A DNA stretch of 64,000 bases from an uncultured Prevotellaceae bacterium (GTDB lineage Bacteria; Bacteroidota; Bacteroidia; Bacteroidales; Bacteroidaceae): contig CAMVKN010000003.1 of assembly GCA_947168045.1 (NCBI GenBank), positions 29,071 to 93,070 on the forward strand, read 5' to 3'. Positions 1 to 64,000 of this stretch are shown in pieces (the first letter of the stretch is position 1; each line of letters starts with the position of its first letter). Position numbers and translations under genes: made by a program. Below the pieces are notes generated by a model. That model was not told the DNA's origin and did no database searches. It worked only from the letters and a program-made list of their open reading frames with translations.

Positions 1-29
1 TTTACTCATGGTCGTAATCATTTAATGGG

Positions 30-1127
30 TTAATATGCGGCGTGGAACATATCATCCTCGAGAATCTGGGTGCCCAGCTTGCCCGTGGCGTAGATATAGT
101 TCCGGCGCTCCTTCTTGTCAAACCAGATGTCGAGGTCTTCGAGCAGGCCACCCGATTCTGTAGCCACCTGCAGCTGCGAATTGAGGTTGGCATACACCAT
201 ACGGAAGGGCTTGTTAGGCTTGTTCTGAGCAGGAGTCTGGCCGGATGCTTCGGTCTCTATATGCTCGTAAGCCTGAATCATTCTGTCCCAAATAGAGACA
301 CGCACAATCTTCACGCCATTGTAGTTGGCGACATCGAGGCCGTTGAAAATCGTTTCCCACGGCATAATAATCTTGAAACGATTCTTGATGTCGTAGGTCA
401 GACAGTCGGCCATCAGCTTTGTCATCACGATGCAAGCACTCGGATCGCTGGTGATACGGCTGTCAGCATCCATCAGCATCATATCGAGCAGATTTGTGGC
501 CACACCTTCCGTCAACATAGCAGCACGCTGGGCGGCAAAAGTAGCCTCGTTGTTGGCGGCAATAGCAGTCAGCTGCTTGCTGTTCGAAGTACACTGAGCG
601 AAGATGCGCTTGAACAGGCCATCACAGGTGGTGAACAGCTCTTTCTTGACCTTCTCATCGTCAGTCAGGATACCACCCTGTGCGATATTCTTGGCCGCCG
701 TGTCACCAAACCAGCCAAAACGCCAAATCATTCTCTTCATCTGACGCTCCAGTTCAGGACGCAGGATGTAAGACATAAACTCGGTGCTGGTCAGGTCGCC
801 AATGTCGGTGCCAGTTTTTAGAGTGTACTCGGCAATCGTATTTTTCAACGATTCGTAACAGATTTTCAGAGGAATCTGCCAGTCGCCCAGCACCCAACGC
901 TTCTGGGAGTTGGCAATGCCATACTCCTGATAAACAGGGTCACAGCCACTTCCGGCGATACCTACATCATCACCGCTGCCAATGAAGGCCACGGGGTCGC
1001 CATTCTTCACTTTTTTCAGGTTGACGAACTTCTGGAAGTCCTCATCCTGGTCGATGCTCAAAGGGATAAGCTCTTTGAGGTCGGTCACATCCTTGGGGTT
1101 GACCGAAATGTTTTCAAACCATGCCAT
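30..1127 (-). CDS. Major capsid protein candidate
   Basis: 365-aa ORF directly downstream of the ClpP-like prohead protease/scaffold gene. Call rests on size and position only. Confidence 0.6.
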   Translation of the reverse strand: MAWFENISVNPKDVTDLKELIPLSIDQDEDFQKFVNLKKVKNGDPVAFIGSGDDVGIAGSGCDPVYQEYGIANSQKRWVLGDWQIPLKICYESLKNTIAEYTLKTGTDIGDLTSTEFMSYILRPELERQMKRMIWRFGWFGDTAAKNIAQGGILTDDEKVKKELFTTCDGLFKRIFAQCTSNSKQLTAIAANNEATFAAQRAAMLTEGVATNLLDMMLMDADSRITSDPSACIVMTKLMADCLTYDIKNRFKIIMPWETIFNGLDVANYNGVKIVRVSIWDRMIQAYEHIETEASGQTPAQNKPNKPFRMVYANLNSQLQVATESGGLLEDLDIWFDKKERRNYIYATGKLGTQILEDDMFHAAY

Positions 1128-1150
1128 TTTCTTTCTCTGGATTTAGTTCG

Positions 1151-2329
1151 TTACTTACTTTCTTTCTTGTAGGTGCCATTGCGGCGGGCATCAATCTCAG
1201 CACGCATGGGCGACACCTCTCCATCTTCTGCCTTCTCGGCAGCACGTCCACCCTCTACCTTACGGCCAGCGGGCTTGTAGGTCGAAGATAACTTGGCAAG
1301 AGCTTTCTCGCCACCAGCAATCTTGACAGCGTTCAGGATGCGCAGCTCGTCAGTAGTCTTGGCCTTTGCCTGGGCATCGGCGAGCTTCGTCTGCAACTCG
1401 GCCACCTGTGCCTCTAAGTTTGCAATCTTGGCATCCTTCTCGTCATCGCCATCTGGGTCTTCCTCTTCGGCTGGCTTAATCTCGGTGATGACGCCATCAG
1501 CCACCACAATAGTGGAGCCGTCCGGCATCTTGTGCTCTCCGTCGGGGCTGGCCTTGTCGCCAACCTGCGGCTCACCATCTTCACGCTCGATCGTCAACGT
1601 GCCACCGTCAGCCGTCGACAAATCCATTCCCTTCGCCAGCTCGTCGATAGTCTTCAGACCCAGCTTCGCCAGCGCACGGTCAAGCAGAGATGCCTTGACC
1701 TCCACTTTCGTTTCGTCTTTTTCTTTAGCCATTGTTTTATTGTTTGAGTTATTATTGGCACCCTTCTTTGCAGATGCAGGTGCGATTATTTCTCCAATTA
1801 TGCCCAGCTCCTTGGCCCTCTCAACGTCGATATACTTATCTTCGTCCATCAGGGCTTGCATGGCCTCACGGTCACAGCCGCAACGCTCCACATACAGATT
1901 CAGAATCTTTTCCTGTTGCGCTCTCAGGTCATCGGCAGCCTTCTGCAAGTCATCGGCAGTCATAGCACCATCGAGCGCCCAGCCGGGCACCCAAGGGTTG
2001 TGACAACAGATCTGAGCGCTCTGGTATGCCTTTCTACGCTCCTTCGGTGCAGCCATCAGGATAACAGTTGCCATCGATGCGGCATTGCCCTCAACAATAG
2101 CGGTAATCTCTTTGCCAGTAGCACGCAGACGGTCATAGATAGCCCAGCCCTCGATGCACGAGCCACCATCACAATGCAGACGAATCTCGATGCTGTTATC
2201 GTCAGCATCCATCTGGCTGACAAATTCGTCTATATCCTTGAAGCAGACACCCTCGGCATCACCCCAAAAGCGGGCGACACTCTTCTCATTCTCAGTCTGG
2301 ATGTCATTGTAGATTTTTAGAGTAGCCAT
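1151..2329 (-). CDS. Prohead protease (ClpP/S14-like) with scaffold-like acidic coiled-coil C-terminus
   Basis: ClpP-type core: RLHCDGGSCIEGWAIYDRL ... VEGNAASMATVILMA. C-terminal half is Ala/Glu/Lys-rich. ATG at 2329 is preferred over the TTG at 2356, which overlaps a TAnnTTTG box. Confidence 0.75.
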   Translation of the reverse strand: MATLKIYNDIQTENEKSVARFWGDAEGVCFKDIDEFVSQMDADDNSIEIRLHCDGGSCIEGWAIYDRLRATGKEITAIVEGNAASMATVILMAAPKERRKAYQSAQICCHNPWVPGWALDGAMTADDLQKAADDLRAQQEKILNLYVERCGCDREAMQALMDEDKYIDVERAKELGIIGEIIAPASAKKGANNNSNNKTMAKEKDETKVEVKASLLDRALAKLGLKTIDELAKGMDLSTADGGTLTIEREDGEPQVGDKASPDGEHKMPDGSTIVVADGVITEIKPAEEEDPDGDDEKDAKIANLEAQVAELQTKLADAQAKAKTTDELRILNAVKIAGGEKALAKLSSTYKPAGRKVEGGRAAEKAEDGEVSPMRAEIDARRNGTYKKESK

Positions 2330-2420
2330 AAAGAATTTGTTTATAAACGTCCGCAAAGATATTGAAATTTTTCAAGAAACCGTTTATTTACTCATTCTTT
2401 TCGTGTCTCTCTCAATGATA

Positions 2421-2463
2421 CAGAAAAGCGATGGGCGCAGAACTTCACAGCCCCACGCCCATC
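2421..2463 (-). terminator. Hairpin terminator candidate between HTH gene and protease gene
   Basis: 8-bp stem GATGGGCG/CGCCCATC with an 18-nt loop. On the minus strand it is followed by GCTTTTCTG. Confidence 0.4.
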
Positions 2464-2491
2464 TTTCGTAACTAAAATACTGGTAATTATG

Positions 2492-2728
2492 TCAAACCTT
2501 CATCGGCCTATCCATCTCGCTTATGACACGGTAGACGGTAGCCCGGCCAACGTCATACTCCTGCATGAGATAGTAGACGATATATTCTTTCTTGTGCCCT
2601 TCTGCCTCCAGTCGCTTGAACTCTTCAAATAGTTCGAGATACCTCACATATCGGGCATCGACCTTGTTGGCAGCCAGCACCTTCAAGATGCTCTCGCCAG
2701 TCTTCAGATACTCATATACGTTCATCAC
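2492..2728 (-). CDS. Small HTH-like protein
   Basis: 78 aa. C-terminal segment EYDVGRATVYRVISEM resembles a helix-turn-helix recognition helix. Confidence 0.4.
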   Translation of the reverse strand: MMNVYEYLKTGESILKVLAANKVDARYVRYLELFEEFKRLEAEGHKKEYIVYYLMQEYDVGRATVYRVISEMDRPMKV

Positions 2729-5700
2729 TCAATGACATTTAGTTTGTTGATAGAATCCAGTCGGTCGCTCACCTTGTTAATCTCTTCCACAGATACGGTC
2801 GGGGCCGGAGCCATAGCCATGCCTCTCGCTACGGCATTCGCCAAAAACTCTTCACCCGTCTGTATGCCGCTGTTCTGCACCGTGATAGGCACCCCCCCAC
2901 CAATCTGATTAAAAGCGGACAGGGCCGGCGCAAACATCGATGTCGCGGCTGCTGTCAGAACACTCTCACCCTTACTCAGTCTGGCAGGGATGCTGTCGCT
3001 CGTCGCAGTTCCCGGCCCATTCACAGAGCCACCGTCGACATCAACGGCACCACCTTCAGCAAACTTGGCACTCTTCACGGTCTTTATGGCAGTAGCCACA
3101 TTCGCCAGCACCGTGGCCACCGTAGTAGCGATGGCGGCAAGGTTGGCCGGATAGGGCACGCTCTGGGCCTGTGCCACACCTGCGGCAATAGCCTTACCAG
3201 TATTGACAGCAATCTCGCCCAGCGCCAGCACCTTTGCCATCTTAGCCAGCCCCTCGTTCTCTTCACCGAAGGCCTCGGCCACTTGTGACAGGCCACCCAT
3301 CAGGCCAGCGATGGCCTCGTATTTCACTTTCTCGATTTCGACCTCCTTATCGTTCAGCGCCTTCTTTGCATCCTGATAGTCCTTTTCCATCTGGAGCTTG
3401 CGGATATTGAACTCCTGGATCGTTTCACCTTCCAGCTGCTGGGCCTCATTCAACAGGGCTTGCTTCTCTTCCATCTGCAAGCGCAAGGCCTCGACCTCTC
3501 GCATCTCGTCATCGCTCGTCTCAGCGGCCAAAATCTGCTCCTGGTATCTCTTCTTAATGGCATCCAGTTCGGCCCGTGTCTGCTCGTCTAACAAGTTTGC
3601 ATGCATCTGCGCATATTTCTTGTTAATGGCCATGATGCGGATTTGCTTCTCTTCCTCGCTGACCATTTCCAACTGCGCTGCATTCAACGCAAGCTGTCGC
3701 TCGTTCTCAATCTTCGCGGCTTTCAGCTGATACTCTTCTTGGCTACCCTTCCGCACCGTTTCCAGTAGCAGGGATATGTTCGCCTGCTCTCTCTTGATGG
3801 CATCTTCCATCGCCTTGGCATCCAGTTCTGCCAGCTTGCGGTCACGTATCTGCTGCAGGCTCACCAGCTGGCCATTCATAGCCACCCGTGCGGCCTCCGT
3901 CAGATTCTTCTCTTCAGCCAACCTGCGCTGCAAGTCCTCAATCTGTCGGTCATACTGCTTTCTTATCTGCTCCCTGCGCTGTTCCAGGTTATTCTCGATG
4001 AGCTGCTGCAACAAGTCTTCGGCCTTGCGAATCTCTTCCCGCTCCTTCTTGGCAGCTTCAGCGGCAGCTTTGGCCGGGTCATCCTTCTTGCCCTTATCAC
4101 CGGAGCCACCCTTGCCAGCATCAGGGTCGGTGTGCTCGGTGAAGTTCCAATCGAATTTGATGTCTTGTGCCTCCTGCATCTTCTTTTTGTACTCAGCCAT
4201 CCACATATCAGCATCACGCTGGGCCTGTGCAACTGCATTTCTCTTCCGCTCTTCATCGCCAGCCTTTGTCGTAGTCCAGTTGCCAAATTCGGAGGCCGCC
4301 TTGCGCTGTGTCTCTTGCAGAGTGATGAATGCCTCGGTGTACTTATTCAGAAGGGCTTGGGCTTCCGCTTCCTTCAACAGCATACGGCAATAGGCCTCGC
4401 CGTTCTTCGTCAGCACCTCTTGCCATTGTTCGGCGGTCTTGTAATAGCCCATCGCCTTGCCATACTTATCGTTCAGCTCCTTAACCAGTTCTTTCTCCTG
4501 CTCCTTAGAGCCATTGAACTTGCTCAGCCGGGACTTATAGCTGTCAATCTCAGCACTCGCCTTGGCATAGGCTTTATTGCCCTCGTCAAGAGCCTCGTTC
4601 AATGCTTCCTGAATCTCAGCAGCATGTTTGGCCTCTTCACTCGTACCGAAGAAAAAGTCTATCACATCACCAGCCAAAGAGACGAGCGCACCAAGGGCAG
4701 CAACCACCAAGCCGATGCCCAACGTCATCAAGACAGCACGCAGCACCTTTCCGGCCACCGTGGCGGCAGTCATCGCTCCCGTAGTAGTATTCAGGGCGGC
4801 AGTCTCAGCAACATTGGCAGCAGTCACCCCAGCCGTGGCTGTGGCATTCTGTGTCTGTGCAGCAGTATTCGCTTGCGTGGCAGTAGTCTCGGCAGTAGTG
4901 GCCACGGCCTCGGCTTTCTTCTCTATGCCTACCAGTCTCAGGATGCCGTGCAGAATCTTATACGATGCGGTGGAGTTGTCTGTGAAGGTCTTGGCCAGCG
5001 CCTGCACTCCATTCGTCATCGCCATAATACCCTGCAGCTTGCTCATAGCTTCCATCGCCTCCTGGCTCTCGACACCAAACGCCTGCACCGCTCCCTGATA
5101 GGTCTGCCATGCAGTAGAGGCGGTGGTGACGATATTCACCGTGTTATCGAGCAAAGGGGTGTCAGAAGCAAAGTGCTGAATCTCAGCCCTGGCATCAGCT
5201 ATATTGTCGGCCAGTGCGCCAGCCCTCTTTGTCATTTCATTGTAGGCTTCGGAGCCTCTCAGCCCGTTCCTCTCCATCTCGGCCAGCTGCATCGTCAGCT
5301 CTTTCAGTTCCTGCTTCAGAGGCTTCACGGCTCCCGGATAGTTACCCACGTTGCGGAAATATCTTTGTGTCTCTTCCTCGGCCCTCTTCAGCTCCGTGGT
5401 CACAGCGTTTATGTGGTTCATCAGGTCTTTTCCCTTGGCACCCTCACGCTCGGCCCTCGACAGTCCATCAAACTCTTTTGTAAGGTTGCTCAGCTGGGCA
5501 CGCAGCGACTTCAGCGACCCCTCCTGCTCCTGCTCTTGTCTCAGGTTATTTTGCACCTCCTTACGCAGCACTCTCACCGTCTCTTTATATTGGTCTATCA
5601 CAGCCGCCGTAGCCGCCGACTGCTGGCCGTATTCTTCCTGGCTTATGCTGCCAGTCTTCAGCTGGGCATTGAGCGCCATCTGGCCCACGCGCAGCTCGTC

Positions 5701-5790
5701 AATCTTATGGTTATACTCAGCAATGCCTTTGATGGCATCAGCATATTTCACGGTAATGCTCAATATGCGTTCTTCTTCGTTCCTGTCCAT
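2725..5790 (-). CDS. Tape measure protein
   Basis: 1021 aa with long coiled-coil stretches and a central hydrophobic segment (GIGLVVAALGALVSLAG). C-terminal DSIPARLSKGESVLT motif is typical of tape measure proteins. Confidence 0.8.
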   Translation of the reverse strand: MDRNEEERILSITVKYADAIKGIAEYNHKIDELRVGQMALNAQLKTGSISQEEYGQQSAATAAVIDQYKETVRVLRKEVQNNLRQEQEQEGSLKSLRAQLSNLTKEFDGLSRAEREGAKGKDLMNHINAVTTELKRAEEETQRYFRNVGNYPGAVKPLKQELKELTMQLAEMERNGLRGSEAYNEMTKRAGALADNIADARAEIQHFASDTPLLDNTVNIVTTASTAWQTYQGAVQAFGVESQEAMEAMSKLQGIMAMTNGVQALAKTFTDNSTASYKILHGILRLVGIEKKAEAVATTAETTATQANTAAQTQNATATAGVTAANVAETAALNTTTGAMTAATVAGKVLRAVLMTLGIGLVVAALGALVSLAGDVIDFFFGTSEEAKHAAEIQEALNEALDEGNKAYAKASAEIDSYKSRLSKFNGSKEQEKELVKELNDKYGKAMGYYKTAEQWQEVLTKNGEAYCRMLLKEAEAQALLNKYTEAFITLQETQRKAASEFGNWTTTKAGDEERKRNAVAQAQRDADMWMAEYKKKMQEAQDIKFDWNFTEHTDPDAGKGGSGDKGKKDDPAKAAAEAAKKEREEIRKAEDLLQQLIENNLEQRREQIRKQYDRQIEDLQRRLAEEKNLTEAARVAMNGQLVSLQQIRDRKLAELDAKAMEDAIKREQANISLLLETVRKGSQEEYQLKAAKIENERQLALNAAQLEMVSEEEKQIRIMAINKKYAQMHANLLDEQTRAELDAIKKRYQEQILAAETSDDEMREVEALRLQMEEKQALLNEAQQLEGETIQEFNIRKLQMEKDYQDAKKALNDKEVEIEKVKYEAIAGLMGGLSQVAEAFGEENEGLAKMAKVLALGEIAVNTGKAIAAGVAQAQSVPYPANLAAIATTVATVLANVATAIKTVKSAKFAEGGAVDVDGGSVNGPGTATSDSIPARLSKGESVLTAAATSMFAPALSAFNQIGGGVPITVQNSGIQTGEEFLANAVARGMAMAPAPTVSVEEINKVSDRLDSINKLNVIE

Positions 5791-5793
5791 ATC

Positions 5794-7830
5794 TTAATGC
5801 AAATTTAGTTGTAACATAGTAACTTCGGCCATTCCATCGTCCTCGGCCTTAATCTCAGTAATTGCGAAATAGCTGCCATACTGCGCAAGGTACACAGGCA
5901 CCGTCTCGTCGAACTGCAACAGCTCCACATCGCTCACGCGGATGCTCTCCTTGATAATCTTCATCAGCTGCAGCGACCGCACCATATCAGCGTATTTCTC
6001 ATTTATCACATCCTGCATGTTTATATCAAACTCTCCATACGCCTTGCCATTATCACCCTCGACCAATCTCAGGATTCTCGGCTCACAGGCAGAATATGGG
6101 ACGGTGGTATCAGAAGACGATGCAGATCCGCTTGAGCTTCCACCGAAAGAGCCACCACTTGACGTAGCTTTCGGCCCATACATAGGCACACAATCACCAT
6201 CCGAAGCAGCAAAGGGAAATTCAAAGATGGTCTTTTCTATATCCAGTGTCTCGTTCTCAATGAACAGATCGCCATTATAATTGCCCTTCACTTTATCATC
6301 GCTCTTCCATTTGTAGTAGTTATGCTGGGCGTAGTCGGTCATCTTGAAGGTCATCTGCATCGGGGTGTTCTGCTCACTCGGCGCGATTACCCTTCTCGTC
6401 CAGTCCTTTGCCTTATCCACGTTCTGCCATATCTCAGACATAGGAACGAACAGCACCACCCCATCAGAATAGCGCTGCACCGGGAACGTGCCAGTAATAG
6501 AAGCAAGGAACTTGACGAGGTCGAGCACCTTAATCTCCGGCAGATTCTCCACTATGGGGAAATAGCCACCACTCGGCACCTCATCGCCATTGTCAGCTAT
6601 GAACGTGGCAATGCTCCCACTATAGAGCACGTTGTTGCGATAGCCACCCTTCAGCTCGAATGTTATCTTGTCACCTGCTTTCAACTCCACGGCACCATAT
6701 CCCTTCATCTTCTGACGAATAACGAAGTTCACTGCTCTCAGGCTGTCATAGTTCATCACACCACCTCGGCTGTCGCCAATAGAGTATTCTGTCACATCAT
6801 TGCCTCTCGTCACCTTCATCACGATATATGGCACATCGCGTGTGAACGCCTTGCCATAGTTGTTATAGATACCAGTCACATCGTAGGACATTTCGGCAGC
6901 CACATCAAACACCACTTCGGCATTGGCGGCAACGGTCAGCACCTGGGCCTCTGTGCCAGTAGTCTCTCTGAAGATATTCGTGCCCGTGGTCACATTCAGA
7001 GTAATGAATCCGGCACCATTCTGCGCTTTCATACTGGCAGCAAACTGGCCCTCATAGGTCAGGGCATTTGCTTTCTTGTGAATGAGCGGGATAATCAGGG
7101 AATCAATGAACGTCTTACTATCTCCCGTCCATCGGAACTCGACCCCCGTCTGGCTCTTTATCTGGTCAAGTAGCCACGACACCCTCACAGACGGATGCAG
7201 ATAGGCCACTTTCTGCTCTGTGCCTCTTCTGCCAACGCTAATATAGCCGCCTCCTAATCGACCAGTAGATGATGAAGCTCGGCCACCATCCACATTCAGG
7301 GTGTTTCTGCCGTTGCGCCAGCTATAATCGACCTCGTCGCTCTTTGCCCACACATCGAAGCCTGCATAGAAATAGCCTTCTGTCAGGGCGGTGGCATAGT
7401 CAGTCATGGCGTTGCTATCCTCGTACATTATCTTGGCATCGCTCTCCAGTTGATTCAGGGTCATGCCATTGGCCAGCAGCTTGGAGAATGCAGGGAACAG
7501 CCCCCACACCACACTCACCTCAAAGCTCTTGTCGGTAGTGCTCAGAAGGGCAGCGCTACCATTCCTAATTATCTCGACACCATTACGAAGGTATCGAGCA
7601 GGGTGCAGCTTGTAAGGATAGCCATTGCCACCCTGCACCATATCGCTATGCCCAAAGATCCGCTGGTTCCTCACCGTCTTCGGCAGCTTAATGGTATAGG
7701 TCACATTGCACTGAATCTTCGACACGTCCCTGAAGATATTCGACACAATATTCAGGGTAATCTTCGTGTTGTCATCTATATCGACCAGCTGGCCATCGAT
7801 ATAGAGCTGGCCATTCTTTCTCGTTTCCAT
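5794..7830 (-). CDS. Virion structural protein (tail/baseplate-like, positional call)
   Basis: 678-aa ORF abutting the tape measure gene. Beta-rich composition. No diagnostic motif recognised. Confidence 0.4.
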   Translation of the reverse strand: METRKNGQLYIDGQLVDIDDNTKITLNIVSNIFRDVSKIQCNVTYTIKLPKTVRNQRIFGHSDMVQGGNGYPYKLHPARYLRNGVEIIRNGSAALLSTTDKSFEVSVVWGLFPAFSKLLANGMTLNQLESDAKIMYEDSNAMTDYATALTEGYFYAGFDVWAKSDEVDYSWRNGRNTLNVDGGRASSSTGRLGGGYISVGRRGTEQKVAYLHPSVRVSWLLDQIKSQTGVEFRWTGDSKTFIDSLIIPLIHKKANALTYEGQFAASMKAQNGAGFITLNVTTGTNIFRETTGTEAQVLTVAANAEVVFDVAAEMSYDVTGIYNNYGKAFTRDVPYIVMKVTRGNDVTEYSIGDSRGGVMNYDSLRAVNFVIRQKMKGYGAVELKAGDKITFELKGGYRNNVLYSGSIATFIADNGDEVPSGGYFPIVENLPEIKVLDLVKFLASITGTFPVQRYSDGVVLFVPMSEIWQNVDKAKDWTRRVIAPSEQNTPMQMTFKMTDYAQHNYYKWKSDDKVKGNYNGDLFIENETLDIEKTIFEFPFAASDGDCVPMYGPKATSSGGSFGGSSSGSASSSDTTVPYSACEPRILRLVEGDNGKAYGEFDINMQDVINEKYADMVRSLQLMKIIKESIRVSDVELLQFDETVPVYLAQYGSYFAITEIKAEDDGMAEVTMLQLNLH

Positions 7831-7833
7831 AGA

Positions 7834-8925
7834 CTACAATTTTTGTATCATCATTTCAGGCATCAGGATATTCGCCACAAAATCCTGCAGCACGGCCTTG
7901 CTCTTCGTGTACGTCGCTGCCTGCGGCTGAACAGACACCCATTTCGGCTTGCCCAAAGAATAGCCCACCAGCATATCGACATACGGACTGCTGGCCATAT
8001 CACACAGCATATCGTATGTATCAGAATCGACCAGCGGCGCACACACGGGCACCACATCCTGGCGCTTCATCATCATCTGTCGGCCCAGCCCTCCATTGTA
8101 GCCGTAGGTCATATCTACAGACACGATGTTATTGCGAAGGAATTGGCCATCGTTCTCTATCTTCCGCTGCTCTGCTCCCTTCACGAAGAGCCAGTAGTTG
8201 TAGAATCCGTGCCTGTCTATCCATCGCAGATAGACACCGTTCTCAACCTCGCACCCCAGTTTGATGGTGATATACGTGCCAGCATCAAAGGGCAGCTGCT
8301 GGAAGGTCAGGTCGAAGGTGTTATCGAACGTGGCTTGCTTCATACCACCATTGGCAGAAGTCACCTTGTATGTCTCTACGCTCCCATCAGCGACGAGCTT
8401 CACATTCCACACTCCCAGCCTTGGGACGTCTACCGTGGTCGGCACCACTCCCTTGGTCACGGTCAGCTCGTCACTCGCCGAGCAGAACACGCCAAAGGTG
8501 AAGGGGTAGCCCTTCCACACATGCAGCACACGTGGCCCGTTGTAGACCTCGTTGGCTGCTGCCTTCATCGCTCCCCAAATATAGAACACATCGAAGTCGA
8601 AAACGACCTCAGTCTCTCCCTTCAGGGCAACGAGCTTGAATATCACTTGCTGGCCCATCTTCGTTCTCTCGACCTGGGCATCATAGTTGAGGTTGCTAAA
8701 CGTGTCATCGTCAAAGAAGCTCTGGATATACTCGCGCACCTCGATATAACAGCCACCATCGAAAGCATCTCGTGTGTCCGAAATGGTCACACCGTTCTCG
8801 CCAGTCATTTCTATGCGCATCCCTGTCACTCCCGCGCCAGTCACCACCAGCAGACAGGGGTTGAATGCGAATCCCAGTTCATCGGGATATTTCAGCGTTA
8901 CACCACTTGCAGTTGTCTGTCTCAT
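7834..8925 (-). CDS. Virion structural protein (positional call)
   Basis: 363-aa ORF tightly packed in the late operon. Confidence 0.35.
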   Translation of the reverse strand: MRQTTASGVTLKYPDELGFAFNPCLLVVTGAGVTGMRIEMTGENGVTISDTRDAFDGGCYIEVREYIQSFFDDDTFSNLNYDAQVERTKMGQQVIFKLVALKGETEVVFDFDVFYIWGAMKAAANEVYNGPRVLHVWKGYPFTFGVFCSASDELTVTKGVVPTTVDVPRLGVWNVKLVADGSVETYKVTSANGGMKQATFDNTFDLTFQQLPFDAGTYITIKLGCEVENGVYLRWIDRHGFYNYWLFVKGAEQRKIENDGQFLRNNIVSVDMTYGYNGGLGRQMMMKRQDVVPVCAPLVDSDTYDMLCDMASSPYVDMLVGYSLGKPKWVSVQPQAATYTKSKAVLQDFVANILMPEMMIQKL

Positions 8926-8930
8926 CAGCT

Positions 8931-9440
8931 TTACGAATTTAGTTTAATACTTTCAATCTTTGTGTGCATCAGTTCCAGTAATTTATTGCCGATTTCCCGT
9001 GTAGTCGCCGGAATCTCGTTCGAGTATATGTCAGCCCTGCCACCTTGTTTGAAGAGCCGTGTGCCCTCTCTACGTATCTTTCGGGCAATCAGGAATGACA
9101 TTGACAGCTCGCCACGCTCCTGCGGTGTGTACTTGTGCGGCCTATTCGTCTTATACGGAATAGGCGGTGCCACGATGCCCTTGTCCTTCATCCACTGCCG
9201 GATGATACTCTGGAAGTCCATCGGCACCTTCCCTGGCCTGCGGCCAGTCTCTAACGTGCCAAAGGGTGAGCGGCCATAGAGCGTGCCGCTATCTTCAGAC
9301 ACCTCGACATGTAGGCTGGCGATAGTCCTACCGCTTGCCTTCTGCCCTGCAGCCAAATGGTGGGCGATGATTCTTTTCTTCAGCTCTTCAAGCTCAGAGG
9401 CAAGAATCTGCCTCGGTGTCCGTCCGCTTATCATACACAC
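8931..9440 (-). CDS. Phage hypothetical protein
   Basis: 169-aa ORF in the late operon. Confidence 0.35.
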   Translation of the reverse strand: MCMISGRTPRQILASELEELKKRIIAHHLAAGQKASGRTIASLHVEVSEDSGTLYGRSPFGTLETGRRPGKVPMDFQSIIRQWMKDKGIVAPPIPYKTNRPHKYTPQERGELSMSFLIARKIRREGTRLFKQGGRADIYSNEIPATTREIGNKLLELMHTKIESIKLNS

Positions 9441-9874
9441 CTCCCGACCTGCTCTCTCAGGGTCAGCTCTACAAACACACCAGTAACATTCGTGCTCATG
9501 CTCTCATAGATGGTGGTGTATCTCACCTCGTCATCGATAGGCTCGAAATACCCGCTCTTATTCAGTGCCTGGATGAAGTCACCAGCCACCTCTTTCATCG
9601 CGGTGTATACCTCTTCGTTATCGTCACCATCAGCATCACGGACCACCTTATCGATAAAGGCGATGGCACAATTCTCACGGTCGCGCACCCTGCCATTGCG
9701 AAACTCCAGTCGGCCACCCACGGGAAGGATGGAAATAATGGCTGGCAGGTCTATCTTATCCACAGCCTCGTCTGCGCCCGTCCAGTTCTCGAACACGTAG
9801 CTGTAATCAGGGAACTTGCTCTCGGCAATCTCCCGCACCTTATCCTCGATGCTTGCTTTTGCTTTCACTCTCAT
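9431..9874 (-). CDS. Phage hypothetical protein
   Basis: Start is moved to the ATG at 9874. The longer 9431-10024 ORF overlaps the upstream gene by about 185 nt. Confidence 0.3.
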   Translation of the reverse strand: MRVKAKASIEDKVREIAESKFPDYSYVFENWTGADEAVDKIDLPAIISILPVGGRLEFRNGRVRDRENCAIAFIDKVVRDADGDDNEEVYTAMKEVAGDFIQALNKSGYFEPIDDEVRYTTIYESMSTNVTGVFVELTLREQVGRCV

Positions 9875-10403
9875 ATACCTTGGTAAGTTTTCTGTTGAAC
9901 ATTGTAGTCTTATTATCCATATCGAGACACCTATAGAGGCGTAGCCACGATAAGCCCAGCACCTCGTCATGATCTGTAATACCCATCCTTTTGGCATACC
10001 AGTCGACCATCCCGAACACGCCAAAATTCAGCTTCTCGATGCCTGCTTTTCTCTCTTGTGGTGTAGGTGTCAGCTTGGCCCTGTCGAATAAGTCATTTAT
10101 CCATTTTATCTGGCCCATCGCCCAGCCTACAAAGCGCACCACCTCAACGGCAGGGGCGTTATCGACTTGCTTCTCAGTCAATCCCAGCAGCACACCACAC
10201 ACCTTGTGAAACATCACTTTTCCATCCTTCAGCTTTGACAGCTCATACATCTGCCCCACGGTCATCTCGTTCAGGTTCTCAGGGGTCTGCTTGCCAGCCA
10301 CCATCACCGGCCGGCTCATTTCTTCGAGCTTCAGGTCTTTAATCTCTTCGCTGTGCATGGCTACAATTAGCCACTCACGAAATTTCGTCTTTCTCTTCAT
10401 CAT
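9840..10403 (-). CDS. Phage hypothetical protein
   Basis: 187-aa ORF directly after the large terminase gene. Confidence 0.35.
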   Translation of the reverse strand: MMKRKTKFREWLIVAMHSEEIKDLKLEEMSRPVMVAGKQTPENLNEMTVGQMYELSKLKDGKVMFHKVCGVLLGLTEKQVDNAPAVEVVRFVGWAMGQIKWINDLFDRAKLTPTPQERKAGIEKLNFGVFGMVDWYAKRMGITDHDEVLGLSWLRLYRCLDMDNKTTMFNRKLTKVYESESKSKHRG

Positions 10404-10405
10404 AG

Positions 10406-11587
10406 CTAATCAAGTTTATTGTAATGCGCCCTGGCCGTGCCCTTGCGCGTTATGTTCAGCTTCGACAGAGCAACATAGCGGATGGCATCTATTCCGTGGT
10501 TGAATCTATCCACGGGGTTGTTCGTTTCCTTCCCGTCTCTGTCTCGTTTCCACTTATATGCTTTCAGATTCCCAATGATACCCTTCGACCCTCGTACAAC
10601 GTGGATTCTGTATCGCTTCAGGATGTCCAGCCCCACAATGATGCTATCCGGCCCCTTGGGTGCTCCCACTATCCACAGCCCCTCGTTCTTTATCTCGGCT
10701 ATACTCTTCGGCTCTGCACTATCAGCATACACACAATGGCTGCGTGTGATACCCTTATCCTTCATGGCCTTGGCCAGCATCGGGTTGGTGCATCCAGTCT
10801 CGTATAGCAGCTCCTGCACATACAGGTCGCCATGTGCCAGCGCCACCTCTTCAAGTGCAGAAGGGTCATTGGTAAATCCGAAGTCCAGTCCGTAGGCGGT
10901 CATCTTTCTGTCCTCGACAGGCGGCATTCTATCCACGATGTCCCAGTTCGTCAGCACCAGCCCTGTAATCATACCCGTGAGGCCTCGCGCATACACCTTG
11001 AACAATTCTTCGTCTTCGATGCCCTCGATGCGCTCATGCTCTTCAGCACTCAGAAAGGGGTTGCCCCTGTGATCTGAAATAATGAGCTTCACACCATCAC
11101 GGCCAATCACCTCGTCATGCACCCAAAATCTCTCGCTTGGGTTGTAGTCAAGAAAGATTCGCTTTCTGGTACGGATGGCCAGCTGCCAGTATATGTCAAA
11201 GGGAACACCGTTGCACTCGTTTATGAACAGATAATCGCGCTTACCATTCTTGGCATCCTGGGCATCCTTGTAGCTCTTGAACTCTATAATACTGCCATTT
11301 GCACCAGTAATGAAGTGCCCGCTCTCATTCACCGTAAAGAAGGTGCACATCCATTCAGAGCTATTGCGGATGGTCTTGGCGTCACGCAGCGCACCCACGC
11401 GCAAGTTCGGGAAGTCCTGGCCAGCCACCGTCACCACACACCCCGGCTCGGTCATCGCGTAGTAATAGAGCAGCTGCATCAGGGTGTATGTCTTTCCCGA
11501 GGATGTGCCCCCCTGGTTCACCCTGACACGTTCTGAGCCCGTCAGATTCGCTCGGAACAATGGCCCTATCACCTTAAACGGCATCAT
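10406..11587 (-). CDS. terL: Terminase large subunit
   Basis: Walker A-like VNQGGTSSGKTY at the N-terminus. Size and layout fit PBSX-type large terminases. Preceded by a small basic protein. Confidence 0.85.
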   Translation of the reverse strand: MMPFKVIGPLFRANLTGSERVRVNQGGTSSGKTYTLMQLLYYYAMTEPGCVVTVAGQDFPNLRVGALRDAKTIRNSSEWMCTFFTVNESGHFITGANGSIIEFKSYKDAQDAKNGKRDYLFINECNGVPFDIYWQLAIRTRKRIFLDYNPSERFWVHDEVIGRDGVKLIISDHRGNPFLSAEEHERIEGIEDEELFKVYARGLTGMITGLVLTNWDIVDRMPPVEDRKMTAYGLDFGFTNDPSALEEVALAHGDLYVQELLYETGCTNPMLAKAMKDKGITRSHCVYADSAEPKSIAEIKNEGLWIVGAPKGPDSIIVGLDILKRYRIHVVRGSKGIIGNLKAYKWKRDRDGKETNNPVDRFNHGIDAIRYVALSKLNITRKGTARAHYNKLD

Positions 11588-11994
11588 ATTTCTACGTCGC
11601 TCTCGCTCGTTTTTGGCTCGATTCCGCTCTCTACAAATCCAATCTCCAGCTTCGTGTCGAGCGTGCCAGTCATCTTTGTTTCATCTACAGGCTTTTCTCC
11701 TATAATATCTCGTATGGCATTGTAGGCTTGCACATCACCAGTCTTGGCCCTCTGAATCAGCCCCTGAGTGATAACGGCCATCTGGCTCATGTCCTCACCA
11801 CTCCATCCTGCTTTCACCATCTGGCCACGATAAGCCTCGTTCTGCTCTTCCATCTGAAGGGCAGTCTGCATCAGCTCACGAAGGGCTTTTTTCTTGCGCC
11901 TCGCCTCTCCCGATGCTTCACCAGCTTTCTTCGCAAGTTCTCTTCGTTCACTCTTTGTTCGCTGGTTCAATGGCTTCAGGTTCTGCTCATTCAT
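11584..11994 (-). CDS. Terminase small subunit candidate
   Basis: Basic N-terminus (KSERRELAKKAGEASGEARRKKK). Sits immediately upstream of terL with a 4-nt overlap. Its ATG at 11994 forms an ATGA overlap with the upstream stop. Confidence 0.5.
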   Translation of the reverse strand: MNEQNLKPLNQRTKSERRELAKKAGEASGEARRKKKALRELMQTALQMEEQNEAYRGQMVKAGWSGEDMSQMAVITQGLIQRAKTGDVQAYNAIRDIIGEKPVDETKMTGTLDTKLEIGFVESGIEPKTSESDVEI

Positions 11995-12848
11995 TCTTTC
12001 ACCTCCTCTCGCACAATTCTCGGTGCCGTTGCATTCCAACTGATAGCATGGTGCAGCCTACAGAACTTCGTTGTCATCAGCTTCACGCGCACACCTGCCG
12101 GATGGTACAGAACACTATAGAAGGATTTGAGATACGTGCCACTCTCGAGATACACTTCCGTCATGCCTCCGCTATTGCTCTGCGTTCGCTTCTGATTCAT
12201 ACACAGCATCGGGAAGGATAAGAACAGCAGCCCCCTATACGTCTCGCTGGTGTACGTGTTCACATCCTCATTGATGCGGCCAATGAACTTAAATGGACGA
12301 TTGACAGAACAAATGAAGGTGTTCATCGCCTTTCGCTTCAGGGCAATCTCTTTGCCATACGTTCCTCTGCCTCCACCGATAAAGTCACCACCTTGCGCCA
12401 TTGCCAGCGTTTTGCAGCGGTCACCACATTTCACATAGAAGTCGACCATTATCTCAAAGATGCGGTCGAGATTCTTAATCGTCTTGGCCCTGAACTTCCA
12501 TTCAGCATCGAATCTGAAACTGAAATTCGTGTAGTCATCATCGAGCTCGATAAAGTATTCCACGCCCAGCTTCCGGGCCAGCTCAAAGCAAGCATTACGG
12601 GCAAAGATGATAACTCCGCGCTTGTCTGTGAAGTTATCGCCCAGGTCGAAGGTCTGCTCTATCTCTCTCTTGGAGAATTGCACCACCTCTTCACCAAACT
12701 TTCGCCTGTAGTCTACCTCGGCAGGGTCTTCATCATCAATCACGATGTATATCGGGCCAGTATAGCCGGAGCTGCGCAGGGTCTTATAGGTGTACACCTT
12801 ATCAGGCCTGCCATGCGTCAATATGAATGCTGCAAAATTATACTTCAT
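11991..12848 (-). CDS. GT-A-fold glycosyltransferase-like protein (candidate DNA-modifying enzyme)
   Basis: 285 aa. N-terminal Rossmann-like FILTHGRP, then acidic IVIDDED and ELDDDY (DxD-like) motifs. Family assignment is tentative. Confidence 0.35.
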   Translation of the reverse strand: MKYNFAAFILTHGRPDKVYTYKTLRSSGYTGPIYIVIDDEDPAEVDYRRKFGEEVVQFSKREIEQTFDLGDNFTDKRGVIIFARNACFELARKLGVEYFIELDDDYTNFSFRFDAEWKFRAKTIKNLDRIFEIMVDFYVKCGDRCKTLAMAQGGDFIGGGRGTYGKEIALKRKAMNTFICSVNRPFKFIGRINEDVNTYTSETYRGLLFLSFPMLCMNQKRTQSNSGGMTEVYLESGTYLKSFYSVLYHPAGVRVKLMTTKFCRLHHAISWNATAPRIVREEVKE

Positions 12849-13629
12849 CTTCGTACTCGCTTAGATATTCGTTCATGATGTCCTCAGCCAGCACCACGAA
12901 GCCATTCTCGATGGCCTGCTTGAAGTCCACAATCACCATCGCTGCCCTCTCCATCAGGGCACGCACAACAGGATCGGTGCATTGGCTGTAATACTCAGCC
13001 ACCCGGCCAAAGTCAAACCTGCGGAATCGCTGGGCTGCCTTCATCAGCATGTCGCGCACATCATCGGGAATGTCAGCCACGGCAATATGGGCCTCGATGT
13101 CCTGCACCTCCGTATCATCGTACAGCGTCCGCACATCGTCAATCTTCAGGCCAGTGGGAGTGTAGACAGGGCTTTCAATCTTGCGGCTGTAGTCTGCCAC
13201 TTTCTTCGCCATCACATCAAACGGCATATCCCATCCGACCAGCTCTTTCAGGTTCCACGCCTCTTTGATAATCTCATCATCATTCTGCGCGTACTGCATA
13301 TTCTCCTTGATGACATACTCTCTCAGCTTGTTCTTCGGTGTGTCCTCTCCCAGCACTTTGCACAGGCTCTTCGTCCATTTCAACTCGCGGCGGGCCTTCA
13401 GTCGATGGTTGCCACTAATAACAACATACTTGCCATTGAAAGGGAAAACAATCATTTCATTGAGCTTTTCCATTTCAGGGCTTTGCTTGTGGCTCTCGAT
13501 AAGAGCCTTGTATCGCTCTTTGGTAATCTTACGCGGATTCTTCGGAACATCGGGAATCTGCCCCCTGTTCTCTTCCAGCATCACCAATGGCAATTCCTTG
13601 AGCTCGACGCTCAAATTAAAACCTTCCAT
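12838..13629 (-). CDS. ParB-like nuclease domain protein
   Basis: VVISGNHRLKARREL matches the ParB N-terminal (G/D)xHR motif. Confidence 0.6.
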   Translation of the reverse strand: MEGFNLSVELKELPLVMLEENRGQIPDVPKNPRKITKERYKALIESHKQSPEMEKLNEMIVFPFNGKYVVISGNHRLKARRELKWTKSLCKVLGEDTPKNKLREYVIKENMQYAQNDDEIIKEAWNLKELVGWDMPFDVMAKKVADYSRKIESPVYTPTGLKIDDVRTLYDDTEVQDIEAHIAVADIPDDVRDMLMKAAQRFRRFDFGRVAEYYSQCTDPVVRALMERAAMVIVDFKQAIENGFVVLAEDIMNEYLSEYEDEV

Positions 13630-13718
13630 AATTAACCAGTCAATAAAATGTTTATAAACTTAAAGAATATTCGGCTACAAAGGTACTGATTTTCTTTAAT
13701 AAAACAAAAGATTTTCTT

Positions 13719-13765
13719 GAAAAACACAAAAAGAGCCGGGCAGTATCATCACGACACCACCCGGC
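13719..13765 (-). terminator. Rho-independent terminator candidate after methylase-helicase gene
   Basis: Stem GCCGGG/CCCGGC. On the minus strand it is followed by TCTTTTTGTGTTTTT. Confidence 0.5.
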
Positions 13766-13801
13766 ATGAAAGCAACAAAGCAGCCAAGAAAAGCTGTATC
13801 G

Positions 13802-16330
13802 CTATACCGCCTCACTCATAAAATCAAACAATGTCGGCGCGGTCATCTTTTCTTCAGCTTCTCGCAGATAGGATAGTCCATCGCGCCAATAGTCGTAATT
13901 AAGCTCAGTGGCCAATCCCTTGCGCCCCAGCTTCACGGCGCAATATGGAACGGTGCCGATTCCCCCAAAGGGATCGAAAACCACATCCCCCTTATTGCTA
14001 TACCTCTCAACCAGTCTTTCGACAATATCAAGCTGCAATGGGCATATGTGGTTCTGGCGGTTCTTCTGAGATTGTCTGCTATTCAATGTGCGCATCCTTA
14101 CCACGTCATCCCAAATATGCTCTTTATGGCTCACAGGGTCAACGGCCATAAATGTTTTTGGCAGCTTCCCCCTCGCTTCCAGTTCTTCAGCGAAGCGCAC
14201 ATGCCTCTCGTAGTTATAGACATGTTCCTCACCATATTTGCGGAAATAATGCCTAATAGCATCTATATCCAGCCCCCGTACATCGTCATAGGTAAGCAAA
14301 CGGTCGCCTGAGCTTTTCCAGTCAGCATGTGCATCAATCTGCCAACGTGCAAGACTATATTCGCTCTTGTCTTTTGTCACAGGTTCGTCTGCATAGGCCC
14401 TGCTTGTATCAGTTGGCAGCTTGCGGAACAATAGAACGTATTCGGGGCATCCTACACCCATCTTTGAGCCATCCTTGCACATTTCGGTATAGCCGAGGCG
14501 GTAGGTCTGATTATTCTCTCTCACCACATCTGTATCGACCGTAATCATACCAAACAGCACAAAGCCGTGCTTCTGATAGTGGAAGATACACATTGCATGG
14601 AAGGGGTCGAGCGATGGCATCCCTAATCCTGTGGCGTTCCCGAAAAGGATTCTGTCCTTGCAATGCACAGCCAGCACTCGGCCTGGCTGCAAAATGCGCA
14701 ACAGCTGCGGTGTCAGGTAGTCCATCTGCTTAAAGAACTCATCATTATCTGCGTTGAAACCGAAGTCATTATAGCTGGCTGTATATTCATAGTGATTGGA
14801 GAACGGCACAGAGGTTACAATCAGCCCAACAGAGTTGTCGGGCATCTGCTCACATTCCAACACATTGTCATTATTAACAGAGCGCCACAACTTGCCACTT
14901 TGTTCCTCGCGCTGACTGAACATATAACGCATGAGCTTACTCTCTACATCGAGACCAAAAAGCCCGTTATCGCGTACAATAGTAGCCATCTTCTCAACCA
15001 TTTCGTTATGCTGCTTCCACTTCTGCATAAAGCTCTTGTATATCTCCTGCTCACTCTCCGCATAGACCAAATACAAATCAACAGGATATTTCTGCATGAA
15101 ACGGTGGATGCGGGCTATAGCCTGGAACTTGTCGTTGAATCGGTAGTCAATGAACATTATCGCCTTATGGCAGTGGTACTGGAAGTTCAAGCCCTCGCCC
15201 AGCATTTCCGGCTTGGCAGCAAGATATTTCAGACTGCCGTCCTTAAAGTCACTTATGATGCGATCTGCTTCAGCATCATCTTGTGACCCATAGACAGCTT
15301 TGCAACCTTTGATGGCCTTGCATAGTGCAACACGCTCAGCTTCGAGGTCATGCCATATAAGAAAATGGTCATCCTTATTCTCTGGGCGGTTGATAATCTC
15401 TACCACACGGGCCACTTTCCTGTCCATGTTATCCCTTCGCTCTTTCGCGGCTTGCTGCAATCCTACAGCTGCATCCCTAAACATCATAGTTTGGCCATCT
15501 TGCTCAACGCCAGCCGTTGCATTATCGACCTCGACCACCTCTTCATGGGTACGCAATGGCGGCAATTCATAACCATCGTCAGGATAGCCAAGGTCGCTTG
15601 GCTTCGTCAGGAATAACGCCCACGTCGAGACCCACAGCCAAAACTCGCGCTCCTTACCTGGATATATTGTCAGGTTGTTTGCTTTGGTGCTGTCACGTTG
15701 AAAAAAGCGTGTCAGGGCTTGCCCGGTGTCCATTACGCCGAGATAGCCAGCGTAATGAATCAGTTCTTTATATCTGTTTGGTGAAGGGGTTGCCGTGGCA
15801 ACAAATCGATATGGTACCTTAGAGAACAGGGGCAAAAACTCCTGATATGTCTTAGTTCCAAAACCTCTCAATACACTCGCTTCATCAAGTGAGGTCACAC
15901 AAAAATAGTTGGGGTCAATGCGCACACCATCTTCGCCATCCCTCACACGCTCATAGTTGGTCACCATGATATCTGTTTCACATTCCAGCACCTCTTGCAT
16001 CGTGCGAACGTATGTGATATTCATGTTCAGGTGCTGCTTCGCTTGGTGCAAAAACTCGACCACAACTCTCTTCGGGCAGACTATTAAGCCCTTGCCATTC
16101 TCTCTCTTGGTGATTATCCGGCATATCTCCAACTGCGTCACCGTCTTCTGCATACCAAACGAGCTGAAGATGGCACGGCAGCCCCCCCTCACGGCCCATT
16201 TCACGGTGTCCTTAACGTGTGGGAAAAGCGTCGGTGTCAGCATCTCGTCTGTCACCTCAAATCCCGTCTGGCTACTAATAGCCATCTTTGACTTTAGAAA
16301 TTTTATGTATTCCATCGTTCTCATTGACAA
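13802..16330 (-). CDS. SF2 helicase fused to beta-class DNA methyltransferase
   Basis: Helicase motifs FGMQKT, LDEAS and QAIARIHRFMQ in the N-terminal 450 aa. MTase motif IV-like TSVPFSNHY comes before motif I DPFGGIGTV in the C-terminal half. Confidence 0.75.
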   Translation of the reverse strand: MSMRTMEYIKFLKSKMAISSQTGFEVTDEMLTPTLFPHVKDTVKWAVRGGCRAIFSSFGMQKTVTQLEICRIITKRENGKGLIVCPKRVVVEFLHQAKQHLNMNITYVRTMQEVLECETDIMVTNYERVRDGEDGVRIDPNYFCVTSLDEASVLRGFGTKTYQEFLPLFSKVPYRFVATATPSPNRYKELIHYAGYLGVMDTGQALTRFFQRDSTKANNLTIYPGKEREFWLWVSTWALFLTKPSDLGYPDDGYELPPLRTHEEVVEVDNATAGVEQDGQTMMFRDAAVGLQQAAKERRDNMDRKVARVVEIINRPENKDDHFLIWHDLEAERVALCKAIKGCKAVYGSQDDAEADRIISDFKDGSLKYLAAKPEMLGEGLNFQYHCHKAIMFIDYRFNDKFQAIARIHRFMQKYPVDLYLVYAESEQEIYKSFMQKWKQHNEMVEKMATIVRDNGLFGLDVESKLMRYMFSQREEQSGKLWRSVNNDNVLECEQMPDNSVGLIVTSVPFSNHYEYTASYNDFGFNADNDEFFKQMDYLTPQLLRILQPGRVLAVHCKDRILFGNATGLGMPSLDPFHAMCIFHYQKHGFVLFGMITVDTDVVRENNQTYRLGYTEMCKDGSKMGVGCPEYVLLFRKLPTDTSRAYADEPVTKDKSEYSLARWQIDAHADWKSSGDRLLTYDDVRGLDIDAIRHYFRKYGEEHVYNYERHVRFAEELEARGKLPKTFMAVDPVSHKEHIWDDVVRMRTLNSRQSQKNRQNHICPLQLDIVERLVERYSNKGDVVFDPFGGIGTVPYCAVKLGRKGLATELNYDYWRDGLSYLREAEEKMTAPTLFDFMSEAV

Positions 16331-16782
16331 TATCTGAAATTAGTAAAGTGAATTATCGCCATCGGCTTCGTTAGATCGTAGCCCTTAAACCATTCAAACC
16401 AATCGTCGAAGTCCAGTCCATCGTTGTTAGCGATATGCAAGGGAACTTGCGAAAAGTTGAATTTGTCTGTAGCTATCATCGGGCAATATATATTAGCTCG
16501 GTCAAACCAAAGTTTCTCGATGCCGATTCCATCCTCACGTGTGAGCCGGATAATCTCGCGCTGGGTAGAGCCTTCGGCATACGGCTTGCCTACCCATTCA
16601 CGGACAGACAGACACGCCCTGCCTTGCTCAATCTTCTCGAAGCGCTTTCTCCAAAAGTTATAGTTTGCCCGGATAGTGTGCAGTTTACTCTTTCTCAGGT
16701 TATCCCTGAAGCCTGTAGGCTTGCCTGCCCTTTTATGCGTAGAAGGGAATACCTGTGACAATGTTATTATATACGTTTTCAT
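16321..16782 (-). CDS. Phage hypothetical protein
   Basis: 153-aa ORF overlapping the methylase gene start by 10 nt. Confidence 0.35.
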   Translation of the reverse strand: MKTYIITLSQVFPSTHKRAGKPTGFRDNLRKSKLHTIRANYNFWRKRFEKIEQGRACLSVREWVGKPYAEGSTQREIIRLTREDGIGIEKLWFDRANIYCPMIATDKFNFSQVPLHIANNDGLDFDDWFEWFKGYDLTKPMAIIHFTNFRYCQ

Positions 16783-16816
16783 GATTCGTTATAGTTATTT
16801 TGTCCGAAAAACGCCG

Positions 16817-18229
16817 TTAAGCCACTTTCTTTAGTCGATACATATTCTCTTCCATCAACCGCACGATTTCGTCGTGTTGGGCCGTAGGATGATTCTGTAG
16901 TCCCATCGACTGAATAATCTTCCAAGTCTTTACATTGACCTCTATCGTTTCCAGTCGGTTGCCATCCTTATCCTTGGCACTCAGAATCAGGCTGTCGGGA
17001 TGCCGCTTATGGCTATAGTATTCATTGGCATATACGCAGTGGTGCATCATCGTGCCCTCTTCTGCCATTTCCTTAACACTACCAATGACTGTTATCACGA
17101 TGTCCTTATTCCCGAAGCAGATGCCAAAGAACATCCCGCGATGCTTCTTGTATTGCTTCTCGTGCCTCTCAGCCTCGGCCACCCTCTTTGCCAGCTTCTC
17201 AGCCTCCACGATGCGCTCTTTCTTGTGGAACAGCCTATCGTGCTCTTTCGTCAGATCTGCCGGACATACATAGTGGGCGTTGTGCGTATCCTTATGGAAA
17301 TATTCAAGCAAATCGAGATAGTCAATCCACACAGAGGCATCGGCTATATAGTAGCCATTGCGGTTGCATATTCTCAAAGCGTGCAGCCATCGTGTCCTGT
17401 CCTTATGTGGCCCACCCTCGTTCATCCAGTAGGCCAGCAGATTGTCCTGGCCAGTCTTGACCAGCTCTTCGGCAAACGGGTCGGTGAGCATCTTTTTCAT
17501 CACCTCGGCAAGATTCACCACCCTGCCCAGCTTCAACAATCGGCCACTCCATCCGTTCCTCTTCAGCAAGGGCGACACCCTCGACACAGGATAGAACTTG
17601 TTGCCACACACATCGTACACGTCAGACATCTGGAAATAGCCGGAGCAATGGGCGTTGTGCTTTCTCACACCCCACTCTCCGAACTGGCGCCATCGGAAAT
17701 AATATGCGCTCCTGGTGTAAGGCATAGACAGAATCGTCTCGCGCCCTTCATCATCTATCCAGTTCTGATAGACTTCGTGGATACGCCACTTCGTGCTGCT
17801 CCCTTCAGGATTCCACCTGACAACGCTGAATGTCCTAATCACCGTGTGGCCCTTGAACGTGGTCACAAAGGACACCAGCGTTTCGTCCTCATAGCCACCA
17901 TATCGCTTGTTCGTGCTTTCCTTCCAAAATCGCAGTGGCAGATGCTCACCACAATTCGGACAGGTGTGTGTGCCCACCTCCAAGCTGACAGCCAAAAGAG
18001 GCTGCGGTGCATGATCGTAATGGCCACAGCATAAACAGCGCACCGTGCCCTCTTTCCAGTAGTAGGCATATTTCTCAAATGCGTTGTCACGAATCCATTG
18101 CTCTTGTGTCTTACTCAGTCCTGGCAGCTTCTCGCGCATGGCAAGGTACATCCGTTCTCTCTTCGTCCGTCCCTTCAGGGGCTTCACCTCCTTAACGTTG
18201 GTGCATTCTTGATATCTATTCATACACAT
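16817..18229 (-). CDS. PcfJ-like protein
   Basis: C-terminal MMHHCVYANEYY ... LETIEV segment resembles PcfJ domain proteins. Paired with a PcfK-like gene upstream. Start is uncertain (18229 or 18253). Confidence 0.55.
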   Translation of the reverse strand: MCMNRYQECTNVKEVKPLKGRTKRERMYLAMREKLPGLSKTQEQWIRDNAFEKYAYYWKEGTVRCLCCGHYDHAPQPLLAVSLEVGTHTCPNCGEHLPLRFWKESTNKRYGGYEDETLVSFVTTFKGHTVIRTFSVVRWNPEGSSTKWRIHEVYQNWIDDEGRETILSMPYTRSAYYFRWRQFGEWGVRKHNAHCSGYFQMSDVYDVCGNKFYPVSRVSPLLKRNGWSGRLLKLGRVVNLAEVMKKMLTDPFAEELVKTGQDNLLAYWMNEGGPHKDRTRWLHALRICNRNGYYIADASVWIDYLDLLEYFHKDTHNAHYVCPADLTKEHDRLFHKKERIVEAEKLAKRVAEAERHEKQYKKHRGMFFGICFGNKDIVITVIGSVKEMAEEGTMMHHCVYANEYYSHKRHPDSLILSAKDKDGNRLETIEVNVKTWKIIQSMGLQNHPTAQHDEIVRLMEENMYRLKKVA

Positions 18230-18230
18230 A

Positions 18231-18719
18231 TTACCACCCTCCGAATAAATCACCTTGCATCGCCAGTTCTTTCTCTCTCTTCTCTTCGAGCTTTCTGCGC
18301 CGCTCTTCTGCGGCCTTCTGCTCCTTCGCCTTACGCTCAGCCTCGGCCTTGGCGGCAGCCTTTATCAGGTCGGCCTTGTATTCCTCTTTGGCCTTTTCCA
18401 TTGCCTCGGCCTTTTCCTCGGCGGTCAAGTCCACATGGCCACTCACCACAATCTTGCTGGGATTCTGGTTGCCTGGGTCTTTCACGTCATCCTCATCGAA
18501 GAAATGGCGCACCATGCCATACACCTCGGCATCATCCCATCCGGCCTGCCCTGTGCTCTTGGCCACACTCAGGACATAGTTGCATGCCCCCTCGATAGTC
18601 TTCTGTGGCTTGCTCTCTACCAGCTTGGCAAACTCAGGGTCTGCCTGCTTCTCGTTCTCTACCCACGCAGTTACGCGCTCGACAAAATACTTCGTCACCT
18701 TGTCAGTCTTTGTTGCCAT
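18231..18719 (-). CDS. PcfK-like protein
   Basis: 162 aa with a Lys/Glu/Ala-rich C-terminus. Sits immediately upstream of the PcfJ-like gene, as in Bacteroidales elements. Confidence 0.5.
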   Translation of the reverse strand: MATKTDKVTKYFVERVTAWVENEKQADPEFAKLVESKPQKTIEGACNYVLSVAKSTGQAGWDDAEVYGMVRHFFDEDDVKDPGNQNPSKIVVSGHVDLTAEEKAEAMEKAKEEYKADLIKAAAKAEAERKAKEQKAAEERRRKLEEKREKELAMQGDLFGGW

Positions 18720-18737
18720 AATAATTCAGTATTTAAG

Positions 18738-18953
18738 TTACGTTTTTGGAAATTCAAACCATCCTTTGCGGATGTCGATATAGCCTCGCCTGGCTGTCTC
18801 TCTCAATAGCTCAATCTCTTCGTCATCGTCCAGCTCCACAGGACACTCGTAGTTGACCGTGAACTTAAACGGCATCCTGAATCGCTTCTGTATCTGCCTT
18901 ATCGTGAGAATGTCCCTGTACCGAAAGGCAACTATCGCCCTAAACTTTCCCAT
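18738..18953 (-). CDS. Phage hypothetical protein
   Basis: 71-aa ORF in the operon. Confidence 0.3.
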   Translation of the reverse strand: MGKFRAIVAFRYRDILTIRQIQKRFRMPFKFTVNYECPVELDDDEEIELLRETARRGYIDIRKGWFEFPKT

Positions 18954-19563
18954 CCTTCTGCCCCCTTTCCTTCATTCGTTCATAGGCTTCTTGGATGGCC
19001 TGCAGCCTTGCCAGTGTCTCAGGGCTGTTGTCATCCTTGTGTGCCTCATAGTGCTCTATGATGCTGCTGCGCTCCTTGACGAAGGTACGCAGGGCACTCA
19101 GTATGCGGACGGCATCCACACATCCGTAGCACTCCCCATAACGGCCCATCTTCAGCCAGTACATGAAGAGCATCACTTCGGACAGCTTCAGCCAGTAATA
19201 TTCGTTCATCAGCACCCCAGCCACGAATGCACGCTGCCTGTCATCGAGCTTGCGCTGCACATTCGTCAGCTCGGAAAAGTCATTGATCTGTATCTCCAGC
19301 CACATCTTGGCAGTCTCTTCGCTATAGTCTCTACGCACCACGGCCAGCGTCGGGCAGTCCATCAGCACACACCGCTCACTATTGCCACACCACTCCAGCT
19401 GTCTGTCTGGGTTGTACTCGTTCAGGAGTTGTATCTTCGCTTCACGGCTCTTGCGCACAATCGGCATCGAGGCGGGCGAGGATGCTCTGCTCAAATGCAG
19501 CTCGTCGCGCTTCTGTATCAGAAGGTTGTCTATTCGTTGTGTCATTCTTTTTGTCCTTTCCAT
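18940..19563 (-). CDS. Phage hypothetical protein
   Basis: 207-aa ORF. The true start is probably internal, because the ORF overlaps the upstream gene. Confidence 0.35.
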   Translation of the reverse strand: MERTKRMTQRIDNLLIQKRDELHLSRASSPASMPIVRKSREAKIQLLNEYNPDRQLEWCGNSERCVLMDCPTLAVVRRDYSEETAKMWLEIQINDFSELTNVQRKLDDRQRAFVAGVLMNEYYWLKLSEVMLFMYWLKMGRYGECYGCVDAVRILSALRTFVKERSSIIEHYEAHKDDNSPETLARLQAIQEAYERMKERGQKDGKV

Positions 19564-20215
19564 TCGTTAGCCAGCGGTTGACCATACTATCGAGGTTGTG
19601 AATCCTTACCCCAGTATTAGTGCGCCACCCCTGAGCGTTGTAGTAGTCATAGAATCTCTTGGCCTCTTCATCAGTCCTGCCAGCCCTGCGGAACAGCACC
19701 AGCACCTCGTCCAGTGTCGGCGGCGCTGGCTCACTCTTCCCTCTCTTCGGCTGCGCCATCTGCCTCTCGCTGAACACAGACAGCTGCCCATCAGGCTCGA
19801 CAGCCCTCTTCCGGCCCTTGGCCTTGGGCACCTCCGGCGGTTGCTCGACCACCATCTGCACCATCCCCTCCGGCTCCGTCGGCTCCGGCTCGACAGGCTC
19901 AAAGGGTAATGGCACCTCTTCAGGAACACACCGAGGCACACCACCGCTGAACAGATAGGCTGGCTGCCTCCGTGCGTTCCCCTCTTCAAAGATTATCAGG
20001 CCATTGTCGATGAGCCGTTTGCGGGCCGCTCTGAGCGTTTTTATATTAACGTCCAGTAAACTAACCAGCTCTGCATTTTGAATCACGCAGCGGGCCGGAA
20101 AACCAGCCCTGCGCCAAAGATGGAGCAAGGCCAGCCCAAGCGCAATCTGCGTGCTGTCCAGCTTCAGAGCCACAGCCCGCATCCAAAACTCCTCGATATG
20201 GTCTTCGTAGTTCAT
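19442..20215 (-). CDS. Replication organiser-like winged-helix protein
   Basis: N-terminal wHTH-like region (LVSLLDVNIKTLRAARKRLIDNGLI). C-terminal FYDYYNAQGWRTNTG region is typical of DnaD-like phage replication proteins. ATGA overlap with the VRR-NUC stop. Confidence 0.45.
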   Translation of the reverse strand: MNYEDHIEEFWMRAVALKLDSTQIALGLALLHLWRRAGFPARCVIQNAELVSLLDVNIKTLRAARKRLIDNGLIIFEEGNARRQPAYLFSGGVPRCVPEEVPLPFEPVEPEPTEPEGMVQMVVEQPPEVPKAKGRKRAVEPDGQLSVFSERQMAQPKRGKSEPAPPTLDEVLVLFRRAGRTDEEAKRFYDYYNAQGWRTNTGVRIHNLDSMVNRWLTNGKDKKNDTTNRQPSDTEARRAAFEQSILARLDADCAQEP

Positions 20216-20568
20216 TGTCCTATATACTCTTGCACCGCCCCCTGGAACTCTTCCAAAGAGTGGCACACAACATATTTCACTTTGTATTTCTTGCACTCCC
20301 TCTCGAATGCCTTCTGCTCCGCGCTCTGCTTCCCGACGGGTGTCTTCATTTCAATGGCCAGCGCAGCATAGCCTCCCTGCGGGATAAGAAGGATGAGGTC
20401 GGCCACACCAGCACACACCCCTTCGTCCTTCATTATCTTGGCAGTCCACACATTGCGCTTGCCACCATTACCCACGGCAAAGAACATCCTTTCAATGCTC
20501 TCATACCGTCCGCGAAACCAGCGCACGCAGTCCTTCTGAATCTGGCTCTCACTCTGCGGCTTCATCAC
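20212..20568 (-). CDS. VRR-NUC domain nuclease
   Basis: ADLILLIPQGGYAALAIEMKTPVGKQSAEQKAF contains the D...E-x-K core. Size is 118 aa. Adjacent to the SNF2 helicase. Confidence 0.7.
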   Translation of the reverse strand: MMKPQSESQIQKDCVRWFRGRYESIERMFFAVGNGGKRNVWTAKIMKDEGVCAGVADLILLIPQGGYAALAIEMKTPVGKQSAEQKAFERECKKYKVKYVVCHSLEEFQGAVQEYIGQ

Positions 20569-20653
20569 TCGCCCCCTTTCCAGTCAGTTCGGACAGCTCG
20601 ACCAGCCCTTCCAAGTAGACTGCACTGCTCTTTGCTTCTTTCTGCTCCATAAC

Positions 20654-22360
20654 TTAGATTTTGCCTTTGAACATATCCATCGCGGCATCCATCAGCATCT
20701 GCTGGGTGCTGACCTTCTTTTCTTCCACATTGTCAATCGTACCAGTCACACCATTGGCGATGTCCTTCTTGGTCTGGATAAGCTCGTACATGTATTCGTC
20801 AATAGTATCTTTGCCCAGCAGATAGGTGCAGGTGACGGCATTTTTCTGCCCGTTCCTGTGCGCCCGGTCTTCTGCCTGGCAACAATCAGAGTACGTCCAC
20901 GGGAACTCGATAAACAATACATTCGAGGCGGCAGTCAGCGTGAGGCCTGTGCCACCGCTCCTGTAGTTCAGGATAATCAGCTTGCAATTCGGGTCGCCCT
21001 GAAAAGCATCTACGGCCCTCTGCTTTGCGTGGTCATCATCATCGCCTGTCACCGTGACAGCATCGCGGAACTCTTCTTTAAGCTCAAAAACGACTTGCTT
21101 CAGGAAACAGAAAACAATCAGCTTCTCACCACCATCTATCGTGTTATGGATGATGTCGATGGCGCTCTTAATCTTGCCCTTCGCTGAGATCTGCTTCAGG
21201 ATGCCCATCTTAACCATAATGGCACCCCTTATCGCCTTCTGAATCTTCTCTTCGTCTGCCTGCTTGAAATCCTTCAGGTAACGGATGACATCGGCCTCGG
21301 CCTGCTCATATTCCTTGCGATTCTCAATATCCGTAACCAAATATGAGCGTGTCTTATCCGGCAGCCATTTCAGCACATCCTTCTTTTGCCTCCTGAAATA
21401 GCAGAACTTATTCAGGTAGTAGTTGAGCTCTTTCAGATGGCTGGCCTTATTGTCGCCAGCACAATAGCGTTCCATGAACTTAGTATATCCCCCGAAATCT
21501 TCAAGCCTGCCCATAATACTGAGCTGCTGCACGAGGTCGGTGTTATTGTTTACCACTGGCGTGCCAGTCAGTTCGAGCACATATTCCTTGCCAGCAGCTA
21601 TGCCCTGCACGAACTTGGATTGCTGGGTCTTACTGCTCTTGCACTTGTGGCTCTCGTCTATTATCACAGAACGGAACAGATCGATGCGCTCGTCAAACTC
21701 TATGCTCTTCAGGGTGAATCGCTGCTGATTCTTGACCCTCTTCACAAAGAACTTTTTCAGGCTCTCATAGTTCGTGATGATTACCTGGCACAGAGGCTTG
21801 CCCGTGGCCGTGGTCATCGTGAGCAGATTCTGCCACATATTGCGGTTGCTATCGTCCAGTATGACTGCGCTCACGCCTCCGAACTTCTTAAACTCGCGCT
21901 GCCAGTTCACTTTCAAGCTCGACGGGCATATCACCAAGGCAGGGAATGCCCCGCTGGCTGTCATCGTGCCAATGGCCTGCGCAGTCTTACCAAGGCCGGG
22001 CTCGTCACCCATTATGCACCGCTTCTTTTCCAGTGCGTAGGCTATGCCCTGCCTCTGGTACTCATACGGCTCCAAGGTCATATTGTGCGGCACGGTCAGC
22101 TCCGGCATCGGCGGCACCTCATAGCTCTCAACAGGCTCGTCATCCTTCATCCACGCCACGCCCGCACAGAGGCGGTTGTTTACCGCCCATTCGGCCATAA
22201 GCTGCAGATAGTTCACATCATTAGTGGCCACCTCCCAAAAGCGCCCATCCGCTCGGTAACGAGCAGATGGGATTCGCTTTATGCACTTGACCAGCAAAGG
22301 ATGATACTGGAAAATCACCTTATAGCAGTTCGGTGTCAGCGTGTATGTCATCGGTTGCAT
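20654..22360 (-). CDS. SNF2-family helicase
   Basis: Motifs DEPGLGKTAQAI, IIDESHKCK and a C-terminal QAEDRAHRNGQ. Confidence 0.85.
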   Translation of the reverse strand: MQPMTYTLTPNCYKVIFQYHPLLVKCIKRIPSARYRADGRFWEVATNDVNYLQLMAEWAVNNRLCAGVAWMKDDEPVESYEVPPMPELTVPHNMTLEPYEYQRQGIAYALEKKRCIMGDEPGLGKTAQAIGTMTASGAFPALVICPSSLKVNWQREFKKFGGVSAVILDDSNRNMWQNLLTMTTATGKPLCQVIITNYESLKKFFVKRVKNQQRFTLKSIEFDERIDLFRSVIIDESHKCKSSKTQQSKFVQGIAAGKEYVLELTGTPVVNNNTDLVQQLSIMGRLEDFGGYTKFMERYCAGDNKASHLKELNYYLNKFCYFRRQKKDVLKWLPDKTRSYLVTDIENRKEYEQAEADVIRYLKDFKQADEEKIQKAIRGAIMVKMGILKQISAKGKIKSAIDIIHNTIDGGEKLIVFCFLKQVVFELKEEFRDAVTVTGDDDDHAKQRAVDAFQGDPNCKLIILNYRSGGTGLTLTAASNVLFIEFPWTYSDCCQAEDRAHRNGQKNAVTCTYLLGKDTIDEYMYELIQTKKDIANGVTGTIDNVEEKKVSTQQMLMDAAMDMFKGKI

Positions 22361-22372
22361 AGTCTCAGGGAT

Positions 22373-22984
22373 TTACGCGGCCTCCGGCTGCGGCTCTTTC
22401 TTCTTGCGGCCTTTCTTCTTCGGCTCGCCACCAGTCACATCGACCGTCACCTTCGGGACATCACCCGGCTGCACGCCATCGAAGGGGTCGCCAGCCTCGC
22501 CGAAGTTGAGCGTACCTTCCTTCAAGCCCCATTTACGTTCCTCGATGTACAGCTTGACCTCATACTTCAGGTTGTCGATGGCCAGCTGGAGATCGCCCAG
22601 GTAGTCGTACTTGTCATCGTCCGTAAGGCTCAGTTTCGGGCCATCGACCTTGACCACATCACCACGGGACAGGATGCGGGTGCCACTGATAGACACCTCG
22701 ACCTCACTCTCTCCCAAGGTCACATCGGAAACGGACAGACGATGATAGACACTCTTCTCGTCCGTGCCATCCTGGGCCAGCAGCTCGTTCAGTGTGAAGC
22801 CCATAGCCTCGCGCTGGTCAGTCAGCAAGGCAAGGTGAGGAATCAGGGCACGCATCGCGCTCTTCAGGTCACGGTGCACAATGTTCGCACCAGCCATCGT
22901 AATGGTGTCGCTGTCACCGTTTCGATACACCACCGTAAGGGTGTTCTGCTTCGTCAGTTGGATTTTTCTAAATTCCATACGCAA
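22373..22984 (-). CDS. Phage hypothetical protein
   Basis: 203-aa ORF with a basic tail (KKKGRKKKE). Confidence 0.35.
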   Translation of the reverse strand: MRMEFRKIQLTKQNTLTVVYRNGDSDTITMAGANIVHRDLKSAMRALIPHLALLTDQREAMGFTLNELLAQDGTDEKSVYHRLSVSDVTLGESEVEVSISGTRILSRGDVVKVDGPKLSLTDDDKYDYLGDLQLAIDNLKYEVKLYIEERKWGLKEGTLNFGEAGDPFDGVQPGDVPKVTVDVTGGEPKKKGRKKKEPQPEAA

Positions 22985-22999
22985 TTAAAATTTAAGAGA

Positions 23000-23419
23000 T
23001 TAAAAATTATACGTTTCATAGAACGCATCAAAATACTTGTCTTCAGGGAGTGGCAGCTGGATGCCCAGCTCTATCGCCGCATCGACCTTTATCTTGTTCA
23101 GGAAATCCGTCATCTGCTGCGTGTTCAGCTTGCTCGACGAGCTATAGACATACTCGGTGCGTTCGCCAATCGTCATCAGCTTCATCAGGAACTTCTTGCA
23201 GTAGTACAGATAAATGTCATCCTTCGGCGTGCCAGTCTCTCGCTCAATACAGGCAAACCACATCCACATCAAATCGTTCTGCGCTATCGTGCGCTTCTCG
23301 CTTGCCCTCTTGATGGTGAGCGTGTAAGTGCCATTTCTCAGGGTGGAAAAGAGATAGTCGAGATCTGTGTCGCACGTCACCCGACCATCCTTCTTAACCA
23401 CCGTCACCTGCTTGGCCAT
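23000..23419 (-). CDS. NinB/Orf-like recombination mediator candidate
   Basis: RTIAQNDLMWMWFACIE resembles the lambda NinB segment RSLDQNRKLWACLGDV. 139 aa, next to ssb. Confidence 0.4.
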   Translation of the reverse strand: MAKQVTVVKKDGRVTCDTDLDYLFSTLRNGTYTLTIKRASEKRTIAQNDLMWMWFACIERETGTPKDDIYLYYCKKFLMKLMTIGERTEYVYSSSSKLNTQQMTDFLNKIKVDAAIELGIQLPLPEDKYFDAFYETYNF

Positions 23420-24012
23420 CAGAATGGCAGCCCATCAGCTGGGGCATCCTGCGCCGGGCCTGGGAAGGGCATCCCACCCCCTTGCTGCTGCGACTGATGT
23501 CCATATCCCTGTTGCTGATAGACTGGCTGGCCCTGACCATTAACATGAGGCGGGAAGGGCTGCTGGCTTCCGTAGCCGCCGCCCTGCGGCTGATAACCGC
23601 CCTGCCTTTGGCCATACCCACCAGCCATCTGTTGTGGCTGTGGTGCGCCCGTCTGTGGCTGCTGGGCACCAGCATTCGGGTTGGTCATCAGGACTATGTC
23701 AGAGGCCACGATGTCAACGCTCTGCCTCTTCACTCCCTGCTGGTCTTGGTACTCGCCATAGGTAATCATGCCCTCGACGTCTACCTTCATGCCCTTCTTG
23801 ACATACTTTCCGCAAAAGTCTGCGGTCTGCCTCCAAGCTACGATATTATGCCACTCGGTCTTTTCAGGAACCTGTGTGCCATCCTGCTTCTTATAGCCAC
23901 CAGTAGAGGTGGCAAGGGTGAAGCGTGCATACTGCACGCCCTGCTGGGTCTGCCTAACCTCAGCATCCCTGCCAACAATACCGATGAGCGAACAATAATT
24001 CTTGTACCTCAT
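23419..24012 (-). CDS. ssb: Single-stranded DNA-binding protein
   Basis: N-terminal OB fold (TEWHNIVAWRQTADF), a Gly/Gln/Pro-rich linker and an acidic tip DGLPF. Confidence 0.85.
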   Translation of the reverse strand: MRYKNYCSLIGIVGRDAEVRQTQQGVQYARFTLATSTGGYKKQDGTQVPEKTEWHNIVAWRQTADFCGKYVKKGMKVDVEGMITYGEYQDQQGVKRQSVDIVASDIVLMTNPNAGAQQPQTGAPQPQQMAGGYGQRQGGYQPQGGGYGSQQPFPPHVNGQGQPVYQQQGYGHQSQQQGGGMPFPGPAQDAPADGLPF

Positions 24013-24950
24013 AGCACTTTAATCATTATGTTTGCCTTGACTTCCGAAATCTTCGCACATTCATCGTAGATGTCGGGATAGCTCTTTTTTAGCTTCGCGC
24101 TGTCTATAGAGATTCGAGTGGTCGCGGCCTTACGGGTGATGACCAGCCTTTCAGACTGCCATTTCTTCACGCCGTGCTCTTCCATGAGTTTCAGAAGGCC
24201 AGCCCGCAACTCATTCTTGCGCTCTTCCATTTCCTTCTGCTTCTGCTCGATGGCGATTATTTCCTCTTCCACATCGGCAAGGTTGGCTGGCAAGGTGTCC
24301 TCGGCAGGGGCCGGAGCATTGCCACCATTCCAAAGGTAGTCGAACTGCTCCTTATCCTCGCCGTTCAGGTAGGCCTCGACAATCTTATTGCAGGTATATG
24401 CATCGATGCGCTTCAGCTCCATAAACTGAGCCTCGCCATATTGCGGCTTCGGCAGCCACAACACAAAGAGGCGACCAGCTTTCAGATTGTTGCACATTTC
24501 AAACAGCATGGCATAGATAGACAGCTGTAGCGTGACGTTATTCACATGGATGCTGCTCGTGGTCTTGATGTCTGCCAGCGGGATAGTCCCGTCAGCTTCA
24601 GGCTGGAACACCACATCGATGCTGCTTGCTATCGCAAAGCCATCATCAACGAGATATTCATTGGCCAGTGTCTTCAGTCCGTGCAGCTCCTTCAGACGAA
24701 TGTAGTCCATTAGGGGCTGGCACTCTTCATCGACAATGCCAACGGTATCTGCCATTTCAATCTTCGAGTGAATCAGGCTACCATAGTCGGCTGCTTTCTT
24801 CAACACGTCTTCGGGGATGTCTTTGTAGGTCTCAGGGAACATCCAGCGGACAATCGGGGTGACACCCTTCAGGATAGCACCGCGCAAGTCATAGGTGTGG
24901 TGCTCCTTATTGAACACCACCGGGCTTTTCCTCAATGTTACTTTTTCCAT
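24009..24950 (-). CDS. PD-(D/E)XK family exonuclease
   Basis: SSIDVV ... LADIKTT gives a D...D-x-K arrangement. Partner position is next to the Rad52-like annealase. Confidence 0.55.
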   Translation of the reverse strand: MEKVTLRKSPVVFNKEHHTYDLRGAILKGVTPIVRWMFPETYKDIPEDVLKKAADYGSLIHSKIEMADTVGIVDEECQPLMDYIRLKELHGLKTLANEYLVDDGFAIASSIDVVFQPEADGTIPLADIKTTSSIHVNNVTLQLSIYAMLFEMCNNLKAGRLFVLWLPKPQYGEAQFMELKRIDAYTCNKIVEAYLNGEDKEQFDYLWNGGNAPAPAEDTLPANLADVEEEIIAIEQKQKEMEERKNELRAGLLKLMEEHGVKKWQSERLVITRKAATTRISIDSAKLKKSYPDIYDECAKISEVKANIMIKVL

Positions 24951-24968
24951 ATCGCTATGAGTTAAGAG

Positions 24969-25652
24969 TTATGCTGCTTCCTGTAGCTCCCGTGTGCGCT
25001 CCGTGCAGGCATCAATGAGCTGCTGGTCATTCTTCAGCTCGGGATAGTTCCTGTATATCTGCTCTATCTCCTGACGGGTGCCAGCTTTCATCACATCCTG
25101 GATGGCCTTGCCTCTCTTCTCTTGCAGCTGCATGGAGTTGCCATAGGTAAAGCGCACCCGGCCCTGGTCATCAGCCACCTGCAAGTAAGTCACGCGGCGG
25201 TCCATATACTCTATGTCCGTCACATAGAATCGGGTGCGCGGCTGCTTCTTTCCGTTGAATCCTGTGCGCCATTCATCGGCTGCGAGATTCACCCACACAA
25301 ACGGGCAGGTGTACAGCTCCCGGCCGATGCCCCAGTTCACACAGGCACGCTTGAAGGCATCTGAGGCCTGCCCCTTCTCCTTCTCGGTGTTGCTCTCCAC
25401 ACCCACATCCTGCTTGCTCACCCAATTGCCCTGGTCGTCGCGGATGCTCACCGTGCAGAACAGGTTGCCATTGATAAGTTCGTGGTCGCGCTTCCAGTTC
25501 ATCGGCCCCACCACTTCATCGAGCAGACGCATGTCCACTCGCGCATCCTTATACATCAACAGAGATACGCCCTTGTCAGTCACCGTGCCGACCCTGCACT
25601 CTATCTCGTCAGCGGTCAGCGTGCGAAATTCTAATTTTTCCATAATTACCAA
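24969..25652 (-). CDS. Rad52/Sak-like single-strand annealing protein
   Basis: ARVDMRLLDEVVGPMNWKRDHE ... ASDAFKRACVNWGIGRELY matches the Rad52-type SSAP core. Confidence 0.7.
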   Translation of the reverse strand: MVIMEKLEFRTLTADEIECRVGTVTDKGVSLLMYKDARVDMRLLDEVVGPMNWKRDHELINGNLFCTVSIRDDQGNWVSKQDVGVESNTEKEKGQASDAFKRACVNWGIGRELYTCPFVWVNLAADEWRTGFNGKKQPRTRFYVTDIEYMDRRVTYLQVADDQGRVRFTYGNSMQLQEKRGKAIQDVMKAGTRQEIEQIYRNYPELKNDQQLIDACTERTRELQEAA

Positions 25653-25680
25653 AATTTAGTTTGTGAATAAAAAGAACTTT

Positions 25681-25740
25681 GATGGCACGGCGGAATCGAA
25701 CCACCCGGACAATCACTTGCCCGCTCCCCAGCTGTACCAT
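25681..25740 (-). ncRNA. tRNA-like 60-nt element (acceptor + T-arm, no anticodon loop)
   Basis: Minus strand reads ATGGTAC...GGTGG-TTCGATT-CCGCC-GTGCCAT-C. It has a 7-bp acceptor pairing and a canonical T-arm. The 28-nt core has a 3-bp mini D-arm and a GGCAA-GTGA-TTGTC hairpin (GNRA loop). Confidence 0.3.
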
Positions 25741-25809
25741 TCCAATGAAAAAAAGATACAAGTAAGTCGCCCATCCACATGGATGGTGACTACAACGTGC
25801 GGATGCACG

Positions 25810-26031
25810 CTATTTCTTCCGATTCAGCAGCCGCACCATGTAGGCTGCTGCGGTAATGGGAACCAGCGACCACAATAAGGAATCTTCGACCATCATTGAG
25901 GCCAGCACTATGCAGATGGCAATACCATTGACCAGTATCACCTCTCTACGTGTCACACTGAATTCTGCCAGCGCAGAATAAAACTCGCTCCTTTCATTGA
26001 GCCACTTTGTTGCTTTTTCCTTCATAGTCAT
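25810..26031 (-). CDS. Small membrane protein
   Basis: Two hydrophobic segments (VILVNGIAICIVLASMM, LLWSLVPITAAAYMV). Start is chosen at the ATG abutting the upstream stop. Confidence 0.3.
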   Translation of the reverse strand: MTMKEKATKWLNERSEFYSALAEFSVTRREVILVNGIAICIVLASMMVEDSLLWSLVPITAAAYMVRLLNRKK

Positions 26032-26273
26032 TTTGCTTTTGCATACCGTAAAACATCGGAGGCGTTGCACAGCCATTTTCCATTTTGCGCCGTGCCGTTC
26101 CCCTTCTCGGCCCTAATCTTGCCCTCGACAATCAGCTGCCACAATCGTGATCTGCCGCCGACTATCTTCTCGCTGAATCTCAGGCCAAAGGTTTTATCGT
26201 TCATTACCCTGAGAATGGTGTCGAGCCGTTGGCTGTCCTCATGCATCATATATGCAAATCCGATTGGCTCCAT
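26028..26273 (-). CDS. Excisionase/AlpA-like HTH candidate
   Basis: RLWQLIVEGKIRAEK ... GKWLCNASDVLRY resembles HTH_17-type DNA-binding proteins. Confidence 0.3.
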   Translation of the reverse strand: MEPIGFAYMMHEDSQRLDTILRVMNDKTFGLRFSEKIVGGRSRLWQLIVEGKIRAEKGNGTAQNGKWLCNASDVLRYAKAK

Positions 26274-26488
26274 TCCCGTAATAACTCTATACCTAAATCA
26301 CGAATCTTTCTCAGGCTGAAGGGTATCTCCAGCCGCTCACATATCATCCACCATAAAAGCTCAGTATCTTTGGAGATACCGAGCTTCTTGTAGATTGCTT
26401 TCTTTTGTGTCTTGATAGTCCAGTATGATCTGCATAAGTTATCTGCGACCTCTTTATCGCTCAACCCTTTGCAATACTCCTGGGCCAC
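26246..26488 (-). CDS. LuxR-type HTH protein
   Basis: GLSDKEVADNLCRSYWTIKTQKKAIYKKLGI is a LuxR/GerE-type HTH. Confidence 0.6.
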   Translation of the reverse strand: MAQEYCKGLSDKEVADNLCRSYWTIKTQKKAIYKKLGISKDTELLWWMICERLEIPFSLRKIRDLGIELLREWSQSDLHI

Positions 26489-26521
26489 CCTGAGCTCCGT
26501 TTCAGACAGGATTGCTGCTGC

Positions 26522-26716
26522 CTACGCTGTCCGCGTGACCTTGATAAACAATCCCTCGGTGCGCATCATGAAACGCACGCCTTCGCGCCGCTTCTCTCTG
26601 TGCATCCGGCCCACGCTCACCTGAACGGATGTGATGCGCTCGACAGGCCATTCCTGCACCTCCCCGACCACCATCTTTCGGAGTATCGGGGTAATAGGCT
26701 TTTCGTTTACTTCCAT
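26522..26716 (-). CDS. Phage hypothetical protein
   Basis: 64-aa ORF in the operon. Confidence 0.3.
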   Translation of the reverse strand: MEVNEKPITPILRKMVVGEVQEWPVERITSVQVSVGRMHREKRREGVRFMMRTEGLFIKVTRTA

Positions 26717-26967
26717 CTGTCTGCAATCTCATTAAACACATCGCGCATAGTATCGATGCTCTTCTGCATCTGGCCCACGCGCACACACTCCTTTCCGTAG
26801 TTGTCGTACCAGTAATCTTTGCTCTCCTTTTCCTTTTCATACTGCACAGACAACTGGCTCACCTTGCTCTTCAGCTCTTCGATGGTCGCTTTCAGCTCGT
26901 TCAGCAAGTTCTCGACTTCGGCGATGGTCATTTCCTCGCCATTCACTAAGATTTTGTTCTCTTCCAT
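26707..26967 (-). CDS. Phage hypothetical coiled-coil protein
   Basis: 86-aa ORF preceded by the GTAACTAAAATA motif 9 nt upstream. Confidence 0.4.
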   Translation of the reverse strand: MEENKILVNGEEMTIAEVENLLNELKATIEELKSKVSQLSVQYEKEKESKDYWYDNYGKECVRVGQMQKSIDTMRDVFNEIADRWK

Positions 26968-27382
26968 GATTCAACGTATTTTAGTTACACAAAAAAAGAT
27001 TCGTGCTGGGCTGACATCCAACTGTCTGTTTGGGGTACTATCCTTCGCCCTATGGTGCGGAGTTTATCTGCGAAAAAGTGATATATCGGTGCAGACCGCG
27101 CCCAGCTTGCTTTGAACTTGCTACTTGGCTCCTTGTTACTTTCTCCCCTCTGCTTGCCTCGACCCCATCAGGGGCTGCTTGCTTCTAAGGTTAATGCTCG
27201 ATTCGATTATGTCAGCCTATCATAGGCAACCGGCTTGCTTCAGGACAATGCTTGCCGCCCTTATCTACTCGCCCCATCAGGCAGGGGAACCGCCAGCCTA
27301 CGGTATGCTGGCCACCAGTGCGGGTGCAGTCCACATCAAAGGGCAGGCTCTCAGGCCGCTGCACCCTATCCATCAAAACATC

Positions 27383-28141
27383 TTACTTGACATCATCGCG
27401 CCGGAAGTCATCACGGCCAAGGTAGAACTGCGCCCACAGCTCGGTGAACTGCTTGCCAGCATAGTCGGCCAGCTCTTCGCTCTTCAAAGCAAGCCGAGCG
27501 CCGAAGCTCGCGTCCGAATGCGAGAAGACGTTAATCGAGTAGACGCAAGCGAGACCGCAGGACGCACCGTGACACGCAGAACCGCCCCACAGCAGCAACT
27601 GGAGATTCTTGCGGCGCTCTTCATCCATCCCATCAATCTCTTCTTGCGTGTAGAGAATGAGATACGGATACCAGCGCTCTTCGTCAGTCGTGAACTCAGG
27701 CCACACCTTGGCATCCACGTCTGCCTCGCCCAGGCCGTTCAGGGCTGCACAGATGATTCGCAGCTTCATCATAGCCAGCACATCCACGGGCACATCGTCC
27801 TCGTTAATGTCAATGGTCATGCCCGTGGCCACCATAGCATCCTCGAAGGTCTTGATGGCCTTGTAGCCCACCTCTTCAATCTCGCCACTCTTCTCGTTCC
27901 AAATCAGGCCGCGCTTCATCAGCTCATTGGCCATCTTCTTGTTGACGCCATTCTGCGCAAACTGCAGGGATTTGAACACCTCGGCCAGCACACGGCTGTC
28001 TGAAAGGTGCATATCCTTCCACTCCTGGCAGAAGTCATCTTTGTTGATGTCACCTGCGGCCATATACATGGCATCGATTTGGTTGTACTCTTCAGCGGTC
28101 ACCTTCAGGCCTGTCCGCTCTTCAAATTCTTTCTGTAACAT
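27383..28141 (-). CDS. Phage hypothetical protein
   Basis: 252-aa acidic ORF. The opposite-strand 292-aa ORF has an antisense-like L/R/H/Q-rich composition. Confidence 0.45.
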   Translation of the reverse strand: MLQKEFEERTGLKVTAEEYNQIDAMYMAAGDINKDDFCQEWKDMHLSDSRVLAEVFKSLQFAQNGVNKKMANELMKRGLIWNEKSGEIEEVGYKAIKTFEDAMVATGMTIDINEDDVPVDVLAMMKLRIICAALNGLGEADVDAKVWPEFTTDEERWYPYLILYTQEEIDGMDEERRKNLQLLLWGGSACHGASCGLACVYSINVFSHSDASFGARLALKSEELADYAGKQFTELWAQFYLGRDDFRRDDVK

Positions 28142-28351
28142 ATCGCTTCAGTATTAAGTTACGTTGAGCAGTTCCGCTGCCCTCGGGGTCTTTTTGTTTC
28201 CACGTCTGGCCGTGGCACCGCCCCATGTAGTTCTATTCGTCCGGGGTCTGCGAATGTCCTATCTGGTAGGTCTTACCGCCTAATCTCATGTCACTTTGAA
28301 GGGGTGGCATCCGCTTGGCTTGAAGTCTATACCCTGTTATGCATGCACCTT

Positions 28352-28402
28352 GCGAGTGGGCCGGAGTTGAACCAGCATCTACCGCCGTTTCGGATTCACT
28401 CA
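28352..28402 (-). ncRNA. Second tRNA-like minihelix (acceptor + T-arm)
   Basis: Minus strand reads TGAGTGA-19 nt-GCTGG-TTCAACT-CCGGC-CCACTCG-C. Six of 7 acceptor pairs form. It starts at the stop codon of the 103-aa gene. Confidence 0.2.
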
Positions 28403-28711
28403 GTTATAGAGGCCAAACACCTCAAAATCATCTTGGCTGTTCCTGCGGTCGCTCTCGACCTCGCGCTCTATATCCCACCACTCAGGCAGTACGTCCAGCA
28501 CCTTCTCTATGATGCGCGGTGACTTGTGCCTGGCATCCTCATGGGCTACCCACACATCGGCCTGCCCGTCCTTCATCAGCTCCACACATATGAAGGCGTT
28601 GCCGTATTCAAACTCCTGGGAATAGCTCACGCAGCGATCTGCAATGGCCTCATAGACACCATCAGCCATCGTAGCCTTAATCTCTCTAAGTATCGTCTGT
28701 ATCTGTGCCAT
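28400..28711 (-). CDS. Phage hypothetical protein
   Basis: 103-aa ORF. Confidence 0.4.
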   Translation of the reverse strand: MAQIQTILREIKATMADGVYEAIADRCVSYSQEFEYGNAFICVELMKDGQADVWVAHEDARHKSPRIIEKVLDVLPEWWDIEREVESDRRNSQDDFEVFGLYN

Positions 28712-28714
28712 AGC

Positions 28715-28948
28715 TTACTTCACATAATAGGTTACGACCAGCCCGCGACGGAGCTTGCACACGCACTTATCATCCATGCACTTGAAAGCTCTCTGCAGCT
28801 GCTTGTTCAGAAGCTCTGCACCTATCAGGGTAAGAATGCCGGACACGCCCATCAGCTTGTCAACCTTCTTGCCATCCTCTTTCCTTCCGTATACCTTGAT
28901 GCGGAAGTTCTTGTTAATCTCGCTCGTTGTGAAATTTAATGTAGTCAT
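28715..28948 (-). CDS. Phage hypothetical protein (first early gene)
   Basis: 77-aa ORF divergent from the repressor gene. Confidence 0.4.
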   Translation of the reverse strand: MTTLNFTTSEINKNFRIKVYGRKEDGKKVDKLMGVSGILTLIGAELLNKQLQRAFKCMDDKCVCKLRRGLVVTYYVK

Positions 28949-29137
28949 ATTGCTTGTATCTTTAATTTTACCCCGTATGAGGTATTGCAGTTTTCAAGAA
29001 AACTTTGTACCTTTGTACTGGATTTCGGAAGCAAAATTAAAGACTTTCTTTGAATTACCGAGCGATATTCGCTAAAAATTTCAAGAATTAACAGATTTTA
29101 TCTTGTATTTAATATTTCGTAACTAAAATAAACCGCT
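28949..29137. promoter_or_regulatory. Divergent lysis-lysogeny control region
   Basis: 189-bp AT-rich gap between the divergent early operon and the repressor. Contains direct CTTTGTAC CTTTGTAC and the inverted repeat AGCGAtatTCGCT (29061-29073). Confidence 0.5.
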
Positions 29138-29749
29138 ATGACTGGAGCAGAAGCAAAGAAAATTTTGATGGCCGACGGACAAAATTTGTCGGCCCTTGCC
29201 GAAAAAATCGGCCTAACCCCACAGGCATTCGGCAGCCGTCTGAACGCACGCGAATTTAAGCGTAGTTATCAGATAGAAATTAACCAAGTTCTCGGTAGGG
29301 AACTTTTTGACGTCGGATTTGAGACAGACAACAAACAGCCCATCCTCGACATCAGGGTATGCGCTGGCAATGGCATTGGCCTCGAAGGTGAAGAGAACAA
29401 GGTGCTGGAGTACGTCACCATCCCAGCCCTCACAGGGTGCGTTGGCCTCACGGTCTACGGAGAAAGTATGTACCCACTCTATAAACCAGGCGACACTATC
29501 TTTGTTAGGCTTGTCACCGACAAACAGGATATTGACTACGGGCGCACCTACCTCGTCATTACGAGATCTGACCGCTTACTGAAAATGCTCTATGAATCAA
29601 AGAAGGGAAATGACCACCTTCGGCTCTGCTCATACAACGTGGAACAGAAGCCAGACGGTGAAAGGCTCTACCCGGATCGAGACATCCCTATCGATAACGT
29701 GCTCTTCATCTACAAAGTAGTCGGCAGCTTACAACGTGACCAAATTTGA
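29138..29749 (+). CDS. CI/LexA-type repressor with S24 peptidase domain
   Basis: N-terminal HTH (LSALAEKIGLTPQAFGSRL). C-terminal S24 core VYGESMYPLYKPGDTIFV with a downstream Lys. Confidence 0.8.
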   Translation: MTGAEAKKILMADGQNLSALAEKIGLTPQAFGSRLNAREFKRSYQIEINQVLGRELFDVGFETDNKQPILDIRVCAGNGIGLEGEENKVLEYVTIPALTGCVGLTVYGESMYPLYKPGDTIFVRLVTDKQDIDYGRTYLVITRSDRLLKMLYESKKGNDHLRLCSYNVEQKPDGERLYPDRDIPIDNVLFIYKVVGSLQRDQI

Positions 29750-29759
29750 CACACAGACC

Positions 29760-30158
29760 ATGAGAAAGATAATTGTTTTTCTGTTACTGGTAATCTCAAC
29801 CAGTAGCTTTGCGCAAACAGAACGCCCAGCATATTGTGATGTGATGGCTTATAACTTCTGGGGTGCTGGAAAAGTTCGTGTTACCATAGACCTTGGAGCA
29901 GAACGCAATGGCACCATCTTGACAGAAGATAGAAAAGCAATGAAATTCAATTCTATCATTGACGTTCTGAACTATATGAGCAAACTTGGCTGGCGTGTGA
30001 AAGATAGCTATTATATTTCGGACGAAGTCAGCAAGCAGAAGGTGCTGCACTATCTTCTGGAAAAGATGATAACATCTGACGAGCAGATCGTAGAAGGAAT
30101 ATCCGTGGGGAAACCTGAGAAATGGAAACCTGGGCAGAATGGGGATGATATGTACTAA
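29760..30158 (+). CDS. Secreted/lipoprotein-like moron downstream of repressor
   Basis: Signal peptide MRKIIVFLLLVISTSSFAQ. Expressed from the lysogeny side of the switch. Confidence 0.5.
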   Translation: MRKIIVFLLLVISTSSFAQTERPAYCDVMAYNFWGAGKVRVTIDLGAERNGTILTEDRKAMKFNSIIDVLNYMSKLGWRVKDSYYISDEVSKQKVLHYLLEKMITSDEQIVEGISVGKPEKWKPGQNGDDMY

Positions 30159-30163
30159 TGCGT

Positions 30164-30318
30164 TTCAAGTCCAAAAAATGGCCCTGAAAGTGCCTTCAAG
30201 TCCAAAAAACGGACTTGAAAATTATCTTCAAGACCAAAATTTGCACCTGAAGATTTTCTTCAAGTCCAAAAATTGACCCTGAATAATTTTCAAGTCCAAA
30301 AATTGCACCTGAAACGAT
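30164..30318 (+). repeat. Five tandem ~31-bp units, each an imperfect palindrome TTCAAGTCC-N7-GGACTTGAA
   Basis: Unit starts are at 30164, 30195, 30227, 30259 and 30289. Unit 2 has perfect 9-bp arms. Confidence 0.9.
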
Positions 30319-30543
30319 TCGCGCACGCACATGCATACACACACAGGTTATTATTATATATATTCATTAAACTATATATACTGAAAAAGAAAGAGGATAG
30401 AGAAAGAAAAAACGAGACCTACGTAAACGCCGCCTACGCTTCGATATTTTGCCCGCCTAACAACTATCCAACGACCCAATTTGAACGCCGTATCACGAAA
30501 AAACGAATAAAATAACTATCCCATAAATTCACAACTTATTGAT

Positions 30544-31053
30544 ATGCAGAAAGAAATATACTTTGCTGGCGGTTGCTTCTGGGGCACAGAGCACTACTTC
30601 AAGCAGATAGAAGGCGTGACGATGACGGAAGTTGGGTTTGCCAACGGACACACTGAGAACCCGACCTACAAAGAGGTATATACCGACACGACGGGCTATG
30701 CAGAAACGGTGCTGGTGAGGTACCGGCCTGAAGTGGTCAGCCTTGAGTTCCTGCTACACATGTTTTTCATGGCCATCGACCCGACAAGTCTCAACAAGCA
30801 AGGCCACGATGAAGGCACACGCTATCGCACCGGCGTCTACTACACCGCACCCGAGGACCTGCCCATCATTGAAAAGGTCTTTGCCGAGGAGCAGGAGAAA
30901 TACGCCACGCCACTGGCTGTAGAAAAGCTCCCCCTGAAGAATTTCTACACAGCAGAGGAATACCATCAGGACTATCTTGACAAGAACCCAGACGGCTACT
31001 GCCATCTGCCCCAGTCTCTGTTCGCCTTTGCAAAGCAAGCCAGGGAACACTGA
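30544..31053 (+). CDS. msrA: Peptide-methionine (S)-S-oxide reductase
   Basis: GGCFWGTEHYF active-site motif, plus conserved GHTENPTYKEV and YHQDYL. Confidence 0.9.
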   Translation: MQKEIYFAGGCFWGTEHYFKQIEGVTMTEVGFANGHTENPTYKEVYTDTTGYAETVLVRYRPEVVSLEFLLHMFFMAIDPTSLNKQGHDEGTRYRTGVYYTAPEDLPIIEKVFAEEQEKYATPLAVEKLPLKNFYTAEEYHQDYLDKNPDGYCHLPQSLFAFAKQAREH

Positions 31054-31127
31054 TAAGCCAAAGACCGGAAAGCACCGCTGCACCTGTCGGAAAGGCTTCA
31101 AGTAGACGAAACACTAACATAACGAAT

Positions 31128-32213
31128 ATGGCTACTAAGAATATTTTTGCCGGAATTGGGATTAAGACCACGTTTGTGAAAATCCTATACAATGAGTTGA
31201 TGAAGCGGGAGTTTGTGACCCTTGCTGATATCATGTGTATCAAGCGTAACCTTCCGAAAGGGTTCTATGACAACAATCCTAAAATGACACTGTCGAGAGA
31301 GGCATACTACGGCGACCTGAAGAAGGCTTCCTCCGACATGGTTAAAGCATTGGAACAAGCCATTCCTGGATGTATTGAGAATAATGGCAAGACAGGCAAG
31401 GGCAAGGCATTCAAATATATTGGTGAAAACGATGATCCGCTGGCGGCAGAACGTCATGCCATTGAACAAAAACGGTTAGAAGACTATGTCGCTTTCTGTA
31501 AGGCGTCAGCAGGTATCTTGCCGTCCAGTTGGTTCTCGTCCTATTTTGAGAACACCCAGCTACTGCTTGACACCAATCGTGAATCTGAAAGTGGAGCCAG
31601 CCATATCCGTTCCAGTCTGGAACAGAATCTCACTAATATTGACCTTTTGCCTGTATTCAACAAGGCTATTACGGACAGACAAGTTTTGTCATTCTCTTAT
31701 CAACCATTTGGACAGGAATTGTTTAATCTGACGTTCCATCCTCAGTTCCTAAAAGAATATAATGGCCGTTGGTTCGTCTTTGGCGAAGCAAATCGCGAGC
31801 CTTATCAAGCCTACAATGTGCCGCTGGACAGAATCGTTGGTGAGGTCAGTCCTATTGAGGGCATCGAATACATCCCTGCTGCAAAAGGCTTCTATCAACA
31901 CTATTTCCAGAACATTATCGGTGTCACCCATGAGAAAGGCGCCAAAGTAGAACAGGTGATTATTCGAACCAAGTCGGAATACCAGCATGGACTGCTAATG
32001 ACTAAGCCACTGCATCATTCCCAAAAGGAGATGTTGCCTTATAGCGAGCATGATGGGCAGTGGTACGGTGAGGTGATACTGGCTATTGAGCCTAACCGTG
32101 AACTACGGGGAAAGATATTGATGTATGGAGAGAATCTTGAGGTGATTGAGCCACAGTCATTGAGAGAGCAGATAAAAGAGGTCCTTACGAAGCAGATGGA
32201 CCAATACGGGTAA
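31128..32213 (+). CDS. WYL-domain transcriptional regulator
   Basis: Central FSYQPFG...FHPQFLKEYNGRWFVFG WYL core. C-terminal WCX-like end LEVIEPQSLREQI. Confidence 0.7.
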   Translation: MATKNIFAGIGIKTTFVKILYNELMKREFVTLADIMCIKRNLPKGFYDNNPKMTLSREAYYGDLKKASSDMVKALEQAIPGCIENNGKTGKGKAFKYIGENDDPLAAERHAIEQKRLEDYVAFCKASAGILPSSWFSSYFENTQLLLDTNRESESGASHIRSSLEQNLTNIDLLPVFNKAITDRQVLSFSYQPFGQELFNLTFHPQFLKEYNGRWFVFGEANREPYQAYNVPLDRIVGEVSPIEGIEYIPAAKGFYQHYFQNIIGVTHEKGAKVEQVIIRTKSEYQHGLLMTKPLHHSQKEMLPYSEHDGQWYGEVILAIEPNRELRGKILMYGENLEVIEPQSLREQIKEVLTKQMDQYG

Positions 32214-32232
32214 TAATGACCATAGACACATG

Positions 32233-32259
32233 AATGGTTCCAAACAGATTGGAACCATT
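32233..32259. promoter_or_regulatory. Perfect 11-bp inverted repeat (operator or terminator candidate)
   Basis: AATGGTTCCAA-acaga-TTGGAACCATT. It lies 20 nt after the WYL stop and 16 nt upstream of the -33 box. Confidence 0.5.
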
Positions 32260-32274
32260 TATGGAGCAGAAATG

Positions 32275-32306
32275 TTTGGGGCAATCATAAATCGGTTGTA
32301 TCTTTG
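32275..32306 (+). promoter_or_regulatory. Bacteroidota-type promoter for TPR/helicase operon
   Basis: TTTG (32275-32278), 20-nt spacer, TATCTTTG (32299-32306). It sits 42 nt upstream of the ATG. Confidence 0.55.
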
Positions 32307-32347
32307 CACAGAAATAAAACATAGCACTTGTTACTATATCAACGCCA

Positions 32348-33772
32348 ATGGATATCAACTCGAAGGAACACATTCATGCACTCTCTCCAGACATAGCAAA
32401 GGCATACAAACTGGGGAAAGAGCAGAAATACGATGAAGCGTATCAAGTCCTTGTGCCACATTTTGAAGCCAAGGAGATTCCTACATATTTCGAGGAGCCC
32501 TGCGGATGGGCTATCTATCGCTATTTGAAGAAAAACGAGAATAGGTTATCTTCAATAGAAGTCAGGAAAGCACTGGCCTTCTATCTGGCTTTTGCGTCTT
32601 GCAAGCCCAGTACTCTGCACTCATGTATAATGATTCAAGCTGCAAACTTGGAGAAAAAGCATGAGGATGACTTTCGGTTCATCGAATTCTGCAGGATGTG
32701 GAAATTAGAAAGCCTACAGGAAGAAGACTTTCTTACGGATAAGATAACCACTGACAGTGGCAAGTCGATTGAATTTCAGTCTTTGGCTGAAAATGTCGCC
32801 ACCCGTCTTTATAAAGAACTCAAGAAACGTCATACAGAAGAATTCGTCAATGAACTCTTCCCATTCTTCGAGACCATTAAGAAGAAATGCCCTAACAACA
32901 GATTCATTGGCATGTATATTGCCCAGCTGTATTACTGGCAAGGCAATGCAGACAGGGCTATTACTGAATACAAGAAGCTTCTCCGCACGACACCAGAGTG
33001 GTTTATCTGGAAGCATCTTGGTGACATCTGCGAGGATAAAGGAATCCGGATTTCATTGTATTGCAAAGCAATGACCTTGATGGGGAAGGAGGAATACATT
33101 GGTGAGCTACGATTAAACTTGGCAAAACTTCTGTTAGACTCCAACAAGGAACAGGCTGCTTACGAGATTGAGCAGTACAAGAAGACATACAGAGACAATG
33201 GCTGGAAGATAGGCGGTGATGTCTATTTGCTACAGAACAAGTTGTTAGGTATCACCCCTTCTGCTCAGGCAAAACTGTTCTATCAGAATAATATTGAGAA
33301 GGCAGAAGAATTTGCCTATAACGATATTCCTGTTGAGGAGTTAACTTATAGTGGTATTGTAACCAACCGTGTGGGGAAAGAAAAGGCAAGCCTTATAAAC
33401 AAACAAAAGAACATCTTTGTTCGTACAGCACTCACTCCATTACTGAGAACGGCAGCTATTGGTGATATTTTCCAGGTAAGAGTGTATGAGCATCAAAATC
33501 GGAAAATTGCTTTAACCATACACCCTACTGGGAGAAGGAACATTCTGCATACTGACAAAAACCCACAAAACAAACTTGAAGATTCAGAGACATGTACCAT
33601 AAGCGGCAAGATAACCTTCCCCTCTCAGGGAGAGTTCTGCTTTATTGACCATCAGTATTTTGTACCAGAAAAGCTAACCAAGGCCAACCATTTAAAGGAA
33701 GGTGACACTGTCAAGGCTAAAGCCAAGAAAATGTCAGACGGCAGGTGGCGGGTTGTATCAATCATAAAATGA
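32348..33772 (+). CDS. TPR-like helical repeat protein with C-terminal CSD/S1-like OB fold
   Basis: Helical-repeat middle region (AQLYYWQGNADRAITEYKKLL etc.). C-terminal GKITFPSQGEFCFIDHQYFVP...EGDTVKAKAKKMSDGRWRVVSI resembles cold-shock/S1 OB folds. Confidence 0.5.
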   Translation: MDINSKEHIHALSPDIAKAYKLGKEQKYDEAYQVLVPHFEAKEIPTYFEEPCGWAIYRYLKKNENRLSSIEVRKALAFYLAFASCKPSTLHSCIMIQAANLEKKHEDDFRFIEFCRMWKLESLQEEDFLTDKITTDSGKSIEFQSLAENVATRLYKELKKRHTEEFVNELFPFFETIKKKCPNNRFIGMYIAQLYYWQGNADRAITEYKKLLRTTPEWFIWKHLGDICEDKGIRISLYCKAMTLMGKEEYIGELRLNLAKLLLDSNKEQAAYEIEQYKKTYRDNGWKIGGDVYLLQNKLLGITPSAQAKLFYQNNIEKAEEFAYNDIPVEELTYSGIVTNRVGKEKASLINKQKNIFVRTALTPLLRTAAIGDIFQVRVYEHQNRKIALTIHPTGRRNILHTDKNPQNKLEDSETCTISGKITFPSQGEFCFIDHQYFVPEKLTKANHLKEGDTVKAKAKKMSDGRWRVVSIIK

Positions 33773-35817
33773 CAGGTAGTATGACATTGACAAAACAGCA
33801 GCAGCAGGTATTTGACGCTATTAAAGAGTTTATGGATAGCGATGCATCAGTCTTTATCCTTAAAGGGTATGCCGGTACGGGTAAGACGACGATGGTTAAG
33901 GTCATTGCCGACTATCTGTCTCAGGGCCGTGATGTTCATTTGATGGCACCAACGGGCAGGGCTGCACGAGTCCTTGCCGAAAAAACAGGTCGGCCAGCCG
34001 TAACTATTCACAAGGCTATTTACGAAAAGGCGTGTGTAGTTTCCAAGAATGTCAAGGATGTAGCTGAGTCTGAATTCAAGTTCGTATTCCCTGTACGCAA
34101 AAATGAACATGGTGGTAAGGTCGTTGCAATAGTAGACGAGGCATCCATGGTTTGCTCTCGAAAAATAGAGCATGAGTTATTCGTGTTTGGAACAGATAAT
34201 CTGATGGAAGACCTGTTGGATTTTATTCGCCCAGATTTTGGAGGAAAGGTCATCTTCGTTGGTGATCCTGCTCAGCTCCCTCCTGTCGGTGAACCTGAAT
34301 CCCAAGCATTGAGAAAGGAGTTTTTTATTGAGCGTGGCTTAAAGGTCGTCGAAGCAGAACTGACTGAGGTTCTTCGTCAAAAGGATGACAGTATCATCCT
34401 GAAGAACGCCATGATGATTCGCGACTTATTGAAACAAGAAAAGCGTAATTGTCTTGTGTTTGAAGAGAAGGAGAATGATGTGGAGACCGTTTCTCCTGAT
34501 AAATTCCTTGACAAGTATCTTGACTATAGGAGGAAGTCAGGCAGGCATGACAGCGTCGTGATATGCTATTCTAACAGAGCTGCGAGCATATATAATAGCG
34601 ATATACGGAAATCTCTATATGGCGATAATGTGTCGCTCAGAGTGAACGATATACTGCTCATTACTCAGAACAACTACAGATTAGGGCGCATGAATGGCGA
34701 GTTCGTTCCTGTTCTTGAAGTCGGAGCAAGAACACAACAGTCTGCTCCTGTATATGCTCAAGTTGGCAGCGAGCGGAAACGTATCACCGTAACCATCAAC
34801 TTTGTTCAGGTGGTTGTGCCCGACGGGGAGGGTAATCCCATGCGTTGTATGCTTATAGAAGACCTTCTGACAAGTGACAAAGCATCCATCTCTATTGATG
34901 AGAATCGTGCTCTATACATTAATTTCTGCATGCGCAATCCTCACTTGAAGCAAGGAACTCAGGCCTTTGTCGATGCGCTGATGAATGACGTATATTATAA
35001 TGCTGTCAGGGCGAAATACGGTTATGCGGTAACAGGACACAAGTGCCAAGGTGGAGAATGGGGCAAAGTGTTTGTTGATTATACTGACAGAACAGGTCTG
35101 AATGATGACTCTCTGAGGTGGGCATATACTGCAACGACTCGTGCGCAGAAGACCCTCTACGTCACCAACCTGCCGCATGTGACCCCGTTTGACAAGTTCC
35201 GTATCGAACCTATCCAAAAATGCAAGAACATGTCGTCGGAGTGTCGTATAATCGGTGATGTAGAGCCAACTCCTTTTCATGACGAGAATAGTGAAAACTA
35301 TCTAAGAGCAAAGTATCACTGCATCATGTACAACATGGATGGCACCCCATACTCCATCCTGTCTGTCACAAGCAAGCCATACATGGAGATTTATCAGATT
35401 CAGACACCCATCGGGACTGACAGGTTCGATATACATTACAAGGCTGGAGGTATATTCTTGCCTGCTGTACCTATATCGAGGAACGAGCATACACAGTTGG
35501 TGTTGATGCTTCTCAACAACGAAAGAATGTTACCGTACGTTTTCAATTACACGCCATCGGACGATATCCTTGAGCGGCTTTATAACATGATACGTTCCGC
35601 ATGCGACGGTTTGTCAGTCCAGATTACCAATGTGGTAGAACATCCTGAAGATTACAGTGTGGTCTATTATATGAGGACAAGTGATACCTACTCATATATC
35701 AAGGTATATATTGACAAAAAAGGGTTTGTCACTTACGCAAAACCCATGTCCATGCTTGGTCCAGACGATGATGAATTGACAGCTGTCATCAAGGAAATCA
35801 GCGACCATTTCATATAA
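33769..35817 (+). CDS. SF1B RecD/Pif1-like helicase with duplicated C-terminal alpha/beta domain
   Basis: Motifs LKGYAGTGKTTMV, AIVDEASM, VIFVGDPAQLPPVG, AVTGHKCQGGEW and YTATTRAQKTLYV. ATGA overlap with the upstream stop. About 200 aa of uncharacterised tail looks like two ~80-aa repeats. Confidence 0.8.
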   Translation: MTGSMTLTKQQQQVFDAIKEFMDSDASVFILKGYAGTGKTTMVKVIADYLSQGRDVHLMAPTGRAARVLAEKTGRPAVTIHKAIYEKACVVSKNVKDVAESEFKFVFPVRKNEHGGKVVAIVDEASMVCSRKIEHELFVFGTDNLMEDLLDFIRPDFGGKVIFVGDPAQLPPVGEPESQALRKEFFIERGLKVVEAELTEVLRQKDDSIILKNAMMIRDLLKQEKRNCLVFEEKENDVETVSPDKFLDKYLDYRRKSGRHDSVVICYSNRAASIYNSDIRKSLYGDNVSLRVNDILLITQNNYRLGRMNGEFVPVLEVGARTQQSAPVYAQVGSERKRITVTINFVQVVVPDGEGNPMRCMLIEDLLTSDKASISIDENRALYINFCMRNPHLKQGTQAFVDALMNDVYYNAVRAKYGYAVTGHKCQGGEWGKVFVDYTDRTGLNDDSLRWAYTATTRAQKTLYVTNLPHVTPFDKFRIEPIQKCKNMSSECRIIGDVEPTPFHDENSENYLRAKYHCIMYNMDGTPYSILSVTSKPYMEIYQIQTPIGTDRFDIHYKAGGIFLPAVPISRNEHTQLVLMLLNNERMLPYVFNYTPSDDILERLYNMIRSACDGLSVQITNVVEHPEDYSVVYYMRTSDTYSYIKVYIDKKGFVTYAKPMSMLGPDDDELTAVIKEISDHFI

Positions 35818-35830
35818 AATGAAGTAAACA

Positions 35831-35862
35831 TTTGTTGGAGTCAAAGATAATTTGTATTTTTG
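35831..35862 (+). promoter_or_regulatory. Bacteroidota-type promoter for cas operon
   Basis: TTTG (35831-35834), 20-nt spacer, TATTTTTG (35855-35862). Confidence 0.45.
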
Positions 35863-35910
35863 CCGCAATATTTGCCTCAAAGAATAAAACCAAAACTAAA
35901 AACGACCAAA

Positions 35911-36585
35911 ATGAAATATATACGAACACTTACAGTATTAACCGATGCGGAAATTCACCAGAATGAAATACCACTTTTCCGCGGAGCAGTATTGGCAAGC
36001 TTAGGAGAAAAGGCCAACCTGCTCTATCATAATCATACATCTGATACCACTTTCCGCTATGCCTATCCGTTAGTGCAGTATAAGCGCATTCATAGCAAGG
36101 CCGCTATTATATGTGTTGAAAAAGCAGTGGATTTGATAGGGCAGTATTTGACAACATTTAATGCCATCTTGCGTCTTGGCGAGCGTGAAACCGAATGTAG
36201 GATAGAGACTATTAACTTAAATGAAACGCTCGTAGGCATCAGCGATACGCTCTTCAACTATCGTATTTGCCGATGGCTACCACTGAATTCGAATAACTAT
36301 CAAACCTTCAAGTGTACAGAAGGCCTGGTAGAGCGTATCTCTATGTGCGAGAACATCCTTAAAGCTAACTTATTATCAATGTTGAAGGGGCTGGACATCT
36401 TTTTGGATGATAAGCTGATAATCAAGATGACCCGTCTCAGCGATTCTTACATTATATATAATAAAGGTATAGGTATGACAGCATTTGATGCCGAGTTTAT
36501 GTGCAATCTCACTATCCCCAACCACATCGGAGTTGGCAAAAACGCCAGTATTGGGTGTGGTGTCGTTTCAAGAATAACGAACTAA
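35911..36585 (+). CDS. cas6: Cas6-family crRNA endoribonuclease
   Basis: 224 aa. FRGAVLASLG...YAYPLVQYKR N-terminal motifs. C-terminal RAMP glycine-rich loop HIGVGKNASIGCGVV. First gene of the cas operon. Confidence 0.6.
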   Translation: MKYIRTLTVLTDAEIHQNEIPLFRGAVLASLGEKANLLYHNHTSDTTFRYAYPLVQYKRIHSKAAIICVEKAVDLIGQYLTTFNAILRLGERETECRIETINLNETLVGISDTLFNYRICRWLPLNSNNYQTFKCTEGLVERISMCENILKANLLSMLKGLDIFLDDKLIIKMTRLSDSYIIYNKGIGMTAFDAEFMCNLTIPNHIGVGKNASIGCGVVSRITN

Positions 36586-36598
36586 AACTGCAATAATC

Positions 36599-38044
36599 AT
36601 GAACAAGTATCTCTATGGAGCTGCCGTGCAAGGCATTCAAGACTTCATTTTCAAGACCAACGAACTGACGCACATAGTCGGTGCCAGTGAATTGGTAGAG
36701 CAGATTTGCACTTCTGCTTTCGATGAGTTTGCTAAGGACGGTGAATCTATTGTACGCGCAGCGGGAAACATCAAGTTTGTTTTTAATCGTGAGGAAGACT
36801 GTAGAAAGGCTGTTCGCGAGTTCCCCCAAAAAGTAATGAGCATGGCTCCAGGCATTATCATCAGCCAGGCAGTTGTCTTGGCAGATGCAGACTTCGGTAA
36901 GGCTGTTGATAAATTGGAGGTATTACTGAAAGTGCAGCGTAACACACCCCCGCGCAATGTTACTCTTGGATTGTTGGGAGTAAAAAGAGCCAACAGTACA
37001 GGATTACCGGTTGTCAAGATTGACGAAAGCATTTATAAGGACGAACCCACGGTGCAAAAAGAATGTTACCAAAATAGGACGAAGCTGTGCAAGAAGAGTT
37101 TTGGAGACATTGTAATCTCAAAAGGTGCTTTCGCCTATGATATTAAGGACATCACTGGCAAGAATGACTGGATAGCCGTTATCCATGCTGACGGCAATGG
37201 AGTAGGAAAAATCGTTCAGGCCGTCGGTAAGAACAAAGATATATTCCAGAATTTCTCTTTACAGTTGGACATGGCGACTTCAGAGGCAGCACAGATGGCA
37301 TTTAATGCAGTTAAGGATCGCTTCAGCGACAAGAAAGTGATTCCCATTCGTCCTGTTGTTCTAAGTGGCGATGATATGACGGTAATCATTCGTGGTGACT
37401 TGGCTCTTGACTACACCAATGCCTTTATCAGGGCTTTTGAAGAAAAAACACGAGAGCATTTAGGCAATATCTTGAGGGGGCAAGAGGTGTTTGCCTCGGG
37501 TGAAGATTGCCTGACGGCTTGTGCCGGTATAGCTTTCATCAAGTCGTCCTATCCATTCTATTACGGTTATCAGTTGGCTGAAGAGCTATGCAGCCATGCG
37601 AAGAAAGACACAAAAGCCATCTATGGTGCCACCTCAAATCACTTGCCTCCTTCCTGTCTGCTGTTTCACAAGGTTCAAGACAGCTTTATCATCAACTACG
37701 ATGATATAGTCAAAAGAGAACTCACGGCTCAAGGTGGGTTGTCCTTCAAAGCAGGTCCTTACTACACCTCTCCACAGGCTGGCAAAAAGACTGTCGATGA
37801 CCTCTTTGATGCCAGCAAGTTGCTTGTCAGTGAAAATGGAGACGGCATCAAGTCGGGCATCAGAAATTGGATTTCGTTGCGGCTTGAAGATGAGAATAAA
37901 GCTGCTCAGCGAAGGGAGCGGATGCTCCAAGTCTTCACAGATGCTACCGTTGTCAAGCAACTGACCTGTGAGGAGGACAAACGCTGTATGGCTTACGACG
38001 TCTTGGCATATAACACCATCATGAACCAACAAACAAATGAATAA
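36599..38044 (+). CDS. cas10: Cas10-like cyclase/palm subunit, short form without HD domain
   Basis: N-terminus AVQGIQDFIFKTNELTHIVGASEL is Cas10/Cmr2-like. Palm motifs IAVIHADGNGVG, VVLSGDDMTVI (SGDD at 37364-37375) and ACAGIAFIKSSYPF. Only 481 aa, with no H-D dyad N-terminal domain. Confidence 0.75.
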   Translation: MNKYLYGAAVQGIQDFIFKTNELTHIVGASELVEQICTSAFDEFAKDGESIVRAAGNIKFVFNREEDCRKAVREFPQKVMSMAPGIIISQAVVLADADFGKAVDKLEVLLKVQRNTPPRNVTLGLLGVKRANSTGLPVVKIDESIYKDEPTVQKECYQNRTKLCKKSFGDIVISKGAFAYDIKDITGKNDWIAVIHADGNGVGKIVQAVGKNKDIFQNFSLQLDMATSEAAQMAFNAVKDRFSDKKVIPIRPVVLSGDDMTVIIRGDLALDYTNAFIRAFEEKTREHLGNILRGQEVFASGEDCLTACAGIAFIKSSYPFYYGYQLAEELCSHAKKDTKAIYGATSNHLPPSCLLFHKVQDSFIINYDDIVKRELTAQGGLSFKAGPYYTSPQAGKKTVDDLFDASKLLVSENGDGIKSGIRNWISLRLEDENKAAQRRERMLQVFTDATVVKQLTCEEDKRCMAYDVLAYNTIMNQQTNE

Positions 38045-38047
38045 GGT

Positions 38048-38590
38048 ATGAAAACAATCAAATACGAAATCGTGTTCTTCTCCCATTGGCATTGTGGCTC
38101 TGGTTTAGCTGCGGGGGCAGATGTTGATGCGCTGGTCATTAAAGACGAAGATGGGCTACCCTATGTTCCTGGGCGCACCTTGAAAGGATTACTCCGTGAT
38201 GCCGCAACTGACCTTGAAAGTGATCAGGAGACTATCAATCAACTATTTGGTGTTTCAGGTGACGAAGAGAAGCACCATGCAAGTAAATCATTCTTTGGCA
38301 ATGCCGTCCTGCCTGCTGCTGAAAGAGCTTATATCACTGAACAGAAGCTACAATCCCATCTGTTTCAATCCTTTGCTTCCACAAAGATTGATGAAAACGG
38401 CATTGCGAAAGACCATTCTCTAAGAAAGATAGAAACTGTTGTTCCTTGTAAGTTGGAAGGTGAAATCGTCAATGTGCCAGACCATGCTGAAAGGATTTTG
38501 GAAGACGCTATGCACTTCATCAAGCGAATAGGAACAGGCAGAAATCGCGGTTTTGGCCGTTGTAAGGTAACAATTAGAAAGGAGGCTTGA
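38048..38590 (+). CDS. cas7: Cas7 (Csm3/Cmr4-like RAMP)
   Basis: HCGSGLAAGADVDALVIKDEDGLPYVPGRTLKGLLRDA, plus the C-terminal G-rich loop RIGTGRNRGFGRC. Confidence 0.7.
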   Translation: MKTIKYEIVFFSHWHCGSGLAAGADVDALVIKDEDGLPYVPGRTLKGLLRDAATDLESDQETINQLFGVSGDEEKHHASKSFFGNAVLPAAERAYITEQKLQSHLFQSFASTKIDENGIAKDHSLRKIETVVPCKLEGEIVNVPDHAERILEDAMHFIKRIGTGRNRGFGRCKVTIRKEA

Positions 38591-38591
38591 T

Positions 38592-40025
38592 ATGACAAAG
38601 ACAATGAAATTCAAATGCACCCTTGAGTCTGACATCGTTTTAAGCCAGACGTCAAGCAGCGTGGGCAATCTGCAATCTCTCGACTTTATCCCTGGCAACA
38701 ATTTCCTGGGCATAGCAGCCAGTCGATTATATCAAGATGGTTCCTTTGAATCGTTAGAGCTTTTCCATTCTGGTAAAGTGCGTTTCGGCGATGCTCACCC
38801 TTCTGTTGGCGGCATCAGAGGTCTGAAGGTGCCCGCCTCCATGTATTACCCCAAACTGGGCTCAGCCAGCGAAGAGTGCTATATTCATCATCTGACCGAT
38901 TATAATAGTACAGACATCAAAGCCAAGCAGCTTAAGCAGTGCCGTTATGGTTTTTACTCCTTTGATGAGAAAAAAGGCTCACTTGTTGATGTTCAGAAGA
39001 ATCTCACCATCAAGACGGCGTATGACGAAGAACACCGTCGCAGCAAGGATGGGCTACTTTTCTGCTACGAATCATTGTGCAAAGGACTGGTACTGTATTT
39101 TGAAGTTGAGTCTGAACTTGACGAGAAGCAGAATAAACGAATTGCCGATGCTCTTTGTGGTAAGCGACACATCGGTCACTCACGCTCCGCAGAATTTGGA
39201 GCAGTCGTCATTGAAGAGTCTCCTTACGAGGAAACGTTGTCATCAAAGTCTGACACAACAATGGATGAAGCAACCGTCTATGCTGATGGCCGCCTGATAT
39301 TCCTTGACGAGAACGGCGAGCCAACTTTCCAACCAACGGCAAAAGATCTTGGCTTTGATGGTGGTACCATTGACTGGTCTAAGAGCCAGATACGCACTTT
39401 TCAGTATGCGCCTTGGAATGGAAGGCGTCACAGTTATGAAGCTGAACGGTGTGGCATTGAGAAGGGCAGCGTGTTTGTAATAAAGCTGAACGGTGCTTCC
39501 TGTCCGGAAAAGAGTCAGTATATCGGAGCCTATAGGAATGAGGGCTTTGGCAAGGTTATCTATAATCCTGTTTTCCTCAAAGCTGACGAGCATGGAAGGG
39601 CTTTTTGCGTATTGGAGAAAAAGTCAACAGAAAAACACGTGCAGGTAAACACTCCGAGACCCGATTCACCATTGATTGATTTCCTGTCACAAACGAAGCA
39701 ATCAGCTGAATGCCAGCAGACAGTATATCAAATAGTGCAGGACGAGGCGGCACAGCTTGAACCCTATTTTAAAAAAGGACGTTTCGCCTCTCAGTGGGGA
39801 TCAATTCGCAGTCTGGCCATGATAGCTTCCAACAGTAAACAGCTTATCGAACTTATCGACTCTTACCTAGACCATGGCGTGGCCAAGGAAAAATGGGAAG
39901 AGCGAAGCCGAAAGAAGCGTCTTGATGACTTTATGAATGAAAACCAGGATAACGACCTGATAAACATCATGGTCAACTTGGCATCAGTGATGGCAAAGAA
40001 ATGTAAAGCAAGAGAGGAGGATTAA
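38592..40025 (+). CDS. csx10: Csx10-like Cas5 RAMP with Cas11-sized helical C-terminal tail
   Basis: LDFIPGNNFLGIAASRLY at the N-terminus, and the G-rich loop GAYRNEGFGKVIYNP at residues ~313-325. Residues ~358-477 are predicted helical. There is no stand-alone cas11 in the locus. Confidence 0.6.
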   Translation: MTKTMKFKCTLESDIVLSQTSSSVGNLQSLDFIPGNNFLGIAASRLYQDGSFESLELFHSGKVRFGDAHPSVGGIRGLKVPASMYYPKLGSASEECYIHHLTDYNSTDIKAKQLKQCRYGFYSFDEKKGSLVDVQKNLTIKTAYDEEHRRSKDGLLFCYESLCKGLVLYFEVESELDEKQNKRIADALCGKRHIGHSRSAEFGAVVIEESPYEETLSSKSDTTMDEATVYADGRLIFLDENGEPTFQPTAKDLGFDGGTIDWSKSQIRTFQYAPWNGRRHSYEAERCGIEKGSVFVIKLNGASCPEKSQYIGAYRNEGFGKVIYNPVFLKADEHGRAFCVLEKKSTEKHVQVNTPRPDSPLIDFLSQTKQSAECQQTVYQIVQDEAAQLEPYFKKGRFASQWGSIRSLAMIASNSKQLIELIDSYLDHGVAKEKWEERSRKKRLDDFMNENQDNDLINIMVNLASVMAKKCKAREED

Positions 40026-41407
40026 TGATGAAAAATCAATATCGTTTTCTGGCCCGAGTCATTATCGAGGCCAAGTCGCCACTCAATATCGGCAGTGGCA
40101 ATAGAGGCATCAAAAGCGATTCTCTCGTTTTGAGAGATGTCAACGGATTGCCGTTTATCCCTGGAACCACGCTGGCAGGCTTGTTACGGCATGCCCTTGG
40201 AAAAGACAATGACCGACTGATGGGGAGTCAGCAGATGGGCTCGCCGTTAATCATTACCGAAGCCAAGATGCTCAACTGTGATGGAACTGTACTCGACGGC
40301 ATACTGCCGCAAGCCCAGCTTAACAGTCCTTTCCTTGCTCATTTTCGTCATCTGCCCATTCGTCAGCACGCTAAGATTGGCCATCGGGGCTCAACAGTAA
40401 ATGGCGGCAAGTTCGATGAGGAAATAGTGTTAAAAGGTGCACGCTTCTGCTTTGAGATGGAGATGCTTTCTGCTACTGACGATGACACAGATTTCAAGTG
40501 TCTACTCAACATCTTGGCTTCACCAACCTTCCGCATAGGCTCTGGCAGCCGTTCTGGCTTTGGAGAAGTAGAAGTTGTGGACGAACTATGCCGATACAAG
40601 AAGATTGACTTTAGTGTGGCTGCCCAAAGAAACTGGTATCTTCAGAAATCTTCCTCACTGAGTGAAGAGTGGAAAGATGCTGAGACTATTGAACTGGACA
40701 AAAAGAATGAAGAGGGATGGACAACATATGACTTACAGCTCAGTCCTGTTGACTTCATGCTGTTTGGTTCCGGCTTGGGCAACGACAAAGCAGACATGAC
40801 CTTTGTCAGGGAAACTTTCATTGATTGGTCTGGTGATTTTGCTCAAGTTAGAGACCACGAAAGCGTTGTGCTCATTCCAGCTTCTTCGGTCAAAGGTGCA
40901 CTCTCTCACCGCTTAGCATTCCATTACAACAAACTGACCAAAAAGTTTGCCGACACCTTAGCCGACGGGGAAAGCATAACAGACTATACAGGTAAGAACA
41001 ATGCAGCAGTAAAAGCAATATTCGGTTCAGAAGGTGACAAAGGGCAGGACGGAAAAGTTCAGAACAAACAGCGTGGTCGTGTGCTGATGTCTGACATTAT
41101 CGAAGAAGCGTCATTTTCAACCAAGGTCTTAAATCACGTGTCTATCGACCGTTTTACAGGCGGTGCAATTGACGGTGCGCTCTTCGATGAAGAAACACTT
41201 TATGCCAAAGGCTACTCTTTTGGCATGAAACTCATGGTAGACAATGAAGCCTTCATAGGTAACGACCTGGTTAAGACAGCCTTTGAGGATGCATTGAAAG
41301 ACTTATGCTCAGGGATGCTGCCGCTTGGTGGTGGCGTCAATCGTGGCAATGGATGTTTTGAAGGTACAATTAAACGAAATGGAGAACTGATTTATGGAAA
41401 CAATTAA
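40025..41407 (+). CDS. cas7: Double Cas7 fusion (Cas7-2x)
   Basis: Two RAMP cores. Core 1: NIGSGNRGIKSDSLVLRDVNGLPFIPGTTLAGLLRHA + RIGSGSRSGFGEV. Core 2: LIPASSVKGALSHRL + SIDRFTGGAIDGALFDEE + LPLGGGVNRGNGCF. Confidence 0.75.
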   Translation: MMKNQYRFLARVIIEAKSPLNIGSGNRGIKSDSLVLRDVNGLPFIPGTTLAGLLRHALGKDNDRLMGSQQMGSPLIITEAKMLNCDGTVLDGILPQAQLNSPFLAHFRHLPIRQHAKIGHRGSTVNGGKFDEEIVLKGARFCFEMEMLSATDDDTDFKCLLNILASPTFRIGSGSRSGFGEVEVVDELCRYKKIDFSVAAQRNWYLQKSSSLSEEWKDAETIELDKKNEEGWTTYDLQLSPVDFMLFGSGLGNDKADMTFVRETFIDWSGDFAQVRDHESVVLIPASSVKGALSHRLAFHYNKLTKKFADTLADGESITDYTGKNNAAVKAIFGSEGDKGQDGKVQNKQRGRVLMSDIIEEASFSTKVLNHVSIDRFTGGAIDGALFDEETLYAKGYSFGMKLMVDNEAFIGNDLVKTAFEDALKDLCSGMLPLGGGVNRGNGCFEGTIKRNGELIYGNN

Positions 41408-41789
41408 TATCAAGAGCTGTGAGGGCTATCTTTGGTGGAGCGACCAGCAGAATCCCCAAGTTTATCATAATGAGGCTTTAGACATTTGTCTGGACGAAAC
41501 AAAAAATCCTTTTGTTGTGGAAGGACAACTATACGACGGAGAATGTGGCCAATCTTACAGCATCAAATATGTCGATGGCCAATACCTTATTAAGGTATAT
41601 AAAGTAGCGGATAGGGATTTCTCGAATCCAGATAACGAGCAAAAAGCCTTTTTATCAAACAGAATGGCTGGCCGTTGGCTGAAATTTTTGCGCTATTGGG
41701 AAGAGAAAAAAGATGAGAACTGTATGGGTATGCCCGTGTTGACATTTACCAAGAACGTATTTGTAGGATTTAAAGAAAAGGAGGATTAA
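41394..41789 (+). CDS. Csx19-like small subunit candidate
   Basis: 131 aa. Sits between cas7-2x and cas7-insertion, the slot csx19 occupies in type III-D variant loci. No motif-level confirmation is possible by eye. Confidence 0.4.
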   Translation: METINIKSCEGYLWWSDQQNPQVYHNEALDICLDETKNPFVVEGQLYDGECGQSYSIKYVDGQYLIKVYKVADRDFSNPDNEQKAFLSNRMAGRWLKFLRYWEEKKDENCMGMPVLTFTKNVFVGFKEKED

Positions 41790-41791
41790 AT

Positions 41792-44149
41792 ATGATTAGA
41801 GCACCATTTAACTTTGTGCCGCTGAATGATAGGCCATATTTGCCTGGATGGGCAGACCAGATATCACATGATATGCCTTTTAATGATGGTGTTTGTGGGA
41901 AAATACGGTTGCGCTTAATTGCGGAGACCCCCATGTTCATTGGTGATAAAGTTCCTGATGACAACACCGTGCCATGCGAGTTTTGCCATGTTCAGGACAC
42001 ATCAGGCAATAAGCGTTATTTCATCCCAGGTTCTTCAATTAAAGGAATGTTGCGTAGCGTGATGGAAATTCTCTCTTATGGCAAGATGACCCAAGTGCAG
42101 AATCAGAGTTTTGGTATCCGTGACTTGAGTAATAGTACTGATGGCGAATTCTATCGCGATAAAGTGAAGGTCGATAAAGTACATTGTGGATGGCTTAGAA
42201 TAGATGAAGAAGGCTATCAGCTGAATGATTGTGGTCTGCCCTGGCGAATCTCCGCAGAAGAGATAGACCGGAAGTATCATATTGGCTTGATGAGTTTTAT
42301 CAAAGAGAAAAGTCATTTCAAATCTGATGACAATAAAACTGCTCAAAAAAAATACTCGCTGTTCCATGCCTATGGTGAAGACAGTCTGCTCACTGACTAT
42401 TTTGAACCAACGAGTATTCCTGGCATTAATGCTGGCGGTAGAAAGTTTGTTCGTTTTGGTAGTGGCGGAATGGTAGGAACAATTGTGTTTACAGGACAGC
42501 CTGGTCCTCGACAGAAGAAATACAATGATAGAAAGAAAAAAGAAGTTTCTTCTGGAAAACTATTTGAGTTCGTATTCCCATCTCAGCTTGAGAAGACTAA
42601 TATACCTGTTCCGGAACGTGTATTCAAAGAGTTCGATTCAATACATCAGAACTCTGCTGACTATATCAATTTCCGTAAGAAGCAACTTCGAAAAGGTGAA
42701 GAGATTCCTGTCTTCTTCATATATAACGAAAACGGAGAAATTGATACTATGGGAATCTCATATATGTATAAATTCCCTGCATACAATAAGGTCTACAATG
42801 CTATTCCTTTGTCGCTGCTTGACAAGAGCATCCAAGACTTGAGTGAGTGTATATTTGGCTTCACTGATAAAGGTAACTCTTTGAAGGGACGTGTTCAGTT
42901 TTCTTCAGCCGTTCTTTGTGGAGAACCGTCATTCCATGATGAGGTCAAACTGGCATTGGCATCACCACATCCGTCTTACTATCCTCTTTATCTTGGCAAG
43001 GGTCAGACGTGGAATACTAACAATATCAGAATTGCAGGACGAAAGAGGTATCCTGTCAGAGATAAAGCTGATATATTACAAAACGAAGGGACTGACAAGA
43101 TGAGTCGCATCATACGCCCTTTGAATGCCGGAGTTACCTTCGAAGGTGATGTTTGTTTTTTCAATTTGCGTCCCATTGAATTAGGGGCACTCATCTCCGC
43201 TATTGATTTCTGTCAACATGAAGAGTGTTCACATAATATAGGCCAAGGAAAACCTTTGGGATACGGAAAAGTAAAACTGACTGTGGTGGATAGTCTGGTG
43301 AAAGGTGTTCAGAATGATGACGTGTCTTTTTCTATGGAACAGGCAAGAAAATCTTTCATCTGTGAGATGGAAAAACAATTTCCTGGATGGTCAACATCGC
43401 CACAAATGAAAGAACTCTTTGCCATGGCCAAAGGTATTCCTTCCGATAAAACTTCCTTATTCAAATTCATGAAGATGTCTACCACAGGTGAAGATAACGA
43501 ATTCAAACAAGGTTTAAACGCTTACTCACAAGGAGAACAACTCGGAACTTTTACACAGATTCTTTTAGGAAATGTTCCTCGAACCAAACAACTATCAAAT
43601 GTTTCAGTAGATGCAAAGCGCGAAGATGTGGAAGCACAATTAGCCAAAGAGCTAGAGAAAAAGGAACAGGCATTGGCCAGGGCACAGGAAGAACAAAAGC
43701 AGAATGTATATTTTGGCCTCCTCTCAGATGCCCGTCAGGCTTTGATAGACAGAATATGGGATGTATCTCTATCAAAGATAGAGAGGGCCATCAATCTTTA
43801 TCCAGAGAGCCGAGATGCTATTGATCTTAAAGCACAGATTCTCAAAGAAAAGGATTTGACAGATTATCAAAAACAGCAGAAAGCAGAGGCATTACAGAAA
43901 TTCAGCCAGCCTCTATCCGAGGTCATCAAGGGCAAGACTTCTGCAGGCAACTTGGTAGGGACAACTGTGAAATGGCTGAAAGGTGAAGCTCATTATTTTG
44001 GACAAGCAGAGCAAGCAGCATTTATTGCAGAAGCCCAGAATCTGAATGCAGAAGAGAGAAAGAAACTGAAAAGCAAACTTTCTGACCTATCGAAAGTTGC
44101 TGACAAAGAATGTGTTAAACAGCTAAAAAATGAATTAGGAATAGAATAA
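41792..44149 (+). CDS. cas7: Large RAMP (Cas7 with insertion, TIGR03986-like) plus ~285-aa C-terminal extension
   Basis: N-terminus APFNFVPL, YFIPGSSIKGMLRSV, and the G-rich loop IGQGKPLGYGKVKL at residues ~483-496. Residues ~500-785 are Lys/Glu/Gln-rich and helical. Confidence 0.7.
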   Translation: MIRAPFNFVPLNDRPYLPGWADQISHDMPFNDGVCGKIRLRLIAETPMFIGDKVPDDNTVPCEFCHVQDTSGNKRYFIPGSSIKGMLRSVMEILSYGKMTQVQNQSFGIRDLSNSTDGEFYRDKVKVDKVHCGWLRIDEEGYQLNDCGLPWRISAEEIDRKYHIGLMSFIKEKSHFKSDDNKTAQKKYSLFHAYGEDSLLTDYFEPTSIPGINAGGRKFVRFGSGGMVGTIVFTGQPGPRQKKYNDRKKKEVSSGKLFEFVFPSQLEKTNIPVPERVFKEFDSIHQNSADYINFRKKQLRKGEEIPVFFIYNENGEIDTMGISYMYKFPAYNKVYNAIPLSLLDKSIQDLSECIFGFTDKGNSLKGRVQFSSAVLCGEPSFHDEVKLALASPHPSYYPLYLGKGQTWNTNNIRIAGRKRYPVRDKADILQNEGTDKMSRIIRPLNAGVTFEGDVCFFNLRPIELGALISAIDFCQHEECSHNIGQGKPLGYGKVKLTVVDSLVKGVQNDDVSFSMEQARKSFICEMEKQFPGWSTSPQMKELFAMAKGIPSDKTSLFKFMKMSTTGEDNEFKQGLNAYSQGEQLGTFTQILLGNVPRTKQLSNVSVDAKREDVEAQLAKELEKKEQALARAQEEQKQNVYFGLLSDARQALIDRIWDVSLSKIERAINLYPESRDAIDLKAQILKEKDLTDYQKQQKAEALQKFSQPLSEVIKGKTSAGNLVGTTVKWLKGEAHYFGQAEQAAFIAEAQNLNAEERKKLKSKLSDLSKVADKECVKQLKNELGIE

Positions 44150-44151
44150 TT

Positions 44152-45783
44152 ATGGCAAAAGTTTTAATATCATTTCTTGGAACAGGTTCTTTCGCGTCAA
44201 AAGAAACGCGGACTTATCGAACTGCCAACTATCATATGGGAGAGCAAGTTCTTGGGGACTATCCATTTATATCTGCAGCACTAAGGAAGCATTACGTCAT
44301 TGATCGCATTCTGCTCGTAGGAACAGTTCATTCTATGTGGGAAGAGGTTTATAGGTGGTTTTGCGAGGATAGTAAACAGATGATAGACGAAGACGCCTAT
44401 ATATCTATTGCTGATACTTGCGAGAATACAAATTATCTTTCAGAACTTTCCATACCTCACAAAGATCTAATTGAGCAAGCTATGGGTGGTGACTCTAAGG
44501 TGGTGCTTATAAAATACGGTCTTGATGAAGAGGAAATTAAGACTAACACAGATATCATATTAGGGCTACAGAAATACCTGCGAAATGGCGATGAACTTAT
44601 AGTGGATGTTACGCATTCCTTTCGTTCCCTACCATTGTTCATGATGAATCTGCTAATCTATCTAAAGAATGTCTGCCAAAAAAAGATTTCCCTCACGCAT
44701 ATCCACTATGGGATGCTGGATATCAGCAAAGAATTGGGGTATGCACCAATTATTGATTTGAAATCAATGATGGACGTAAATGATTGGATTACTGGTGCAT
44801 ATTCTTTTTCGGAGTTTGGGAATGCATATAAGATATCGAAACTTGTTGAAGGTGAAGATAGAAATGTATCGACATTACTTGTAGAATTCTCCAATCTGAT
44901 GAATCTAAATCATCTGCATGCCATTCAAAAGATTGCCCAGCGATTAGCATCCATCAAGAACAATAACTACCTAACGCTCATTCCAGAACTGACTATAACT
45001 CCAATTGTCCAATCCTTTATCAGTCAGTTTGGAGTTGGGGACACTCATTCTCTCTTTCAGTTGAAAGTAGCACGCTGGCAGCTTGACCATCGGAAGTACG
45101 CACAAGCCTTCCTCACTGCACAGGAATCAATGATTACTTATGTATGTGAACAAAATAAATGGGAATGGGACAATTTTGATATGCGTGAAAAAGCAAAAGC
45201 TTTACTTTCTTATCAATTTATACCTGGGGCAAGATGCGACAAGAGCTTAAGGAAGTTATATCAAAACTTAAAACCACTCAGGAATTGTACTGCCCATTCT
45301 ATTGAGACGACAAAGAATGTACCAGAGATGATAAGGATACTAAATACTTGTATTTCAAGTATAGAATTGATTATTTCTCAACCAAACGAGATTAGACGCA
45401 AGCCCGTTGATGACACTCGCAAACGGATACTAATCAATTATAGTAATCATCCATCTCAAGAATGGTATATCAACCAGCTTGAGGCAGCAAAAGAATTCGG
45501 GGAAATAATAGACCTTCCTTTCCCCAATATATCCCCAAGCGCAAGTGAGAAAGATTTGAAATCCGTTGTTAATCAGTCTATACAAAAGATAACGTCAATG
45601 GATAAAGCAAACAGCATAACCGTCCATATCATGGGCGAAATGACATTCACTTTTGCGGTGGTCACCCGGCTTAAGGAATTGGGTATACGCTGCGTGGCAT
45701 CCACCACTGAGCGGAAAACAACCTACAACGATGATGGGACCAAGCTGTCGGAGTTCTCTTTTGTGAGGTTTCGCGAGTATTAA
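44152..45783 (+). CDS. csx1: CARF-HEPN Csx1-family effector fused to an extra C-terminal Rossmann-like (Csx20-like?) domain
   Basis: CARF N-terminus KVLISFLGTG and DxTHG-type IVDVTHSFRSLP. HEPN Rx4H = RNCTAH at 45280-45297. Extra domain is at ~45424-45780 (RILINYSNHP...HIMGEMTFTFAVV...ASTTER). Confidence 0.75.
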   Translation: MAKVLISFLGTGSFASKETRTYRTANYHMGEQVLGDYPFISAALRKHYVIDRILLVGTVHSMWEEVYRWFCEDSKQMIDEDAYISIADTCENTNYLSELSIPHKDLIEQAMGGDSKVVLIKYGLDEEEIKTNTDIILGLQKYLRNGDELIVDVTHSFRSLPLFMMNLLIYLKNVCQKKISLTHIHYGMLDISKELGYAPIIDLKSMMDVNDWITGAYSFSEFGNAYKISKLVEGEDRNVSTLLVEFSNLMNLNHLHAIQKIAQRLASIKNNNYLTLIPELTITPIVQSFISQFGVGDTHSLFQLKVARWQLDHRKYAQAFLTAQESMITYVCEQNKWEWDNFDMREKAKALLSYQFIPGARCDKSLRKLYQNLKPLRNCTAHSIETTKNVPEMIRILNTCISSIELIISQPNEIRRKPVDDTRKRILINYSNHPSQEWYINQLEAAKEFGEIIDLPFPNISPSASEKDLKSVVNQSIQKITSMDKANSITVHIMGEMTFTFAVVTRLKELGIRCVASTTERKTTYNDDGTKLSEFSFVRFREY

Positions 45784-45801
45784 CCAAACACGTCTTAGCC
45801 T

Positions 45802-45978
45802 ATGGAGAAATATGAGCAGATAAAAAGGGACATGGTAGAAGTGCAGTCCTTGTATGAAAACCATGACAGCATCATCGTTTGTCCCGTCTCGTCGGATATA
45901 CTCAGAAGTATGAAGATAATAGGGCAAAACATCAATCTGGATGTGATTACCCAAAGCAAGAACACACTGTTCTTTTAG
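45802..45978 (+). CDS. 58-aa ORF between csx1 and the CRISPR leader (below the ORF-track cutoff)
   Basis: Hand translation: MEKYEQIKRDMVEVQSLYENHDSIIVCPVSSDILRSMKIIGQNINLDVITQSKNTLFF. Same strand as the operon. No recognisable motif. Confidence 0.2.
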   Translation: MEKYEQIKRDMVEVQSLYENHDSIIVCPVSSDILRSMKIIGQNINLDVITQSKNTLFF

Positions 45979-45999
45979 TGAAGATTAACAAAAGAGCTC

Positions 46000-46030
46000 T
46001 TTGACATATTGTTTTTTATTCGTAACTTTG
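46000..46030 (+). promoter_or_regulatory. CRISPR leader promoter candidate
   Basis: TTTG (46000-46003), 19-nt spacer, TAACTTTG (46023-46030). It sits 100 nt upstream of the first repeat in an AT-rich leader. Confidence 0.55.
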
Positions 46031-46130
46031 CAGCCCCTAAGAAAAGGCCTTTTTTTAAGGCAAAAGCATTGCATTTGTTTGGCACATTGGAGAATAAATA
46101 ATTAATAATGAGGGATATATAGTATTTACC

Positions 46131-49100
46131 CTCATAGAGCATATTCCAATAGAATAAGGATTAAGACGTGAAGGAGTCTGTTTAACGGCAGGTCCTCGTC
46201 CACCTCATAGAGCATATTCCAATAGAATAAGGATTAAGACTCTCGCTGTGGCGGATCGGTGTTGAGATGTTGCGATTGCTCATAGAGCATATTCCAATAG
46301 AATAAGGATTAAGACTCCTTTACAGCGAGGTTAGTATTTTCTGTTTAGAATCTCATAGAGCATATTCCAATAGAATAAGGATTAAGACACAACGGAATAT
46401 AGACATGCTTGCGTCGTCAATCGTACTCATAGAGCATATTCCAATAGAATAAGGATTAAGACGAATTGTTTTATCAGCAAGGTTGACCTTAGCAATCCCT
46501 CATAGAGCATATTCCAATAGAATAAGGATTAAGACCCGTGACTTCGGTTGGTACAATGGCAATTTTCAGCCAGTTCTCATAGAGCATATTCCAATAGAAT
46601 AAGGATTAAGACACTCATACGGTACTCCTTGCCGATTCTGACTTGGAGTCTCATAGAGCATATTCCAATAGAATAAGGATTAAGACAACGTAGTTGCTCA
46701 CATCGGAGCCTTTCACAATGCTACTCTCATAGAGCATATTCCAATAGAATAAGGATTAAGACACGACATTGAAAGCACCGATAGAGCCGTTTGCCTTGAC
46801 ATCTCATAGAGCATATTCCAATAGAATAAGGATTAAGACGGATATTCATGTATGTACTCAATTATGTCATATATCTCATAGAGCATATTCCAATAGAATA
46901 AGGATTAAGACACGAAGATAGCGACCGAATTGCTCAGCATCTTTGCTGGCTCATAGAGCATATTCCAATAGAATAAGGATTAAGACCTATGGCTGCCTTG
47001 GCGTTGGGGCTGACATAGCCACTCATAGAGCATATTCCAATAGAATAAGGATTAAGACCTCTTCAGTTCTTCTTCTGATTTTGTTTTCATAATCTCTCAT
47101 AGAGCATATTCCAATAGAATAAGGATTAAGACCTTTGTATTAAGTGCGTCGTCCCAGGTAATCTCTGGTGACTCATAGAGCATATTCCAATAGAATAAGG
47201 ATTAAGACCTGGGTGTACCTCATCCCTAGCTTCTTCACGAACGCTCATAGAGCATATTCCAATAGAATAAGGATTAAGACTTTGTGTTTTCTTTAGTAAA
47301 CACAGGACAGTAGGCATTCTCATAGAGCATATTCCAATAGAATAAGGATTAAGACTTTTCCACTAGGATTTGAATGTAGAGTCCATTATCCGTCTCATAG
47401 AGCATATTCCAATAGAATAAGGATTAAGACTCGCTGTTAGCCTCAACGAAAGTGAAGTCAACGCTACTCATAGAGCATATTCCAATAGAATAAGGATTAA
47501 GACACTTTTGTTGTACTCGATGTTTGATTGGATTTGACCCCTCATAGAGCATATTCCAATAGAATAAGGATTAAGACGCATTATAATCCATTTGTTGACC
47601 CTTACAATGGTCCTCATAGAGCATATTCCAATAGAATAAGGATTAAGACCTGCTTAACCTCAATGCGTTCTACACCCTGAGCACGCTTCTCATAGAGCAT
47701 ATTCCAATAGAATAAGGATTAAGACGACTCTTTGCTCTTTGCCGACGCCAGCGCACTCTCTGCACTCATAGAGCATATTCCAATAGAATAAGGATTAAGA
47801 CAACGCTAATGGTAGCACCAGTGAGCAGCTTAATCCCTCATAGAGCATATTCCAATAGAATAAGGATTAAGACTTGAGAAAGGACATCGTACAACCACTT
47901 GTAGCACAATTCTCATAGAGCATATTCCAATAGAATAAGGATTAAGACTCAATTTCGAAGTTAACGCGTCCAACATACTTTTCACTATCCTCATAGAGCA
48001 TATTCCAATAGAATAAGGATTAAGACTTCAAGAGTATGTTCCCAGGTTGTGTCAAGAAGAGTTCCTCATAGAGCATATTCCAATAGAATAAGGATTAAGA
48101 CCGATGTCAGCATTGAGAGGATAAACTTGACGAGCCTCATAGAGCATATTCCAATAGAATAAGGATTAAGACTTAAAGCTACTATTAAGAACATAGTTTC
48201 AAAGGCTTTCTCATAGAGCATATTCCAATAGAATAAGGATTAAGACTCTTCAGAGTCTTTGTGTAGCCAGTGTTCTCGTAGGTATACTCATAGAGCATAT
48301 TCCAATAGAATAAGGATTAAGACCGGTCGTGCGTTTCGTTTGATTCTCTTAGTGCATCATCTCATAGAGCATATTCCAATAGAATAAGGATTAAGACCGA
48401 TTGCATTTGTCCATTCATATGTTAATCATTATTACTCATAGAGCATATTCCAATAGAATAAGGATTAAGACCCATTTGCTTGTGATTTTGGTTAGGTTGA
48501 TGGTTGCTCATAGAGCATATTCCAATAGAATAAGGATTAAGACATGTACGTGTTGAGTTCAATGACCTGAATATTACAGGCTCATAGAGCATATTCCAAT
48601 AGAATAAGGATTAAGACAATGAAATACTGCGTATATTTGCACTCCTCGCTCGTCTCATAGAGCATATTCCAATAGAATAAGGATTAAGACGCTTTCAGCT
48701 TACCGACGAGCATGTCGCCAAGATGGGTCTCATAGAGCATATTCCAATAGAATAAGGATTAAGACTTACGATAACCCTCGAATACCTTGAATTCGGGTAC
48801 TCATAGAGCATATTCCAATAGAATAAGGATTAAGACTTTGTATATTTAGAGTGAAACGTATAAACATGCAAAGCTCATAGAGCATATTCCAATAGAATAA
48901 GGATTAAGACAGGTCTGCTTCTTCGGGGTCAAAATCTTCTTCGGTTCTCTCATAGAGCATATTCCAATAGAATAAGGATTAAGACATGCTGACACTGACC
49001 AATCACAATGCCGACTGTCTCTCATAGAGCATATTCCAATAGAATAAGGATTAAGACACGTAATTCGTTGTAGATGTCGCGCCATGCCTCATTCCTCATA

Positions 49101-50013
49101 GAGCATATTCCAATAGAATAAGGATTAAGACAGCATTGGTCCGCCGTTGTTGCCTTTGAGCGCATCTCATAGAGCATATTCCAATAGAATAAGGATTAAG
49201 ACGTTCTTTGCCTTGCGAACACTGTGTACTTGTGCCATGCTCATAGAGCATATTCCAATAGAATAAGGATTAAGACTTAAATCGAATGTGAGCGTGTAGG
49301 GTTGATTCGACCCACTCATAGAGCATATTCCAATAGAATAAGGATTAAGACGCAGGCGGTGTGACAGGCGGCTGGTTACCTGCAGGCTCATAGAGCATAT
49401 TCCAATAGAATAAGGATTAAGACACAGTCCCAAAGATACGTGTAGTCGTTTCTGCTTGTTTCTCATAGAGCATATTCCAATAGAATAAGGATTAAGACAG
49501 CCGAAATTGCCTTCCGACCCGTACTTGCAACTGCCACTCATAGAGCATATTCCAATAGAATAAGGATTAAGACAAGAGTTCGTTGCTTTTACTGAGTAAA
49601 GCATCCCTCATAGAGCATATCCCAATAGAATAAGGATTAAGACAGCTGTGGGAACTCTCTTAAACGGCGAGCTGCCACAAACTCATAGAGCATATTCCAA
49701 TAGAATAAGGATTAAGACCGCCCAGAGAAGTCGTATACTACTTTTGGTTTCATGAGCTCACAGAGCATATTCCAATAGAATAAGGATTAAGACTTTGCGT
49801 GTTCACACTGTCCAATGACAATACCGACCGTCTCACAGAGCATATTCCAAATAGAATAAGGATTAAGACTCAAACCAAGTTTATAAAAGTACTCAGTAGC
49901 TTCCTCACAGAGCATATTCCAATAGAATAAGGATTAAGACGAGGAAGGTCACTACGTTTATGTTCAGATTTAATATCTCACAGAGCATATTCCAATAGAA
50001 TAAGGATTAAGAC
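46131..50013 (+). CRISPR. CRISPR array, 53 repeats / 52 spacers
   Basis: 37-nt repeat CTCATAGAGCATATTCCAATAGAATAAGGATTAAGAC with a central TATTC-CAATA-GAATA hairpin and an 8-nt 3' tag ATTAAGAC. Spacers are 33-41 nt. The leader-distal end has degenerate repeats: T->C at 49607-49643, CTCACAGAGC from 49757, and a 1-nt insertion in the repeat at 49832. Confidence 0.97.
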
Positions 50014-50097
50014 ATGTTGGGAGCCATTCTTCTTGAGTTACCGTAGGAACACAAGAAAGGCCAGAAAGGTTCCAACATTTAACTCATTGAAGACCCG

Positions 50098-50140
50098 AAA
50101 AACGGTTCTAAATAGAACGGAACCGTTCGCAAGATTATTT
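50098..50140 (+). terminator. Hairpin after array (terminator or operator candidate)
   Basis: AACGGTTC (50101-50108) pairs with GAACCGTT (50120-50127), followed by ATTATTTTCC. Confidence 0.3.
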
Positions 50141-50252
50141 TCCTTGCAAGGTTGCGAAAATCGTCTTAACTTTGCAGCGTCAATCATCGATACCACCTCG
50201 TGATTGATGCTGCAAATGCTTAGTGGTGGTAACCTGAAACTAAACAACAACT

Positions 50253-50699
50253 ATGATGAACACCGCACTCCAGACCATCGCCGCCAAGGCACTGCCAGCC
50301 CTCTCGGGCGAGTCACTCACCTACAACGCCGCTAAGAACGTGTTCCTGACGCTGGGCTACACCAGTGCGGCAGGCAACATGTACTACAAGGCGGTGCGGC
50401 TGTCGAACCGTCTGGTGGTGTACTATGAGCTGGGGCAGGGCTATGCCTACACCTTCCTGAACGGCATCAAGCTGTTCTGCTTCGATGGACCTAAGACCCG
50501 GCTCATCGCCCAGAAGTCGTGGGGTGGCTGCGACTACCGCATCTTCAGCGAGCAGTACGCCAAGGAGCAGAGCATCCTGATGCTGAAGGGCTTCCTGGAG
50601 GGGCAGCTGAAGCTACAGGGAGCACGCATCAACGAGCAGGACCTCGCCAGCTTTGCAAGGGGCATGGTGGAGGAGACGCAACACAAGCAGCTTGCTTGA
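50253..50699 (+). CDS. Hypothetical protein, paralog A
   Basis: 148 aa. Shares the layout Y..L..G.a.tfl.GI.L..F.G....LI....y......F..q...q..L.g.l.......i....l with the next gene. Confidence 0.5.
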   Translation: MMNTALQTIAAKALPALSGESLTYNAAKNVFLTLGYTSAAGNMYYKAVRLSNRLVVYYELGQGYAYTFLNGIKLFCFDGPKTRLIAQKSWGGCDYRIFSEQYAKEQSILMLKGFLEGQLKLQGARINEQDLASFARGMVEETQHKQLA

Positions 50700-50760
50700 A
50701 ATGCTTCCGCACAACAAAACATTCTTCACACATGTCTAACCAACAAAAAACAACAAGACA

Positions 50761-51267
50761 ATGGCTACACTGACCAAGGCAATCAACAAGAACCTGTTCG
50801 ACAGCATCCTGCCGACATTCGGCAATCCGCGCGTCCACGTCCCCGTCTGGGACGAGGGGCAGAAGATGTTCATCTGCGACGAGTACGAGAGTGCCAGCGG
50901 ACACCGCTACATTCGCGGCATCCGCTTCTGCGACCGCATCGTCATCCTGGAGAAGGTGGGGCTGTACCACAGCTGGACCTACATCGACGGCATCGAGCTC
51001 TATGCCTTCAACGGGCAGAAGATGGAGCTCATCCAGAAGCGGGACTATGACAAGGAGTTCCGCAGCGAGGCCTTCGTCCGCCAGGAGTCGGAGCAGATGG
51101 TCAGGGAGTACCTGACTGGCGTGATGAAGATGCAGCGCATCAGCGTGCCGGCAGAGCAGGTCGCCTTGCAGGCGCAGGAGCTGGTCAGCGGATGCTACAA
51201 GAGCTTCCTCGACCCCGACTACAACACACGTCTCACCCAAATACTCCCCAAACTGGAGCAGCACTAA
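50761..51267 (+). CDS. Hypothetical protein, paralog B
   Basis: 168 aa. It can be aligned by eye to paralog A: WTYIDGIELYAFNGQKMELIQKRDY vs YTFLNGIKLFCFDGPKTRLIAQKSW. Confidence 0.5.
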   Translation: MATLTKAINKNLFDSILPTFGNPRVHVPVWDEGQKMFICDEYESASGHRYIRGIRFCDRIVILEKVGLYHSWTYIDGIELYAFNGQKMELIQKRDYDKEFRSEAFVRQESEQMVREYLTGVMKMQRISVPAEQVALQAQELVSGCYKSFLDPDYNTRLTQILPKLEQH

Positions 51268-51268
51268 G

Positions 51269-53329
51269 ATGATGGAGCACATGATTGACACAGAGAACAG
51301 ACAGCAGGTGATGGCTTTCGAACTGATAGCCAACACGAACAGTAGCTTCTTCCTGACCGGCAGGGCAGGAACGGGTAAGACTACCTTCCTGCGCAAGGTG
51401 CAGCAGCTGGTGCCAAAGCAGTTTGTCACCTTGGCACCGACGGGTGTAGCGGCCATCCTGGCTGGAGGGGACACCATCCACTCGTTCTTCGGGCTTCCGA
51501 TGGATGTCTGTACGCCTGGCACGATGGGAAAGATGAGCGAAGCACGCATCCAGACGCTGCTCCACACCGACACCATCATCATTGATGAAGTGTCAATGGT
51601 GCGCTGTGACATCATAGATGCCATCGACTACACGATGCGAAAGACGCTGCGCTCCATGCAGCCCTTCGGTGGCAAGCAGGTCATCTTCGTGGGCGACATG
51701 TTCCAGTTGCCGCCAGTGGCTAAGCGTGGGGCTGAGGGAGACCTGATGCACGACCTCTACCACACGGATGACTTCTTCTTTTACAAGGCTGACGTCATCA
51801 AGCGGCTGAGGCTGGTGAAGATTGAGTTCCAGAAGGTGTATCGTCAGGAGGACGAGCAGTTTCTGCAGATACTGGAGAACGTGCGTCTGAACAAGACCAC
51901 GCCCGAGAACCTGATGCACCTGAACGAGCGCGTCTGCCAGCCCACGAAGAAGGACGGGATGGTCATCACGCTGTCATCGCTCAACAGGTCGGCTGATACT
52001 ATCAACCAGCAGCGGTTGGCAGAGATTGACAGCGAGGAGTACACCTACGAGGGTACGGTGCAGGGGAAGTTCGAGGAGAAGCGGTTTCCTGTGGACCTGA
52101 CCCTGAAGCTGAAGGTGGGCGCGCAGGTGATGTTCACCCGCAATGACCAGCAGAAGCGGTGGGTGAACGGCACTATCGGCACCGTGACGAAGCTGACGAA
52201 GGACGAGATACAGGTGACGACGGACGGCGGCGATGCCTACGCCGTGCCCTGCTGCTCATGGGAGTCGTACAGCTATGAGTACGACCGCGAGAGCCGCAAG
52301 ATGAAGAAGGAGCTGAAGGGCACCTTTACGCAGTATCCGCTCCGCCTGGCATGGGCCATCACCGTGCACAAGAGTCAGGGTATGACCTTCGACAAGCTCT
52401 ACCTGGACCTGAGTCGCGGTATGTTTGCCGCCGGGCAGCTCTATGTGGCGCTGAGCCGTGTGCGCTCATTGGGTGGACTGTACCTCTCGCGCCCCATCAT
52501 TCCGCAGTATGCCCATACCAGCCGGGAGGTGCTGGCCTACGCCAATGGCTACAATGACGAGCAGATCATCAACAGCGAGATAGAGAGCGGCAAGGCGGTG
52601 TACGAGTTGCTGAGCCATCACGACTACGATGAGGCAGCCAGGCAGTATCTGCTGCTGGTGCAGAAGAAGGCAGCCGATGGTGACATCAAGGAGGCCATGC
52701 AGCAGGCGAAGCGGTTCCTCGATACCGTCATCTGCGACGAGGAGCTGTTTGGCTGCATCAGCGAGGTGCCGACATCGCTGACGGAGGCTAACCACTGGGC
52801 GCCGCGGTTCTTGGTGGCACTGCTGAGCCTCTATGGGGGACAGTATGAGCAGGCCTTGCAGTATGTAGACAGCGTATTGGAGCAGCACCAGTGCCAGGAG
52901 GCGCTCTATGTGAAGTCGCGCTGTCTGACCATGCTGGAGCGCTATCAGGAGGCTGATGCCGTGAACGTGCTGATGGGCGACGTGTTCGACATGTCAACAC
53001 CCGACGCAAAGGTGCTCTACTCCATAGCCATGCTCAACGAGCTGCACATCGGGGACCCTGGGCTGAACCTGATGCAGGAGTTGGTCAAGGCCAAGCCTAA
53101 GTATGACAAGGGCATCCTGTCGCTCCGTCTGCTGATGAAGCGGAAGGGTCTGGTGCTGGTGAAGACATCGGCCGAGCCACGGGAGCTGGTGGACGACTTC
53201 AACAGCGACATGTCTGAACAGGAGTTTGCCCTGAAGCTACAAACCGCTCGCGAGAAAGCTCCCAAGGCCGTGGACTACCTGCTTCGACTGATTAGGAAGC
53301 AGGAGTTTCCTTCTCCCTCTCAAACTTGA
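51269..53329 (+). CDS. Pif1/RecD-like SF1B helicase with C-terminal TPR-like region
   Basis: Motifs LTGRAGTGKTTFL, IIIDEVSM, VIFVGDMFQLPPV, AITVHKSQGMTFD and LYVALSRVRSLGGLYL. The C-terminal ~230 aa are helical repeats (YDEAARQYLLLVQKK, GQYEQALQYVDSVLE). Confidence 0.8.
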   Translation: MMEHMIDTENRQQVMAFELIANTNSSFFLTGRAGTGKTTFLRKVQQLVPKQFVTLAPTGVAAILAGGDTIHSFFGLPMDVCTPGTMGKMSEARIQTLLHTDTIIIDEVSMVRCDIIDAIDYTMRKTLRSMQPFGGKQVIFVGDMFQLPPVAKRGAEGDLMHDLYHTDDFFFYKADVIKRLRLVKIEFQKVYRQEDEQFLQILENVRLNKTTPENLMHLNERVCQPTKKDGMVITLSSLNRSADTINQQRLAEIDSEEYTYEGTVQGKFEEKRFPVDLTLKLKVGAQVMFTRNDQQKRWVNGTIGTVTKLTKDEIQVTTDGGDAYAVPCCSWESYSYEYDRESRKMKKELKGTFTQYPLRLAWAITVHKSQGMTFDKLYLDLSRGMFAAGQLYVALSRVRSLGGLYLSRPIIPQYAHTSREVLAYANGYNDEQIINSEIESGKAVYELLSHHDYDEAARQYLLLVQKKAADGDIKEAMQQAKRFLDTVICDEELFGCISEVPTSLTEANHWAPRFLVALLSLYGGQYEQALQYVDSVLEQHQCQEALYVKSRCLTMLERYQEADAVNVLMGDVFDMSTPDAKVLYSIAMLNELHIGDPGLNLMQELVKAKPKYDKGILSLRLLMKRKGLVLVKTSAEPRELVDDFNSDMSEQEFALKLQTAREKAPKAVDYLLRLIRKQEFPSPSQT

Positions 53330-53395
53330 TGTCCTGGTAGAGGGCGGGCTTGCCCTTGGCGCAGTCGGACAGGAAGTGGAGGCTGGGCTGTGTTG
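53300..53395 (-). pseudogene. Remnant of the 3' end of an HU-like gene
   Basis: Minus-strand translation reads ...LHFLSDCAKGKPALYQDIKFEREKE. The intact HU-like C-terminus reads LHFLPESAKGKPALYQNIKFEREKE. No upstream part remains. Confidence 0.6.
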
Positions 53396-53397
53396 TT

Positions 53398-54402
53398 TCA
53401 AGATGGTGATTCTTCTTCAAGACCGAAGGAATCTACCAAAAATTTGACGGCCTTGTTATCCTCTCCTAAGTCTTTGAGACGGACAGGCTTTGAGCCAAAA
53501 CGGCTTTTACTCTCTATAATACCTGTCTCTTGATGGTAGTCCAGAAAGAAGCTGCCCAATGGCTTTAGAGCATTCTTCCGTACTATGATTTCAATCAGCC
53601 CATGCAAATCGCGACCAGTCTCAGTTTGATAGATATGATAATACTCAGGACGATAAACCATCATGACAACATCAGCAAGTTCCTCGATATAGCTTGAGTC
53701 TGCCAAATCCGTCAGCTGCGGTCGCCTACCCTCGAATCCCTCGCGATATTCTATCTCCCTGCCCAACATCGACCCCACAACAACAGGCACATCGTTTAGG
53801 GTGGCCAGCTGTTTCAGTGAGTACATCACTTTTGCAATTCTCTCTGAAGGACTCCCGCCTTCTTTTGCAAAGTCTATCATTTGCAGGCAGTCGACGAAAA
53901 TGATTCTTATGCCGTTTTCTCTGATGCAGTTCTGCGCCGTTTCAAGTAATGTATCTAATGGTAAATCCAAACTGTCATGAACAAACAGTGGCGCATCCAA
54001 CAAAGTTCCCAGTCGTTTGTCCAGCCTTTCCCATTCGCATTCTTCCAGATACCCCTTATGTAGGTGCAGCGTGGGAATGTCACAGTGCATGGCCAACAAT
54101 TGCTGTATATAGTCTGACTTCAGATGATTGGTAGAGAACAACAATGCGGGTAGTTTGCTCTTCAAGACAATGCCTAATAGCATTGACAACATAAACTCTT
54201 CTTTTCCCATACATGGCCTGCTGCCAACGACATATACCTTGCCATTCTCGAAACCACCAGTCAGGTCATCTAATCCCCGATGGCCCATAGGAATTCCGGG
54301 CACACCCATTCTTCCTGCCCTTTCATGGAAACCAGGCAAGTAATCCATCAACATCTCCCGCATGCTGACATAGCTTTTGTTATTTAAGATTTGTCCACGC
54401 AT
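53398..54402 (-). CDS. DnaB C-terminal domain-only protein with variant Walker A
   Basis: GLDDLTGGFENGKVYVVGSRPCMGKEEF (GKE instead of GKT/S), IIFVDCLQMI, and PQLTDLADSSYIEELADVVMMVYRPEYY. Visibly AT-richer than its flanks. Confidence 0.65.
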   Translation of the reverse strand: MRGQILNNKSYVSMREMLMDYLPGFHERAGRMGVPGIPMGHRGLDDLTGGFENGKVYVVGSRPCMGKEEFMLSMLLGIVLKSKLPALLFSTNHLKSDYIQQLLAMHCDIPTLHLHKGYLEECEWERLDKRLGTLLDAPLFVHDSLDLPLDTLLETAQNCIRENGIRIIFVDCLQMIDFAKEGGSPSERIAKVMYSLKQLATLNDVPVVVGSMLGREIEYREGFEGRRPQLTDLADSSYIEELADVVMMVYRPEYYHIYQTETGRDLHGLIEIIVRKNALKPLGSFFLDYHQETGIIESKSRFGSKPVRLKDLGEDNKAVKFLVDSFGLEEESPS

Positions 54403-54405
54403 TTT

Positions 54406-54798
54406 CTACCCCCTCTCCTTTTCTCTCTCAAACTTGATGTTCTGGTAGAGGGCGGGCTTGCCCTTGGCACTCTCGGGCAGGAAGTGGAGGCGGACGCCAC
54501 GGAGATGCTTGCGGGGACTGAAGTCCTCGGCATGGGCTACCTTGTCGCTTTCTATCTCCAGCTTCATCAGGCCCCAGCTGTCAAGGCGTACCTTGTCACC
54601 CTGGCGCAGGTGACGAGCGATGGCAGACGAGAGACCCATCATCACGGCGGTGACAGTGCCTTCGCTGAGACCTTCGTGACGGGACACCTCCTGGATAATC
54701 TGACGTGTGTCAACGGTCTGGCCATGGACGGCCACGGCCTTGTATCTGCCAAATGTTGCAAGCGTTGGCTTGGTCTCTTTCTTCAATTTGTATTTCAT
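54406..54798 (-). CDS. HU-family (Bacteroidales long HU-like) DNA-binding protein
   Basis: 130 aa. RYKAVAVHGQTVDTRQIIQEVS...GTVTAVMMGLSSAIARHLRQGDKVRLDSWG has the typical layout. Sits in the usual position next to a VirE-like gene. Confidence 0.65.
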   Translation of the reverse strand: MKYKLKKETKPTLATFGRYKAVAVHGQTVDTRQIIQEVSRHEGLSEGTVTAVMMGLSSAIARHLRQGDKVRLDSWGLMKLEIESDKVAHAEDFSPRKHLRGVRLHFLPESAKGKPALYQNIKFEREKERG

Positions 54799-54809
54799 AT
54801 TACTGTGTT

Positions 54810-54907
54810 TTTTGTTTTTAGGGTGTCAGGGTGACAGAACAGCTGTAAACACTGGGGCTGCACCCTGTTTTTGAGGGTGACAAGGGTGACAGGAGGGTGA
54901 CAGGTTG
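54810..54907. repeat. Left arm of ~97-nt inverted repeat rich in GGGTGACA/TGTCACCC
   Basis: Its reverse complement matches 57253-57350 with 4 mismatches, counted by hand. Confidence 0.9.
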
Positions 54908-54958
54908 CCGGCTGCGGTTTGGCTCACATTGGAGAAGCAACGGCATGTCAGCCGGACA

Positions 54959-57070
54959 TTAGCTCTTCAGGGCCAAGAGATAGCAGCGACGCCGCTCGCC
55001 CGTTCCTTTCTGATAGCCGTTGCGGTGCATGTAACTGCCTAACAGTGTGGCATTTGCCTGATTCACAATGTTCAGCTTACGCACCTCCTTGATGTGGGTG
55101 AGAATCTCCGTCGGACTGAGCATCTGCAGCTGGTCGCCAGCCTGTGGCTTGCGGAAGAGGTCCTCGAAAAGGCTGATGACATTCGGCGTCTCATAGTAGT
55201 CGGTGTTCTGCTCGATGATGAGCCGCTCGCGCTCACCCGTGAACGCATATTCCTCACCGTGCTCTATCTCGTAGACAATCTGGGCATAGAGCTGCTTGTA
55301 GTCTATTGCCTTTTCTGCGGCCGTGTCGGTGTCGATGACGCCGGTGACCTCGATGACGAGATAGCGCCTGCTGCCGCTCTCGTCCTTCAGAGGCACCAGC
55401 GAGTTGGTGGTGGCACAGAAGGCGGCGAAGCGCTGCTGCTGCTCGAAGGTGGTGGAGTACATCTTGCGCTCCTTCACGTCGGTGCGCTGTATGAGGTGTT
55501 TCAGGAAGGCCGTCTGCGTCTTGCTAATCTGGTCGTACTCGTCGATGTTGATGAGCAGGAAGCGGCTCAAGGCCCTCAGCGACTCCTTCTTGTTCGTCAG
55601 GTCCAGGCGGTCGATGTAGAACGGCGACAGCTCGCTGGGCAACAGCATGCGCATAAAAGTAGACTTGCGCGTGCCCTGTCCGCCGACGAACATCAGCACC
55701 ATCTGTGCCCCGTACATGGCATCGCGGCCGCTGCGCCACTGGCTGACCATGGAGCGCATCCATATCTTGAAGTTGTCGCGCCACCCCGGGGTCTGCGTCT
55801 TCACGCGGTCGGCCAGCTCGCCCAGGCGGTCGCGTCCGTCCCATTGCGGCAGTGCGTCAAGCCACTCGCGCACAGGGTCATACCTGCTGGTATAGTCAGA
55901 GACGAGGATGCGGTCGAGGTCCTTTGGCCACACCGTGATGCCCTCGTGGATGGCCGCGTTGTTGATGTCGTTCTGTGCCTCCTCGGTCAGCGGCTTCCAG
56001 CTCATCTCATAGCGGTCCTTCTCCTGATACTCCAAGTCGCCCGTCACACTGTTGAGGCGGAACATGTAGCGGCGCCTGAGAAACTCCTCAAGCAGCATCT
56101 GGTGCATCACCGCCCGTTCCACGGGGTTGGCCCTGCCCAGGGTGTGCTTCTCGTAGGCGTTGTTGAACGTCGAGCGCACCAGCACGTCTTTCTCGCGAAA
56201 CACCTCGAGGAAGAGCGTGAGCTTGATGGCCAGCTCCTTGTCGATGCCCGCCTTACGACATTCGGTGGCCAGCGCCATGAGGTACGTCTCATGCTCCCGC
56301 TGCTTGTCGTAGGCCATGTTGCGGCAGATGTAGTTGAATTTCGTAGCGTCCATCTCCCTGCGGGTATAGCCAGGGATGACCTCGGCATCGAGGGCCACCT
56401 CGGCGGGCATGCTGACCATCGGGGCCGTTCTCTCCGTCAGCGGCTCCGTGGGCTGTTCCATCGCTATGGGCAGGGCGTCAGGGTTGTAGTACACCTGCGG
56501 GTCATACGACAGATGGAAGCTCTCAGTGCCGTCGTGCGCCACCTCTTCCACCTTCATGTTGGTGAGGGCCAGCGCATATTTTGCCGCGCGGTTGTATGCA
56601 TATTGCTGGAACAGAGCTACTTGCCGTTTCTCCTTAGGCAGCGTGCCATCCTTCAGCTGATAGCGCATGAGCACCTTCAGCGACCTGCCGCTGGCACCGA
56701 TGAACGACAACAGCGTCATGTCGTTGTCGTTCACCCTCCGGCGCAGCCGCTCCAGCACCTCCACGCCCTGTTCGACCTTGAACGACAGCAGCACCAGACC
56801 GGTATAGCCCGACCGTTGTCCTAACCGCTGCGTGGCTTTTCCCGACGGCTCCGTGGGAACGCCTACGGCAGGCATGATGAGTGGCAGATGCGCTTCTACC
56901 AGCGGGCCGCTCATCAGATTGCCGTCCACAAACACCGCATTGCGGTCTCTGGCAGCCTCCACCCATTTCCTATACTTGCCTGTGCTGATCCATTGGGCCA
57001 CTTCTTGCAGAGACACCCACTTCTCGCGCCATTGCTGGCCGTGCTTTGTTTTCATTAGTAGCTTTGTCAT
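54959..57070 (-). CDS. VirE-like primase/P-loop protein
   Basis: P-loop VLMFVGGQGTRKSTFMRML and the downstream FLLINIDEYD (Walker B-like). Size and HU adjacency are typical of the Bacteroidales VirE-family cassette. Start is uncertain (57070 ATG vs the 57124 alternative). Confidence 0.65.
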   Translation of the reverse strand: MTKLLMKTKHGQQWREKWVSLQEVAQWISTGKYRKWVEAARDRNAVFVDGNLMSGPLVEAHLPLIMPAVGVPTEPSGKATQRLGQRSGYTGLVLLSFKVEQGVEVLERLRRRVNDNDMTLLSFIGASGRSLKVLMRYQLKDGTLPKEKRQVALFQQYAYNRAAKYALALTNMKVEEVAHDGTESFHLSYDPQVYYNPDALPIAMEQPTEPLTERTAPMVSMPAEVALDAEVIPGYTRREMDATKFNYICRNMAYDKQREHETYLMALATECRKAGIDKELAIKLTLFLEVFREKDVLVRSTFNNAYEKHTLGRANPVERAVMHQMLLEEFLRRRYMFRLNSVTGDLEYQEKDRYEMSWKPLTEEAQNDINNAAIHEGITVWPKDLDRILVSDYTSRYDPVREWLDALPQWDGRDRLGELADRVKTQTPGWRDNFKIWMRSMVSQWRSGRDAMYGAQMVLMFVGGQGTRKSTFMRMLLPSELSPFYIDRLDLTNKKESLRALSRFLLINIDEYDQISKTQTAFLKHLIQRTDVKERKMYSTTFEQQQRFAAFCATTNSLVPLKDESGSRRYLVIEVTGVIDTDTAAEKAIDYKQLYAQIVYEIEHGEEYAFTGERERLIIEQNTDYYETPNVISLFEDLFRKPQAGDQLQMLSPTEILTHIKEVRKLNIVNQANATLLGSYMHRNGYQKGTGERRRCYLLALKS

Positions 57071-57134
57071 GATGGTAACTCGTTTAGTTATTGTCCTATC
57101 TAAACGAGATACAGCAAAAAGCATACCACTTTTT

Positions 57135-57158
57135 GTTCAATTCTCGAGAGAATTGAAC
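57135..57158. promoter_or_regulatory. 11-bp inverted repeat upstream of virE-like gene
   Basis: GTTCAATTCTC-ga-GAGAATTGAAC. Confidence 0.45.
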
Positions 57159-57252
57159 CGTAAAGAGGCTCCGCGCTGATTTCCAGAGGCTCCGGATTTT
57201 TCTCCGGACGCTCCGGAATTTCCTATGGCCGCTCCCTGTCTTTGTCACGTGC

Positions 57253-57350
57253 CAACCTGTCACCCTCCTGTCACCCTTGTCACCCTCAAAAACAGGGTGC
57301 AGTCCCAGTGTTTACAGGCGTTCTGTCACCCTGTCACCCTAAAAACAAAA
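57253..57350. repeat. Right arm of ~97-nt inverted repeat
   Basis: CAACCTGTCACCCTCCTGTCACCCTTGTCACCCTCAAAAACAGGGTGCAG... It carries five TGTCACCC copies, as the left arm does. Confidence 0.9.
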
Positions 57351-57455
57351 CAAAACAGGTTTTTGTTGGTATTATTTTGTTTTCTCTTGTTTTTGCAGGA
57401 CGCGAAGCGTACAAATACTGTTGTTATGAATATGCCGGCTTCACAGGGGGTGGGG

Positions 57456-59141
57456 TCACTCCACCTCTACGTCACGGATGCGGCGTGCGATGTTGGTGGT
57501 GGGCCGTGTGAACACCAAGTAGGGACGGCCGCAGACGTGGACCACCTCATGGTGGAAGTCGTCCAGCTCGTAGCTGTCGCCGTCGTAGACCAACAGGCGC
57601 TGCAGGAAGTTCAGCTGCGACGGGTCTTCGTCGTTGAGCACGAAGCGGACGGTGTGCACCGGTCGGTCGTGGTCTAAGCGCCAGACGAAGAGCGCCCCGC
57701 TGCGGTCCAGCTCATAGTGCCTGTAGGCTGCCGTGTCAGTCTCTATGCGACTGACCACATCCTCTGGCAGGAACAGCATGCGGTCCTTGCCAAACATGCG
57801 TGCTGCGCATCGCGAGTTGATGTCGTTGGCATCGAAGGCCATATAGACACAATAGAAGCCGAACTCAAAGGAGCTGTTGGCATAGTGGTTGCGGAAATAG
57901 TCCATCACGACATTCTCACCCTTCAGTGGCTGCCGCACGGCTATCAGCTCACGCCCTGGCTCCTCCATCTGCCGTTCAGCCTGCAGCCAGCTGTCACGGT
58001 TCTCCTGCCGCACGATGCACGCTGGTATGAAAGCCAGCACCAGCAGCACACATCCCACGGCGACGACGCGGCGCGACCAGACGTCGGTGACAAGGCCATG
58101 CAACAGCTGCAGCCACAGCAGCATGGCTATGAAGTCGACATAGAAGGCCACCCGCTCCAGGTTGGTGCCACACAGCACGACGATGCCTAAGGCAACGACC
58201 AGGGCCACATAGCCATAGGCATGTGCTAAGAGATGCTGCCTGACCACCGTGCGCCGTTTCCACCACAGCACAGCGAGGGTGAGCACCAGCAGCCAGAGCA
58301 CACGGATGTTCGACACGCAGTTGATGGCCCCGCTGAGCAGTCGGCCCTGCAGCGTGATACCTTCAGTGCTTCGATGCCAGATGCCTGGCGAGAGCAGGCA
58401 GAGGGCGGTGCCCACCATGAAGCAGATGATGAGGGTGGAGGGTGGAAGGTGGAGGGTGGAGGGTGGAAGGTGGAGGGTGGAGGTGCGAGATGAGAGATGA
58501 GAGATGAGAGGTGAGAGGAGCCAGGTGGCTAAGGCCACCGACAGGGGCAATGACAGCGCCTCGTGGCTCCATCCTGCCAGCAGGGCCAGCAGCGATAGGA
58601 GGACCAGCCTCCAGCCCGTCAACGGCCGGTTGGCGTTATCCCTGATATAGAGCATCAACAGCATGACAGCCACCAGCACCCACAGGTAGTTGAACGCCCC
58701 GAGGCTCCAGAAGAAAGCGGTGCGGATGCCCTGGAACACCACGAAGAGAAGGAAGGTGACGCTGACGGCCGTGAACAGCTGATGGCGAGTGCCTGCCTGC
58801 GCGCCAGTCGGTGTCGTCACCCATCGCACACACAGATGTACCAGCAGGACAAAGAGCAGCGCGTTGAGCGTCTGCAGCACCCATGCCGGGCAGAACACCA
58901 GGAACGCCTGTGCCAGCAGATGGACCGGCATGCGCCCGTTGGTGGACAGATAGTGGTTCCACTGCGAGTGCAGCAGGTCGCCCACACCGCCGATGTCCTG
59001 CACGGGTGCCGTCTGGTCGGTGTTCCACATAAAGCGGTAAATGATGTCATCGCTCAGCGTCGGCACGTCCAGCAGGTTCAGCCACAGCATGGCCAACCCC
59101 GTGACGGCCAGAAACAGCCAGTAAACCCTTGTCTTCTTCAT
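57456..59141 (-). CDS. Polytopic membrane protein, GtrC-type glycosyltransferase candidate
   Basis: 561 aa. About 10 hydrophobic segments in the N-terminal 370 aa, then a soluble C-terminal domain. Lies in a cluster with gtrA and gtrB. Confidence 0.5.
   Translation of the reverse strand: MKKTRVYWLFLAVTGLAMLWLNLLDVPTLSDDIIYRFMWNTDQTAPVQDIGGVGDLLHSQWNHYLSTNGRMPVHLLAQAFLVFCPAWVLQTLNALLFVLLVHLCVRWVTTPTGAQAGTRHQLFTAVSVTFLLFVVFQGIRTAFFWSLGAFNYLWVLVAVMLLMLYIRDNANRPLTGWRLVLLSLLALLAGWSHEALSLPLSVALATWLLSPLISHLSSRTSTLHLPPSTLHLPPSTLIICFMVGTALCLLSPGIWHRSTEGITLQGRLLSGAINCVSNIRVLWLLVLTLAVLWWKRRTVVRQHLLAHAYGYVALVVALGIVVLCGTNLERVAFYVDFIAMLLWLQLLHGLVTDVWSRRVVAVGCVLLVLAFIPACIVRQENRDSWLQAERQMEEPGRELIAVRQPLKGENVVMDYFRNHYANSSFEFGFYCVYMAFDANDINSRCAARMFGKDRMLFLPEDVVSRIETDTAAYRHYELDRSGALFVWRLDHDRPVHTVRFVLNDEDPSQLNFLQRLLVYDGDSYELDDFHHEVVHVCGRPYLVFTRPTTNIARRIRDVEVE
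58433..58517. repeat. Intragenic tandem repeats: 21-nt unit x2.4 followed by 7-nt unit x4
   Basis: GGGTGGAGGGTGGAAGGTGGA runs from 58433-58483 and encodes STLHLPP repeats. GAGATGA x3 + GAGGTGA runs from 58487-58514 and encodes SPLISHLSS. Confidence 0.9.
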
Positions 59142-59281
59142 CGGCCAATCTTGACGTTAGTCCTTTCTCTGCGCTTTCCAGGTGGTTATTATTGAAGCAA
59201 CTTCGTAGCAGAACTATTGTCTGAACTCCAGAACTCCTGTAACTACTGAACTCCTACGACTTGCGAAATTTGAATTACTTA

Positions 59282-60538
59282 TTATTCCAAACGCTTTCGG
59301 ATGCTGCCATCGGCACAACGCTCGATGAGCAGGCCACGGTGCTGACCGACGAGGCGGCGACCCTGCACGTCGTAGCACTGTTTAGCGGCTGGCTGAGCGC
59401 CATCGGTGCGGGCAATGGACGTGGTGACATCGTCCTGCTTCTCACCCTCCAGCATCTCGTCGATAAAGTAGTCGAGGTCAGCCTCGCTGACACCCACATA
59501 CTTCCGCCAGTACGTGCGGAACTGCTGCTGCAGCGTATTACCCTCCAACGAGGCGATAAACGCAATGACGGGGTCGATGGTGTCCTTTTTCTTCGTTAAA
59601 GCACCGCAGAACGAAGTCAGCTCGTAGTCCTTCACCAGCCCGTCGTAGCCCACGCCTAACAGACCCTCCAAGAGCAGCGACAGGTAGCCCGTGCGGTCAG
59701 CACCCCAGCGGCAATGCTGATAGATGGTGCGCCCCAGCTTGAGATTCTTCACGATGAACTGGAACTCGTTGCGCCACCTGTACTGATACATATAGGTGGT
59801 CAGATGGCTCAGCAGCTGCCCGCTGTCGTTGGTATACAGATAGGTGGGCACGTCGCCTGCCGGCACCTCGGCAGTGGTCTTGAAGCCCAGCGCTGACACG
59901 CCACACTCCTCCTCATACCACGACCGCAGGTCCATCTCAGCCGCAATGCCTAACTGCCGCATCAGGGCCAGGTCGGCACTGTCAGCCACATGCAGGCCGT
60001 TCATCTCGCTGCCACGGATAATCTTGTTATACTTGATGCGGCGCCCGTCAGCCGTGGGCCATCCGCCGATGTCGCGCACGTTGAACAACGACGGCAGACA
60101 GAGCATGCGCACCTGTCCCTCAGTGACGATGGTGCCATGGCTCACTGACCTGCCTTTCATGTCGACACTGTAGTAATAGGTCTGTCCGGGCAGCAGGCCA
60201 TAGAGGGGCACACGCAGCTGTGAGGGCTGCACCACGACGGTGTCGGTGCTGGCAGCGGGCAGGGATTCATCGGTAGAGTAGCGTATCAGAAGGTCGCCCG
60301 TCCGGGCCACGGCTAAAAACACTGACGACATCTTTACCATCGGCACCTGCGGCTGGTCGCCACGCGTTGACAGCAGCTGTGTGTAGTCGGACACACGACT
60401 CACATCGTCGGCGCTGGTGTAGGTCACCTCGCTCAAATAGCGACTGACGGCCTCGTTCTCAAGGTCCACATGGTAGTTCTGTGCCCGTAAGCCGCAAAAG
60501 GCCGTGACAAGGAGCACACTGATGATGGCTTTTCTCAT
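59282..60538 (-). CDS. Secreted tyrosine-phosphatase-family protein
   Basis: Start is at the ATG at 60538, which gives the signal peptide MRKAIISVLLVTAFCGLRAQ. CX5R motif is HCRWGADRTG. Confidence 0.65.
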   Translation of the reverse strand: MRKAIISVLLVTAFCGLRAQNYHVDLENEAVSRYLSEVTYTSADDVSRVSDYTQLLSTRGDQPQVPMVKMSSVFLAVARTGDLLIRYSTDESLPAASTDTVVVQPSQLRVPLYGLLPGQTYYYSVDMKGRSVSHGTIVTEGQVRMLCLPSLFNVRDIGGWPTADGRRIKYNKIIRGSEMNGLHVADSADLALMRQLGIAAEMDLRSWYEEECGVSALGFKTTAEVPAGDVPTYLYTNDSGQLLSHLTTYMYQYRWRNEFQFIVKNLKLGRTIYQHCRWGADRTGYLSLLLEGLLGVGYDGLVKDYELTSFCGALTKKKDTIDPVIAFIASLEGNTLQQQFRTYWRKYVGVSEADLDYFIDEMLEGEKQDDVTTSIARTDGAQPAAKQCYDVQGRRLVGQHRGLLIERCADGSIRKRLE

Positions 60539-60545
60539 AGTATAA

Positions 60546-61514
60546 TTATTTTTTGGCGGCGTCTGCCGTGCGTTTACTTTGGTGATGGTCTCTGATGAGG
60601 TAGTTGGGCCGGTGCTTCGTCTCAGTGAACACGCGACCGAGATACTCGCCGATGATGCCGAGACAGATGAGCTGTACGGACCCGAGGAAGAGGATGGCAC
60701 AGATGAGGGTGGGATAGCCTGCCACAGGGTCGCCGTAGACCAGTGCCTTGATGAACGTATAGACGAGATAGGCGAAGGCTCCCAGGCCCGTGATGAAGCC
60801 CATGATGGTGGCCAGGCGCAGGGGGGCGGTGGTGAAGCTGGTGATGCCCTCAATGGCCAGGCCCGTGAGCTGCAGCAGGCTCCAGTGACTCTTGCCGTAG
60901 CGACGCTCCTCCTGGTCGAAGAGCACGTCTTTCTTCCTGTAGCCTATCCAGCTGAACAGACCCTTGGTGTAGCGCTCGTTCTCGCGCAGCTGGCGCAGCG
61001 CATCGACACAACGGCGGTCCAGCAGACGGAAGTCGCCCACGTTCTGCAGCACATCGAAGCGGGTGCTGCGGTCCAGCAGGCGATAGAAACGCATGGTGAG
61101 CCACCGACGCAGCCAGCTCTCCTTGCCACGCGTGCGACGGCGGGCATACACATCGTCGTAGCCCTGCTCCCACCACGTCAGCATCTCGGCAATGACCTGT
61201 GGCGGATGCTGAAGGTCGGCATCCATCACCACGGCACAGTCGCCCTGGGCATGGTCAAAACCGGCCAGCATGGCGCTCTCCTTGCCGAAGTTACGTGACA
61301 GCTCGATGTAGGACACACGAGGGTCCTCGGCAGCCAGCTCACTGATGATGTGCTGCGTCCGGTCGGTGCTGCCGTCGTTGATGAACAGCAGCTCAAAGTC
61401 GTAGGCCGAGAGGCTGGCGGCCACCTCGCTCACCCGCTTGTGGACAGGCCGCAACGACTCCTCCTCATTGTATGCCGGGATGATGATTGTTACCAGTTTT
61501 TTCTTTTCCATCAT
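60546..61514 (-). CDS. gtrB: Family-2 polyprenyl-phosphate glycosyltransferase (GtrB-like)
   Basis: IIIPAYNEEESL, FINDGSTD and VVMDADLQHPP, plus two C-terminal transmembrane helices. Confidence 0.85.
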   Translation of the reverse strand: MMEKKKLVTIIIPAYNEEESLRPVHKRVSEVAASLSAYDFELLFINDGSTDRTQHIISELAAEDPRVSYIELSRNFGKESAMLAGFDHAQGDCAVVMDADLQHPPQVIAEMLTWWEQGYDDVYARRRTRGKESWLRRWLTMRFYRLLDRSTRFDVLQNVGDFRLLDRRCVDALRQLRENERYTKGLFSWIGYRKKDVLFDQEERRYGKSHWSLLQLTGLAIEGITSFTTAPLRLATIMGFITGLGAFAYLVYTFIKALVYGDPVAGYPTLICAILFLGSVQLICLGIIGEYLGRVFTETKHRPNYLIRDHHQSKRTADAAKK

Positions 61515-61923
61515 GTTGATAGTTTCGTTTCAATGCAAAGCGCACCAGAAGGAAGTTGAGGGGCACCACGACGACGAAAACGGGCAACGGGGCCCACGAC
61601 GAGGGGATGCCCACGAGGATGAACACATTGAGTAGCACAATCTGTATGACGTAGTTCAGCAGATGGCTCAACCCGAAGCCCGCAAAGCGCTGCACCGAGG
61701 GCCTGACCCTGAAGGTGAACAGCGATGAAAGCATGAAGTTGGCCACGAAGCTGACGGCATAGCCCACGGTATAGGCGATGTTGTGGCCCACGGGACCCAG
61801 CAGCAGGTAGTAGACGCCGTAATGGATGGCCGTGGCGACGATGCCTACCACGATGAAACGCACCATCTCAGCCGTGAACAGCCGGTGCCTGACCCATGAG
61901 AACAGATGCTGCAGCCAATGCAT
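61465..61923 (-). CDS. gtrA: GtrA-family membrane protein
   Basis: 152 aa with four hydrophobic helices. RFIVVGIVATAIHYGVYYLL. Confidence 0.75.
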   Translation of the reverse strand: MHWLQHLFSWVRHRLFTAEMVRFIVVGIVATAIHYGVYYLLLGPVGHNIAYTVGYAVSFVANFMLSSLFTFRVRPSVQRFAGFGLSHLLNYVIQIVLLNVFILVGIPSSWAPLPVFVVVVPLNFLLVRFALKRNYQHDGKEKTGNNHHPGIQ

Positions 61924-61937
61924 GTCCGGACCCTCGG

Positions 61938-62927
61938 CTAACTCATCTGAAGCATGCGCTCGATGGGCTTGACAGCATCGCGGGCGATGGCCGGGTCAAT
62001 CTCGACGGCGGGCCACTCATACTTCAGACAGTTGTAAATCTTCAGCAGTGTGTTCATCTTCATGTACTGGCACTCGTTGCACGAGCACTCCAGACCGCTC
62101 TCGCTAATCTCTGGCGGCACGGGCAGGAACGTCTTGTCAGGACAGGTGCGCTGCAGCTCGTGCAGGATGCCGGCCTCGGTGGCGACGATGAACTGCGTGG
62201 CCTGGCTCTTCCTGGCAAAGGCCAGCATGTCGGCCGTCGAGCCTTTCACGTCGGCCACAGCCAGCACGGGTGCCTTGCACTCCAGGTGGGCCATCACCAC
62301 GGCCTCAGGGTGTTCTTTCTTCATGGCTACAATCTTTTCTACCGAGAAGCGCTCGTGCACATGGCAGCCGCCGTTCCACAGCAGCATCTGGCGGCCGGTC
62401 ACGCTGTTGATGTAGTTGCCCAGGTTATAGTCGGGACCGAAGATGATGTCGGCATCCTGCGGCAGCTGGTCGATGATGCGCTTGGCGTTGCCACTGGTGA
62501 CGACCACATCGGTCAGGGCCTTCACGGCCGCCGTGGTGTTGACATAGCTGACGACGAGGTGTCCGGGATGCTCGTCCTTATACTTCTTCAGGTCGTCAGC
62601 CTTGCAGCTGTCAGCCAGCGAGCAGCCGGCATTGAGGTCGGGACACAGCACCTTCTTCTCAGGCGACAGCAGCTTGCACGTCTCGGCCATGAAGTGCACG
62701 CCTGCCATCACCATCATCTGTGCATCGGTCTCGGCGGCCTTGCGGGCCAGCGCCAGCGAGTCGCCAACGAAGTCGGCCACCTCCTGAATGTCGCCAGTGG
62801 TATAGTAGTGTGCCAGGATGATGGCGTTCTTCTCCTGGCATAGCCTGCGAATCTCTGCCTTCAGGTCCATACCCTCAGCAGCGGCCTCATCAATGAAGCC
62901 CTGTTCTTTCCATTCGTTTTTCAACAT
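61938..62927 (-). CDS. nadA: Quinolinate synthase
   Basis: AHYYTTGDIQEVADFVGDSLALARKA, MAGVHFMAETCKLL and CPDLNAGCSLADSC. Start is moved to MLKNEW at 62927. Confidence 0.9.
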   Translation of the reverse strand: MLKNEWKEQGFIDEAAAEGMDLKAEIRRLCQEKNAIILAHYYTTGDIQEVADFVGDSLALARKAAETDAQMMVMAGVHFMAETCKLLSPEKKVLCPDLNAGCSLADSCKADDLKKYKDEHPGHLVVSYVNTTAAVKALTDVVVTSGNAKRIIDQLPQDADIIFGPDYNLGNYINSVTGRQMLLWNGGCHVHERFSVEKIVAMKKEHPEAVVMAHLECKAPVLAVADVKGSTADMLAFARKSQATQFIVATEAGILHELQRTCPDKTFLPVPPEISESGLECSCNECQYMKMNTLLKIYNCLKYEWPAVEIDPAIARDAVKPIERMLQMS

Positions 62928-63240
62928 CGTATTATAATATTTCTTCTTTTTCTTTTTTTTAAAAAACAAGAATGAGTAAGATGATATGGCGTGGAAAAGT
63001 TGAAAACTTACCAGCCTCTTGCTTGGTCATTCACTTATTCCTTTGTGGTGGCAGGGTTGTGCACATGAAGTGTGAATTGCTACCTGTTGATAATGAACTA
63101 TGTAGTCAGTTTATCCACCGTTTCTATTTTTGGTGCAAATTTACGAAGTTTATATCTTTTTTCCGCATTTTTCGGTGGAAAAGTTTGGGTAAAGACTGGA
63201 TAAAGGCGTGTTTTTACATGCCAGCAGATGGTTGCCGTTG

Positions 63241-63284
63241 TTATTCACAGTGTTTTCCATGACTTTTCCACACAGTTATCCACA
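63241..63284 (+). promoter_or_regulatory. Four phased DnaA-box-like 9-mers
   Basis: TTATTCACA (63241), TTTTCCATG (63253), TTTTCCACA (63264) and TTATCCACA (63276, perfect). Spacing is 12/11/12 bp, all in the same orientation. Confidence 0.55.
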
Positions 63285-63322
63285 AAAAAGAGAGGCAGTA
63301 GCACGATGGCGTGCACTGCCTC
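63285..63322 (-). terminator. Rho-independent terminator of T9SS cargo gene
   Basis: Stem GAGGCAGT/ACTGCCTC (63292-63322). On the minus strand it is followed by TCTTTTTTG. Confidence 0.6.
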
Positions 63323-63349
63323 CCTTTTGGTTGAAGCGTTTCGGTGTGT

Positions 63350-64000
63350 TTACTTCACCATCAGCTTGCGTACTTGACCGTTGGTGACGATGATGTTCAT
63401 GCCACGCTGCAGACGGTTGGTCTTGACACCTGAGAGGGTGTAGATGCCGTCGGCCATAGCGCCGTTGTTGACGGTGACGGTGGCGATGCCCGACTCAATG
63501 GGTCCGGCCCATCCAGCGTTGTCGCCCATGGCGGTGAGTGTCAGCGTCCAGCCACCCACTGAGTACCATGTACCGGCGAAGACCTTCTCAGTCTGGCTGG
63601 CTTCAGTACCACACATGGTGCCGATGGTCAGCTCATGGTTGGTCACCACGATGTTTGCCATCTCCTGGTGCTTCCATCCGCGGCCGTTGCCGCTGTTGGC
63701 GTTGTAGATAGCCCACTGCGTGTCGTCGGCAGTACCGTCGTTGACAGCCTGCTCAGCCTGTGCCCAGATGGGTCCGTGCTGGTCGCTGGCAATGATGACG
63801 GTGTCTTCGCCCAGCTCAGTGTAGGTGTTGTAGTAGTCAAGAGGAATCTCAACGAAGGTGGTGTCGGCAGCCACGGCGTTGAAGATGTAGGCACCCTCAG
63901 CAGGTGTACGGGTGTAGACACCCACGGTGTAGGTACCGTTGGGGATGTTCTTGACAGTCTGCGAGACCTTGAAGCCAGCCAGTCCGGCGCTGTTGTAGCT
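63350..64000 (-). CDS. Secreted protein with T9SS C-terminal sorting domain (5' part outside window)
   Basis: C-terminus DGIYTLSGVKTNRLQRGMNIIVTNGQVRKLMVK resembles Por/T9SS CTD tails. The reading frame stays open to the window edge. Confidence 0.55.
   Translation of the reverse strand, partial: SYNSAGLAGFKVSQTVKNIPNGTYTVGVYTRTPAEGAYIFNAVAADTTFVEIPLDYYNTYTELGEDTVIIASDQHGPIWAQAEQAVNDGTADDTQWAIYNANSGNGRGWKHQEMANIVVTNHELTIGTMCGTEASQTEKVFAGTWYSVGGWTLTLTAMGDNAGWAGPIESGIATVTVNNGAMADGIYTLSGVKTNRLQRGMNIIVTNGQVRKLMVK

Follow-up and report, generated by a model that had tools for sequence, protein, structure and literature searches.

The window analyzed here, a 64,000-nucleotide stretch of DNA, carries three genes between msrA (30544-31053) and cas6b (35912-36585), all on the forward strand, which encode a WYL-domain protein, a TPR/OB protein and an SF1B helicase. 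The initial annotation described three co-directional genes filling the gap between msrA and cas6, and these open reading frames are present as stated, cas6 being cas6b. It also called them an unclassified module, a description that must be abandoned: dedicated Pfam families exist for both the TPR/OB protein and the helicase, and these two core proteins match end to end the profiles of the PADLOC phage-defence candidate PDC-M16 (PDC-M16B at 9e-58 for the TPR/OB protein; PDC-M16A at 3e-200 for the helicase, over profile positions 3-684 of 691). The Pfam and PADLOC searches that had been suggested for the two proteins assign both to TOTE/PDC-M16. Judged by these sequence matches, the three genes are a member of TOTE, a bacterial defence family predicted computationally. 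The acronym stands for TPR, OB, TBP and Effector, in the definition quoted in PMC12458937; the name was given by Aravind, Iyer and Burroughs 2022. An earlier guess that the TPR plus S1/CSD core recalls computationally described conflict systems was essentially correct, but its source is the 2022 TOTE paper and not the 2020 paper on NTP-dependent systems, from which the term TOTE is absent. Our literature search found no experimental study of TOTE/PDC-M16 defence against phage or plasmids.

The middle gene (32348-33772, forward strand) encodes a 474-aa protein that Pfam, PADLOC and AlphaFold2 point to as the putative TOTE sensor/adaptor. TPR-like repeats match Pfam DUF7017 (3e-19; 69.7 bits against a cut-off of 27.5), and a match to S1CSD-TOTE-2 just passes its threshold (2e-6; 28.2 bits against 27); Pfam returns no S1CSD-TOTE-1 match in this protein, a domain that is present in a Chryseobacterium homologue. 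In the AlphaFold2 model (mean pLDDT 73.5), helical repeats span residues 6-319 and two beta domains occupy residues 329-378 (OB domain 1) and 415-472 (S1/CSD domain 2), with TPR superhelices as the best PDB structural matches. The cold-shock RNP1-like motif, FGFVD in the family consensus, reads FCFID here. Domain matches and model thus bear out the earlier description of a helical-repeat protein that ends in a cold-shock/S1-like OB fold. The TPR-CSD family comprises 773 representatives at 50% clustering.

The third gene, on the forward strand, encodes the predicted TOTE effector, an SF1B helicase recognized by Pfam and PADLOC that is 678 aa long when read from 33781 to 35817 and 682 aa long from 33769. 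In-frame start candidates lie at 33745, 33769 and 33781, with a common end at 35817. The ATGA overlap at 33769-33772, previously taken to couple translation of the two genes, is present in the sequence, but the helicase start is ambiguous because most public gene calls for its homologues, usually 678 aa, begin at the position that corresponds to 33781, the second in-frame ATG, and not at 33769. A start at 33781 falls 9 nt (8 intervening bases) past the stop of the TPR gene, and the genes are tightly packed either way.

A RecD2/Pif1/Dda-like core forms residues 1 to about 470 of the helicase, and two TBP-TOTE domains form residues about 495-678. Pfam detects AAA_30 (8e-30) as well as PIF1 and UvrD_C_2, a profile search matches RecD2, and the PDB sequence matches include 9kwf_B (aligned across the core), RecD2 3e1s and Dda 3upu. 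As first annotated, all SF1B motifs are intact, and 21 homologues show no variation in them: Walker A GYAGTGKTT (K35), Walker B DEAS (D119 and E120), GDPxQLPP (here GDPAQLPP), GHKCQGGEW and YTATTRA. Family membership suggests that the enzyme translocates and unwinds in the 5' to 3' direction. Orthology to RecD2, RecD or TraA was considered and rejected, the NCBIfam scores being 123 bits for RecD2 (cut-off 500), 62 for RecD (310) and 53 for TraA_Ti (590). The C-terminal domain of about 80 aa had been described as duplicated and of unknown function; two copies do exist, but they belong to Pfam TBP-TOTE (1e-18; 67.2 bits against a cut-off of 27, in two stretches), and the halves match each other weakly and in register by profile comparison (E 0.055). 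With a pLDDT of 48 for the helicase structure model, the putative TBP-like fold is read from the Pfam match. We found no nuclease domain in the helicase, and the proposal that it makes up for the HD nuclease missing from the neighboring Cas10 gains no support from our analyses.

At the head of the cassette, a gene at 31128-32213 (forward strand) encodes a 361-aa WYL/WCX-domain protein, a putative ligand-sensing transcription factor. Pfam finds both domains (WYL, 2e-5, 24.9 bits against a cut-off of 21.8; WCX, 4e-6, 27.6 bits against 23.9) and the PADLOC profile for CRISPR-associated WYL proteins matches at 1e-19, in agreement with the original call of a WYL regulator. WYL proteins such as BrxR of BREX and CapW of CBASS regulate other defence loci, and DriD and PafBC are WYL activators. 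As in BrxR/CapW-type loci, a WYL/WCX gene opens the defence operon and, as in WYL-regulated defence loci, an inverted-repeat site adjoins the controlled promoter. Unlike the named WYL regulators, the protein has a long N-terminal region, of about 170 aa, and no helix-turn-helix detectable in its sequence; the searches returned neither a DNA-binding domain nor a PDB sequence match. A BREX locus with a related TOTE pair inside it also begins with a BrxR-like WYL gene.

Two features of the DNA ahead of the TPR-CSD gene were read directly from the sequence. An operator-like inverted repeat, AATGGTTCCAA-N5-TTGGAACCATT with the core GGTTC-N11-GAACC (32233-32259), lies upstream of the -33 box of a putative Bacteroidetes-type promoter for the TPR-CSD/helicase pair (32275-32306, forward strand), in which 20 nt separate the -33 TTTG (32275-32278) from the -7 TATCTTTG (32299-32306); the Bacteroides consensus is TTTG / TAnnTTTG. 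The pair had already been credited with its own promoter preceded by an 11-bp palindrome, and nine related loci keep this layout: the half-sites of the repeat are conserved, its spacer is variable and both promoter elements stay at a fixed distance from it. Conservation of the arrangement while the spacer varies makes it more than a chance match. The repeat occurs 21 times in 1.48 Mb of fetched loci, each time in a locus with this type of WYL protein. This co-occurrence is a suggestive, though indirect, sign that the WYL protein acts on the repeat; a regulatory role fits the conserved operator-like repeat, and its position would be compatible with an activator and with a repressor alike. A repeat search located a second copy of the operator-like sequence at 50099-50129 (AAACGGTTCTAAATAGAACGGAACCGTTCG), with a -7 box (TAACTTTG) after it, upstream of a gene trio encoding a 148-aa protein, a 168-aa protein and a Pif1-TPR helicase. 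Loci L037 and L039 carry a second copy at the equivalent place, after the type III operon and array, and in L105 the same trio has a copy immediately ahead of it. The cas6b/type III-D operon has a separate promoter-like site (TTTG, 20 nt, TATTTTTG; 35831-35862, forward strand), where the repeat search found no operator repeat.

This type III-D CRISPR-Cas operon, delimited by PADLOC and Pfam (35912-45783, forward strand), runs cas6b, cas10d, cas7, cas5/csx10, cas7, csx19, cas7 and CARF-HEPN-Csx20. Its Cas10, 481 aa long, aligns along its entire length with the HD-less Cas10d profile (8e-153), which upholds the initial annotation's statement that the neighboring Cas10 lacks an HD nuclease domain. 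A CRISPR array follows at 46130-50013 (forward strand), in which 52 spacers separate 53 repeats of 37 nt (CTCATAGAGCATATTCCAATAGAATAAGGATTAAGAC), as identified by a tandem repeat finder and a repeat parse; no spacer matches the rest of the window. The window contains neither cas1 nor cas2, and Pfam and PADLOC detect no CARF, SAVED or similar cOA-sensing domain in the three cassette proteins. We treat the operon as context and possibly as a functional partner of the cassette. G+C content is 0.38-0.47 at 28-50 kb and 0.52-0.59 in the flanks, and a primase-VapE and DnaB-like region lies at 53-57 kb.

A survey of gene neighborhoods, as had been proposed, showed that the TOTE pair recurs among defence genes, both with and without type III loci, and is conserved in all full-length loci surveyed. 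The relatives whose helicases are at least 88% identical to the window's, which we call sublineage A1, comprise 16 metagenomic loci and one genome locus (L020), a count of at least 17 loci that excludes duplicate retrievals. WYL relatives with 68-99% identity occupy the same position in every A1 locus that reaches far enough upstream, and all 17 loci with readable downstream DNA (16 of 16 metagenomic loci plus L020) have cas6b about 90 bp past the helicase gene. Wherever the DNA runs on past cas6b, an operon of type III-A or III-D comes next; the effector module changes subtype while the triad-plus-cas6b arrangement stays, and Cas10 is short, with no room for an HD domain, in both subtypes. 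In 11 of the 16 metagenomic loci and in L020, the TPR-CSD gene encodes only about 395-415 aa, without the second OB domain, which may undermine a sensor model that strictly requires two OB domains. The A1 helicase cores are at least 91% identical to each other, a shallow divergence that could mean that the shared synteny stems from a single inherited juxtaposition.

A separate deep clade, C, has helicases 33-36% and TPR-CSD proteins 40-45% identical to those of the window, and in 6 of 6 loci the family is located in or beside a type III locus, with the helicase core and the TPR-CSD gene inside such loci around cas1-PrimPol-cas2. In each of four further loci, a PDC-M16A helicase core without TBP domains sits between two CARF effector genes and a PDC-M16B TPR-CSD gene comes after cas2; in one clade C locus (L111), a CRISPR array directly follows the TPR-CSD gene. 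Lineages A2 and B and the plasmid homologues do not show this recurrent type III location. Many full-length TOTE pairs have no cas gene within 10 kb, including those of the closest non-A1 helicase relatives (67-90% identity), lineage B, and the E. coli and Chryseobacterium plasmids. Other settings include loci in which the pair and a WYL gene lie beside reverse-transcriptase/PLD or reverse-transcriptase/HisKin-conflict/iREC blocks, and a BREX operon that holds the pair in reversed gene order between pglX and pglZ. L105 has a WYL gene of the same type and the same downstream trio with different cargo between them, namely a TOTE pair whose gene order is reversed, together with a TerB-like gene, a HATPase_c gene and a 411-aa gene. 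In E. coli, the pair occupies an IS-flanked stretch of an IncY plasmid and also a chromosomal island carrying hhe, and it is found, with at least 99% identity, in 54 of 5426 complete genomes (1%), on the chromosome in 30 cases and on a plasmid in 24. Its presence in such unrelated contexts marks the pair as a mobile, self-contained cassette. The TPR-CSD partners of A-type helicases, moreover, share only 17-19% identity with one another, and the window's TPR-CSD protein groups with lineage B (77-80%) and its helicase with lineage A2, a pattern that suggests shuffling of sensor and effector between lineages.

Taking the explanation as a whole, we consider it fairly probable that the locus is a TOTE conflict cassette of the helicase-effector type under a WYL-family regulator. 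The WYL protein would bind the GGTTC-N11-GAACC repeat as a dimer and, like other WYL regulators, would switch the TPR-CSD/helicase unit in response to a nucleic-acid-derived ligand, perhaps together with the repeat-bearing unit after the CRISPR array. Once expressed, the TPR-2xOB protein could capture single-stranded nucleic acid of an invader and dock on the helicase, whose two TBP-like domains could hold a duplex or RNA-DNA hybrid while the SF1B motor, moving 5' to 3', strips or unwinds the invader's replication or transcription intermediates. The cassette would work alone and, in the Prevotella sublineage where it is fixed ahead of type III loci with an HD-less Cas10, would probably cooperate with them; given the invariable type III neighbor in A1, it could also be non-autonomous there.

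Whether the genes serve the type III system or act independently was left open in the initial annotation, and each alternative has some support, the A1 and clade C loci on one side and the many CRISPR-free loci on the other. The cassette might be no independent defence system but an accessory arm dedicated to type III CRISPR-Cas, its helicase and TPR-OB protein working with Cas proteins. They could then provide or process the single-stranded or hybrid nucleic acid from which Cas1-PrimPol-Cas2 acquires spacers, or they could engage target DNA or R-loops while a complex whose Cas10 lacks an HD nuclease carries out transcription-dependent interference. We regard this as possible but rather doubtful. 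The cas6b junction throughout A1, its survival across the switch of the following operon between III-A and III-D, the short HD-less Cas10 of both subtypes and the separate placement of both family members among cas genes in clade C all argue for it. So does a yeast two-hybrid interaction reported by Zabrady et al. 2021 (PMC8211822) between Cas1 and a RecD-like helicase whose gene belongs to a Bacteroidetes type III operon with cas1-PrimPol-cas2. That helicase is only possibly related to the TOTE family, which weakens the argument. Both are SF1B RecD-like enzymes encoded in Bacteroidetes type III loci, and clade C loci have exactly the CAPP_B operon layout described there, with a PDC-M16A core 35% identical to that of the window. 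In contrast to the helicase of that study, the window's has two TBP domains and is encoded upstream of cas6b, outside an adaptation module; the window, unlike CAPP_B operons, has no cas1, PrimPol or cas2, and a TPR-CSD partner is not mentioned in the part of the paper available. Also against an accessory role are the many TOTE pairs with no cas gene within 10 kb, the absence of cas1 and cas2 from the window, the shallowness of A1, in which one juxtaposition may account for the synteny, and a cas operon with its own promoter and no operator repeat. On a tentative broader reading, TOTE helicases and TPR-OB proteins could be a recurrent accessory arm of HD-less-Cas10 type III systems in Bacteroidales, recruited at least twice: once as a complete WYL-controlled cassette ahead of cas6b, as in the window, and once with the genes split, the TBP domains of the helicase lost and both genes built into the cas1-PrimPol-cas2 adaptation module. 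If so, a helicase and a single-strand-binding OB protein would make or pass on nucleic-acid substrates, either as prespacers for PrimPol and Cas1-Cas2 or, at transcribed protospacers, as unwound target DNA or R-loops, and would join an innate nucleic-acid sensor to adaptive immunity.

The adjacency could instead be meaningless, if the region from the WYL gene to the trio is a defence-island hotspot for unrelated cargo, where TOTE and type III reside independently and WYL control extends to the TOTE pair only. The different cargo of L105, the occurrence of the operator repeat before several different transcription units in the fetched loci and the lower G+C of the 28-50 kb region would suit such a hotspot, which nevertheless leaves unexplained both the independent placement of the two members among cas genes in clade C and the survival of the triad-plus-cas6b junction through exchange of the III-A and III-D effectors; we judge it improbable. 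Least credible, to the point that we set it aside, is the idea that a mobile element carries the pair as a helicase cassette for housekeeping, replication or conjugation. Although the helicase core resembles RecD2, TraA and Pif1, homologues occur on plasmids of which some are conjugative, and the primase-VapE and DnaB-like region is nearby, the pair is sporadic and nearly identical on E. coli chromosomes and plasmids, is flanked by IS elements with no relaxase or oriT context, and occurs within a BREX operon and beside validated defence genes. A search of 50,697 phage records, moreover, gave no match to its TPR-CSD protein, and the NCBIfam RecD2 and TraA scores fall far below their cut-offs.

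The preferred reading, a TOTE cassette under WYL control, places the locus in a known predicted family in a type III CRISPR context not reported in the surveys we examined; TOTE as a type III accessory is likewise absent from the CRISPR accessory-gene surveys examined. The repeated location of the family beside or within type III CRISPR-Cas loci of rumen and gut Bacteroidales suggests a testable link. Hachiman, Gabija, Nhi and Mokosh share only a P-loop helicase/ATPase component with the cassette, and their partner proteins are absent; the initial annotation had set these systems aside, rightly so given marginal, P-loop-level PADLOC matches of the helicase to Nhi (1e-5), GajB (8e-4) and MkoA (8e-4), compared with 3e-200 for PDC-M16A. 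TALON, as outlined in PMC12458937, has a TPR-CSD fusion and TBP proteins, as TOTE does, but its helicase is of the YprA family, its nuclease is NERD and most of its occurrences are in Chloroflexota; the cassette has neither protein and is not from that phylum. According to the same source, other TOTE systems often use RNase H effectors. The cassette shares with TOTE/PDC-M16 a TPR-like DUF7017 protein with C-terminal S1/CSD OB domains and TBP-like domains fused to an effector, here the SF1B helicase, and its domain set is that of the canonical E. coli and Chryseobacterium plasmid pairs. It differs from canonical TOTE in its fixed third gene, a WYL regulator with a conserved operator-like repeat, and in its tie to type III CRISPR-Cas loci in sublineage A1, whereas the E. 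coli system lacks a WYL gene and carries an additional DUF4145 domain at the N-terminus.

Three co-directional genes occupy the interval between msrA (30544–31053) and cas6b, as an ORF listing of the window and Pfam and PADLOC searches confirm. The first (31128–32213) encodes a 361-residue WYL protein with WYL and WCX domains in Pfam and a match to the CRISPR-associated WYL profile of PADLOC (1e-19). The second (32348–33772) encodes a 474-residue TPR–CSD protein that matches DUF7017 (3e-19) and, barely over the Pfam cut-off, ‘S1/CSD-like domain 2 of the TOTE conflict systems’ (2e-6). The third, ending at 35817, encodes a helicase with an SF1B core in Pfam (AAA_30, 8e-30; PIF1; UvrD_C_2) and two stretches of the ‘TATA-binding-like protein domain of the TOTE conflict systems’ (1e-18). 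In PADLOC, the last two proteins match the candidate system PDC-M16, the TPR–CSD protein through M16B (9e-58) and the helicase through M16A (3e-200, profile positions 3–684 of 691). Given these Pfam and PADLOC matches, the pair is already classified, though computationally only; the initial annotation was mistaken in calling the module unclassified and correct in its tentative guess of a conflict system, TOTE domains being present in both proteins of the pair. TOTE denotes TPR, OB, TBP and Effector, a name that PMC12458937 credits to Aravind, Iyer and Burroughs 2022; the 2020 eLife conflict-systems paper was rejected as its origin because the term is absent there. In the literature searched we found no experimental test of TOTE/PDC-M16 and no mention of PDC-M16 or its Pfam accessions. 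The triad is an additional member of this known, experimentally untouched family, which is sizeable (773 TPR–CSD representatives at 50% identity clustering) and extends from Prevotella to E. coli plasmids, yet is a computational prediction only. What this locus adds is an operator-like repeat associated with the WYL gene and a recurrent linkage to type III CRISPR–Cas.

Several features of the two pair proteins that had been read by eye hold up. The ATGA overlap at 33769–33772 is present; public gene calls for homologues mostly give a 678-residue product that begins at the second in-frame ATG (33781), and the helicase may start at 33769 or at 33781, the genes being tightly packed whichever holds. 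The SF1B motifs of the helicase are intact and invariant among 21 homologues, the Walker A lysine K35 being encoded at 33883–33885, and its core aligns with the solved SF1B helicases 9kwf, RecD2 and Dda. The duplicated C-terminal domain corresponds to the two TBP-TOTE stretches in Pfam, and a profile comparison of one half with the other is weak but in register (E 0.055). The structure model of the helicase (pLDDT 48) is too poor for a fold search, and a TBP-like fold of the C-terminal domains is predicted from sequence. In the AlphaFold2 model of the TPR–CSD protein (pLDDT 73.5), two small beta domains (residues 329–378 and 415–472) come after the helical repeats; a fold search with this model returned TPR proteins only, because the repeats dominate it. 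In an alignment of distant family members, the last domain carries an FGFVD motif (FCFID in the window's protein, KGFGFVE in the E. coli homologue) similar to cold-shock RNP1. Neither the WYL protein nor the OB region matched any PDB sequence, and a search of phage records found no phage-encoded TPR–CSD homologues.

The palindrome and promoter described in the initial annotation were both read in the window: the palindrome (32233–32259) is followed by TTTG, 20 nt and TATCTTTG, the layout of Bacteroides promoters. Nine related loci share the half-sites (A-A/C-C/T-GGTTC ... GAACC-G/A-TT) as well as both promoter boxes and differ in the half-site spacer, a pattern that would be expected for a dimeric protein-binding site and not for a hairpin. 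A plain terminator of the WYL gene was rejected as an explanation, as there is no T-run, the half-sites are conserved beyond complementarity and the promoter always lies alongside. In 1.48 Mb of fetched comparison loci, GGTTC-N11-GAACC occurs 21 times, each time in a locus with the window's WYL type. A second exact copy in the window (50104–50124) lies directly after the CRISPR array and is followed by a TAACTTTG (TAnnTTTG) box and a trio of genes (50099–53329 including the repeat) that encode 148-residue and 168-residue proteins with no Pfam match and a 686-residue Pif1-family helicase with a C-terminal TPR. Two comparison loci (L037 and L039) likewise carry another copy beyond their type III operon and array, and in a third (L105) a copy lies immediately upstream of a trio of the window's type. 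The cas6b gene has its own promoter-like site, from which the repeat is absent. We infer that control by the WYL protein probably extends to the TOTE pair and the unit after the array and not to the cas operon; no DNA-binding domain is detectable by sequence in this protein. The window's WYL type is not specific to TOTE, because in L003–L005 (3600–5565) a relative 67% identical to it is paired with a phosphoribosyltransferase-like gene and adjoins a Fic gene, and a lineage B TOTE triad with a different WYL gene of its own lies a few kb further downstream. Separately, insertions of 680–920 bp lie between the WYL and TPR–CSD genes in L026 (2400–3076), L027 (4094–5012) and L033 (2582–3434). Those of L026 and L027 contain G+C-rich perfect palindromes of 12–13 bp, and in that of L033 one stretch is similar to the leader of the window's 148-residue gene (window about 50176–50210).

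Neighbourhood look-ups, scans, tblastn matrices and trees sort the related pairs into four groups, and a genome scan with a closer alignment yielded 10 Bacteroidales loci. In lineage A1, to which the window belongs (helicase at least 88% identical, WYL 68–99%; L001, L002, L025, L020 and L026–L040), the order is WYL, TPR–CSD and helicase, with cas6b ~90 bp on. Where the contig continues, 11 loci have a type III-A operon and the window and four others a type III-D operon; in both subtypes Cas10 is too short to accommodate an HD domain, and the repeat families are related. Lineage A2 (helicase 67–90%; L041–L107) has the reversed gene order, TPR–CSD proteins only 17–19% identical to the window's and no cas genes. 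In L106 and L107 (9392–18415), the reversed A2 pair separates pglX from pglZ in a type 1 BREX operon; this operon is headed by a WYL/WCX (BrxR-like) gene, and the pair is followed by a 133-residue ORF, whose L105 counterpart has a weak, sub-threshold TerB match, and then by Sel1 and SprT-like genes. In lineage B (helicase ~45% over its full length and 54% in the core, TPR–CSD 62–80%, WYL 31–35%; L003–L019, L021 and L024), the helicase is always followed by two unannotated genes (~260 and ~200 residues) and a reverse transcriptase, and most loci also have PLDc_2 (PLD), or HisKin-conflict and iREC, genes. On a Chryseobacterium balustinum plasmid (L109 833–5545), a block of reverse-transcriptase, HisKin-conflict and response-regulator (receiver) genes flanks the TOTE pair, and this association with reverse transcriptase, the second that recurs for TOTE, may form a larger composite system. 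The 260-residue and 200-residue genes were rejected as obligatory TOTE components because neither the window nor any A1 locus has them. In clade C (helicase 33–36%, TPR–CSD 40–45%; L022, L023 and L111–L114), both genes are embedded in type III loci. The order in L111–L114 is type III-A/III-D genes, a CARF effector, a 487–494-residue helicase, CARF–HEPN–Csx20, cas1, PrimPol, cas2 and TPR–CSD, and in L111 a CRISPR array directly follows the TPR–CSD gene. This helicase is a PDC-M16A core (1e-117) that lacks TBP domains and is 35% identical to the core of the window's helicase. In L022 and L023 the TPR–CSD gene follows cas2, and a helicase with a TBP domain was not found there.

Beyond Bacteroidota, full-length homologues are carried on plasmids of E. 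coli, Salmonella, Rhodothermus and others. The E. coli pair (L108 6212–10572; E. coli H15 IncY plasmid A, NZ_CP010179, positions 64605–68965) is IS-flanked and encodes a 979-residue DUF4145–helicase–2×TBP protein and a 474-residue TPR–CSD protein, labelled in RefSeq only ‘AAA family ATPase’ and ‘tetratricopeptide repeat protein’. It is present at at least 99% identity in 54 of 5426 complete genomes, on both chromosomes and plasmids; on the THO-010 chromosome (L110), it lies near clpA on an IS-rich, integrase-bearing island with the anti-phage gene hhe. This native pair is a convenient experimental model suited to standard phage collections.

We consider the most likely reading, held with reasonable rather than strong confidence, to be an autonomous, WYL-controlled TOTE cassette that probably cooperates with its type III neighbour. 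The pair is a mobile and self-contained cassette, and shuffling between lineages has recombined its sensor and effector genes, as is typical of conflict systems. Distribution and context, namely those of a shuffled mobile cassette, led us to reject a housekeeping or conjugation helicase. A strictly CRISPR-dependent accessory role seems less likely to us. Two separate clades, A1 and C, are nevertheless physically tied to type III CRISPR–Cas. Clade C is hard to write off as island crowding, because it is deep (its helicases are 62–85% identical among themselves) and its genes are intermixed with cas genes. In A1, the junction of the triad with cas6b has outlived exchange of the whole effector module, although this lineage is shallow and its perfect synteny may therefore partly reflect descent. 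Zabrady et al. 2021 (PMC8211822) report that the RecD-like helicase of a Bacteroidetes cas1–PrimPol–cas2 type III operon binds Cas1 in a yeast two-hybrid assay; its operon setting likens it to the clade C/TOTE helicases, to which it is possibly related. No description of recurrent TOTE–type III linkage was found in the available portions of CRISPR accessory-gene surveys. If this linkage is functional, it would join an innate helicase/OB sensor to CRISPR interference or spacer acquisition and would give a role to the Cas1-binding RecD-like helicase. If it is not, the locus still clearly exemplifies a cargo-swapping, WYL-governed defence hotspot.

For the autonomous cassette, we envisage that the WYL protein would sense a nucleic-acid-derived signal and switch the pair's promoter via the inverted repeat. 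The TPR–OB protein could then bind single-stranded invader nucleic acid and recruit the helicase, whose TBP-like domains would grip a duplex or hybrid that the SF1B motor unwinds or strips. RNA–DNA hybrids as the relevant substrate are speculation, compatible with the RNase H effectors described as frequent in TOTE systems in PMC12458937 and with family neighbours that make or use such hybrids (reverse transcriptases, PrimPol and transcription-dependent type III complexes). In the window, TOTE takes a compact, three-gene form that comes with a putative regulator and a delimited candidate operator, open to gel-shift and reporter assays.

Within A1, the TPR–CSD gene itself varies. The second OB domain is absent, leaving proteins of ~395–415 residues, in 11 of the 16 A1 metagenome-scan loci and in L020; the short genes (L020 1185–2408; L027, L029–L032 and L034–L040) end before this domain, and 396–415-residue proteins form separate clusters in public gene calls. 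These short forms point to a second OB domain that is dispensable in the CRISPR-linked setting or to a gene decaying there. The window's full-length protein is nearer to lineage B copies (77–80%) than to the short A1 copies (68–69%), which suggests replacement of the gene through recombination.

Downstream of the triad lies a type III-D operon encoding Cas6b, a 481-residue Cas10d, three Cas7 proteins, Cas5/Csx10, Csx19 and CARF–HEPN–Csx20, followed by a CRISPR array of 53 repeats and 52 spacers (46130–50013); neither cas1 nor cas2 was found in the window despite this array. L025 (21538–22032), a near-identical relative, departs from the window after csx19, with a Cas7 only 38% identical and cas1 present, which argues for an exchange of the 3′ half of the locus among close relatives. 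On the other side, a prophage fills positions 1–30200, mostly on the minus strand, and encodes a terminase large subunit, a Clp-type protease, SNF2 helicases, a DNA methylase, PcfJ, a Gp157-like protein and an S24 LexA/CI-like repressor (29138–29749). It is a recent insertion beside the CRISPR locus, as L001, from another metagenome, has a 97–99% identical msrA–WYL–TOTE–type III locus with peptidase S8 and CotH genes in place of the prophage. A search for self-targeting found no match between spacers of the adjacent array and the prophage. Between the prophage end and msrA (30163–30314), a 32-bp unit, TTCAAGTCCAAAAAATGGACCTGAAAATTATC, is repeated in tandem ~4.8 times and may be related to an attachment site.

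The G+C content of the 28–50 kb region is below that of its flanks, and no known RNA families were found in 29–51 kb. L105 shares the window's WYL type and downstream trio and has different cargo between them; because the trio closes the variable region there too, the WYL gene and the trio appear to form the two borders of the variable defence cargo. No integrase was found in the window. Beyond the trio, on the minus strand (53398–57124), are genes for a 334-residue DnaB_C-like helicase and a 721-residue BT4734-like primase fused to a VapE-like domain. Such genes are typical of Bacteroidota mobile elements, and the CRISPR/TOTE island may thus be cargo of, or neighbour to, an integrated element.
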